From Nageia nagi (Eukaryota > Plantae > Pinophyta), in assembly GCA_050084985.1 (NCBI GenBank), contig JBITNC010000001.1:45756001-45820000 (forward strand): DNA of 64,000 nt, read 5' to 3'. Within the stretch, counting starts at the first letter, position 1; each line of letters starts with the position of its first letter. Position numbers and translations under genes: made by a program. Positions 1 through 64,000 of this stretch are shown one piece after another. A model generated the notes under the pieces. That model was not told where the DNA came from. It made no database searches and saw only the letters and a list, made by a program, of their open reading frames with translations.

Positions 1-1889
1 CCTATTCATGATTGTTCTCTACTGTATGCTTTTTATTCTATGAGCACATTATTTTTACATATTCATTCAAAATGTTTAAAGTTTCATAATTGCAAATATG
101 TTAAGGATTAAATTTTGAAATATGTTTCAAGTTTCAAGTTTTAAGGTTCAAAGTTCAAGTATTTTTCTAACTAATATCCATGTATCTACACTTGTTAAAC
201 TAAGTATTTTGTGCAAAAGACCTAGTCCAATAGGGAAAAAATGTAAACACCAAAAAGTGTACTTCTTTGAATAGATATGTTTTTATAGCATTGAAATTTT
301 ATAATGCATTACATTTTATTTCTAATTTTTAAAGTACAAAAATTAAATGATTTAAAAGGCTCAATTAGAGCTAAAAGTAACTTTAATTTAAAAGGCTCAA
401 AAAGTAGGTATCTAAAATAATCACTTAATTTATTAAGGGTGATATAAAATTCAATGACAAATTTAAAAATCCTCCTAATTCATTTTTGCACTCTTGATTC
501 AATTTTTCTCTCATGCTCTCATGTAATCTATGCTCCTAACATTTGGCTCCAAGATTGTAATAAGGGTTTGAAGGATTTTTCTCAAGGGTTAAGTGCTTTT
601 GGAAGGATTTTCCATCAACTTGGGCTAAAGATCTTCATGCCATAACACTTATGGTAATATTCTTCTCACAAACTTATTTAATTTTGCAAATACATTTGTA
701 TGTTTAAGGTTTGTGCAGGTCTTGGAGATCTTTCCACCATTGGAGAAGCTTGGATCTACCCATCTTTTGTATCCACCGTAAAATTGGGTGCATTTAGTAT
801 TATGTTTAGGCTAATCTCATTATAAATTGCATTTTCACCATTAAATGTGTCATTTAAATCCATAATATCATTAATATCTATTGTTCATACTCATAGGATC
901 TTATGGGTAATATTTGTCTTTGAATTATTTGAAGGTTTTTAAGGTGTAAATTGCTAGATCTTAATTTTATTATCAATGCATGTAAAGATTGAATGAATTA
1001 TTTAAATCCACCCTTGCATTTGTGTTAGGCATACAAACCCACACAACGGGCATTCAAATTTCATATGTTCTAACTGATTTAAGGGCTTGGGGGCTCACAT
1101 GCTTCTTTGGAGTGAGGAAACTCACTCCAAGCTAGCTAGGTGCCTTAAAGAGCCTAGGATAGGAGGCTTCCCTACCCATTTAGTTGCATTTAGGGTTTAT
1201 TTATGTTCTTGCAAAATTTTAGTTTATTATTTCAAGATTTGATCATATTTCTACTAGGTTTTTGGTGAGTGTATACCTAGTAAAGCATTGTTATGTATGT
1301 ATGAGTTTGTGTGTGATTTTGACGAGTTTAAGCTTGTTGAGGTACACTTGAGCATAAATTTTGACCTACAGATACCACTTCTTTGAAGTTGGAGGGCTTA
1401 AGGAGATAGGAGGATATGAAGTCATAATTAGTGATTTGATCACATCCCCTTGATTATTGTTAGGTGACATGCCTTGTGAAATCATCATCCAATATTTGAG
1501 ACTATGGATGATCCCATGTAAGCCTCATCTTGGAAGGATTAGAAGCTACTTGGGGGTTTAGAAATTATGGGTGGGAAGGTCGTGTTGGCTCAATTGAATT
1601 AGTAGAACAAGATTACTCGTACTCTAAAATGATGTCGAATGCATTTGAATCCCTTGAATATGTGACCCCTTCATTGAAGATCATGTCTTGATTGATATAC
1701 AACTTGTTGAATATTGGATCATAGAACCTGAAGGATTTAGACTCATCATAGTATCCCATAAGTTATAAAGATACACTTAATGGATTTTTTGTCCATTTTA
1801 TTCCTATTCTTCTTAGGAATATGCATATAGCAAGTGGAACTAAAGATCCTCAAGTGAGAGATTCTTGGTTTCTTAGCAAACTATGCCTC

Positions 1890-3800
1890 ATAGGGGGTTG
1901 AATTTTGCATAACCTTGTTTGGGCAGTGATTCAAGATATAAATGGTAGTATGGATAAATTTCTCCTATAATTTATTATCCATGCTTAAATCCTTTAGCAT
2001 GCACTAGACCATTTCTATAACCATTTAGTTATTTCATTCTAAAACATCATTTTGTTGAGGAGTATAGGCATCTGCATATTATCTCTTGATCCCATACTTG
2101 TTTCCTAGAATTTATTCAAATTATAGTTGAATTAGGTCTAATCCAATGCTTTGAAATTGATGAAGTAGTTAGAAGCATCAAATTTATCCTACAATAAATA
2201 TAACCAACTCATGTAAGAATAATCATTAGCAAAAATTAGCATATACAAGCACTTGGAAATGTTGAGAGTTTCCATAGGACCATAAAGGTCTACATGTACT
2301 AATTCCAAGGGTGCCTTGGTGCAATGTGGGTGGGTGGAAAACTTATCACAATGTTATTTCCCAAAAATTCAACTCTCACATATATTTTTTTGATGGATTA
2401 GAGAAGGTCAAAATACCACTCATAAGCTTATGCATTCCCTGTAATGAGTTTAAGTTAACATGGTTGAACTGCTTATGCCATAGCCATATCGAATCAAGTA
2501 TCACCTTAAAAATTTGATAGATATCGATGATATCTTGAGTATAGTGGTAATTACTTGGTGATTAGTCTCATTTATGATGGTGCATCTCTTCTTCTTAAAA
2601 ACTAGCATGTAGGTTTTTAAACACATATGGTCAATGCTTGAGAGATTATGCTTCAGCTCTGGAATATACAATGTATCATACATATGCATGATCTTGTTGA
2701 TATTTTTTTTGAAAGCAATAGAATTTTTATCGATAATATTGACCTATTTGTTATCACCAAACATGAATTTAATGATGACATTCTCCACAAGGTTAATGAA
2801 TCAACTCTTATTTCTAGTTGTATGAATGGAACAACTATTATCTAGATACAAAATCTAATCATCAACAACTTCACAATTATTGTACAACAAAAATAGGGTG
2901 ACATCACTGCTGAACTCTTTAATGAAGTTGGATTTGGATTATTTCTTCTCCATCTAGAAATATTATTTTTCTATGTGACCATATTTACCATAGAAGTTAT
3001 AATATTATGAGTTTGAGCTTTGGATTCTATTGGCTAATCAACCTCTTCCTCTAATATGATCTTCTCTATGACCTCTATCATAACAACCTCTACTGCAAAC
3101 TCTTAAAGAAGAGTTACAACTAGAGGAAGTGGAGACCTAATCATTCATTATGAGCTTGCCTTGTAAATCTTGATCAAGATCCTTAGACTTGTCTTTGATC
3201 CTTTTCTCATAGGTCTACAAGCTTTCAAGTAACTCAATCAGAGTGAGTTGGGATAAGTCATTGGACTCCTCTATTGCAATGGTGATGGGATTAAACCATC
3301 AGAAAAGGCTTCTAAGAACCTTTTCAACAATATGAGTGTCATCAAGATCCTCACCATGAGAATGAATGAAATTGACTAAGTTTTGAACTTTGTTCATGAA
3401 GCCCTCAATAGCTCTCCATTAACCATTTTGAGAGATTCAAAGTCTCTTTGGAGCATCTACAACTTGGATACTTTAACCTTGATGGAGGCCTCATAGGCAC
3501 TCTCAAGCATCTCGTAAGAAGCCTTTGAAACTTTATGTTCTACTATCTTATGAAAGATTAAAATATCTATCACACTTTGTAATCTAAAAAGGGCTTTGGC
3601 ATCCTTCTTTTGGATGTTCAAAAGCATATTTTTCTCATATGTTGAGAGCATTACAAATATCACTACCTCTATTATTATATAACCCTTGTAGAGAAGAGTC
3701 CACAAGTCTTGAGAGATAATAAGAGTTCTCATTATGATGCTTCAATATTCTAAGTGTTCACCAATAAACAAAGGGATCAACAACTACAAGGAATTTCCAT
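1890..3800 (-). mobile_element. Decayed Ty1/copia gag-integrase remnant
   Basis: ORF 3457-3732(-) 'SQDLW...KKDAKALF.LQ...LESAYE..KVKVSKL' is the copia gag N-terminus. It continues as 'VEKVLRSL...IAIEES.DLSQL' near 3200-3330, with integrase start 'LELVHVDLYGP' near 2280-2310(-). Many stops and frameshifts. Confidence 0.75.
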
Positions 3801-4004
3801 CCTTTGAATCCATTTCAACCCAATAAATTGTATTGTTCTAGTACTAATTAAAGAATTTGAGTTGTCATGATCAATGAAGAAGTATTTTGATTAAATCTAA
3901 AATAATCATGATTAAATAATTTAGTAACCATGGTTAAAGAAAGTAATTGTATGGAAGAATGGAATAGCGATGATCAAGAATAGTATAAAAGTTAGATTAT
4001 TGTA

Positions 4005-4480
4005 CTTTGAGGTTGATGATGTTAGCAAAAGCTTTGTCATGATGTGGGATAAGGCAAAAGGTAGAATATAGTACTTTTGAGATGATGACTTTAATAGAAA
4101 GGTAGTTATGATGTGGTAGCATAAGGAAATAGGAAAATATCATAATTTTGTAGGGATGATGTTATCCTAAGTGTTACCATAGTGTGGTATAAGGAAAAGT
4201 TAGTATGTTGCACTTTCCATAAGATGATGTCAACCAATATATTACTCTAATACAACATAGGGAGAAAAATATTGAATGTCACATGATAAGAGAAATGATA
4301 TCAACAAAAGGATTACCAGATCATAAAATAATAAGAAATGCATTAGTGTCAGATGATAAGAATATAGATGATGTTGGTAGAAGCTCGAAGCAAATGCAAT
4401 AATACAATAAAGTACTAAATGACTGGTAGCAAGATTGATGATATTAGCAAAAGCTTGAGAGTGATGTGATAAGGTGAGAA
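4005..4480. repeat. Degenerate ~70-bp tandem array (~7 units) in the copia 5' leader
   Basis: GATGATGT/GATGATAT-type cores recur at about 4015, 4084, 4156, 4223, 4294, 4367 and 4437, some followed by TAGCAAAAGC. Confidence 0.6.
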
Positions 4481-4914
4481 AAATATTAAATGCCATATGA
4501 ACATGACAAGAAAAGGCTTTGTAAGACATAACATGGCAAGCACAACATGGTACGACAAAGCACCAAAATGCATTCAACGAGTGAGAAAAGCTCCCAGGAA
4601 GCTTGAAATATGTTCTTTATTGAATATGGAAATCTAGCAATGCTCTAAAGAGCCTAACATATAGATTCAAATATATGAAAAGAGGTAAATATGGTTTGTA
4701 CATGATTCTAGCAATGGAAATCATGAGACTGAAGAGCTAAGTCAAAGACTAAAGCATTTAGACTTGTATGAGATCCAAAATTGGGAAAAAAAAATGCAAA
4801 CTAAGATAACTCACTACTAAAAGGCACACAAAATGAGAATATGACTAATACATAGAAGCTATAATGCAGGCTTAATGGTAAGAAATACCTCAAATGAGCT
4901 TCAAGATGCCTACA

Positions 4915-5421
4915 TGAAGATGTAGAGTCATACACTATCGCTCAACCACACAAAGAAAATGAAAATAAAGAGTTATAGAGAAAATGAAGTTTTTTCTATT
5001 ACGAGTAATAAAAATGGCAATATAACATTACAATAATCTCTTCTATATATTTTTCGAAGGAAAGCTATGTCCTATTTATAGATACAAATAGTGGAGTATT
5101 GGAGATTCCAAGAAATTTAATGGATCATAATCTGCTAAGAGAATTAAGAAAACATAAACGAAATCTATCATAAAGGAATGAGCATCCATGTTTATGCATC
5201 CAATGAATATTTGATCATATTATGAGCATTAAAGCTCAACTACACACTTGCAAAAGGAAATAAATGTCGATAGGTGAAGAAGTAGTTCATCGCAAAGTAA
5301 TCATTGGAGGAGATATGTATGCACAAATGATGCAACCAAAATGGAAATTCAAACCTGAACATTAAATTCCTTTATTTGATTAGATTGAGATCTATAATAA
5401 GATATCAAATATCACTTTAAC
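4915..5421 (-). mobile_element. Probable 5' LTR of the decayed copia
   Basis: Reverse TATA box CTATTTATAG at ~5071-5080 and a CACTTTAACA end at 5421 (TGTTAAAG on minus), upstream of the gag remnant. No partner LTR seen. Confidence 0.4.
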
Positions 5422-5499
5422 ATTGTTCGCATAGTAAAAAAAAATTCATAGGTGAAGCATGCAAGAAGATAATATTATTTCTAGCTTTCCTTAATACAA

Positions 5500-8050
5500 A
5501 TAGAATTCCAATCTAAAATAAATGTCAAACTTCAAAATTTTAGGGTGGAAGGTGAAGAGGATATCCTAGTGGGATTTGTTATAAAGTGAACCACTAAAAT
5601 TATAGGGGAGTGAAAAAGGATGAACTCCACCTCCAATCATTTTGTCCTTTCATAAAGGACTAAAACTTATGCAAAATATGTTTTAGCATGGACATAAGGG
5701 CTTAGAACTCTCTAGTGCTTAAAGTGGATGCTAAGAGGTAATCCTAAAAAGGATACTCCAAATTTTTTTTTGGGTTCTGAGTACATAACCCATACCATTT
5801 AAAAATATAAGAACTATAGTTGACTGAGTTAATATCCCATCACTTGTTGAATGTTTTAATAATATTTACATGAGATGAAAACCAAGAATAACTAACCAAG
5901 GTTTTGCATTTGAGAACAAGATTATCATATTATCATTTCAATCTTTCTACTATGATTTTTATGAATAAGTATTTATTTTATAATGCATATAAATTAATAC
6001 ATATTTATTAAACACGTTAAAAGTTTCCTTGTCAAAGTTGATCACTTTGAAATTATTTTGGAAGGTATCTTAGGGGAGCTAATCCTTGCTTTATTATTAT
6101 AAGAAATTAGAGATTATATAAATTCCTCTCTTGAAGAATTTTTGGGCATGAAGCTAAAAATATTAGCTAAAGGGGCTCCCCTAATAATTATGATTAAGGA
6201 CCATCAAAGGCAAAGTGAACTAATTCTCATTCTAGAGATCATTACCATTCCATTTCAATAACCTCCTAAGCTTTCCAAATGCTCTGCATGATAAAAGATC
6301 TAAAAACTTTAATAGATACACAAGAAACTAGAATGGAAGATAGATTTGTACCTTTTTAAACCTTCAAACCATGGGAGATCCAAATATATGAGATAATGAA
6401 TTAAATAATTTCATACCTATTCACTTTTTAAAGCCCTAAGAAGCCACTTGATATATAGGGCCATCCCTTATTTATGATATTCAATAAGTCATATGCCTTC
6501 TAAGGATTATGAGATACAATAAAATTCCCAAGAAATATTATGAAAATTGATGGAAAATGAGGGGGAGGGATATGTGGACCATAATAAATCCCTAAGAATC
6601 TTATCTAATATTTGATAACAAGTTTGAGATGGAAACTAGTAGGAAGAGTAATCAACATAAGTCACAACTAAGACCTTGAAGCAAATGTACAAATTCCTTG
6701 TTAAGGAAATTATTTTAGATCCAATAAGAAATTTTTACTTCAAAGTTGAAAAACATGTATTTCTATAACTCTTATAAGAAACTTTGAAAGGAAAAATGTA
6801 TGCCTAGGAATATAATAATTTCCATAGGTTGAAGCCATTTCCATTAATAGTGTAGCCAACATATAAGGATTGGCTAAGGAGATTGCTTGTAACACATAGT
6901 CTTATGTTATTGGATACTAAATCCTAAGGGTTTACAAAATATTTTTAGACAATGAATCACCTTATTGAAGGAGTATTCTCATTTATAGGAGTGAGAAATG
7001 TGACATGTGTAAAATGATCATTGATAAGATGGGTTATTCTATAGAGTAGATAGATTCCTCAAATAAGCCCCTACGAGGTTTTATACACAAGAAGATAGTC
7101 AAATCCTCAGTTGCAAGGATATATAATTAGGTAGTGAGAGAACAACTTGACATATGGATTGAAAATGTCCAATGGTACCTGAATGGGATTGATTTACGAT
7201 GAGTAGGAATTAAAAAAAGAGTTCTTATTGACTTTTTGAATCTCTCACTAAAACTATGTGCTTTGATCATGAAAAGAATAAAATGCCACTTGATTTGATC
7301 ATAGGATTTTTCATAATCAATCTTAATAATGAGAATAGGTTAATTAAACTAGCAAGTTTATTATATGCCTTCCTAGACTCCCATAACATTATCAAATATT
7401 TATCTTGTATGAATAAATCTCATCTATTCAAGATGGACAATGATAAGGAGGAGAGGTATAATTCAAATAGCTAGTGCCTTAGCAATAAGTTTATATAAGA
7501 CATTGATTAGAGTTATAGATTTTCAATTTATTATTTAGCTCAAGGTCTTCTAGCCTCAAAATGAAACTAATATTACATTGATTAATAGTCAAGTTAAGGA
7601 GTTGCTCACCATGGCCTTCTAGTCGACATGTAGAATGTTTAGCATGATCATTTTCTAGAGGGCTTTATGGAACTTACAAAAGAAGCCATCAAGCCCGAGG
7701 GAATTATCATTGACCATTTACAAAAGCACCTCATATAGATCTTTAAGGATGAAGGGTTTATCATATTGAGAGCACTACAAGTTAGGGATATTACAAGAGA
7801 TTACTACTAAGAAATCTATAAAGTGCTTGGTCCCTATGAGGAGAAGGGGGTTGAGAGGTAACAACCTACTTATAATAAGAGGTGAATGCTTACAAAATAA
7901 GAAGGATGAAAGTAAGGCATCCATAACTTAGCTTTGATGAACATTGCTTTATTGGATGATTGAAGTATGTGAAAAAATTTCTTCGACATCCTATCTTCAA
8001 CTTTGAACTAGTAGAAATGATCCTTTAATTAGGTTCCTTTCGTCTCATAT
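5500..8050 (-). mobile_element. Decayed L1-type LINE ORF2 (reverse transcriptase)
   Basis: Minus-strand translations: 'DNSLGLDGF' (KSPGPDGF motif, ~7685-7710), 'KSITLINVLYKLIA' (~7480-7525), 'LIIKIDYEKSYDQIKW' (~7285-7332) and a QGCPLSP-like motif at ~7135-7160. Confidence 0.7.
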
Positions 8051-8999
8051 ATCTTAAAAAGTTTGACTTGATCTAAGACCAAAAAAAACTCATTAAGAAA
8101 TGATAAATAAGTAAATACATACAAAAAATTATTTTTAATATCAAGTTGAGTTATTCGTATATTAATAATATCTTATAAGAAAAGAATGTTGAAATATCAT
8201 GTATACTTATATATAAAATATCATGTATACCTTGGACGGAATCTAAGGAAAGAAATTGATGCAGCATAGTTGGGAATTGAGGACGGCATGCTGTAGGGTT
8301 CCAGTGAAGGGAATTCTTGAGGATGTGCACAGTATTCCAGTAAAAATCTTGAATTTTTAAGCGTTATCAGGTCGATTTTGCAATCCCCCTTTTGTATAAT
8401 GCAATGGGTATCAATAAAACTAACGCCTACTGTTTGTAGTTATATTTAATCGCAAATCTGTGGAAGCAATTAGACATCTTGGCATTTTGATTTTAATGGG
8501 TCCTGTGATTTTGCTACTGGATGCCATATTTGCATATGGGTGTCGATTAGCAGAAGACATCTTTAGCGAAGACATCAACAAGCCCTAGAAAATATGGTGG
8601 CAGAAATATACAGGCCAAAAAAATGGACAACTAAGAAGAAATCCAGGAATTCGGTATACTATCGGGACAGTAGAACACGAATAAACTATGTTGATTTGAC
8701 AGATACTAGTAAATCTTCAACATTAATATATGGACAGCATGTACCAAAGTCAATTGAAGCAAAGTTTCTGGAAACATCAAGTAGTCATTTTTGTGTACTC
8801 ATACAAATTAATAACATTTTTCTCACTGAAATCGAATTTACAGAAGAAATAAAGCAAGATCATTTAACATGAATATGAGATCTACTCCGAATTGTTTTCT
8901 ATTATGTACAAAGAATTCTGTGTAAACAACTGTCTTGCTAGCTTTGGTGTTTGTTAGGTAGGCAATTCCTTCAAAGGAAGCAGTAGTAAGATTAGTCAT

Positions 9000-11900
9000 T
9001 GACCTGACAACAATTCTTAAAAGAAGATCTAAGATATCTCAGCTAGAACACTTACTCTTCAAATTATAGCCCATCAATCTTTCCAAATGTTGCCAAATGT
9101 ATGAGCGAATCATATTTGGTAACTTAGAAGCAAACAAACTTACTACCTCTCTCATGGAAAAGTTCTATGTTTTCTTGGCCCAAGTCTTGATACATATTTT
9201 TTCTCTATTGGTATCAAGTTTGCTTTAATTAGGTAACCTTCATCAAGCCCCATGCTATTTTCCGTTTGTACTACCTTTTACTCTTCTTCTTCATTTATCC
9301 AATGGTATTGCCACGTAAAAAGTCTTACAGCATACAATTTGTCTTTTTAACTTACCTCAATGAAGTTCACTTTTTTTCTACCATTCACTTTCTTCACCTC
9401 TAGAAATACACCGTAGACCAATTTGAACTTACCCATAAATTATATGGGTTTTTTATACCGTATCCAAAACTTGTTATTACAAATGAGTGTTGGCAACATA
9501 TTGCTGTCGCTTATTTTATATTATCTTTTGGTATCTCAAAATATTGAGCACAGTGTTCTTACATATTTCAATTTGTTGTAGAAGTTTTCTCCATTGAACG
9601 AGTCTACGATTGAAATTGTAATGCTTAGTTCATCTATCTTCTACAGTCATCTCATTTTTTCCCTAAATTAGGATGGCCCCTCTCCCAAAACTGTCTGGCA
9701 TTAATTGTTTGCCTTCCACAACTTCCTTGGCTATTTCTTGCCGAGCAGGGTATGTTCTAATATTATGTCCTGCTCAAGCGTATGCCAAATACATACAATT
9801 GTTATTTTCATACCATAGTTCTTGAATCCATTCACCTAAATCTAACTTGAGTGTATGCCAAATACATACAATTGTTATTTTCATACCATAGTTCTTGAAT
9901 CCATTCACCTAAATCTAACTTGAGTGTTATTGTTTTTGGTAGCTTCACCCCAATTTCTACAATGACACAAAATCTTGCCGCTATGAATCTTGTTCGAGCT
10001 TTCGTAACCTCATTGACTGTAATGAATTTACCAAAGGACCCTACAAATCCTTCGAATAATTTCTAATGCTAGAAATCAAATGGAAAATTAAAGAGGGTAA
10101 CCTTGATTGAAGTGTTCATTATCTAAGGCATGCTTAAGATATAATCTTGTATTATTAAGAAAAAATATAATATAATAATTGAGCATTGCCGCAACTTTCA
10201 CATTACCTTTGATCTTCCATATTTGTCCATTTACAAATCGAGTCAATATTTGGATGACCGCCATGAAGCCAACTAACCAAAGTGAACCGCCCCCTCTACG
10301 TAGATTTGTTGATAATAGTGCGCAGGATTTTGAGTAGTATCCTTTCCCCTCTCTTCCCTGTCTTTAAAGGGGGCCAGCTATGCCAGGATTTCTTGGGCAT
10401 TTCCATATTTCAACGCATCATTGGTGAATATAGAACTGGCCACCAGATTTGCGTGTCTTCCTATCCATGCTTCGCCCTCATAGTGTCTTGGTCCTCTCGT
10501 GTAGTTTTCCACTTGCCTGATCAGTGCCCTAGCTAGCTGGAGCCTGAGCCAGATCCGAGCGAGTCTATCTCCGGCTCCGCAGCACTTTTCCTTGCACCCA
10601 ACCTATTCTCCTTGCCTTGCTCATGCCTTGCCTTGCCTAATCTATGCTGATGTAGGCCAGCAGAACCAGCAGGGGCGGGTGTCGCATGTGCGCATCTCCT
10701 CAATTCTTCGCTACAACCTCTAAAGCTATGTTGCTTCATTGTTCCAGATGTCTGTTAATTGCTTATTGCTCACTGTATACATGCAAGCCTTCTTTTTCCA
10801 AACTCCTTTAGCTTTGTTATCCTCCAATATTTTTTTTCCTCTATACTTCAACCTCCGAGCCATCTTTTTCCTCTATACTTCAACCTCCTAGCCATCTTGG
10901 TCGTCTACCATTGGGGTCTTGTCTCTTGTATGTTTTCTAGCCAAATTCCCTTTGTCCTTGGGTGCATAACATGACAACTTCATATTTGAATGTGAGGCCT
11001 GCAATAACATTTTTTACATTTAGTTTTGTTGACTAAACTTTTCACTTCAATTGCACATTTGTTGTCTCTTCATAAATTTTTTTTATCAGTCTTTGGCAAA
11101 TCCTACCTCTCTCTGTTGATGCAGTTGCTATTTCTGTTAATCTGTCAAACTTGTCTGCCACCATTTTCCTTCTCTTTGCTTTTGTCTTCAACATCACAAA
11201 GTCTTTGAGTGATCAATAGTGGAGCCAAATTTCCTGTAACTTGTTTAATGTTAAATGGCCTGATGTTCATCCTCAATTCCTTATAAAATCAATGTCCATG
11301 ACCTTCACCAACTTTTTGAATTATACAAAGTTCTAGTTGATCTGGTGTTTCACTAATACTCTCAAGATTGACTTTAGATTATATTGTTGGATATTCTAAA
11401 GAAGTTTCCATATTACTAAAGAATTGCTCAGAGACGTAATGCCACCTCAGTGCTCAAACGCAAACATATGTCCTGGTCACAAGTAGTTCTTCTAGGGATC
11501 AAGTTTGCCTCTTGTCGTTTCACATTCTCAACCAGAATAGGAGTAACAACCCAGGCCATGTTCTGTGATGGCCACAAATATTTGTGGTACACATAATGTT
11601 CATTCTTCAGAACCTATTCAAAACTCAGATTTCCAGAAACAACACTATTCATGAGGACATTACCATGGCTAGTCATTCATGTAAATGTAAATACTCACAA
11701 AGTTTAAGAGAAATTCCTTGTAAAGGTGCAAGTACCTACAGCTACCACTCCTCAATCCATTGCATCAATTCAAGGCCACATCAGGTTCACATTCTCGTCA
11801 CTCCTAAGAAGTTTCCCCATGGGTGCTGATATGATGTGAATGGAAATCCTATTGTGTTGAGAATGAAGATTGTAGTTAGTAATCGAGATCATCCAAGACT

Positions 11901-12200
11901 AGTATTACTTCAAACAAATATTGAGGTTCATTCACTCCACGTATTACTGTAACATGGTATACATTATCAATGAGCTCCAAAGATCCACATAGATATTGAG
12001 AACTCGATTGACCTCCTTCACGAAAGTCATGGTAGTATTCACTATGAAGAAGATAATGCTCAGGTCCAGACAATCAATTAGCAAGTAACAGCTTGGTGGT
12101 TCTTAAGGGTGACCAGGAGCCTACTGACATTGATCAAGACAAGTAAAATGCTACCAATCACTGCTACTTTTACTGAGTGCTTCTCTTCTGAAAATAAATT
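9000..12200 (+). mobile_element. Highly decayed LINE-like fragments (tentative)
   Basis: Only weak motif traces: DUF4283-like 'PSPKTVW' near 9680 and RT-like 'PFSFSLL' / 'LKID' near 11160-11375. No continuous frame. Confidence 0.25.
9780..9927. repeat. Exact 73-bp tandem duplication
   Basis: GTATGCCAAATACATAC...CTAACTTGAGT starts at 9780 and again at 9853. Confidence 0.95.
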
Positions 12201-13259
12201 TGATCATTGTCTCTGGCCACTGCAACATAGGCTTAGTCTTTTTACATTGAGGCTTGTAGCTTTGAGGGTTTGTTGTCATGTCAGTTGACTGCATAGGTGC
12301 ATGGCCCTTTTTAATAGCTGAAAAAAATTAGTTATCAAAGAATGAATGTTTTAAAAAACTTATTTAATATTAAAGAGGTCATGATTCATCTCAAAATGGA
12401 GACAGAAAATTGATAATGACAAATAAAAACTTTATAGAACTGATATAAGAACAAAAAAATTCAATTATATTATGTCTTGGCCACACACCCTTCTTAATAG
12501 CACTGCCTACTTCGTCTCCATCTTAGAACTTTAAAATAGCTAAAATCAAAAGCACCCAACAAAAAAATGATTATTACCTTCTCTGCAGACAGTGAATCTG
12601 TACAAACATTGCTGATTAGCTGTGCATTCAACTGCAAATTTCAAGCAAAAGAATCAAGTTCACCAGAGCCAAAAAATTAATAATGATCTCGTAATATAGT
12701 TGATGAAATAAGTTCCTCAAGGATGTTTGTTTAATGAAGGTACCTGTACAATTGTTTTTAACAGAAAAAGACATATTGACTGTTATACTATATTATTCAA
12801 ATGCTGAGAAGGCATAAGATGATTTTGTGTTCATCTAGCTTATTAGGTTGTTTAGTTAGTTTAGCACATTTTGAATGGTTGTAGGCTTCTCAGCCCTTGA
12901 CATTGTATGATGTGACTCAACTCTAGTATAACCACCTTTAAATTTAGTGGTGTTGAAGTGACATTTCCATGTTTTTGATTCCCTAGAAATTTTTCTTCCT
13001 TGTTCTAAGTTTGTGAGAAATTAAACCATTTTTTTAAATATTAGATGGGCCTCTAGCAAAGTCTTTCAGCATTAGGGTTGGAAAATTAAAAGAAAAAGGT
13101 TAGTGTTATCCTCTGTAGAAGTTTGTGATTTTTAAACATTAGAGGAATAGTCTCTCTCAATATTTATTCTCTCCATTTGAGTTTTGAACTCGTAACTCTC
13201 AATATCACTTGTATTGGAAGAAATTTTAATAAACAAAAGCTAGATTAGGTAGTGAAATA

Positions 13260-13900
13260 AGAAATACCCTTGTTGCTTCTTCCTTGGTTGTGTTTCTTCC
13301 TTGGCTGCTATTGTTTCTTTGTTGGTTGCTGTTTTTCTTCCTTGGTTGTTGTCTTCGTTTTTGTGTGAGCATAAAATGAAATGTTTTTGACATGGAATGC
13401 ATATATAAGTCATTTTAAGCTTCTTTTTGGAGGGCAGGTGAGGACATTGGTGGGTCCCACCCCCAATCTATTTTACACTTTTTTTTTAAAAAATTTAAAG
13501 TGAGTTTTTTATTCTTTTAATTGGTTGGTCGTTCATAGCCATGGGGGACCGGTTGGACGTCCTTCAGGATGACCAATCGTAACCTTTGATGTCCCCCTTA
13601 TGAAGAACGTACAAGAGATGACCCCACTTTGGTTGGGGCATCTCAAGGATGGACCCTATTGTTTACCATAAAAGGGGATGAGGGGAGAAACGTCCCACAC
13701 AATGTCCTCTTGTACAAGAAACAAGAAGGGTATGTGTGCTTCAAAGGGGGAAATGCATCCCCGTGGAATCTTGGTAAAAAGATAAGTTTTGAAAATGGTT
13801 TATTATTTATTATACAGAGGTTTAATACCAAGGGTTTAATAAATTAAAAAAGAAGGTGATAAATTTTTAAAATAGGTTTTTATTTTTTTTAAGAAGCCCT
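13260..13900. mobile_element. Possible non-autonomous DNA transposon remnant rich in GGGGAC/GTCCCC motifs
   Basis: Clustered GGGGGACC, GGACGTCC, GTCCCCC, ACGTCCC and CATCCCC motifs at 13540-13770, and degenerate CTTCCTTGGTTG repeats at 13270-13355. No TIRs identified. Confidence 0.3.
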
Positions 13901-14099
13901 TAAACATACATGTTTTGAAGGCTTTTAACTAAATGACCCCTTCAAGGTGTCAGACCTGAGCAATTTGCGACTAACAATAGGTATTGAATGAATTGACTTT
14001 AAGTTTGAAGGAATTTGATGCGAGTTCCTTTTTTAAAGCCACGATAGAGTTATGATTATACTATGTAAGCTTCCATTGAAAATTATGTAGGAAGCTCAT

Positions 14100-16300
14100 G
14101 ATTTTTAGAATGGTATTATTCCATCACCTTCTCATGTAGGTCAAGTAATAAGATTCTAAATATGATTTATATATTGTTACTTGGTGGTCGGGTGATGAAT
14201 GAAGATGTCTTAAAGTAGAAGGGGTTATAAATCAATAAAGTCAAACGTAAGAGTGTCGAGTACAAAAAAATATATGAAAGTGGTCAAATAGTGTTCTATG
14301 AAGAAAAACACAAATGAAAGAAGTGTTTTTGTGATGTGTAAAGAAGAAATGATCCTAATTTGACAACATTTAGTCTATTTTATTCATAAATCTATCATAC
14401 CCTTTTTGATGGTTTCACCCCATTAAGTGTATTCTCCTAAGAATTCTATCATACCAATTTTGATGGTTCAACTAGGTAAATAGTACAAAGATTAGGGAAG
14501 TTTGTACAAGAAAAATAAGAATTTGAATCAGATAAGCCTAATTTGTTTTTCATAAAGTACCAAGTTGCACATTCTCTAGTGCACCAATGCATGGGAATGT
14601 CATTTAGCTTATTAGTCAAGAGTTCCATCAATGAGATGCCAAGCCTATGCTATAATATGTTGTGATTTGAAGCATTATTTGACTCATAAATATTACTTAC
14701 GTTAAAAGAGTATCCATTTATTTTTAAAATGATCCATACAACATAATTAACTAGCCCCATGAGACAATATGTGTATGTCATCAAGATGCAATGAATATCA
14801 TTGCCCCACCTTGACCAACCTCATGATTGGTATAAAAGAAATGCATGGAGGGCCAAATAAATTATCATGCATGTTGTAGGTAAAAATCTAAAATGTTAAT
14901 CTCTTGCAACTAGGGAAAATGAAAGGCCCCATACCTTTTGGAAAAGTTAGACATGCTCTTTCCAACTAATTATTTGTGGACTAGACCTGTCAACCCTCTT
15001 ACATTCCAAGAGAGAAAATTCATTAAGATGAGTCAAGTTGCATAACACCTGTGATGTCTTTTGTATCCTTAAAGTTCATAATAGGTTCATAATTGTTGGA
15101 GATAAAATACTTATAAATCTCATAAATGAATTCTATTCAACATCTTTTCTGTGGGAGAAGGCACAAATCTAGTGTTGAATTTGCTTGGTTTGGAAGATTA
15201 TGGTAGGGGGATTGTGCAATATCACAATAGCACTTACGGTTTTTGCTTTCTTGTTGTAGATTTTGGTCCATTCCTCTTGGGATGGCTCAAGAGTCTACGA
15301 GGAGGGATCTTGTTGTTGGGGCATCAATTTTGGTGGTGTTTGGAGATTGAAGTGTCCCTAAATGAGCGAACATTCCTTGATTTTATGAGTAGTTGACTAG
15401 TGACAAGTATTGGAATAATTAATATAGATAAATTCTTGTTGTAAATGAATATCCCCAATATGAATGTTAAGAAACTCCTTAATTTCTTTGGCCATGTTGA
15501 TTTCGATATATATGCTTCTGTGTGGTCAAGCCGAATAGAATTTATGTTGTTCCATGCATATGAAATCTCATAGATTGGAAACTAGCTTCTTGATAGGAGA
15601 CCAAAGGGGATACAAAAGCCAAGGGAACTCAATCGAGACAATGACTTTTAAAGAGACCTCTTGAGAGACCATGAAGTTCTTCATTTAGGGTTGGAAAATA
15701 AGCGAAGTATTAAACATGCACAAGGGACCTTTAACGAGAATTGCATGTGCATGTTGAGGATCAATAAAACAAAAATGAAAAAGCTCTTTTATCATGTTTT
15801 GTACACTCTCAACTCTAATGCCATGGGGATAGCAGACAGATTGAATTTATTGATGAATTATGGTTTCATTGGGAAAGTTTTAGAAAATACCTTACTAAAG
15901 TATTCTATTCTAACCATTGACATGCAAAATCAATATGAATCATAATCACGACAATAGGGGTGAAATCATCACCTCATGAAACACTTTATGGAAAAAATTC
16001 GAGGGTCTTTTCTTAGGCACCATGATGTTATCCTGCAAGAGCTTCTACAAAAGTAGAAGCATCTATTTAGGTTGAAACTATTATGGTGGTGAGATTACTC
16101 TCACCAAAGGTATTGTGGCAAAGGCAACAGTAAATGTGGGTTTGTGTGATAAACTGGCTGAATATATAGTGTAAACAAGGTGGTGACAGCAAAGACAACA
16201 AGCATAAATCCTAGTAACATGGAGAACAAAAGTTTCTTTATTGTCAAAGTTATTCAACCTTTTTATGTGAATTTTTTTACACATTTTGGATCAAACCTTA
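14100..16300 (-). mobile_element. Very decayed Ty3/gypsy gag-protease remnant (tentative)
   Basis: Protease-like segment near 14730-14800(-) and gag-like composition at 15500-15900. Heavily interrupted. Confidence 0.35.
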
Positions 16301-17329
16301 TTATTCATAGTTATATAATATCATTTACACTACAATTCACTTCCAACATTTTTAAAATTTAATGAAATAAAGAACCTTCAAAGTTCAGCACTGAAAAGAC
16401 AAGAAAAGACAGGTTATTGTCCATGACAGTTATAAGATATATCTTCTAATATCCCTTTAAACCCAATGGTTTGTAGGACCTATCAAAGTTTGTCCAAACA
16501 TAAATATAAATCAATTATGCATTTAAATGATTGTTTTAACAGAATCAAGATGTATAATAAAATTGTCAAGCTTGTTTTGATTATCTTGATCTAATAGCTT
16601 ATGGATCAAGTTGTAATTACAAATATCTTTATATACTTGTCTAATGTCTTTGTAAATTGAATAGACACAAAATGAGTTTTATCTTCTATGGTATTTAGGT
16701 TACAGAGCTTACAAATTCTTTTATGCAAGGTGTTTTAAGTATTGCCCATCTACCAATCTAGCTATGTAGTTCAAGTGGACAATTATTGTACCAATGCATA
16801 TGTCATTATGCACAACATACAATTAATGTATATTTAACCACATAGTGGCAGCTATGCCTTACATTGCAATAAATTATCCAACCTCTTAAACGCCCCCATT
16901 TGTACATGTGTGCTCTAATGGAGGCATGTCATGATAGCATGAGGAGGGTGTTTAATTGTCAGCAATGCATTCAATTATCATTGTCCCACAAAGAAAAAGC
17001 TAAAAACAATGAACACATGAAACATAGATCTTTGTTGCTGCACAATTCAGCTGATTGGAAAAGATAAGGTGTTGTGCCCGCACAACACACCCCAAGATGC
17101 AGCATTTGGGTACTCAATTTTTGCAACGGCAATGAGTGGCATTGCTTGGGCATGATCAACTTACGACTAGTATGGAGAATTAGGGCAGCCAGATGATCAA
17201 ACAATGCATGAGCATGCCCTGGAGTAATGAAAAGAGTTCAATGTAGCCAGTGGCCAAGTTAGGGCCTGGTTCCAAGCGATATCTCACATGATGGAGTTTT
17301 GGGTCACGACAGCGACTAGACAGTGGAGT

Positions 17330-17780
17330 TTTGAACGAATGGTCATCAAGGTGAAAAAGGCGTTGTTTTTGTAAGTTTGATCGATAAAGGTGCCAAGGCA
17401 ACCAAATGATCGTTTTTTGTCAAGTTTAAGTCCCAGTAAATACAGTCAAGATAACAAAAATGTGTGTTTTTGCACAATTTGAGCTTGGAAAAGCCAACTA
17501 TGGCAAAAATGTGCATTTTTGTCAAGTTTGAGTCTGGGAGCAGTAAATAGAGTCAAGATGATGAAAATGTGCATTTTTGCACAATTTGAGCCCGGAAAAG
17601 GCAACTATGGCCAAAAGGTGCATTTTTGTCAAGTTTTAGTTACGGAGTAGTAAATAGAGTCAAGATGATGAAAATGTGCATTTTTGCACAGTTTGAGCCT
17701 TGAAAAGGCAACTATGGCTAAAAGGTGCATTTTTCCACAATTTGAGCCCAAAATGCTCGAAAATGACCAAAAATGCAGAG
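17330..17780 (+). repeat. 107-bp tandem repeat (~3-4 copies) built of ~53-bp subunits
   Basis: GTAAATA(C/G)AGTCAAGAT at 17436, 17543 and 17650. The core AAAATGTGCATTTTTG...TTTGAG recurs twice per unit. Confidence 0.9.
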
Positions 17781-18169
17781 TTGAGCTCAAAGTGCTCGGA
17801 AATGCTTGAAAATGATCATTTTTGCACATCTTGAGTCCAAAAACTTCAGAAATGTAGACTTTGAGCTTGAAATGCCGGAAAAGATCATTTTTTCACCGTT
17901 TGAGCTTGTAAATGTTTGGAAATGGTCGAAATGCATGCTTTGAGCCCAGAGATGCACCATTTGGGCCCGTAAAAGACGGAAAAGGCCGGAAATGAACAGT
18001 ATAGCTCGGAATGGATCGGGAAAGCAAGTTTGAGTGCCCTTGGGGGTAAATAAAAAAATGAGCATTTTGGCGTTCGAGAAGCTTCAGGTTTAGCCCGTAA
18101 AAATGAGTTTTTTTTTTTTTAATGCTCGAAACAAAAATCCGAGAGGTGTGGTGCCAATGACAAATTAAG

Positions 18170-19580
18170 GCCACTTTACTCTTGGAATTGTCGAAAAAAC
18201 TCGAGTTTTGACCCCCGAAAATCTAGGGGGGAGTTTTGCAAGTTTTCCCTTCACCAAATCTCGAAAATGGCCTATTATCTTAAAAACCTGCACCTACCTT
18301 TTGGGAGGCCCAGATTGATCCGAAAGTGGAATTTTTGAGCTTGGGAGCGTGGAGATTGTGATTCTACATCAAATTGGTCTTTCAAGTTCGCAATTTCGAT
18401 GAGTTTTGCTCCACCAAAAGTGGAAAAAACAGGAAAATGAGCAAAAAGACAGCCAATAGGAATGCTCCAAATTTTCTAAAATTTCAAACATGTCAAAATG
18501 AAAATCCAAGAAAGAGGTAGGGTGCCGAATCCAATTTTAGGCATCTTCCCTCTTGAAATTTTCGAAAAAAATCAAGAAATATCCCTCAAAAAGTTAGGCG
18601 CTGGTTTTGCCTCTTTTCCCTTGCTTGGCCAAATTTCGAAAATGTCCTATTCCTCCCGAAACCTGTGCCTACGTTTCTTGCACCCTAAAATTGCAAAAAA
18701 ATGAGATTTTTGATCTCCATGGGGTGTACGATGGGATTTCACACAAGTTTGATGATTTGAATTTTCCAAAAAATATGAGATCTACTTCCTCAAATCATCA
18801 AAATTTGATCAGCCAATGAGAGAGCTCCAAAATTTTCTAAATTTTTCAAAATTGGCCAAATTAAAAAACGGGAATGAGGTAGGGTGCAAAATCCAAATGT
18901 GAGCAATATTGCCTCTTGCAATTTTGCAAAAAAATCAAATTTTGCCCCTCACAAACCTAGGCGGCAGTTTTAGGAGTTTTTTTCCCTCATTTTCCAAAAT
19001 TTCCAAACTTGCCTAAATGTCCTAAAACTTGCACCTAGCTTGGGAGTGCTCTATTTTTCTCTAAAATTGAAATTTTTCATCCTAGGAGCATGGGAAATCC
19101 AATTTTGAACAAGTTTCATGTTTTAAGTTTTTGGAAAAAAGTGGATCTACTCCCTCAAAATCACAAAATTTGGATCAGCCAATGGGAGAGCTTGAAAATT
19201 TTTCAAATTTTCCAAAATTGTCAAAATCAAAATTGAAAAGAAAGGTAGGGTGGCAAATCAAATTCTAAGCATCTTTGCCTCTTGCAAGATTGCAAAAAAC
19301 TCAAATTTTGGCTTCGAAAAAGTTAGGGGGAGTTTTGAAAGTTTTGGGCCATTTCACCAAAGTTCCAAACATGCCCAAAACCTTCAAAACCTGTGCCTAG
19401 CCTCCTTGACCCTCAAAATTACTCAAAAGGGACATTTAATGCTTCCACGTGATAGGTGGTTTGATTCTACAGCACTTTGGTCTCTCACTTGTGCAATTTG
19501 GTCGATGAAAGCTCTCAAAAACCACCTTTTTGCATTCAAGAAGTAATCAAGGGCCAAAAAACTCAAAAAATTTGGATATT
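18170..19580 (+). repeat. ~365-bp diverged tandem repeat (~4 copies)
   Basis: AAAC(C/T)TG(C/T)(A/G)CCTA at ~18285, 18659, 19026 and 19387. CAGCCAAT at ~18450, 18810 and 19176. GGTAGGGTG at ~18517, 18878 and 19244. Confidence 0.85.
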
Positions 19581-19829
19581 TTCTCAAAATTTGAAATCCA
19601 AATCTGAAGTATGAAGGTTGGAAAGCATCCAAAAGCCATCATCTTTGCTTCCAAGAGCCCCCACATTGGACCAAATCTGCTCCTTCCATACTTAGGTGCA
19701 GGTTTTGGCCTTTTCCCCTTTTTTCTCCACTTTTCCAACATTGGGCATGAGAGGGAAGAGTCCAAAAAGCAAAATTTATACTGAGGGTTGATGTGGTGTT
19801 GACATGTGGCACCTTTTCACCCCCTAAAT

Positions 19830-19839
19830 CTATAAATAC
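19830..19839 (+). promoter_or_regulatory. TATA box (CTATAAATAC) of the element-internal gene
   Basis: Consensus plant TATA box followed by a pyrimidine-rich leader. Downstream branch point CTAAC (~20665) and acceptor CAG (ends 20691) lie just before ATG 20699. Confidence 0.55.
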
Positions 19840-20698
19840 ACCCATACCACCTCTATTTTTCTTGCTACTCCCATTTTGCATTTTTATGCTGCCAAAATTT
19901 TTAAGAATTGGAGAGTTGAAGTGAAGAAGAAAGCCCATTTTCAACCTTGAAGGACAATTTGAACACTAAGCACCATTTCCATTGATCCAAACTCCATTAA
20001 ACTTGAAGATCCAAACATCCTCCATCCCACATGAACTCCATTTTTCAAGTTTTGAGGATTTTTTATACCAAAACCCCATTTTCCCAAGCCTCAAACACTT
20101 GATTTTTTTTTTTAGATTTCAAGTTTGATCACTTTTTTGGATACTCTTTATCCTTGTGATCAACTTTTATTTTCAGCAAAAAAACAAAAAAATTACATAT
20201 GATCCAAGATCTGAGTGCCTAAAATCTTCATTTCTTTACAAAAAAATAAAAAAAAAAAATCCAAATTTTTTTTCAAAAACTCCAAAAAGTGTTTTTCAAG
20301 TTCGTTTTGGCGGTTTCAAAGTTTAAAACACCTTTCCCACTCATCCCCCATCCATCTAAGGTGTTAAAACTTGATTCTAGCACCATTTGGCTAGTTTGCC
20401 AAATTTCACCCTTTTTTCCTATTGAAAAAGTCAACTTTTCAAGCTAAAAGTTGAAAATTTTCCAAAATTCCCAAAATTTTACCAAGGCATTTCCCCTTGA
20501 GTTAGTTACTTTTGTGTTATTCCAAACTGACCCAAAAGGTCTTGAACCTTGCAAATTTTGACACTTTCAATGATGGCACACTTAGAGTAAAAATTCAAAA
20601 ATCCAAAATTTTCAAAATCTCGCTTTGTCTTCCTAGAAAGTGCCACAAGCTTCCTAGGACTCTTCTAACTCTATGTTGTTCTCTTAGACAGGAACGAG

Positions 20699-23600
20699 AT
20701 GGCATTAGTCATTCAAAATATCAAAGACAAGAAGTAGAGAAGGTTCACAGTGGACAACCCGATCACGCTCGAACATACAACAGAGCTTGTAATGCCTACT
20801 ACAAGAATAATTGATCAATTGACTAAAATTGGGGACACAAACTGTAACTCCTTGGATACCATCAAAACTTTGATGAAAATACAACTGATGGATCCAGCTA
20901 AGCTAGTAAAGGACCCACTGAAAAACTCCCTACTAGTAATAGCCTCAATGGTGCCATTTGCCACCCACTTCCTTAAGCTGTGCTACGAGCTGGGAAAGCA
21001 TTGCAACACCCAAAGGCGAAGACTCTTCGATATAAAAAATGAAGTGATCATGGATTTTTCTAAGAAAGGAATAGAAAGGGCATTCGCTTGGACAAGCGAA
21101 GGTGTATCATATAGCGTGCAAGACTCCTTGAGATTCTACAAAAGTTTGAAACCTGCATATGATTTGATCAGAGATTAGTTGGCCGATGATCGCAAGCATC
21201 TCACAGGGAGAGCCTTAGCAACGCCTAACAGAAGAGAGTTCTATCATATAGTCTCCAGACTTATATCAATGCTTTCCAGAGTGACTGGACAGAAAGATGA
21301 CACCAAATTCCGGCCGGAATTCGCTGGGTTTATAGATCTCATCAATGGCGGTAAAGGCATTAGGTGGAGCAGAGTGATTAGTGATTCCTTGGCTCAACAA
21401 TTGAAAAACATTCAAAGGAGCAAGAAATTCTACATGAACTCCTACTTGGTTTACCTACTCCTTCACAGTAGGGAGAGGGTAACCTCAATTGCCAATACCA
21501 AATATTTGTGTGACCCCACACATCCAGTGTGGGAAAATTACCCCCGATTCTATGCTTTCAATAAATGGAACAATGGTAACTGGAAGATGATGATTGCCGG
21601 TTTGGAAGGCAAAATCTATGAAGAGATCATGTGCAAAGCCAATTTATGTAGAATATCCAATGAAGTTGCTACCACTATCAAAGGACATGTGGACTTCTTC
21701 ATGGAGGACATAGAATTCACCTATCTCAGGGTTTATGGCTCCAAAGAAGCCCCTTATAAGCTACCCAGTTACGCAAGTGATCGCCTCATCCTCTTAGAAT
21801 TTTCAAGACATTTGTTTAACATACATGACAAGGTATGGGTAAAAAAGGCGGCAAGCACTTACCAATTACCTATTGTCATTAGGAATTATGAATGCACCAC
21901 TTGGCTTCAGATTGATAGGATTAAACAAGAGCTAGCATTGTATTAATTCTCAACTTAGATATCTACGGATCGTTATGATCCTAATGGAGTGGTTGATGGA
22001 TTTTTCCAGAAAACATGAAGCTCATCATATCCACACCAGTCCCTTGGTAGTATTGAGAGGTACAAGAACATTCAGGACACCTTGCAAGTTCAACGGGTTT
22101 ATAAGGAGCTGAAGAAAGAACAAAAACAACGAGAAGCCGAAGAAGCTACCAGATTAAGAGCCAATGCACAGGTCACCGTACCAATAGCATCCCCGAACAA
22201 ACCATTGAAACAACTGTCACGGGTACGAAGAATGGCATCATGGACCTCAGAAGAGCAAGCTTGATCTCTCAACCATTCAAACACTTGCAGAAAAAGATAG
22301 ATCTCTGGCATGTTTGAATCAGAGTGGTATGTGCCTAAATCTAAACCCTAGTACATTATCGTCCAGTTCTGACAAGTATGAATCGAGTAGCTTGTTAGAG
22401 TCCGATGAAGAGATCGATCTTAGTGCAATCATCAACACCGACATGGAAGTGAATTGACATATTACCTTTGATAGGGTTGACACTGATCACTTAGTGGAGA
22501 TCTCTAATGAAGACAATATCGCGATTGCTTTAATTGTATAGCAAGCAGTAGGAGCAGGCAGCCCAAAATTTGCTCCTCAGAAATAGGCATCACAAATGCC
22601 ATCATCTCGGAGGACTACGACAACATCAACACAAAAGGGTACATCAAGACCTAGGACAATGGCATCATCTTTAGGGGGAGATGATGGAAATTAGGAAGAT
22701 GAAGGAGAAAACGAAGAACAGAGAAGAAAAAGGAGACAAGTAGAGCATGACATTGAAATCATCGAAGATGGAGAGATGGTTCCTTATGGAAAACAACCCA
22801 TGGAACCCCGCTTCGACATGGTTGCAGTGATGGCTAACTTAAGTTCAAATCATCGAAGATGGAGAGATGGTTCCTTATGGAAAACAACCCATGGAACCTC
22901 GCTTCGATATGGTTGCAGTGATGGCTAACTTAAGTTCAAATCATCCCTGCGAAGGAGAAGATTTCGAAGATGAAAATGAGGAACTTCAACAAATTGATAC
23001 TCTCACCACCACTGTAGGTAAAGCCACCTACAAGGACAAGCTCTACTCCAGAAAGAACAAGGCTGGTACTGGAAAGTTTGCCCTCATAGTTGAAACAAAA
23101 GAGGCCCCTACAGAGATTGTTGGCCCATTGGGAATGGAGCACAACATCATCACAAATGCATGGGCGTTGAGGGAATCCGATACCTTATTAAAGCTAGAGA
23201 TCCGAGAATTGAAGAAAAAAGTGGCTAGTTAGGAAATGATTGACAAAGAAGTCAAGGCTGCTAACTTAACAGTTGAAGACATCAAAAAGCAGGTTGACTT
23301 AAATACTGGAATCATCGCCTTGAAACAAGAATGGACCAAGGACCTTATTGAGGCTATCAAAGCACTCCACTCAAGCATGAAAAATTTTTATATTGAGGAG
23401 GAGGGGTCGCATTCTCAGGTGGAGAAAATAGACTAGTTGATCATCAGATGGAAGAATGGGTACCCCATAATGTTTGACCTACGAAGAAGGGCAACCCTTC
23501 ATCCATTCGTGCTAGATTTTTGCATAGGTTGGTTCCAATTGTATGATTATCTGTTCTACATCAAAGTCATGTCCACTGACTTCATATACACCAGGACTCA

Positions 23601-24014
23601 ACTCAAATCCGTTATCAGTGAGCAAGCAATGGAATATGAATTCCAAGTCCCTTTGTTTGAGGAGCATCAAGGAGTATATTACAGTGATGACAACAATACA
23701 TGCCACTATTGCAGAGCAGCTATGTCCCGATTCCACATAGCTTGAAAACAGGAAGACAAATGAAAGGAGGAATCAGACTTGTCGTATGATGCAAGGAAAT
23801 GGTCAAAACCAATAAGACCATCATGGAGCACCTCCTACCAAACGAAGGAGTCCTCCAGACAATCCATTAGGCCATTAGGAACATAGAAGCGTTCATGGGA
23901 GATGACTTTGAAGCTAAAATTGTGACAAATGTACAAGTCATCTTCCCACAATCGCCAGAATAGAAAGGAGTCTATTTTGGCAAATTTTTGATATGTAAGC
24001 CAAATATTGGCTAA
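20699..24014 (+). pseudogene. Decayed ~1,070-codon retroelement accessory gene of unrecognised family
   Basis: ATG 20699 is in frame with ORFs 20750, 21179 and 22082 across single TAG/TGA/TAA stops. A +1 shift near 22300 plus the 91-bp duplication give exactly the frame of ORFs 22867, 23236 and 23437. A last shift near 23790 leads to TAA at ~24014. Motifs: WSRVISDSL..QL..FYMNSYLVY, FTYLRVYG..PYKLP, RYDP.G, an acidic linker and a coiled-coil C-half. Confidence 0.8.
22756..22945. repeat. 91-bp tandem duplication with AAATCATC microhomology
   Basis: AAATCATC at 22756, 22847 and 22938. The copies differ by two C/T changes. Confidence 0.95.
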
Positions 24015-25337
24015 CTTAGTGGATTCCCACTAACTCCAATTGTAATCTCAATTAGCATTTTCAAGTAGCTCGTAAATACTTGTTAATGTTGCAATTAGGG
24101 ATTAGGTTTTTGAAACTCATTTTTAAGATTTCGAAAGTTACTTTTAGGGTTTCCAAAAGTCTATAAGTAAGAGACCAAAGGTCTCATTTTTGCAAGGACT
24201 TCATTTTGGAGCAAACACTTCAATCTTGAAGAGAGAACTTTTGAAAATTGAGAGCTTATTGTAAATCTTGGCACCTCTTTTTTCAAAGATAATAGAAAGT
24301 GGCTAATGCAAAGACTTGAGTTTGATATTTTTCATATTGGTGTTATGGATTGAATCTTTGAGGACATTCATAGTTGGTTTGTGCACTTTCGTTTTATTCC
24401 TTTGAAAGCTTTCGAGCTTTAGGGAAGTTATCACTGAAAAATTTTAAAGAGTGCTTGAAGCTTACCTATGTTGCTTGATCTTTAACATACAAGTTGATTG
24501 GGAATTCTATGTTAGTTTCTACTTTCATGACATCTTGTTAGGTCCTTCATCCAAAACTATGATCCTCTCACTTTGAGACCTTCCATTTCCATTCAATTGC
24601 ATCGATTCTATTCATAGAGCACCGACAATTGGCGTTCCTTTTCGCTTGTCTATTCGAACGCTGAGTTGTTTGCTTGCAAGGTTGGATGAATTCAATGAAA
24701 AGTCCTTAACCGATTTGGAAGAGATCAACTCTTAGACACATTCCCATCAGTGAACCTCAAACTCATATCTAACCAAGTATCTATTCTTTTCTCAAGGTGT
24801 TGCCCTTCACCTTTTACTATATTTTCTTTATGTTTTTTTATGCTTTCAAACCCAAATACAATCGTTAAGTCCACACACAGATGTTCCGAATAAACTCTAT
24901 ACATCAAAGAATAAAACAACATTGGTTAACAAACTCTTACCTCTCATTCCATTCCATTGAGGCTGATTCCAAAGAGGGATACCGCACTTTCTTTATCTAT
25001 CCCTAGACTAGGAGCATGCTTAGCGGGCATACTTTGAACTTTGTAACGTTGAGTTGCTGAGTAAGTTGTTTCGGCAAGAGCCTTGGAGGTACACAGTCCT
25101 TGTCAAACGGGAGAATTGTTAATGCATTCTCAACTATGTTGCTTGGGAGCTCCTAAATTCTGTGTATGATCTTTGGAGACATAATAGTTCAGAAAATTAC
25201 AAGATAAATTATGTGGTTACTTGTACAACATACTCTAATCAACCAATCTCATTTCATCATCTTCTTCCTTCTCGTCAGGATTTTTATCTTTCAACACCCA
25301 CAGAGCACAAGGTTGAGCAGCCCAGCCCTGCACTGCA

Positions 25338-28229
25338 ATGGATCCCTTTCAGCACCAATACGAAAGATTGCAGAAGCCAATAGATCTGGTACAAACCCTG
25401 CATGAGAAACAAGCGAAGGAAGTTCCATCGCGATATGTGCTTCCCTCTGATCAACGGCCGCAGCCTGCTCGTGAAGACACTATTCCTGTAATTGATCTTG
25501 CAGCACCGGACCAAGACCACTATCAGATTGTATTCCAATTAGCCCAAGCATCCCATGAATGGGGCTTCTTCCAGGTCAGATCAATATTAAAATCAAAGTC
25601 TGCATGTACCCAATTTGTAATGTGAGCTGTTAATTTAATGTGTTGTATTTGATTTTGCAGGTCATAAACCACGGTATACCTCTATCACTTTTAGAGAGGG
25701 TCAAAGAAGTGTCAAAGGAGTTCTGTGAACTTCCGGTAGAGGAGAAAAAAAGACAGTGCCCTGTGAGGCGTGGGACCTTCATGCTCGAAGGCTATGGCCG
25801 TTTCTTTGACCTCTCAGACGACACAATCTTGGATTGGGTTGATTGCCTTGTTCACTATGTCTCTCCACCCTCTGTGAAAAAGGTGGAACACTGGCCTAAA
25901 ACACCCACAACATACAGGTAACATTTCTATTTTTATTATAAAAATTTCATCATATAGTTGTCTAAACATGGACTGTTTCTGGACCATGAAGGGAGACCTA
26001 TGAGAAATATGCCGAAGAGCTAAAGACGCTTACTGACAAGTTGCTGGGTATGCTTTCGGAGGGTTTGGGGCTGGATGCTCATTACCTGAGAAATGTCACC
26101 AATGAGCTCATGCAACAGATTATCATAAATTACTATCCTCCTTGCCCTCAGCCAGACTTGGTGCTTGGTAGAAAACCTCATTCAGATGGGGGTATCCTCA
26201 CTGTTCTCTTTGATAACGAAGTGGATGGTCTCCATGTAAGGAAAGGCGATGAATGGTTTAAATTAGCCCGTGCCCCTGGAGCTCTTGTTATCAATATCGG
26301 TGATATGTTACAGGTATAGCCAAATTTGATCTTTTTGTAAGTACATTGGTAATTTGATCTTTTTATTAGTACTTTGGTTGTTGGTTCCTGATGATATTCT
26401 GCAACATTTATTTCTTAACATAACTGGCAGGGATCAGAATTGACCCCTTCAATGCCTTTCAAAGTAGGTTTTGTCCGTCATAGAAGTGTTTAAAAATTAT
26501 GCTTTTCAAATGAAAAATTAAATTTGAAAGTGTCTGTCAATTAACAAGGATAAATTAATTTTAAAGATTTCAATTAAACGGTGCATGTTGCGTATGCCCG
26601 CCAAGGAAACTTTAATATTTTACTTTAATAGGCAGGAGCATAATTGTAGGATGATTATAGGATGGTGACATGGTACGAAAAGGCATACACGGTCAAACAC
26701 TACTAAAATTTCTTTCAAATCAATTGTAACATGTGACAGAGTGTCATTTTAGGAAAAAGCTTAGAGAGTCGGACATCAGCAAACTTTATTTCAAACCAAC
26801 TCTACATCCTACTAGACTCGAGAGCTATCAAAAATAGAAATTTAATTTAACATGCACTACAAAATATTTATAAATCACATTATGCATCCCTCTACATAAA
26901 GGTTGAAAAAACATAAGAAGATGTAAATAAAGAAAGAAAGAGAATTTGGAGAGATTAACCAACGTAAGTGCCAAGATGTGTACAAATGATTTTGAGTTTT
27001 TAAGAAGCAGTTTCTTTCAATATTGAGTTTCGATCAAAGTTCAAAAAAATTTTCAACACAAATATTTGGTGTTTCTGGATCAATTTCAGGTATTTATTGA
27101 TCAAACTATTATCAAAGTTGTCTTAATATTTTTTTAGTTCAATTGTATTGTTGGATATACTTTACAGGTCAGATTACTAAAGGTTTCAAATTTACCTTCT
27201 GGGTAGTGGAAAATTTTTAGGTTATGTATGAAACCTGATGAAAGAACTCAAGTTCATCACTAATTTTCTGATGATCAAGCTTGTTTCTAGTTTTTAAATA
27301 ATTTCTTGCATCAGATTTACTCTTCAATAATATGATTTTATTGTAACAGCATATTTAAAGTTCAGGTTAATTGTAACAATATTTTCTCTTGAAGTTGAAT
27401 TTCTAAAATATTAAAATGAATAAAGCACAATCGTAATGCAGTTACAATTAAATTGATATATTCAATTGATGTGAGCCTGAGTTTTTCCTCCAAGAATCAC
27501 AGCTTAAGGAGACAACGGGTTTTTGTCATTAAGATTTTGAACTGTTTGCCTCCAAGAATTACAGCATGAGGAGACAATGGGTTTTTGTTATTTTGTTTTT
27601 GAACTGTATTGCAAATATTCATAGAAGCAATTCCCAGTAAATTATTTAACAAATATTGACGAATTTTGATAGAATGTGACGCTTGTTTTTCGAAAATAGA
27701 AACTCTGTATGTGAATGAGAAGTTTAGAAAACCATTTTGATTTTTGCATCTTTGTAAAAATATATTTACCTTTTTATACATAACATTGTATTTTTTCTAT
27801 TTTTTTTAGGGAAGAGTTGTATAAAGCATTTATTTTCTCGTTGATAAAGAAAAGTGCATCCAGTTTGCAATTGAAACATACAAAATTATTTTCCCTGTTG
27901 AAGAGTAGAGGGAAAAAGGAACTTCAATTGAAAAATTGATCCTTTTGTCAAATTTGATGCTATGGCAGCTAATAAGCAATGGAAAATATAAGAGCGCAGA
28001 GCACCGAGCAGTGGTGAATTCAAACCAACATCGGATGTCGCTGGCAACGTTTTTAGTTCCAGAGGCGGGTGTGATGATTGGTCCTGCTCCTGAATTGATT
28101 GACGAAGCACATCCTAAACTGTACGAATCTACATTGTCTGAAGTATATGCAACCAGGTACATGAGCAACGATTATAGTGGCAAAGTTCTAGTTCAATCTC
28201 TGCAAACAGAAACAGCACAAGGTAAATAG
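25338..28229 (+). CDS. 2-oxoglutarate/Fe(II)-dependent dioxygenase (DOXC class; JOX/SRG1/ANS-like), 4 exons, 358 aa
   Basis: Exons 25338-25574, 25661-25917, 25992-26313 and 27969-28229, all with GT-AG introns, 1077 nt open. DIOX_N motifs IPVIDL and EWGFFQVINHG; NYYPPCPQP; Fe ligands HSD and H (AEHRAVV); 2OG-binding RMS. Confidence 0.95.
27481..27607. repeat. Imperfect 62-bp tandem duplication in dioxygenase intron 3
   Basis: CCTCCAAGAAT..CAGC.T.AGGAGACAA.GGGTTTTTGT at 27487 and 27549. Confidence 0.85.
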
Positions 28230-29949
28230 TACCATTACAGAAATGGATGGGTTTGTATATAATTCATCCACTACAGTCTACAGGCTTAGAGGGACTGTCA
28301 TGTACCACAATAAGAGCAGACAAACCTGTACATGTTCTTTATTTAAGCCAATGAGACCCGATGAACCCGAGCCTAAAAGCACGGTGTTCAAGTGCGTATA
28401 TAGGTTTTGCAAAGGATAATGTAAGGCATATTTATTCATTTTGATATGTTGTAATATTATGTGATCTGACTCTTTAAATATAGAGACGGGCTGGAATATT
28501 GTCTGGTATAGGCATTTTAAATTTCTATGCATTTGTTAAAAATAATTATTTAAATACATAAATGATATATAGATATATGTATACGATTGAACAAATTTGA
28601 TAGGTCTTACAAATCAGTGAGTTTAAAGGATGTTAAAAGATAGCATTCATTATTGTTATGATTATTTTTGTATAATTCTTTTATAGGGAAATTATTACAC
28701 TCGACAAGCATCTTTGAAAATTAACCTATTGTTTTGCTGTATCCATTGAGCTTTACTAATTTAATCAATATTGAAAATAATTTATTATAGGTTCGACATT
28801 GCTACTAGTTTTTTTTTTGTTTGTGGGGTGGAAGTAAGAAAAAACTTTATATTCTCAAATTTCGGATTTCTATTAAGATCACAAGAGAAGGAAGTATAGT
28901 ACAAGGATCCCAAAATTGGATGGCATAGCATATCTAGATCTGAGTCAATTCCGTTGATATCACTAGATTGGTTCAATGGCTCCAATGTGGACAGCACTGA
29001 GTCTGGCAGGAGGTATTTGAAGCGAAAACATGGCTATGAGTAGCTCCTTCTGGTTTATAACAGAATTGCCTTCGAGCTCCTGTAGCTTATGAAGAAAGCC
29101 AACCCAATGAAGCAAGCTAATGGTGCAGCTGTCAAAAAGGAACTGATTTTGCAACCTTTGTTTACTCTTGTGAGTGTGATTCTTCTACTTCTTGTAGCCG
29201 TTTCTAGGTGGAGCATAGCATAAGAGTCAACGAACAGTAATTTGCTGGAGCTTTAAGATGGACACCGTACAGGGAACAAAATGAGCCGTCTTTACCACCC
29301 AAAATGAGTTGAGAAGAAAAATTGATATCTTATTCGCCAAGAGGATCTCAAGGCAAGGACCTGGAGTAATATGACTGAATTTGCGGTGGTGGACTGTTAC
29401 TCTGTTCCTTTTATTAGAACCATGATTGGGCTGGTCGTAGGATGGCTGAGGCTGTTGACATCTTGAGCAGAGCATATTAATGTAGTCCCAGTGATGGAAT
29501 GCTGCAATGCCGTCCTGTTGGAGGGAGGATAATGGATAACGGGCTTCCAAAATATGGGACATCTGCCTTTTGAAGCGGCCCCTAAGAATGTCTGCATCAA
29601 TTGCCTTGTTCTTGAAGATTTGGTGGTGTTTTTTATCCATATTTACCAAATTAACATGGCTGGTGCTTCATTACACATTAATTCTGAAGCTTTTGTAAGG
29701 AGGTTTGCCAGATGGAGAGCAGGTCTCCCACTGAGCTCGGTGTAACCTAGACTATTGAGAAATATGAGAGAAGCTTGCCCCACAGATAGGAAACATAGGA
29801 ACAATGAAGCAGTAGATGGGGATCAGATTCTTCCACTTCGCCACAAAGCTCACAACAGAATGGACCATTCCACCCTCTTCTCATCAGCTGATCCCCTGTA
29901 AGGAATATGTCGTGGACTTCTAGCTAGAGAAAAAAGCATGCCTTTGGTC

Positions 29950-30940
29950 ATGCTTTTGAGCACCAAACTCTACTCCAAACTAATGGAGGGAATTCAACAT
30001 TGTGTCTAAGGTTGAGAGTTCTATAAACGAACTTGACAGTATACCCTTTTCTGGGCTTATGATACTAAATGATCCTATTAGGCAAGTCTTTGTTTGTTAA
30101 TTTGCATGAAGATAATATGCACTCCAATTCATGTGTTCCTCTTTCAAAATCTGTGGGATGGAAACCCTGGCTTTTCTAATTTTTGACCTGGTGTCTTGAT
30201 TTTATAACCCGTTGCCAGTAATCCGCAACTTTGCTTCCCCATTCTTGAGATATGAATGTTGGGAAAGGAGTCCGTGGCAGCTAGGGGTTGAGGCCTTATC
30301 CACTTTTGGCCCATTCCTGAGCTTCAAGCTGAAGAATTGGAGTAGATATTGTCTGGCCTTCCTAATGCTGTTTCACACAGGGGAACACATAGTGGAACCC
30401 CATGGGAGAGTCGTTGCTGTGAAGATCCTCTCAATATCATTGTTGACCAAGTGCTTAGAGCAGATTATCTTACTCCATTGTCATTGGAGCAGCTTGTATA
30501 TTTACCAGAATTGTTTTCGCAACAAGGCAATGTTCATTAAGTGTAGATTTTCAGTGGCTTACTATGCTCCATGCAACAAGAGCATTTTCTTAACATCGGA
30601 AATTTCTTACCAAAATATTTTGCAAGATGGAGTTCAATTTAGTAAGAGTTTCTTGTGGGATCCAAAAAAATTTTAACTAAAAGATGGACATCGCTTCTAG
30701 GATTTATTTTCATGATATTGGCAGGTAAGGATAACCAATTGGCTTTCTAAGAAGACATCCTCTTCTCATTTTAGCAATTATGGAGTCCTAGAAACTGCTA
30801 ATGTTGTTTTCTATAGCTAGGGGCATACCAAGGTAAGAGCTTGGGAGAGTGTCTAATTTCATACTTGTGATGGTAGCAATCCTTTCCATGTAATTCTCCA
30901 ATAGTTTGATTCCAAAATTTCTGGACTTGGGTGCATCATA
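29950..30940 (+). mobile_element. Decayed L1-like ORF1 fragment (tentative)
   Basis: 'ERSPWQLG' and 'LSGLP' resemble DUF4283 motifs; otherwise unrecognisable. Confidence 0.3.
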
Positions 30941-30944
30941 GAGT

Positions 30945-33900
30945 GAAATAGAAATAGAAATATATATTAATGTTTATATGTGACCAAAAGAATAGGCCAA
31001 TGGGACTCAAAGTACAAACCAATGAGAATAGAAAGTATTAGGGTTAAAACTCTACAGATTGACAAAAACAAAAGCAAAAAATTTATACAAATTATACAAA
31101 CTCGAGTGGAACAAAATCAACATCGTTAATTGTTGAGATGAGAGCGATGGTGGAGCTATTCACCCTAAGCAAAAAAGAGTCCCGGGCTAGAAGGGCCAAG
31201 TGAGGTTGGAAAGTCTCCTAGCATCCAAGGTTGAGGGATCATCCTTAGAGGAAAAGGAATAAGTAATACCTAGTTGTCTTTCAAGATGAGGTAGATTGGA
31301 GTCCGTTTGTGAAGCTAGGAATCACTGTGTTGATTTGAGTCTATGGGTATGTTGAATGGTGTTATTTGAGGGGTGTTTCTTGCTCATAGGATCATAAGTG
31401 GGCAGGAAAAGGAATTGATTTGCTTGGTAGTATGGGAGGATCTTTGTGTGTCACTGTAGAGCTCTACACCTGAAGGTAATGATCTCATGCAAAAAGAGGG
31501 CTAGACATCTTTGGTCGGGATAACAAAAAAGGTTGATAAAGAGCCTAGGATTCCTTGTAGAGGTAGTAATTATGCCACAAACCTTGCAGTATACAAGGCA
31601 TTTGAATATCAAGTGGTCCTCATCCTCAACCTCTTGTAGAAAACAAAATTGACAAATCTTATTTGGTCGAGGAATATGGTGGTTTGTCTTGACTCGAAGT
31701 TGATGTGAGCAAACTTGCAGTTGGCTGAGGAGGATCATCAAGCCATGAGACCAATGGTGTTGAAGGTAGGTGGGTATGACAATGAGACAATCGATAGTAT
31801 GTGGAAAATGCTCGACATAGAAAACCAACTTAGGATTGAGGGTTTGTAGGGAAGAGACCCAAGTGACCTGAATGTATCAATGGTAAATATCCTTCCTGAT
31901 AAATCTATGGATCTATGCCTTTGAGGAGTGAAGGTAAGGAGTGGTGGTCAATGGAGAGCTAAATAAGGGGAGTCAATCAATGGAGATGCCCACATACTAT
32001 AGAATCAAACTAACCTCAGTACACCAACACCATCTACTTCCAATGGGGTCTAATGATGAAAGCTTCTTTGAAGAGCATAGAGGAAGATATGGGTATATCT
32101 CTCTGCTTGAAGTCAAATTACTTAACTGTTCGAGTCTATGAAGGAAAGATGGGAGCATGAAGAGGTTTTCAAGACGAAGTGGCTAAGCAACATACTCACT
32201 TTGGATAATGCAATGTGGGTTTGTGCATTTGCAATTGATCATCCATTGAAACATAGTGGTCTGAACCCTCTTAATATGTGACCACTCAATGGGTCGAGAG
32301 TTAAGAATCTAAATCTACAATTCATAAAGAATTGGAGTAACAAAAGTGTGAAAGATATGTTTCTTAGAAGGGATATTTTGGAAATGAATATGGAAGCATT
32401 GATATTCTAAGGTGGAGAGTGTATAGTATCCCTTGCAAAGATGTGACTATGATGCATGTTTCAAGCTGAAAGATGGACTGAAGAAATAAACCCCCAAATA
32501 GGTGTAAGCAGTGGAGATCTCAACTAGCTCATCTCTATAGTAAAAGTGGAACCTTGAGAGAGTAGCTCTGGTGGTGTTAAATACCATAACTTTAGTCTTA
32601 TTAAGGTTGATTGAAAGTTGTTTCTTGTCACAAAATCAAACAAGTGCATCCAATCACCTCTAAAGGCCCTTAGGGGAGTGGGATAGGAGGATCACATTGT
32701 CTGCAAAAAGGAGTATGATAATTTGAGTATGATGTAGTAGCTAGACATCTATCATCTATGTGAGTGTGCTATCGAAGGAAGTCCTCAAGTTAATCAATAT
32801 ATGTGTTAAAGAGAGTTGGTGAAAGTGGTCTAACAATGTCATATCCAATATTGTGGCATAAAGCTTGGCAAATGTATACCCAATCATGATAAGTTTGTAA
32901 TTGTTTGGATCAGAGCAATCCCTAGCTTTGTGAATGGGGTGAATGATGTGTTGATACCAAGAGGGGGTAAACCTTGGACAAACAACCTCATTGAATAGGT
33001 CAATAATGGGAGGGGCAAGTGTGTCGCCACCATATTCTAGGAACTCATCTTACAAGCCTTCACAATCAATTGTTTTACTAGTGCTAAGTTTTTAAACGAC
33101 TCTCTATATGTCTCTTGGCTAAAATAGCTGGCAAGGAAGGGGGTGGGAGTAAAAGTGGGGAGGATCCTAATCTGATATGTCATAAAGGGAGCTGAAATAA
33201 GAAACCCAAGATTGATGATGGAATTAAGACTAAAGACCCAATTCTTATATGCGCAAGATTATATGAAAGCTCTTTTAAACATCAACACTCACAGTATAAA
33301 CAATCTCACAAATTGACACCAATGTAAAGTGGTTCCTCCAATCATAGGAGTACATCCACTAACTAAGATCTTTCTCATTCACAAAGACTAACTCTCTTAC
33401 AAGACCCCTTTCTTCATTTCCTAACACTAATCTTAGAGCACAACTTTGCTTCAACTTTTGGTGTGTAATCTCAAGGAGAGGGTCTTCTATTTATAGGCCA
33501 AAATCCTCCCTTGGATCACCCTTTTAACCATTGTACAAAGGCATGGCATGCTTCACCTTTTTACCCAAGGGGTATGCTCATGAGGAGTGTAGGACACGTT
33601 ACATTATTGTATTCACTTAAATACTTAAGGTATCTATGGATACATTTTAAGTATTGGTGAATTTGGAAGAACCTTACAAAAGCTTACAATAATACATTAT
33701 ACATTCAAATAATTGAGGAATAATGTTTACAGGTGGAGGCTTTTTAAGGAGGGTATGTCGATAGATCTTGGGGGAGCAGTGCAGAGAGTGAATGAGTGTG
33801 TGATGAACAAAGGTAAGGAATTGTCGTTCCTTATGTCTAAGAAAATAACAACAATCCCTCTTGGTGGACAAAATAGATGGGGGTTATGAGCTAAGGAAAA

Positions 33901-34420
33901 GTGGAGTTTGCGATGCACAAACTTACACATCATCATACGAACGATTCTTGGGGTAGGATCCAAAGGGCCATGAGGAGTGGCAAGTCTTATGGGGGAAGGA
34001 AACAAGGTTTTCCTTCCAAAGGGCATGATTCAGAAGCTTATATTTGACGATGACAACGAAGGGGGGGAGGGAAGACTAGTGGGGTAGGTGAGAAGCAAAG
34101 AGAGGTAGGGTAGCGTAGTCATTGGCGTACTCAAGTTCGAAGAGGATAGTAGGATGTCGAGGGTTCTGGTGATGGAGTGAATGAAGGGGTGGGGTAGCAA
34201 GAGGAGGGTGGGAGAGGTGGCCAAAATAAAGGGTTGCATGATCAACAAGGGGAAGGTGGTTGGAGACACTAAAGTCATTAATGTGGTTCGTCAAATGTAA
34301 GTTGGAAAGGATGTAGTCAACAAATTCACACCTCCACTATGAGGGAAATAAGTAAATTTGTTGAAATCAAGGAAGCATGGAAGTACATTAAGTGTGATCC
34401 ATCGAGATGCAAGTGTCATC
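30945..34420 (-). mobile_element. RTEX-like LINE (APE endonuclease, RT, C-terminal CCHC), decayed and interrupted
   Basis: Endonuclease 'FTYFPHSGG' and 'SNHLP' (34250-34360). RT 'NYKLIMIGYTFAKLY' (~32860-32905), 'LSPTLF', 'LLFADNVILL' (~32690-32715), 'YTYLG'. C-terminus 'SHQLRV...ICQFC..EVEDEDHLIFKC..Y' (31451-31828). 3' tail (GAAATA)3 at 30945-30962. Confidence 0.8.
33178..33731 (-). mobile_element. Solo-LTR-like insertion interrupting the minus-strand LINE
   Basis: Non-coding block between two LINE-coding segments, with reverse TATA box CTATTTATAG at ~33487. Exact termini and TSD not resolved. Confidence 0.5.
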
Positions 34421-34776
34421 CATATGCAGTAATAGGAGCGTTCGTATCTATTGTAAGCCAAGGTTGTCAATAAATACATGCATATATGAGGATGTAGAGA
34501 AGCTTTAAGAAAAGCTATAATAATAGAATAAAAAAAATGTACAAAGGCCAACATAAAGCTTTATTTGAGAATGTTATTGACAAATATAAAAATCATGATT
34601 CAATAGTTCAATTTATTAAAAAAAAATGATATTAAAACAATCCATAACGTGCAATATGTGTTTTATAGTTTATTTTGTTTATTTTTTGTTGAAAGTATGA
34701 TGTATGATCTTTTTGATTGTTTATTAAGGAAAAACATTTAGAGAAAAATTTGAATTCTTAAATTCATAGTTATATA

Positions 34777-34820
34777 TGCACACACGCACATGCACACACA
34801 CAGGTGCACACGTGCGCACT
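34777..34820. repeat. Imperfect (CA)/(CG) purine-pyrimidine microsatellite
   Basis: TGCACACACGCACATGCACACACACAGGTGCACACGTGCGCAC. Confidence 0.8.
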
Positions 34821-34837
34821 AGGATCCTATAACACTT

Positions 34838-35485
34838 CTAGTGTAAAATTAGGTTGTTCCCTATCATCTACTTTATTTGGGCTTTATATTCATAAACTTA
34901 AATAACTGATCTCAAATGACTTGGGCCCAAGTATGGGATGTTTCCTGCATGATGCAACTATCTTATTTTTTCTCTTTGTAGATGATGTCATTTTACTATC
35001 TCATGTAATAACTAAGCACCAACATCAAGTTGATACCTTGAATATCTTCTATGAAACTCATGGTCTTGAAGTTAATCTTGGAAAGATAAAAGTTATTTCC
35101 TTTGATATATCAAGAGTAGAGGCCTCCAAAACATACTTGATGTTCCCAAGGGAAACTTATTGATGTAATCACTTCTTACACCTATCTAGGTGTACTCATC
35201 ATAGGTCCTACTTTTAGCTTGATCCCACTTCCAAGAATGAATTGAATAACAACTATGTTGTAGTTGTCACATTTGAGAGAATATTTTCAATTCCAATTCT
35301 AGGATGTCAAGAAAAATAATAAACTACTCCATGCTCTTGTCTCTTTGAATTTTATTTATGTATGTAAAATTTTGGTGACCTAGCTTGAGATACTATGATT
35401 GGGATCACATTTAGAGGGTTTTAGTTTATCAAGGTCCATTTGGGTAAAATACATATCCCCCATTCCATCATTTTGGTTGAATTTA
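34838..35485 (+). mobile_element. Second RTEX-like LINE, RT part (5' piece)
   Basis: 'VKLGCSLSSTLFGLYI', 'LFVDDVILLS', 'GLEVNLGKIKV' and 'YTYLG'; ends at the gypsy LTR. Confidence 0.8.
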
Positions 35486-35853
35486 TGTGATGATCACATA
35501 TACTAACATTTACTTATGTTAGTAATTTATTGAATTATCAACTTGTAATGTGAATTGACATAATTTTGTAAGGCATATCACCATTTTATAATGAACAACA
35601 AATCAAAGTTGAATGACTATAAATATGTGTAAGAGGGGTAGAGAGATCATCTTGGAGAAATATTTATCTTTTAAGTTGTAAGGAGGAAGCCCCCTTAAAG
35701 TGACCTATGATTCATATTGCTATTTTGTAAAGTTATCCTATTTTATTATCTTATCATTTTGAATTGCATTACTTGAATTGTATGCTCTATTGCATTACGA
35801 ACCTATTGTTATTCATGGTTTATTGCTATTTAGGTTAGAAACCCTTTTAGATC

Positions 35854-36096
35854 TGAGAGGCCAGATAACTCCAAGATCAAAAAGAATTCTATTAGTGTAG
35901 AATATTGTGTAAATACAATTTGAGAAAGACTCTTCACCTTCTTGGGTGACCTTTGAGATACATTGTAACTTCTCATATTCTACAAGAAATGACTTTCTAA
36001 ATTCTAGCACACTCAAAGCTACGAATTTACTAAATATAGTAAGTATCTAATACTATACTAACTATACCATAATCCCTAAGGATTAAGTGTCTAACA
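35854..36096 (-). repeat. Copia 3' LTR
   Basis: Direct repeat of 41818-42064; adjacent to the PPT (TTCCCCCTTT on plus). Confidence 0.95.
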
Positions 36097-36104
36097 TTCC
36101 CCCT

Positions 36105-39100
36105 TTAATCCAAAGGGGAGTTCGTAAGTCCAAGCATCTTTTTGAACTTCTCGAATTTCGCTCTTCCAAATGCCTTGGTGAAGATGTTTGTTGTTTGCTC
36201 ATCTATGGGACAATGTTTCACTTGAATTGTCTTGACCTCTACATGATGTCAATCAAATGATATTTTGTGTTGATGTGCTTTGTTCGATTATGAAATTTTG
36301 GATTCTTGGCCAATTGAATTGCAAAAATATTGTCGATTAGAAGCGGAGTTGAATTCACCTATTTTTCTTGCATATCTTTCAGTATCTTCTTGAGCCAAAA
36401 AATCTCCTTTATTGCCTCTGCAGCAGCCACATACTTTGCCTTTGTAGTGAAATCTATCAGAATGGATTGCTTTCATGATCTCCAAGAGATAGCTATTGAT
36501 CCAAGACTCATGGCATATCCTAAAGTCGAAACTCCTCTTTCTTTGTCACCATCAAAGTTTGAATCTGTATATCCAATTAATTTGAAGTCTCCTACTTTGC
36601 AATACTTGAGCCCTAATTCTTGTGTGCCTTTCAAATATCAAAGAACTCTTTTTGCTACATTCCAATGTCCTTCACACAGTTTTTGCATAAATCGAGAAAG
36701 AATTCCAACCACAATTGAAATGTCTAGTCTAGTTGTGGTTAGATATATGAGACTCCCAACAAGTTGTCTATACTTCGTTGCATCCTCAAATGCATTCCCT
36801 TCAATAGATTTCAACTTCAAATTTTGTTCCATTGGCGTAGAAAGGGGATTACAATTTTTCATGCCAAATCTGTTCAATAATTCTTCAATGTACTTTCTTT
36901 GGGAAATGAAAATGTACTTTGGGTTTTGTGTCACTTCAACACCCATAAAGTAATGAAGATGTCCCATATCTGTCATTTCAAAACCTCTCTTCAAATCTTG
37001 TTTCACGGATACAATGTAACTTTCATTATTTCTAGTTATCAAAAAGATCATCTACATACACCATAAGATATACAACCGTTTTTCCAACTTTTCTAACAAA
37101 CAAAGTTGCATCATCCAGATTAAAGTGTTCAAAGTTTATCTTCAAAAGATGCTTAGTAAGCTTTTCATACCAAGCGTGAGGAGCTTGTTTTAGGCCATAC
37201 AAGGACTTGATAAGCTTACAAACTTTCTATTCCTGATCCTTCACTACAAATCCTTCTGGTTGTTTCATGTACACATTTTCTTTGAAATCACCATTCAAGA
37301 AAGCAGTCTTCACATCCATTTGATGAACTTTCCATCCATGCTGAGCTGACATTGCCAACAAAGAACCAATAGTAGCCCATTTTGCTATGGGAGCAAATTT
37401 TTTATCATAATCAATACCTTCTTTCTATGCAAAACACTTTACTACATGCCTTGCTTTATGTTTCTCAAGTGAGCCATCTGATCTGTATTTGTTCTTGTAG
37501 ACCCACTTGCATCCAATAGGTTTGGTTCCATATGGAGGATCCACCAAATTCCATGTCCCATTCTTGATGAGAGCATCATACTTCTTCTTCATAGCATCCC
37601 TCTAGACATCATAAGAAAAAGCTTCTTTAAAGGAAGTCGGCTCACAATCAGCAGAGAAATTCAATTCACAATCAAATAAACATTCCATATCCTCAATATC
37701 ATCACCTGAATCTGAATCCTCTACTGCTCCATCTTTAATCCTATTTCTATAGGAACTCTTCATTGTCTTTCTAACTTCATCACGATGAACACTCTTAAGT
37801 GTTTTGGAAAGCCATTTAGAAATCTTTTGCAATGTTTTTGGTTTCTCAACAAGCTAGGGAGCTTCTTCATCCTCATCAAGACTCAACCTGTCGAACCTTT
37901 CAATCACATCATCCAAAGGAGCTTCTAGGATTGACGAAGAGGAAGGATTTTCCTATGGTGGAGGAGGTGCTTGTACAGCTGGAACAGGTGCAACTATTGG
38001 ATCAGACACTTTTGAAATAGACACAAGTGGTGTAGATTCCAATAATTGATCCAAAATAGGGATCCCCCCTTAACATTTGGAATCTCATAATCATATTCAA
38101 AGAAATGCTTTCCATGGGTAAACCTATCAAGGTGATCAAGCTACCGCTCAATAGTTGGGTCACTCTTGGAACATTCCAGAAAAATGACATCCCTTGCAAA
38201 GAGAAACTTTTTGTTTACCTCATCATAAAGCTTATAACCCTTGGTAGTATCTAACTATCCTAAGAAAATACATTTTTGACTCCTGGCGCCAAGTTTGTTT
38301 CTTTGTTCCTTAGGGACTAGGGCATAGCAGGTGGAACCAAAAACCTTGAAATGTTGAACTAAAGGAACATTGCCAAACCACATGTCATATGGAGTCTTAT
38401 CATAAAGAGCATGAGATGGAAATCTATTTTTAACATACACTACACAAGCAACTGCATCACCCCAAAACATCATCTTCACATTCTTGAAAAATAACATTGC
38501 CCATGTCATATTCAACAAAGTTCTGTTCATTCTTTCAGCTACACCATTTTGGTGTGGATTGTAGGGAACAATTGTTTGATGCTTGATTCCATGTTGACTA
38601 AGATAGTTCTTGAATTCAACTGAAGTGTATTCACCCCCATTATCAGAACGAAGTGTTCCAATATGAGCATTTGCTTCTTTCTCAATCATCACATGAAATT
38701 CTTTAAACTTTGCAAAATATTCAAACTTGTTCTTTAACAAATACACCCAACACATCCTAGAGTAATCATCTATGAGGGTCATGAGATATTTGTTTCTAGC
38801 AGCAGAATGGATAGGCAACGAACCACACAAATCAGATTGTATGAGTTCTAGTTTTCTACATGCTCTAAAATTTGAATCATGAAAAGGTTGTTTGCTATGC
38901 TTTCCTAGGACACATGCTTCACAAGGTTCTATGTTCCTAGGAATAGTAGGCAATCCCAAAAAACTTCTTTTTCAATAAATGGATATCATCAAAATTAAGA
39001 TGGCCAAATCTTGCATGCCACAAAAGACTATATGAGAGAGTACCTTTTTCTTGATGGGTGAGGTAGGCATAATTTTGTGATTTGGTAGAACATCCATGCA

Positions 39101-40357
39101 TCTTCAATAGCTTCTCATCCTCCCCACTAGTCATCACCACTTTGTTGTTAGAAGTCCTTATCTCCACAATGCCATTGAACATATGAATAGAGTGTCCTTG
39201 TTGTCAAATGAGCACAAGATATAGCAAGTTCCTTCATAAGTAAGGAAGATAGAGCACATTTTGAAAAACCATATCTGGAAGGCTTGGCAATTTAAGTCTC
39301 ATAGTACCAATACCGAAAAGTTTGATACAGGATTTGTCAGCAAAATATATCGCACCATCAATGTTGCTATTCATCTTTTCAAAGAATTCTCTTCAAAAGG
39401 TCATGTGACATGTAGCACCAGTATCAAGCAACCATGCATCCTCCTAAGATGCAAATGAGGTATTACATAAATTTTCAATGGTATTGTTACAATATGTAGT
39501 AACATAATGAGCGAAATTAGAGTTCTCACTCTTGTCTTGCTCTGGTTTTTCATTCCTTTCTTTGATCTTGTCCCATGGAGTGTGATAGGTATTAGCTTCA
39601 TGGCCTCGTCTATCACATCTTTTGCAATGGAGATTGTTCCTTTCATCATGATCACCTTGATTAGATCTACCTCCTACCTCTATAATTCCTCCTACCATGA
39701 CCATGGTTGTTGCTTTCACCTCGAGAAGAATCATGAATATCATTCTTTCCCTTTTGAGCAATACACAATGTATTTGAAGTAGAATCACTAGATTTCTTAC
39801 CAAAAGCCTTCTCATGTTCTGCAATCTTATCTGCCAAAGTGTCAAATGTGAGAGACTTTAGGTTACCACTAGCTTGCAAAGATTCAAGATAGTTTGAATA
39901 GGTGAGATATAATGCCTTAATCAATGCTGTGAGAGCAATATCAATCTTCACACCAGTAGAGTCAATGTCATGCATTATTTCTCTAATTTTTGAAATTAGT
40001 GCCATGGGATCATCATTATTTAACTTTAGGTTAAAGAGTTTCAATTGAAGTTGGATCAATTCTAGTTTAGAATGGGAGTCAAACAAATCTAATTTTCTTT
40101 AGTGCATTCCAAGTATCATAAATAGAGCTAATGTGGTGGTTAACATCCTCACTAACTAAAGAAGTAATCAAAGCATATGCCTTATTATTTTTCATGTTCC
40201 AAATTGCAATTTCCTTAGCATCAATCAATTTGGTAGATTTTTTATCACCATCACAAATGCCAATCCAAAAATCATTAAAAATTAATGTATGCTTTATTTT
40301 TCTAGATCAATCCGATCAATTTTCTTTTTCGATTAAAACAACACCAACAATACTCAT
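36105..40357 (-). pseudogene. Copia gag-pol (gag, zinc knuckle, protease, integrase, RT, RNase H), disrupted
   Basis: ORFs 39667-40086 (gag), 39401-39655 region, 38937-39182 (LWHARFGH), 38255-38959 (integrase LRSDNGGEY, QNGVAERMNRTL), 36638-37051 (RT, YRQLVGSLIYL) and RNase H IFTKA near 36170. Confidence 0.95.
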
Positions 40358-41269
40358 AAGGGAATGCATTTTTGAAATAGAAACTTCAAGCTTTATTTAA
40401 TTGCATTTTTCAAACTTTTACAATGCCAATAAAAGTTCACACACTTTGCCAAAAAATAACAATGTCCACACTAAATGAAGATTCTTTTTGCTTACACCAC
40501 ACCAAAAATTGCAAAAAGAATAGGAAATCTCAAAAAGGATTCATTACATCACACATCTCCTCTTACGAGAAGGATTCCTTCTAGGAGGCATGCTTATAGG
40601 AGTTGGCAAGATGGAAGTAGAGGTAGCATCAAATAGCTCAACAACAACATCTTTGTATTCATTGTCTTCAACATCAGCCAAATAACTTGTTTGCAAATCT
40701 GATTTTATTTTCTCAACATCAAGGGTAACACAAAACTCCAAGGTTCAGAATCCCTCAATTATGCCAAACTCACCAAAATTTGAGTCAAATGTTAAACCAT
40801 CTTTTCCAATATATTTTTTAATTGCTCTCCAAAATAATATCCATCCAATGACATAACTGAAAAATACTTTGAATTCTAAGTTCAACAAAAAAAATCTTAT
40901 TGAAAAAGGGGTTCGTTACACCAAGTTATGGGAAGAAATGTCTTCAAAATTTGAAAATACCCCAAAAATCAAATTAAATGTTGACTATGCATTGCTAATT
41001 GGGCTAAAAATGCTAATTGTATTGGTAAAATTGCTGATTGGGTAGGTCACACCTACATGCGACACATGGTGGATCTAAGTGTAAAGGGGAGGCATGCATT
41101 TTGAGAAGAAGGTGGCATGCATTTTGAAGGTGGCACACATTTTGCTGATAGAGATCTACAGGTGCTGATAGAGTACATTTGGAGAAGGGTGAAATCGACA
41201 TGAGGTGTAGAGAATGTAGGTTTGAAAATGCATGAGAACAAAAATCTCGAACAACATGAGAACAAATAC

Positions 41270-41515
41270 CACGTGAGGGGTGATACCATAGAACACGGAG
41301 GGAGGGGTGATACTAGAGACCATGGAGGGAGGGGTGATTTCAATACCATGGAGGGAGAGAGAAAAAATTTTAGATAGCATGAGGGGTGATACCATAGACC
41401 ATGAAGGGAGGGGTGATTTCAATACCACGAAGGGAGAGAAAAAAATCTCGGATGATGTGAGGGGTGATACCACAGATAGATATTCTGAACGGAGGGATGA
41501 TACCATAGAGGGAGC
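41270..41515. repeat. ~27-bp G-rich tandem array in the copia 5' UTR containing TGATACCA
   Basis: GAGGGGTGATACCATAGACCATGGAGG-type units; exact TGATACCA at 41281, 41387, 41465 and 41498. Confidence 0.85.
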
Positions 41516-41804
41516 TAAATAAAATTGCTGAAATAAAACCATTGAAATAAAATCACCAAAAAATAATAGTCATAGACCACTTACTTGATTGAAAACTTCA
41601 CACTGAGATAATTTTGCCAAAACTGCTCCAAATCACCTCATTCAAAAAATAATCTTGCTCTACATGAAAATGGGTATCCACATATGTGCTCAGATTTGGT
41701 TTTTGATGCTCATTTTCAGAGGAAAAATAGAAGCAAAATTTTTGGATGGATTTCGATAGCATTTTTGATCACTTTCATGGAGTTAGAGAAAGCAAAAACT
41801 CAAG

Positions 41805-41816
41805 GCTCTGATACCA
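41805..41816 (-). promoter_or_regulatory. Primer binding site, tRNA-iMet (TGGTATCAGAGC)
   Basis: Exact canonical 12-mer 1 nt from the 5' LTR. Confidence 0.95.
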
Positions 41817-41817
41817 A

Positions 41818-42064
41818 TGATAGGCGAGATAACTCCAAGATCAAAAAACATTCTATTAGTGTAGAATATTGTGTAAATACAATTTGAGAAAGACTCTTCA
41901 TCTTCACCTTCTTGGGTGACCTTTGAGATACATTGTAACTCCTCATATTCTATAAGAAATGACTCTAAATTCTAGCACACTCAAAGCTACAAATTTACTA
42001 AATATAGTAAGTATCTAATACTATACTAACTATACCATACTCCCTAAGGATTAGGTGTCTAACA
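41818..42064 (-). repeat. Copia 5' LTR
   Basis: Direct repeat of 35854-36096; adjacent to the PBS. Confidence 0.95.
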
Positions 42065-45000
42065 AGATCTTCTAGATTCCTAACAATTGGTAGAAGAGTT
42101 TCAATTTTGGCTACCTATGGATGAATTTTAAGATTGGAATTCTTATTTATAAAGTTAGAATGGGTTGAAACCTTAGATTTTATCTATTTTAAAAAATAAA
42201 AACTCTTCCAATTGTTTTTCAAAAATCCATGTCAAATTCTAAAATCATATTGTGATACCTTTGTATGAGTCCAGCCTTTTGGTATATTGGGTTACATTTT
42301 CAATCAAAATTTGTCCTATGTGTTGGGTTTTATACTATGTTTGATTCACTAGTTTTTTGAAACCCTTCATTTTTAGGAATCCTTTGTTTGAGCACCAACA
42401 ATAACAATTTCTAAAATAGGTAAAAAATATTAGAGGCCAATATCTCCTAAACTATGAAGAATTAGCAAAGTATGAAACTTCAAAAATCATCAATTTGAGA
42501 TGTAGCCCATTGTGATCATCTTTTCAAGATGATCATTTTTAATTTCAAATATAACAATTTCTAAAAATAGTAAGCTAAGGCTTAGTAAATTTTGATAATT
42601 TTTAAATGGATAATGGAAGAAGATCTCAAGAATTAGATATATTATCCCATGAGGTTAAAAACATTAGTGATATACCGAGTCAATTCAACCTCAAAAATGC
42701 CTTTGACAATGTAGAAACAAAAATAATAAGGCTAGATGCCAATTATAGTCATTTGAGTAAGAACATAGAACTAGTCCAATAAGTAGCACTGATAAATGTG
42801 GGGAATCCATCTCCAAATATATTAGGTTTGGGTTCTCATCAATATATAGGATAAACACACCAGATATACCATGGTCCTCAATAAGCATTCATTCTCTTAA
42901 GAACCACCAAGTTAGATTTTTCAAACATTGATGTTGATGATACAACCAGTTGAATTTATTGGGTAGAATAATATTTATCATTGAACTAGATTCTTGAGAC
43001 ATAGAAGGTCAACATTACATTATTTCATATAGAGAAAGAAGCCATCTAATGATACCAATGGTTTGAAAAGATAAATGGCATTCATATTTATGGAGAATTC
43101 ACCAAAAATCTATTAGTTAAATTTGGCCCAAGTAATTTTAAAGACTTTATGGAGGCTCTAACAAAATTGCACCAAACTACATCAGTAAATGAATATCAAA
43201 CTTAGTTTGAGAAACTTGCAAATCGCATCAATGAGTTATAGGAATCCTTTTTCAAAAGTTATTTCATCAGTGGCTTGAAGGAAGACATTAGAGTGGAAGT
43301 GAAGATGTTTAATCCTAATACTATGATGGAAGCCATTGGGCTAGCTAAATTAGCTGAAGATATATTCAATGCTCAATGTTGTTAGAGGAAGAAACCATTT
43401 GGGATATCAAAAAATCCTCAATTTGCTCTAAAACCTAATCACCCATTGTAATTTAAGTGACTCATTCTAAAGGAAATGGAGTATAGGGAGAAGGGTATCT
43501 GTTATAATTATGATGAAAATATGGACCAAATCATAGCTACACCACATAAAAGTTGTATTTTTTAAATGTTGATGTTCCTAAATATTTAGTAGCTAAAGAG
43601 GATGAGGTTGTAGTGGATGAACCTAATAGTACCAATGATGATACTCCTAAAATTTCTTGTAATGCTCATTCAAGATTTTCTTCTTCACAAATTATGAAAT
43701 ATTATAGACACTTCAATCAACAAAATCTCATTGTATTGATTGATTTAGGGGGTACAAATAATTTCATTAACTCGAGGGTGATCAAATAGGGCAATTTATA
43801 TATATAACCTCAAAAGAAATTTGAAGTGATGATCAATAATGGAGGTGAGATTTTTTGTTAAGGGAAATATCACAATGTCAAACTAACCCTAGGAGAACAT
43901 CATTTACTGAGTGATATGTATGCCCTTCTATCGGAAGGATGTGATTTGGTCCATTGTGCTCAAAGGTTGAGGACATTGGGACCTATATTATGGGATTTTG
44001 TTGAGTTATGGATGTAATTCATGGTTGATGGACACAAATATACCCTTATGGGACTACACTTAAGGCCCCTCATAGATAATTAGTTACCACCATATGGATA
44101 AGCTTCTTTGAAAGGGAGGAAAGCAGAAGGTTGTGCAATTATTTTCTCTCTAAACATATGTGAAAGGATAAGGTGAACTAGAAGAATTGCAACAACTTTT
44201 GGCACATCATGGAGTTTTTGAAGAACCCAAAGGGCTACCCCCAAATCACTCTCAATATTATACTATACAACATTTTCTTGGAATTCAACCACCAAACATT
44301 CAATCTTATCACTATTCTTATTTTTAGAAAAACAAAATTAATAAATTGATGCATGATATGTTAGAAGAAGGAATTATTCGATCTAGTGTAAATCCTTACT
44401 ATTCTCTAGAATTTTTGATCCAAAAAAGGGATGGATCCAAGCATATGTGCATTCAATTTTGAGCTCTCAAAAAAATCATAGTAAAGGATAAATTTCCCAT
44501 TCTTATCGTTAAAATTTTTTAGGATGAATAATATGGGGCTAAATAATTTTCTAAACTAGATTCATAGTCATGGTATCATCAAATTAGGCTCTGCAAAGAA
44601 TATATTCCCAAAACATTTTTTTGCACACATGAAGGCTATTAAGAATTTTTTATAATACTATTTAGTCTTACCAATACTCCTACTTTCAAGAGTATGATGA
44701 ATCAAGTATTTTGTCCTTACCTTAAAAAAATATTTTGGTTTTCTTTGATGATATTTTGGTTTATAGAAAGAATTTAAAGGACCATTTTGTCCACCTAGAT
44801 CAAACCTTAAAAATTATCCAAGATAACCAATTATATGCCAAGCATTTAAAATATTATCTTAGATGTTGGGAGATTGAGTTTCTAAGATGTATCATTTTAG
44901 AAGAAGGTGTCAAGGTAGATCCTCATAAATTAAAGATATGAAGGTTGGAATCTTCCTAAATCACTTAAAGGGTTGCAAGGATTCCTAGGATTAACTAGGT

Positions 45001-47011
45001 ATTATCATAAGTATGAGAAGGATTATGGAAAGATTGCAACTCCATTAATATCCTTAATAAAATAGAATGCTTTTAATGGGTCATCCAATATGGAAGAATA
45101 TTTTCATAGATGAAAGGAAGCTATTTATTCTACTTTAGTTTTGGACATGCCCAATTTCTCTAGAATCTTTATCATTGAGAGTGATGCTTCAAGAGTCAAA
45201 ATTGGTGTAGTTTTGATGCAAGGAGGGGTACCTTTAGTTTTTAATAGTATGGCATTATCAATCATAAACTTGAAAAAAGCCACATATGAAAAAGAAATGC
45301 TAGCTAGCAATTATTTATGCTATTCAACATTGTTGACCATATCTCACTGGTAAATGTTTTCTCACTCAAAAAGATCCTCATAATATGAAGTATTTTATGG
45401 AATAACAAATATCCACTCCTAAGAAATAAAAGGAGGTAAGTTATTAGGAGTATGATTATAAGATTTTGTATCAAAAGAGAAAAGAAAATATGGTCATTGA
45501 TTCCCTTTCTTGTAAAGTTGAGGAACTCATGGTACTTTAGGAAATATCCTCACCAATTCCTTAATGGATAAATTAGGTAACACAAGAATGGCTCCATGAT
45601 AACTATACTAAGGTATTGATTCAATATCTTCAAACTGAACCTATTAGCAAACCAATATTTTTTTAATTATGGGGTTCTTCAGTTGAAGGGCCACATTGCA
45701 TTACCTCTAATTCTTCATGTTACAAGATGATATTTCAGGAGTCATATATTGCACCATCACTTGTACACTCTAGGTTTTTAAAAACTTACAAAAGGATGGC
45801 TAGATATTTATATTGGGTTGGAATGAAATAGGATATTAAGAACTTTGTTACATAACATGATGTTTGTTAGCAAAAAAAAAGTAAGATAGTGGCACTATGG
45901 GATTATGTCAGCCTATTCCCATCTGAATGTGAACTTGGAATAATATTTTTATGGATTTAATTAAGGGCCTTCTGAAGTATTATGATAAATATATTATCAT
46001 AATGGTGGTGGATGGGATGTCCAAGTACGCATATTTTCATCTTTAGCTCACCTATATAAGGCTATCAATGTGGCTTAAATTTTTCTTGATAACATTTTGA
46101 AGATCCATGGTATGCCCTCTACTATAGTCAATGATCAAGGCCTTGCTTTTACTAGTAAGTTTTGGCAAGAATTCTCTAATCTTCAAGGAACTTGGCTCAA
46201 TATGATTTCAACCTATCACCCCAAAATAATGGTTATACATAAATTATTAATAAGTACCTAGATACTTATCAACATTTTTTTGCTTCTAACTAATCAATTC
46301 ATTAGGTTAAGTGGCTTCCTTTGGTAGAATGGTGGTATACTACTTCATATCATACTGCAATTAAGATGATCCCTTATGAAGCATTGTATGGTTAAGCACC
46401 ACCCATAGTGGCCTCTTATGTTCTAGGAATCACCAATGTTCAAGTAGTTAACATTTAATTAACAACTTAGGGGTATATCTTATGCCTTATTAAAGAGAAT
46501 TTACAGACCACTCAATACCACATGAAATAATAGGTTGATCAATGATGAGTCAAATGAGAATTTCAAGAAGGGGATATGGTGTTCCTAGGGCTTCAACTAT
46601 ATCATAAAAAGTATCTCAAGATATAGGAACCCTAGAAGTTAGCTTCAAATTTTATGGGCCTTACCCAATCCTCCAATGTATTGGACTTGCAACATACAAG
46701 TTGGAGTTACTTACATCCTCAAAATTTCATCCAATGTTTCATGTCTCTTGCCTTGAGAAGGTGTTGGGTTCTTAGGTAAAGGTTCAAATATAATTACCTA
46801 AATTAATAGAATATGGATCCATAATGATTAATCTAAAAGTGATTTTAAAACAACACATCCATTAGGTTCATAATCACACATTATTGAAGTTCTTATCCAA
46901 TGGCACACATTGGCACCTAAGGAAGTGATGTAGGAAGTACTTCATAAACTTCAACAAAAATTTTCTCAATTTCAATTGTAAGGAAAAATTTCTTTTCCAT
47001 GAGGGGTGGCA

Positions 47012-47392
47012 TGTTAGGATCCCATGATATCCTAACATTTACTTATGTTAGTATTTTATTTAATTATTGACTTGTACTAGTTTGTAATGTGAACCATCAT
47101 ACTTTTGTAAGAAAATATCCATTTTTTAATGAACCACCAATTAGGGTTAAATAGCATGAATATAAATATGTGTAATAGGGGTAGAGAGATCATATTTGAG
47201 AAATATTAATATTTGGAATTGTAGGGAGGAATCCCCTCAAAGCATCCTACAATTCGTATTGTTGTTCAGTAACGTTATCCTATTCTACTATCTTGTTGTT
47301 ATTCTAAATTGTATTACTTGAATTATATTCTTTGTTGCATTACAAATCCATTTTTATTATGGATTTTATTTCTATTTTGGTTAAAAATCCCT
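47012..47392 (+). repeat. Gypsy 3' LTR (3'-truncated)
   Basis: Begins TGTTAGGA after the PPT. Shares CTAACATTTACTTATGTTAGT and TATAAATATGTGTAA.AGGGGTAGAGAGATCAT with 35486-35850. Confidence 0.9.
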
Positions 47393-47394
47393 CA

Positions 47395-47674
47395 ATTAAA
47401 GGCATTTGTTGGTGTTGGTACTAAGAAGATATCTCTCTCTTGCAATCTATAGAGCTAGATATTGAGTGACTACCTCTCTGTCAACTACTAGACAGGACCT
47501 CCAATCCTTCTAATAAAGATATCAAAAAAGGATCATGAAGGAAATCTATTCAATCTATCTGAAGGCAACATGAATTAAACTAAAAAATTGATTTCACCAA
47601 AGCTCCTTGATTATCTTCATGTTTACATAAAACTAGAGAATCCTTAATTACATCAAACTACACATGTCACATGG
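47395..47674 (+). mobile_element. Second RTEX-like LINE, 3' continuation after the gypsy insertion
   Basis: Translates 'CWY..', 'RIMKEIYSIYLKAT', 'SPKLLDYLH', 'NYIKLHMSHG', colinear with 'WCWC..', 'FIRKDIYH.YIQVTW', 'NPKLVFYVEH', 'TYLQHHWSHG' of the minus-strand LINE. Confidence 0.65.
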
Positions 47675-48949
47675 TGTTTGTTTCCCCTTTTCGATATGGG
47701 TTTTCCCAAACCAGATTTGCATTAATACAAACCATCATATCCTTATAAACCAATGCATGTGTAAACTATACAACATGAAAACCTAGATTAAAGTTTAATC
47801 TTCCAAAAGGGGATGCAAGGGAGCTAGGGAGACCCCACATTTGGGGTCCCTCCCTCTAGGAAAGGCCCATGTTGCAAATGTCTAAAATATTACTTGAAAT
47901 GTGATTAAATAGTGATAATAAACAAAATGGAGAGAAGGTTTAGAGTTTTTCCTTTTCTTGTGAAATACCCACAACTCCAAATAACCTACAAATAACACAC
48001 AAGAGTAGGCTTCTAAGTTCTAGGTCCTACAACCCTAGAACCATGCAGACGTAACTAATGATCTTGTAGGCCTCCAAATGTTGAATCAACAAGGCACTAG
48101 AAAATAAGACAATTCCTAAAATGAAAATTAGCATACAATTAAAATAGATTAGCTAAAATAAAATAAAACTAAGCTATCTTAGCCTAAGTCTACAAGAGAC
48201 TAGCCTAGAAAATACTAGTATGCAACCATTCACCAAAATAATAATGATAACACAAAAGGATATATGATTGAGCTCTTGGATGTCCCCTTAAAAACCTAAA
48301 AAAATATGTAAAACAATGATTAATACCACAAAACCAATACCAAGTGTATTACCCAAGGTTTCCTTGCAATACGAGGATAAAAATCCTCCTTTTTTTTTTC
48401 TTTGAAAGTGATGGGTAAAGCTTTTAGTGGAAGATTCTTCGTCAAAAGCTTGAATGGATAGTTCTAAGTGTGTAGGATAGCAAGAAGTCATGTGTTTCAC
48501 ATTGTGCTAAGTGAGTGAGTTATTGGGAAAGCTAATTTTGATTTGAATTCTATATAGGACTAATTGATGTGTTAGGGTTTTAACCTAAGTGATCAATCGA
48601 TCTCCTAACTGATGGGCTAATTAGGGTACAAAGTGATAAGATGGTAACAAAGGGTTAAGTTACCAAAATTGATCACAAAAATGGGTTCAGAATAAGATAG
48701 AGGGATGGTGAGATCATAATGAACTACATGATTGATCAAATCATTACAAATCACATAAGATAGATGAATGAATGAGTTTTAGGTATCTACAGATGCCCCT
48801 TTTTGTGTTAGTTTTTATGAGATGTGAAATATGATATAAAAATAGGTGAAGTGTGTGCAATGTGATAATGAGAAAGAAAAATAGATAAAAAACAAAAGTA
48901 AATGATCTCTAATTTTCTCCAGCATCTAAAGGTTAAAAGAAAAGGAAAT

Positions 48950-49460
48950 CAGGATGAGAGCGAGTTTCGATGCATGATAGGTCATATAAGATCACCCTGA
49001 ATGATCGACCCAGGTCTAGTTTTGGTGCATGATAGGCCATATAATATTGAGTTGAAGAGGAGGATTGTAAAATGGAACTAAAAGGGTACAAATGGATAAA
49101 AAATAATAGTAAATTATCTTTTCTTTGCCCCAATAGCTGAATTGTAAACAAAAAATATAAAAGGTACATAAAAGTAAATGATTTCTTCTTTGCCCCAATA
49201 GTTGAAGGGTAAATGAAAGGAAAAAAGGTCAATGAGTCTACTTTGCCCCTATAGTCGAAGGGTGAACAAAAGAAAAATAATCAATGATTATGATTTGACC
49301 TAGCAGTTGAAGGGTGAAGGATAAAGCTATTAAGATGAGAGCTAGTTTTGGCACATGCTAAGCTGTATAAGATCACCTTGAACATTTGACCCAAGTTTGG
49401 TTTTAACACATGATAGGCTATATAATACTAAGCTAGAGAGAAGGATCGTAGGCTCACAAA
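48950..49460. repeat. Repeats in the Ogre/Tat 3' UTR
   Basis: TTTG(C/A)CC..TAG..GAA(GGGT) four times at 49124-49318, and a ~90-bp block TATAAGATCACC.TGAA...CATGATAGGC.ATATAATA at ~48985 and ~49366. Confidence 0.75.
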
Positions 49461-51019
49461 CCTACTGAGTGTTAGACTGTAACATGCAAGCATATGATGC
49501 CTAAAAAAGAGACCATGCTAAATGATAAAATGATACAAATGCTAGAGTGACCAAGATTGAAAGATGATGCAAGATGGACATGATCATTTTTGCAAAAAAT
49601 GGATCACACCCATGGGGGTGCCTAATAAGGAAACATGCATGTGTAGGTGCTTAAGATTGTGAAGAAGATAAGGGAAGAGGAATAAAAGGTTTCTTGGTTT
49701 TCTCATTTTAGATGAGAAAACCAAGAAAACTAAAGATAGGGGGCAAAATGTGAATATAAGAACTCAGCTACAGAAGGGTGCATGACCAACATGGGATAAA
49801 TCACCTCAATGGGTTGCCCAATGAAAAGGCATAATAAGATAATGGAAGAGGCAAAGGGAGGATATCCCCCTTGAGTGGGGAGGTGGGAGAAGATCCTAGG
49901 ATAGGGGCTCGACCATCTAGCCAATCGATGAGTGAGAAATATGAAGAGAAAAGGTCAAAAGAGGTAAAAGATACTAGTCGACCTATTGTAGATCGATCAA
50001 CACTAGCCAACCTACTGAAAACTAATAAGACTAATCAATCTTTTGAAGATCGATATAACTAGCTAGTAGGTTAGTTAAGTAGTTGATAGGACAATTAGGA
50101 GGTAAGAAATAAAAAAAGCTAAGTCAAATTGGTCATTTGCACACATATCTTTGTGTGAATGGAGCTCTAACCCTTAGAGACTATTCTATTTGCGAGAGTA
50201 CTAGGTTGACTAGGATTTGACATGGAGAGATGATGGTTGTAGCAGAAGATGGATAGGACCCACCACACGGCCCACTCAAAGGAGGAGATCATCACCTACA
50301 CAAATGAGTAAGTTTCAAGACACCCATTTGAAAATTAGAAATTGTAGGATTACATATCACTAACATGTTAGAGAATAAAATGAATTTTACTTTCATTTTT
50401 ATCAGTTGAAATGAGCATAAAATGAGAAAAAGCATAGGAGAAAACCTCAAACTAGGGCATCACACTTTAACCAATCTGACAGATGGAGCAGAACATACTT
50501 AGAATAAAAAAGACTATAATAATACATAAAATAAGTATATTGAAAGAAAATTTGGTTTTAGGCCAAAAAAAAGTGAGATTTTGATGGAAAAAGAGGGTCA
50601 TAGTGTGGGGCTTTTGACCTCTACCTCAACTTTACTAACTAGTGAAATGCAAATTGATCCCAATTTAGGGGCCAACTGGGAGCTCATTGGTTAGCACCTA
50701 ACTAACCTTAGATTAGCCAAACTGGTTGACTAGTCGATCATCAACTGATTCACTAGCCAACCTACAAGATACCAACTAATTCAAATTAGCCAACCTACTG
50801 TAGATCGATTAGGAACAAAAGTAAAAGATAGGTTGAATGACATAGGAAAAGATGACAATATATGAAAACACTCACATGATTGAACTAACTAGGACTCACA
50901 ACATTAGAGAAATAGAGACAAGACTCACTAACTTAAAATAAAGAGGATTGACTTAACAAAAATAGATGCTCATGGTTAATGATAAAAAAGGACTAACACA
51001 TGACTTATTTGAATGTGTG

Positions 51020-53070
51020 TAAGGTGAAGACCTAGAATAAGTTTAGGCCTATCTTGAAGGATGTGCATAGGGCACTTGATGATGATGATTGGATATGGAT
51101 GGAGGCAGTGGGCTTGGCAAGAACAGTGCGACTTAGGATAGTCATAGTCAACCGGGCCTACATATACATGCTAGTGGAGTGTTGGGATGGCCAACATAAA
51201 ACCTTCCACTTTTTTATGGACAAGATAATGATCAGACTCGAGGACATGTACTTAATCTTCAAGGTGCCCATTGAGGGTATGATGTTGACTACTATGAGTT
51301 TGAGGAGCTAGACCACGCAAAGGATGTTTGGGGATGGATAGAATACCATCAACATTAGAAATAAAGGGGTTGATTACATGATTACCTATGATACAAGACT
51401 ATTGAATATCAAAGAGGCCATTTTGATGATCATGATCAGTAACTTCCTACTCTTAGATACCAATGGGCATAGGATCCCTTGGAATTTACTGGACATTTTT
51501 AGGGATATTATTGAGGATGGAGTGATCTACACCTAGGCCTCGATGATTCTATAACCAATGTACCAATAGGTGGCTGAAAGGTAGAGGGATAAAGTTGGGA
51601 TCACAATATCCTTGCTCATCTAGATCTAGGCATGGGAGCACATGTGAGTGGCATGATCCCATAGCTTTCCTTTTGAAATACACAACATCCCAAAGGTGGA
51701 TTTGAAGGCACCCATAATAGGATGAAAGCTACCCTACACTCGATGATGGATGCAAGAGCATGAGTTACCCAAGAGGAGACCATAGTAGGGCATGTACACA
51801 TGGCATTGCAACATGTAGGCAAGTTTATAGGTGGAGAATATCACCTATAGGACATGGAGAGGAGGCCCAACATGGGCTGATGACATAGAGTAGCTGACAC
51901 ACATGAATCGATCCTATGACCCATGTAGGAATAGGCCCAAGGATGTAAAGATATATAGGTATGAGCAGGTGAGTCGATAATATGAGATCATTCAAGATGT
52001 GTCTCTAAAGCTCGAGCACTATTAACAAATTGAGGTGTAGGGGGACCTACCTTGATAATGCTACATGGAGCTAGATGAAAATTTAGATGTAGCTATGGTC
52101 ATCCAGATGTGAATGACACTAGTACCATCGTAGAGTATGATGCATGGTGGGCTATTAAGAGGGAGCAAGTTATGATCGATGGAGTGCTACAAGCACCACC
52201 TCCACTAAGGGTAGGATAGGGTGAGAGATAAGCAACAACACTAGTAGAAGGAGCAATGGTACCAGGTGCCCCTACAAGATAGGTGGTAGGAGAACCTACA
52301 TTACCATGAATGGGAGGAGAGGGATACGATGAGTCATTTGATCAAGAAGCTTTCAACATAGTAATGGGTTCCTTGGAGGCCAAGTAGGATGCTCAAGAGG
52401 TAGAGATTATGGTAGATCATGATCAAGCATTGGGCAAGTTGGATGCTGCCATCTAACAAAGAGACATAATGATTGCAAAGAGAGACATTGTAGTGGAATA
52501 AAGGGATGTAGCAATAGCATGGGGGGATGCGCTACAAGCATAAGTGGTTGAACTATAGGAGCAATTAGATACAACCTTAGTAGAGGGGCATCACCAAACA
52601 TAGTTATTGGTAGTGATAGTGAGGGTACAAGTGCCACATGCAAAGGTAGGCACTTAGAAAAAGGTCATGGTAGGAGAGGGGTGGGTCGACATGGCTACAC
52701 AAATGGAGGGGATGATGGTCAACTAGTAGGAATACCAGATGGCCATGGATCAATGGTAGTGAGAGGGGTGAGGGCACTCATCTTTCACAGATAATTGATG
52801 GTGGTAGGGATAGTTTCCATAGAGCCTGTGTTTGGTGGGAGCAGCCATTCATGTAGCTAGAGCTAGAGCTAGACCATGATGATAGGTTAGAGTATGTGAC
52901 AGTCGAGCAACAACCACTCCACCAAAACTAGGTCATCAAGTAGGGTATTCAAGGTTCCCTAAGCACTAAGCAGGCCATCAAGACCACCTGAGGTAGCAGA
53001 TACAGAGGGATTAGGTGAGACATCTTCCTCCCCCAAAAAAGGCTAGAGTGGACAAGGTTGATTACCTAAG
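51020..53070 (+). pseudogene. Plant mobile domain (PMD) gene, antisense within the Ogre/Tat element, decayed
   Basis: ORF 51054-51311 'MLVECWDGQHKTFHFFMDKIMIRLEDMYLIFKVPIEG' matches the PMD signature L.ERW...THTFHLP.GE.T.TLEDV..ILGLP..G. Downstream stop-riddled coding-like sequence; ends approximate. Confidence 0.8.
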
Positions 53071-55149
53071 GCTGTAGAGGCTACATTTTTGATCGAGATT
53101 TTTCCAAGTGCCCATGAGCATAGAGTTATGATTTGGTATATCCAAGCATGTATATACATGACTATGTGATGTATAGACCTTATTTTGATATATGACATGA
53201 CATATTTGATTGATGCTATGTGTATACATTGTTACTTATGGATGTATGGACACATGCATGGATATGTATGGATATTTATGGATGCATTGCTTTGACACTA
53301 TTGCTATATGAGATGATGATATGCTATGTGCTTATGATGTTTGACATGGATGGATGCATTTATTGTTATGTTATGTGTAGTTAAAATTACATGATATGTA
53401 TGAAACAAACTAAAATGAACCCTAAAGGAACACTAAAGCAACATAAAATGATCATGAAGAATATAACTTAAAATAGACCTAAAATGAACATAAAAGAACA
53501 TAAAATAAACTAGTATGTTTAACCACATCACATGGTAAATGAACCTGTATGCTTAAACACACATAAAAGAAACAAGAAAACATGATAATGTGGGCCACAA
53601 ACATAAATGATGGACAATAACAAATAATAAAACAATAAATAAGTACAAAAATGTTAACAATAATGAAACAAACAAGTATGATAACAAACAAACAAAAAGA
53701 TGACAACTTAAATGCTTAATAAGGTACAAGTAGATTAAAATGATAAAGAAAAACAATGATGATGTGTGATGATATGATCAAATAATAAAAGAAACAAACC
53801 ATAATAACAAACAACACAAGAAAGTAAGAAAAATAGGTTGAAATGTTGTCAAAATGCTACCATATTTTTCTTGAAATGGTGCGTAGAATGAGGTAGAAAA
53901 CATGTCACACGGACCCCCTCAAAATGCTCAACCTATACTCATCATGACCGCCACAAACATAGACTAAGTCAGGATGCTATAGGAAGACAACCCATTTGGA
54001 CCAAAATAGAAACAAAGTGAAAATGACACTTTTGAAAAAGTGAAAAATTGTGAAATCTGATGGACAATAACAAGATACCTTGTTAATGATTTGATGAACA
54101 AACTTAACGATATGATAGGTGATTGTACATCCTAAACATAGGATCAAACAGTTCAAAAAATAAAGTCTATTTGACCTATTTACAAATTCAAAATCAAAGG
54201 CAACTTATCAAGGTGTGACTCCTTTTAGTGGGCATTGAAAAGGTGTCATTCCAAGTAGCCTCAGAAATGGATTTTGAAAAGATAATAAATGATGAGATAT
54301 GGACTTAAAACTTGACATGAAGACCACATTTACATTGAAGAAGGAAAAAAATATGGATCTAAAAACAGAGGTCATATGATGCATCAAAAAGACAACTCAA
54401 ATAGCCAATTTTCACAAGGATCAAATTTCAAGACCTACATCCCTAAAATTTGAAATTGTAACAAATGATTTTGAACTGCTACAAAAGTTGATGAGGTGAC
54501 TCAAAATGGCTTAAAAGGATCACATAAGACTAGGTTTGAAAAACAAATGATAACTGATCATGTATGCATGGACATGCACTAAGGCACCACATAGAACAAA
54601 GTAACAAATTAGGGCTAACGTTAAATGATTAGAATAGAAAAAAATGACAAGACTAAAGTTACCAACATTAAGATCGATGATAAATAAAGTGACTAAATAC
54701 CAAAATATGACTAGAGAAAATGATAAGATATAAAAACATGAATAACAAAAAATGGTAAAAATGTTAAACGATAAGATGGGAGATGTTGAAGGAGGCCAAA
54801 ACATGTCTCAAGTCATTTGCAACATAAGGATTTCCATAAAAAACCATGATAGTCACAACCTATGGTCAAACCTAAGGGAATGAAAAAAGGCAACCCAAAG
54901 TGGCTGTGACCCAAGTGGTTATGTCCTCATTGGAAATCGTGGATGGGAAAAGATGACGAGAAAATGAATGGATATACAATGATGTCAGTGATACGATACA
55001 AGATAAGAAATGAAAAAATGATGGTTGGAATCTTCTAGGTACATAAGGTATCAACTTCCACACATGTACATGAATGTACTTTCTCTATTGGGGATTCAAG
55101 AGATAATTTCTAATGGTTAACCCTAGAGGAGGAGCAAGATTGATACCAA

Positions 55150-57330
55150 ACAAATGTAAGCAATGTAAATGATGAAAAGTGGATGCTCGAGATGGGATTG
55201 CTATTGGTTCTCTTTAAGCACAAGGTCACCAACTTGGAACTCATGAGATCAAACCTTCTTGTTAATTGCTCATTTAATATGCTCTTGATATATCTTTTGA
55301 TGCTCAATCGCATTAATGCACCTCTCATCAAGCAAAGTAAGTTGGTCCAACTAGGCTTGATAAGCTTCCCTATCAAGGATAAAGTCCTTGAGTGACATAC
55401 ACAAGTAAGGGATCTCAAGATCAAGAGGCATGACAACCTCAATGATGTAGATAAGGGACAAAGAAGTAGTACTCATGGGCATCCACATGCTAGTGTGATA
55501 TGCCCACAAATCATATAGGAGACACTCATGCCAATTTTGATGATTATCTTTAACCATTTGCTTGAGAAACATGATTATCATCTTATTGGTGGCCTTAGCT
55601 TGATCGTTACCTTGAGGGTAAGAAGGCATGGAGAATGATTGTTTAATGTGATACCAATTACACATTCTCCTCATATGTTGATTCTTAAAATTAAGACCAT
55701 TATCAGTAAGGATCCTTGCAAGAATATCAAATTGACATATGATATGAGTCTCTATGAAAGATACAATCTTGGGATCCATAGTAGAGACTAAAGGAACCAT
55801 ATCTATCCACTTGGTAAGGTACTCAGTGGTAGTGATAATGAACTTATGATTGCCAAACAAAGGAGGAAAAAAATGACCAATGAGATCAAAACCCTACTAG
55901 GCAAAAGACCACATGGTCTAGATTGGTTGAAGAGGTTGAGAAGGCACATGCTAAAGATGGGCATGTTGTTAACACTTAACACATTTCTTGACATATTAAT
56001 TACAATTATGTTTCATGGTAGGATAATAATAACCCATTTGTAGAAGACATTTAGGAATAACAATGCCATTACAATGTTTGCCAAAAATACCACCATGACA
56101 ATCTAACATGGTAATTTGTTGGTTGCAAAGTTTGAGACAATGAATAAGGGCTCCATCAAAAGACTTCTTATAATGAATATCACTAGAAGTGAGTATATAG
56201 TAGTGTAATACTTGAAATTACTCTTATCATTGGGAAACTTATCAGAAGGTAAGGCATTCCACTTAAGGTACTCATGAAGCTACTTGTACCACAAGTCTTG
56301 AGACTCAATCAAAATCTCATCAACATTAGATTCGATGAGAGAGGGAGATAAAGGTGACTTAAGGGATTTCTTCTTGATAGTCACAATTTTCACATGTTGG
56401 ATGTGTTAATGTGGATTAGGTGGAATAAGTGACCCTAAAGAAGCCATGGTATCAACAAACCAACTAGAAGACCTAGGGGCTAACTTGATCTTATAGTCTT
56501 TAAAGAACCTAAGGAGCTTAACAACCTCTTCTTTATAGGATTTAAGGAGTTTTTTATGGCATTGATAAACTCCCAAGACTTGGTTGATGACTAAAAGAGA
56601 GTCACCATAGATCATGAGTCTCTCAATCTTGAAGATGATGGAAGTCCTAAGACCTAGGATCAAGGCTTTATATTTCACATTGTTATTAGTACAAGGGAAA
56701 TCCAACTTGAAGGAGTAAGGGATGGGGACACCTTGAGGTGTGATGAAAAAACATATCTCTCCATCCCTTGCTCACACTTAGATCTATAAAAATACATGTT
56801 CATTTCAAAGTCTTTGTGTGTATCAATGAATTCCTCCTCTTCATCAATATTAAAGATATCCTCATAAAGGAGATTGATGTCGATAGGAGAGCTATCAAGC
56901 AAAGGGGATTCAGCCAACTAATTAGCTATAACCTAACACTTAATGGATTTTTGACTAACAAACTCAAGATCAAACTTAGACAAAAATATAAGCTACTTGG
57001 ATGTTCATGAATTATGATAAGTCTTGCTCATTATATGCTGGAGGGGATTAGCATAAGAAATTATGTAAGTTATGTGATTAAGAATGTAATGATGTAATTT
57101 ATTGGCCACAAAGATGATAGCAAGTCAAATATGATCTATATAGATGTACCTAAGCTCATAATCAACAAGGGTATGGCTAAGGTAATAGATGACTTGCTCC
57201 TTGCCTTAGGAATTATTTTGAGCAAGCATGAATCCTAAAGCAAAATTGTTTGCCAAAAGATAAAGATAGAAAGGAAGACCCTTCTTCAAATTACTTAAGG
57301 ATAGGAAGATATGAGTAATCATCTTCAGTA
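55150..57330 (-). pseudogene. Ogre/Tat pol remnant: RNase H, additional RNase H, integrase
   Basis: ORFs 55351-55860, 56406-56705 and 56675-56917 with the motifs listed for the element. Confidence 0.85.
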
Positions 57331-59265
57331 GGATTAGGAATAGAAGACATAGAACATAAAAAAGATGCTTCATCAAAGGACCAATGAGAAGGAAAACAAA
57401 CCTCATGAATGAAAAGAAACCTAATGGTGGTAAGGAGAAATCTACTAATTTAGGACCAATAGAAATCAAAGAGTCACCATCAAGGGGATGATATAAAGAA
57501 TCAAGCTCATTAAGAGAAACCATATTGACAAAAATGACCAAATCTAAAGATAAAGGATCATCAATGAAATCAAATGGGATAGAAAAATCCGATGAACTAG
57601 GATTAGAAGGGTGAAAATAAAGACCAAGATTATCAATATCAAAAGACTAATCATGAATTTCAAGGTTGGCAAACTCTTCTTTAAGTATAGAGGATTTGGA
57701 CCTTTAAAACTAAGGCCCCTCTTTTCATGACCACCTTGAAAAGTGGTATGGAAACTTGCCCAACCCATAACCTTTCCATTTACAATACCAAAAATATCAT
57801 CAAATAAAATTAGGACATGACAAGTAATCAACTTTAGCAAAAAATATCTCTTTCAAAGGATGATCAAAAGGGACATCAAATGGAGAATCAACACTAGCAT
57901 AAATAAAAAATGATTATTTAGGACTTCTACTTAAAGGAATGATAGATCCAATGGTGGTGGAAGCATCCTGAGGTCGATCGAAATCCTTCGCTGACTCAAT
58001 ATTATGTGACACATCCTCAATCCTATATTCTCCCAGACCAAGGTTAGCATCTTGCATCAAGATAAGATAAGGATTAGAATCATCATGGTCATCATCCTTA
58101 TCCTAGGTGACATGATCAAAGGTAGAAGCATGACACTCTTCCTCTTGGGAAGGTCAAAGTGACATGTTTGAGGATTGATAAATGTCACAAGGTGGGGAAA
58201 CTTGATTACAAGATTGAGGTTGAGAGGACTTGGGTTGAGGCTTCTTGATATGAGTCCCAAAACCTGATGGCTATGACGAAAAAGACTCAATGGAAAACTT
58301 ACCATTAGGATGTGTAGGGTGAGGTACATGCAATGAAGGTGATGATGATGAAGGTTGTGACCCAAGAGATGGACTAGGATGAGGATGCAGAGATTGAGGA
58401 GCTTGTGAACTAGATGATGTTTGATTGGGGTTATTATTCACAAGGATAGTGATGGGAAACAAACTCAGCATGGAAAATGGATTAGGAGCTTAAATAAGGT
58501 TGTAATGGTTAAAGGGGGTAGAGTCCACTAGAATACAGTGAGTCTTACCATCATCAATAAACAATGAAAGCAAGTTAAAATTTAATGTTGAAATGACCAT
58601 CCTCAAAGTGACAAATAATTCAAAAATCTAAAAGCTATCTTTCAAAGTTTAAACCTAAATCACCTTTTCATAGACATTAATTCCTTACTAATTTATTAAG
58701 AGCAAATTTCAATTATAACTTTTTCATTTTGTAGCCTAAAAGCATTGATGTTGGTATTTACTAGTTTTGATATAACCTCTTATATATCAAAAAACACAAA
58801 GAAATATCATGTCTTGGTATTCTTAATTTAATACTTTTTAAGCAATCGTTTTTTAAAATCATTTAATTTATTTTTAATAAAATAAATTAAATAACATAAA
58901 AAATATAAAAACATTTCATTTATTTATAAAAAATATTTATTAAAATTAATATAGTCAACTTTGTATTAAAATTTTAATAAAATCGAAATAGTCGACCAAA
59001 TGTTTATGATCGAACAAACATGAGACATTTTAAATGTACACCCCTCATTCTTTTACTACCATTGTAATTACGCCTCTCAACATAAATATCTCAACCCTAA
59101 AAAAAAAAAAACAAAAACAAAAAACGCTCATTACCTTCATAGATTTTTTGACCAGTAAAAATTAAGCTTATGTTAAATTGACATCCACCATAAAATCATT
59201 CATGTACTTGAAGCTTCTAGTTGGTCATATTGAAGCCTTGCACAATATATGGGCATTCGAGCAAC

Positions 59266-59397
59266 CACGTCTCTTGGATTTCCACCCACCCAAATGTAAA
59301 CGCATTTCAGTATACACAAGATATATCTCGCTGGAACCCGTTTTCACCGTCTACTTGGCTTATTTTTCACCACGAAATAATTCCCTCACCTTATAAA
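59266..59397 (+). promoter_or_regulatory. ELIP proximal promoter: ACGT box (CACGTC 59266-59271) and TATAAA (59392-59397)
   Basis: Motif match and position 110-240 bp upstream of the ATG. ACGT boxes are typical bZIP/HY5 sites of light-stress genes (function inferred). Confidence 0.55.
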
Positions 59398-59506
59398 GTT
59401 GAAGCCCGATTGAATTCAATCATCATCGAGTAGCCAGTCGACTTGAGCGACGTTGATCAGCAACACACCAAGCAATCTTCTCGTTACGAAAGAGGAGTAA
59501 AAAATC

Positions 59507-60250
59507 ATGGCGGCCATGACTTATGTGATGAACACAACTGCGGGCCTCAAACTGGGATCGCTCCAGAGATTTCATACAACTCATTCTTCCCGACTTTCAC
59601 AGAGGAACTTCCAGATCAGATGCATGGCTGAGGTTAGCTACACTTTACAATCTCTTCGTTTTACTTCTTCCACACATCTTATTAAAACATTACCCTAATC
59701 CCAAGAAGTGGTTTTTTTTTTTCGTTGTTTTAAACTTGGCAGGCGGATCCAAAGGAGACTTCCAAAGCCAATGACGTTCAAATTCCTAATCCTTCTTCAA
59801 CCAAAAGTTCTCCTCCTCCTCCCAAGAAGGTACAATCACTTTCATTCCTTAAATTCCCAATTTGTTTAGTATAACGTAGCTGAGATTGTTTATGCGGGCG
59901 TTCAGGTTAGCACTAAGTTTGTAGACATATTCGCATTTTCTGGGCCTGCACCGGAGATTATCAATGGAAGGCTGGCCATGCTGGGGTTCGTATCGGCGAT
60001 TGGGGTGGAATTGGCGAGTGGAAGGGATTTGGTATCACAAATTAGTAACGGAGGAGGGACATGGTTTGTAGCGAGCTCTCTGGTGTTTACAATAGCGTCG
60101 CTGGTGCCACTTTTGAACGGGATTTCTGCAGAGAGTAAATCACAAGCTGTGATGTCTTCGAAGGCGGAACTGTGGAATGGGCGTTTTGCTATGTTGGGGC
60201 TTCTTGCGTTGGCCTTCACTGAATACGTAAAAGGCGGGCCTCTTGTTTAA
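59507..60250 (+). CDS. ELIP: Early light-induced protein (LHC-like family), chloroplast precursor, 3 exons, 185 aa
   Basis: Exons 59507-59632, 59743-59829 and 59906-60250, all GT-AG. Transit peptide ends IRCMAE; '[20 protein letters not shown]' and '[28 protein letters not shown]' carry both ExxNxR LHC motifs. Confidence 0.97.
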
Positions 60251-60823
60251 TTTTCAAAACTTTTACTTTCATACATTAGCTGTAATAGAAGAATGATAGA
60301 GAATCAAATCCATGTATGAATAGCCATCAAATTTGCTGTTTCATGTTCCATGTGTCTACTTGGTTGTACTGTTGAGGGCAAATGCCGAAATTTTTGGTAG
60401 ACACACAAGATTATATCTGCTAAATTGTAAGATATGTTTTACTTAATAAATCAACTACGATTTCAAAAATATTATACTGATACATTCTATTTTTCTAATT
60501 GTGTGCGCTGGTTATTTGTCAGTGAATATCTGTAGAATCTGATCTTCGAGTGTTTGTAAATATGCAAACAGTATGTACACTTAACAATTGCAATTTTGTG
60601 CAATGGGTACATAAAGTTAGAACATAGGTTTATGGAAGGTGAATTTAGATGGGCATTTCTTCTTGGTGATAAATATTTTATTTTTGAATTTATAAAAATG
60701 AATGGAAAATTGAATAATTTGAAGTTGAATATATTTGTCTTCTAGTTTTTTAGAATTTGTTAAAGACAATCAATGATGAATGATTTATTTATATAAATTA
60801 ATATCGTTTTTTTTATATTTTAT

Positions 60824-61088
60824 TTTAATGATTTAAAATTTAAATAGGGATATGATGATAAATATATTTAATATATTATAAAAAATTTCAATTATTTAAT
60901 TTTTATTCATTACATAATAAGAAAATAAAAGTAAAAGTAATATTTGAAAAAAAAATTGATTTTAATGATTTAAAAATTAAATTGAAAATGATGATAAATA
61001 TATTTATTATATTATAAAAATTTTCAATTATTTAATTTTTATTCATTATATAACAATAAAATATAAGTAAAAGTAATATTTGAAAAAT
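60824..61088. repeat. AT-rich ~137-bp tandem duplication
   Basis: TTTAATGATTTAAAA...AGTAAAAGTAATATTTGAAAAA starts at 60824 and 60961. Confidence 0.9.
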
Positions 61089-61544
61089 CATACATCTATG
61101 TTAATGAAAAATTATTTTTTTTCATATTTTGTACTTATAACAATGGCGTAGAGAAAGGTATAATTGTTGAAAAGATCAATGTTAAAAAATCTTGTTTATA
61201 ATTAAAATACATAATGTATTAAACATATACTATAATGCATTCAATTTTATATGGACTTAAAATTTAAATTATCCATTTGATTAAATTTTGCAATCATCTA
61301 TATTTTAATCATATAGTATTGATTTAAAAATAATAGTAATATTTGAAAGTGCATATCCATATCATTAATAAAAATATATAAAAGAAAGATGGTTATCCAA
61401 AAAAATGGATCAATAAAGAGAACTAACAAAACTTGCATAACTTTGTTGTGGGCAAAGAGAAACTTTATCGTATCCATAAAAATGATTGTCACAGTTACAA
61501 ACCTCTATCACATGTAGGAAGAAAAAAACCTATCAGAGTTCAAG

Positions 61545-61885
61545 AAAATACCTATCGTGACATGAGAAACTACATGCTAACATCATTGTCTTCGCAACAT
61601 AGACTACAATATTGAAGAATGTTACTAGAGCATGACAAACTACATGTTGATGCAATCATCTTCATAGCACATTGTTTACTATTGAAGACCCTTGCCAGAC
61701 CATGACAAATTATATGCTGACATCATCTTCTTCATGATGCAACATTTAGTATTAAAGATCTTACTAGAGCATGATAAACTACATGCTTATGTCATCATCT
61801 TCGTAGCATGATGTTCAATATTGAAGACCTATGCCAGAGTGCAGAAAACCACATGCTAACATTATTATCTTTATGGTGCAACATT
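61545..61885. repeat. ~70-bp tandem array (~5 units, dimeric)
   Basis: CATGA.AAACTACATG(C/T)T...TCATC.TC...TATTGAAGA units at 61561, 61631, 61701, 61770 and ~61840. Confidence 0.9.
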
Positions 61886-61899
61886 CTATTGGGATCTAA

Positions 61900-62700
61900 C
61901 AAGATTATGTTCAAATGATAATGCAATAAAAAATAAATAACAAGCTAATGGCACCACACAACAAAGAGATTTACCTTGGTTCACCTAATTTGGGCTACAT
62001 CCAACAAGAACAAGGAGCATCAACTCTTTCATATTGTATTATCACTTCTTTATACAATCAAGTAAATTTGCCTCCAAATCATACAATATAAAATCACATG
62101 TGCAATCATAACACATCCAATGATCTCTGTATAATAAGCATCATACAATCTACATATCACAAATCTATGATATAGCCCTCATACTATATCACATGAGATC
62201 TTTATAGTCCATACATTTGTAGTCTCTAAATTGTGTAAAATACAATATACATAACAAATAAATTGATCTACAATATAAGAAGAGTTAGATATGTACACTA
62301 TATCATATACAACAAATATAGATGAAAAGCATGCACTTGATATGAAGTGTATGTACAATCCTCAAAAGTAGATAGTAATTAATCTTTAGAGGATTGGCAT
62401 CGGATTGAAGGCAAGCTTTTGATGGATCTTCACATGTATGAATCAATAACCTTTTCCATCAAAATATGAAACCCTCAATCTAGAAGACACACACCATTGA
62501 TAGCCTAAGAGAAGCACATCGCTAATGGCTTAAGAGAAGCATGTCGTTAACTGCATAGGATATGTCAAATTATGCCCTATGCAAAAGATAAAAATTCTCA
62601 GATCTAAAAGTATAACAATTTCTCATGATAAGTGGCATCTAAAGACACCATAGCTTGATTAAGATTACGATTGACAACCACCTATCAAAGTTCTTATCAT
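61900..62700 (-). mobile_element. LTR-like remnant (tentative)
   Basis: AGAGATTTACCTTGGTTCACCTAATTTGGGCTACATCC at ~61965-62002 resembles a common copia LTR terminal motif. Ends not resolved. Confidence 0.35.
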
Positions 62701-64000
62701 ATCAAAGAGTTCTAATCTGTAGAGGTCAATCTATTCCACTTGCATATATAGCCTACAAGGACATAAAAAGGAGTGAAGGCCAATCTCTAGCAATAATATA
62801 AACTTTATTATATTTAAGATACTTTAAAATATAAACCATGATAAATGATATAGCATTTAATATAACACATGACATTGCATTGTAATATCAACTTTACCTT
62901 GATATATGTAATATTGCATAAGTCATTTAAGAAGTCTAAATATGATTTATTAAATAAATAATAAATTATTTTTAGGTGACTACATTATGCCCCTCTTTGG
63001 ATATGAAATGAAAAGCATTGAAATTGGATAATCCAAATAAGTCTAAAGAAGAGAAGAAAATTTTCAATAGTAAAGCGAACTTCCTTTTTTCAATCGATAT
63101 GTTGAGTATGATATGTCATCTACCCTCTTTTGGTCTTGCATTACCCCTTGCTCATGCTATTTCAAGAAATCAAGCCAAAAATTGGAGTCCTTATATGAGG
63201 AGAGCATCTCTATGCGAATCCTACTCTCTCAGATAATACCTTTTAAGAACAAACCAAAATAATTCCCACATAGATCACATCCTATTAAAGAATAATCAAT
63301 TGGAATAGTAAGGATTAAATAAATATGATATTCATTGTATCACTATGATCGATGTGACTCATAGTTCTATTTAACCATGACATATAGACTACAATGATTA
63401 CAACTCATAGTCTATGAAGACCAAGCTAATGAGGTCCTTTTTAATGCTCCAAGCTTGGAACAACCATGATTATCAAGCCCATGAGAACCTTTTTAATGAC
63501 TCAATCTTGGAATAACTTGTAATTGATCAAAGAGTTTTCTCATGGAATGACCATGGCCTTGAAAATATTTGTTAGCACAACATTGAACAATATCATTTGA
63601 TTCCTATGAAAATACCAAATAGTCAAATATTCATTGGTCTTACATATCAACATTGTATGTTTGATCATATTGAATTGCTTGATTTTATTGATTTTCAAAG
63701 AAAACCCACGCTATTGACATCGTGAATTTTGTAGAATTTAAAAATAATATTTTTTCCAATTTTATTCATTATTTTCATATCAATGCATATTTGTGAAGCA
63801 ATGGCATTTTTAAATAGATATTCAAAGATTTTGTAACATGTCCCATTTACAATGAATTAATAATGAACACATGTTGTTAGTAGCATGGAAATAGTCAAAT
63901 CAAATTTGCAAATTTTAATTATATTCAATTGAAAGCACATAATAATATTTTGCATCACAAATATCATGAAATCATATCTCTATATAACATACAATTTTTC

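What the first reader, a model, noticed from the sequence alone, without database searches (positions are those of the whole stretch)
17070..24921. Putative giant (~7.85 kb) solo LTR carrying its own complete gene inside the LTR
Seen: TGTTGT...ACAACA termini; no gag, PR, RT or INT; no internal PBS/PPT that I can find; no direct repeat between the ends. The order is 107-bp array, 365-bp array, TATA (19831), leader with intron, ~1,070-codon gene, second TATA-like motif (~24163) and a U5-like tail. Known: Ogre/Tat extra ORFs normally lie between the LTRs, whereas genes within U3 are known from retroviruses (MMTV sag, HIV nef overlap). Inference: a retrotransposon lineage whose LTR is itself an expression cassette, so each full element has two gene copies and each solo LTR leaves one behind. 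Caveat: the flanks (TAAGG vs TTGGT) are not a TSD, so a truncated element with a 3' extra ORF, or inter-element recombination, is possible.
Basis: partly seen in the sequence, partly recalled or inferred. Interest (0 to 1): 0.82.

Follow-up and report, generated by a model that had tools for sequence, protein, structure and literature searches.

The report
Giant LTR enclosing a VANC-like gene
This multi-copy plant repeat starts at 17070, runs about 300 bases past the reported end, and holds a now-broken gene predicted to fold like the transposon anti-silencing protein VANC; it is likely one giant (about 8.2 kb) retrotransposon end repeat with the gene inside it, a layout that length-capped LTR surveys would miss.

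Summary
The unit is real but mis-bounded, and its gene is dead in this copy. 17070 is a true family terminus: depth jumps from 0 to thousands, and contigs carry unrelated flanks. The repeat does not end at 24921: contigs and an 82%-identical second copy run across it. The likely end is 25230, with no target-site duplication. The gene (20699-23963) has 13 premature stops and several indels, but dN/dS is 0.20-0.26. Its N-terminal domain is predicted to match VANC21 (Z 6.4; homolog Z 8.5, next hit 2.7). Support for one giant LTR: no second start motif; a gene-less sister unit shares both end motifs about 1.65 kb apart (weak); two 98.6%-identical relatives are listed on same-length contigs. Against: no TSD, no PBS, PPT or gag-pol seen, and tail depth 1.7-2.8 times gene depth. 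No genome was held, so the paired-LTR test is undone. Verdict: giant gene-bearing LTR about 65%; new variant of a known kind; interest 0.7.

The parts
17070..25230 (+). Whole unit, 8,161 bp; likely one giant LTR (5' end shown, 3' end inferred)
17070..17107 (+). Conserved terminal motif shared with a far more abundant group of repeats; first 18 nt form a perfect 7-bp hairpin
   Evidence: depth 14,000-24,000 in X3 against about 1,300 just downstream; same start in the L001 sister unit; fold
17434..17734 (+). 107-bp tandem array (2.8 copies), decaying into 49-bp-type sub-repeats to about 17970
18146..19610 (+). 365-bp array, 4 diverged units, CCAAT box in three; candidate enhancer or binding-site array
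   Evidence: role inferred
19830..19838 (+). TATA-like motif, candidate promoter of the gene
   Evidence: sequence only
19839..20698 (+). Leader with predicted intron (donor 20361, acceptor 20687 or 20691)
   Evidence: motifs only; splicing not shown
20699..23963 (+). Decayed gene of about 1,050-1,090 codons: VANC/PMD-like domain (residues about 40-315), small alpha/beta domain, low-complexity linker, charged helical C-terminal part
   Evidence: intact relatives of 1,003-1,035 aa
24161..24169 (+). Second TATA-like motif, candidate promoter of the genomic RNA (U3/R boundary about 24190)
   Evidence: conserved in L001
24170..25230 (+). R/U5-like tail, including the motif at 25076-25100 shared with the sister unit; candidate terminus ACAACA at 25225-25230

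Best explanation
The 8.2-kb unit is likely a single, now dead LTR of a conifer Ty3/gypsy-type retrotransposon whose U3 region holds tandem arrays, a promoter and a roughly 1,050-codon gene, whose product is predicted to be a VANC/PMD-fold DNA-binding protein that would act on the element's own arrays. Shown: multi-copy family; exact 5' terminus; gene fused to the R/U5-like tail in two copies; purifying selection on the gene in the lineage; this copy broken. Inferred: the genomic RNA would start near 24190 in the 5' LTR, run through PBS, gag-pol and PPT, then through the 7.1-kb U3 of the 3' LTR. The gene would thus be present once in the RNA, downstream of the PPT, and be duplicated by reverse transcription. 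Its own mRNA would start after the TATA at 19830 and end at the LTR poly(A) site. Recombination between LTRs would leave gene, promoter and arrays together; the missing TSD suggests recombination between LTRs of two different insertions, or a flank deletion. Least certain: by analogy with VANC21, the protein would bind short motifs in the arrays and keep the LTR promoter unsilenced, in cis and in trans.
For: True terminus with unrelated flanks at 17070. No second start motif: no direct repeat, and the 38-bp peak that lifts the first bin to 2,648 in X3 has no counterpart at 23853-24209 (1,131). Gene and tail collinear in L001, 82% over 22849-25160. Every bin from 17070 to 25280 is covered in 4 of 4 runs, with diverged contigs over 17069-17218, 17245-17475 and 17314-17509. 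A gene-less sister unit inserted into L001's gene begins with the same 9 letters exactly at the break; its first 60 nt score best at 17070 (40; mean 16.3, sd 2.8, 2,550 tiles) and its last 87 nt best at 25076-25100 (33; mean 17.4, sd 2.8, next place 31): 1.65 kb apart there, 8.0 kb here. dN/dS 0.26, 0.20, 0.22 in frame against 0.68-1.06 in the other frames. Two full-length 1,003-aa relatives, 989/1003 identical, mutual best hits with 9 private shared residues, are both listed on a 55,660-bp contig; a second overlapping pair (87/99) on a 22,983-bp contig. Fold: VANC21 is the top hit of 48,161 chains for both models: Z 6.4, rmsd 4.8, 232 aligned (next 3.2); Z 8.5, rmsd 4.6, 239 aligned (next 2.7). 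Atlas neighbours of homolog P0037 include DUF1985 (0.85) and PMD (0.84) clusters, lead level only. Named relatives are Taxus chinensis hypothetical proteins.
Against: No TSD. No PBS, PPT or gag-pol was seen attached to any copy; the loose ends at 17070 show no purine consensus. The 3' end was not resolved to the base. Tail depth is 1.7-2.8 times gene depth in the four runs (my averages), as a shorter LTR would give, though the tool says depth is no copy number. L001 has a 9-nt purine run 4 nt before a TGTTGG just after the stop codon. Sister similarity is weak: each local score was reached by the best of 200 shuffles, the TATA/R probe ranks second behind 44551, and a two-copy profile missed the sister. 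No contig spans the unit. The two-per-contig pairs are 2 of 76 contig lengths among 80 proteins, are distant relatives (about 24% identity), assume equal length means same contig, and could be tandem duplicates. Foldseek, Pfam and PDB sequence search give no VANC/PMD hit; identity in the structural match is 6-7%. No DNA binding, expression or demethylation data.
Confidence: 0.65

Rival explanations
1. Chimera: the 5' start of one family's ordinary LTR is joined, by recombination, deletion or nesting, to the 3' part of another element (arrays, sense 3' extra ORF, PPT, 1.2-kb LTR). The gene is then an ordinary internal extra ORF, once per element.
For: No TSD. Tail depth 1.7-2.8 times gene depth; the first 38 bp are about 20 times deeper than what follows. 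Purine run and TGTTGG after the stop in L001. Sense 3' extra ORFs occur in 26% of 27 gymnosperm TatII elements (PMC6317226 Additional file 5).
Against: Diverged contigs in several runs join the terminus to the sequence leading into the 107-bp array. The tail shares a motif with a sister unit that begins with the 17070-type start. The window lacks the TG at the L001 position. None of the 15 joints shown (of 122) skips the cassette. Paired near-identical genes in relatives.
Confidence: 0.22
2. A non-autonomous DNA transposon of VANDAL (Mutator-like) type, carrying a VANC-like gene and its target arrays and moved by a transposase in trans.
For: VANC21-like predicted fold; tandem arrays beside the gene as in VANDAL21 (PMC5735166 abstract and section 9); dispersed copies with a sharp terminus.
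Against: TG...CA ends with a 6-bp inverted match; no transposase; flanks share no 4-6-bp repeat at 25230 and no 9-bp repeat by eye; the sister unit has an LTR-like size and layout; VANC is described as dicot-specific (PMC13547354 passage).
Confidence: 0.06
3. The giant-LTR layout is right but the protein is not an anti-silencer: it is a PMD-type chromatin, integration-targeting or particle factor and the arrays are plain enhancers. This rival concerns function only and shares the best explanation's architecture.
For: PMD shares the fold and occurs in 57% of Ogre elements with no shown function (PMC6317226 passage; 10.1101/2024.09.27.615353 passages). CCAAT boxes in the 365-bp units. Structural identity only 6-7%.
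Against: Gene and fast-evolving arrays sit together as in VANDALs; host PMD proteins also counteract Polycomb silencing at DNA motifs (same preprint; title, abstract start and passages).
Confidence: 0.3

Closest known systems
OTA Ty3/gypsy elements with extra ORFs (TatII/TatIII of gymnosperms, Ogre, Athila, Retand)
   Same: Large LTRs, tandem arrays, a conserved accessory ORF; PMD in Ogre extra ORFs (PMC6317226 passages and Additional file 5; PMC7264820 part 1 of 3; PMC11963269 abstract).
   Different: Described extra ORFs lie in the internal region and LTRs reach about 5 kb; here the gene appears to be inside an 8.2-kb LTR. Lineage cannot be assigned without RT/INT/aRH/PBS.
VANC21 / DUF1985 of VANDAL21 (PDB 9LNK) and the related PMD fold (MAIN/MAIL1, PMD-A of retrotransposons)
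   Same: Predicted fold match over the whole domain; charged helical C-terminal part; neighbouring tandem arrays.
   Different: No sequence or Pfam similarity; conifer rather than dicot relatives; LTR-type rather than Mutator context; activity untested.
Retroviral U3 genes (MMTV sag, lentiviral nef overlap; recalled, from no call)
   Same: A gene downstream of the PPT is copied into both LTRs and stays in solo LTRs.
   Different: Those LTRs are about 0.6-1.3 kb (recalled); here about 8.2 kb, with a second TATA-like promoter and a gene of over 1,000 codons.

Membership tests
Solo LTR of an LTR retrotransposon | TG start that is a family boundary with unrelated flanks | tested here: met
Solo LTR of an LTR retrotransposon | CA end that is a family boundary | tested here: inconclusive
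   24921 refuted; end bounded 25160 to about 25280, ACAACA at 25230
Solo LTR of an LTR retrotransposon | 4-5-bp target-site duplication | tested here: not met
   2 of 5 at 25230; no CA end from 25100 to 25280 exceeds 3 of 5. Not filed as a classical solo LTR.
Solo LTR of an LTR retrotransposon | Same sequence found twice around gag-pol, with PBS and PPT | not testable with these tools
   no genome; only indirect paired genes in distant relatives
Solo LTR of an LTR retrotransposon | U3-TATA-R-U5 order shared with a normal-sized LTR | tested here: inconclusive
   three sister probes collinear, two rank first and one second; profile search negative
Ty3/gypsy OTA (TatII/TatIII) | RT/RH/INT phylogeny, aRH position, PBS type | not testable with these tools
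   no pol or PBS in the unit
Ty3/gypsy OTA (TatII/TatIII) | Gymnosperm host range and extra ORF | tested here: inconclusive
   named homologs are Taxus chinensis proteins; host of the window itself not named; extra ORF present
VANC / DUF1985 / PMD proteins | Pfam PF09331 or PF10536 at cut-off | tested here: not met
   0 of 111 alignment members;
VANC / DUF1985 / PMD proteins | Same domain fold as VANC21 | tested here: met
   predicted models: Z 6.4 (rmsd 4.8, 232 aligned) and Z 8.5 (rmsd 4.6, 239 aligned), next rows 3.2 and 2.7; Foldseek did not find it
VANC / DUF1985 / PMD proteins | Sequence-specific DNA binding and anti-silencing | not testable with these tools
   needs binding and methylome experiments
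VANDAL (Mutator-like) DNA transposon | MuDR transposase gene and about 9-bp TSD (TSD length recalled) | tested here: not met
   no transposase hit; flanks differ

The most novel reading that the evidence does not exclude
A widespread conifer retrotransposon group has moved a VANC-type anti-silencing gene, its promoter and its target arrays into an 8-kb LTR. Every full element then carries two copies, and every solo LTR, normally the host's way of deleting an element, leaves behind a self-activating cassette that keeps the family unsilenced in trans. This would be a sequence-specific anti-silencing system in an LTR retrotransposon, hidden from surveys that cap LTR length at 6 kb.
Probability: 0.3. 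Interest if true: 0.9.

Novelty: new variant of a known kind. Interest (0 to 1): 0.7.

Why it matters
It would require plus-strand synthesis across 8 kb before strand transfer. It gives a testable function for one of the unexplained extra ORFs of gymnosperm retrotransposons, and bears on why these elements persist in giant genomes. This copy also sits 108 bp upstream of a 2-oxoglutarate dioxygenase start codon.

Tried and rejected
No whole genome is held. Protein search for longer relatives of P0001: none (weak evidence). Pfam on the gene pieces and homologs: nothing relevant; three long hits (P0055, P0077, P0087) are bacterial repeat proteins and were dropped, and 110 of the 146 hits went into alignment A1. 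Foldseek pdb and viral: no E below 0.001. PDB sequence search: nothing. Atlas with P0024: no usable hit. Viral contigs: no relative; L002 is a chance 17-bp match in 62% GC DNA. Genome contigs: none. No RNA holder listed; run X1 is only guessed to be RNA. Rfam and tRNA scans: none. Earlier scan findings: none. A stop shared with L001 at 21176 is not a family trait: P0158 (88% identical) has Trp there. Two further same-contig protein pairs do not overlap and are pieces of one gene. The Tat-like element at 47-58 kb has different ends and no copy of the gene. Literature searches listed no title or abstract start describing a plant LTR with a gene inside; most subscription papers are not held, the 9LNK paper was not held, and Additional file 1 of PMC6317226 (per-element data) was too large to read and may bear on LTR lengths.

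Full report
What is there. Window 17070 onward reads: terminal motif, 107-bp array (17434-17734), four 365-bp units with CCAAT boxes, TATA-like motif at 19830, leader, gene 20699-23963, second TATA-like motif at 24161, tail. There is no direct repeat between the ends, no gag/pol domain, no tRNA or Rfam match. No whole genome is held, so other copies were studied through contigs of public runs and one metagenome contig.

Boundaries. Laid at 80% likeness, 4 of 4 runs give depth 0 up to 17049 and thousands at 17070 in three of them (20 in X1). Contigs that continue left of 17070 disagree with each other (agreement 0.41-0.62 in 16, 11, 8 and 2 contigs). 17070 is therefore a true terminus of a dispersed family, not a truncation point. 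No purine-tract consensus is visible among those flanks. The first 38 bp are about 20 times deeper than what follows, so related families share them. ACAACA occurs 7 times in the unit; the one at 25230 is the only 6-bp inverted match in the allowed interval. I take 25230 as the end (inferred), giving 8,161 bp. No TSD exists there (2 of 5).

The gene. It is a pseudogene here: longest open stretch 255 codons, 13 premature stops in the frames matching L001, and indels near 22180, 22312, 22753-22934, 23660 and 23731. It was selected in the lineage: dN/dS 0.26 over 422 codons, 0.20 over 238 and 0.22 over 74, against 0.68-1.06 in the other frames. The N-terminal 427 residues, read with X at stops, hit 146 cluster representatives at E below 0.001 (three are unrelated repeat proteins). 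Cluster look-ups gave intact relatives of 1,003-1,035 aa (E about 1e-16), and the only named relatives are Taxus chinensis hypothetical proteins, so a conifer family is likely. Pfam is blank for 111 of 111 alignment members as regards known transposon domains.

Fold. The window's domain gave a model with pLDDT 82, pTM 0.77; homolog P0024 gave 92 and 0.90. Against 48,161 solved chains both rank VANC21 bound to DNA first: Z 6.4, rmsd 4.8, 232 aligned, next 3.2; Z 8.5, rmsd 4.6, 239 aligned, next 2.7. The two models share much of their alignment, so they are not independent. Foldseek and sequence searches did not find it. Atlas neighbours of P0037 include DUF1985 and PMD clusters at 0.85 and 0.84, lead level; P0024 gave none. 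Published passages state that VANC and the MAIN/PMD domain are structural homologs (PMC13547354; 10.1101/2024.09.27.615353) and that VANC targets form fast-evolving tandem repeats (PMC5735166 abstract and section 9). A shared fold shows no function.

Is the gene inside the LTR? For: the tail must begin somewhere, and the family's start motif occurs only at 17070. Gene and tail are fused the same way in two copies. L001's gene is interrupted by a reversed, gene-less unit that starts with the same 9 letters exactly at the break; its first 60 nt match best at 17070 and its last 87 nt best at 25076-25100 out of 2,550 tiles, 1.65 kb apart in the sister and 8.0 kb here. In distant relatives, two full-length genes 989/1003 identical, closer to each other than to any other member, are listed on a 55,660-bp contig, and a second overlapping pair on a 22,983-bp contig (2 of 76 contig lengths, 80 proteins): what an LTR pair would give. 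Against: no TSD; no PBS, PPT or pol seen; tail depth 1.7-2.8 times gene depth; a purine run before TGTTGG after the stop in L001; sister similarity no higher than the best of 200 shuffles in unanchored tests, second rank for the TATA/R probe, and missed by a profile; no contig spans the unit; the paired genes' DNA was not seen. I put the giant-LTR layout at about 65% and a chimera with an ordinary 3' extra ORF at about 22%.

Likely mechanism (inferred). Genomic RNA starts near 24190 in the 5' LTR and carries the gene once, in the U3 of the 3' LTR behind the PPT; reverse transcription copies it into both LTRs. The gene has its own promoter at 19830 and would use the LTR poly(A) site. LTR-LTR recombination leaves the whole cassette; recombination between different insertions explains the missing TSD. 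The protein most likely binds motifs in the adjacent arrays and opposes silencing, as VANC does; given the layout I rate that about even against other PMD-type roles.

Comparison and novelty. Extra ORFs, PMD domains, tandem arrays and LTRs up to about 5 kb are known in OTA elements, with the ORFs in the internal region (PMC6317226 passages, section 18 and Additional file 5; PMC7264820 part 1 of 3; PMC11963269 abstract; PMC3485330 abstract and passages). Genes in U3 are known from retroviruses (recalled). Searches listed no title or abstract start reporting a gene inside a plant LTR; coverage is limited to open papers, and one large supplement could not be read. Passages of PMC11539532, PMC13477047 and 10.64898/2026.08.24.746577 added only that TatII/TatIII are gymnosperm-specific. 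REXdb capped LTRs at 6,000 bp, so this layout would have been missed. It fails the TSD test, so I do not file it as a classical solo LTR, and it fails the Pfam test, so I call the protein VANC/PMD-like, not a member. Verdict: new variant of a known kind; interest 0.7.

Noticed in passing
window 25338-28230 (+): 2OG-Fe(II) dioxygenase gene whose ATG lies 108 bp after the unit's likely 3' end; an I-box-like motif abuts the unit's 5' end at 17063-17069, so the insertion may have split this gene's promoter.
   Followed up: partly
L001 1-1687 (-): Gene-less sister unit with the same terminal motif, inserted into the second copy's gene; has its own short tandem repeats at 1155-1415.
   Followed up: yes
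window 35846-42064 (-): Ty1/copia element with a 249-bp LTR pair (93%), initiator-Met-type PBS (motif recalled), integrase and RT hits, lying inside a 76%-identical 350-bp direct pair at 35498-35844 / 47027-47390.
   Followed up: partly
window about 47400-58500 (-): Heavily decayed Tat-like Ty3/gypsy element (RVT_3 and integrase hits; purine tract then TG near 48795), with ends unlike the unit's.
   Followed up: partly
window 59870-60250 (+): Chlorophyll a/b-binding protein gene fragment.
   Followed up: no
window 17070-17087: The first 18 nt form a perfect 7-bp hairpin and themselves read TG...CA; meaning unknown.
   Followed up: no
L001 5914-6688: The second copy breaks off at window-equivalent 25160 into unrelated sequence, so it does not show the 3' terminus.
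   Followed up: no
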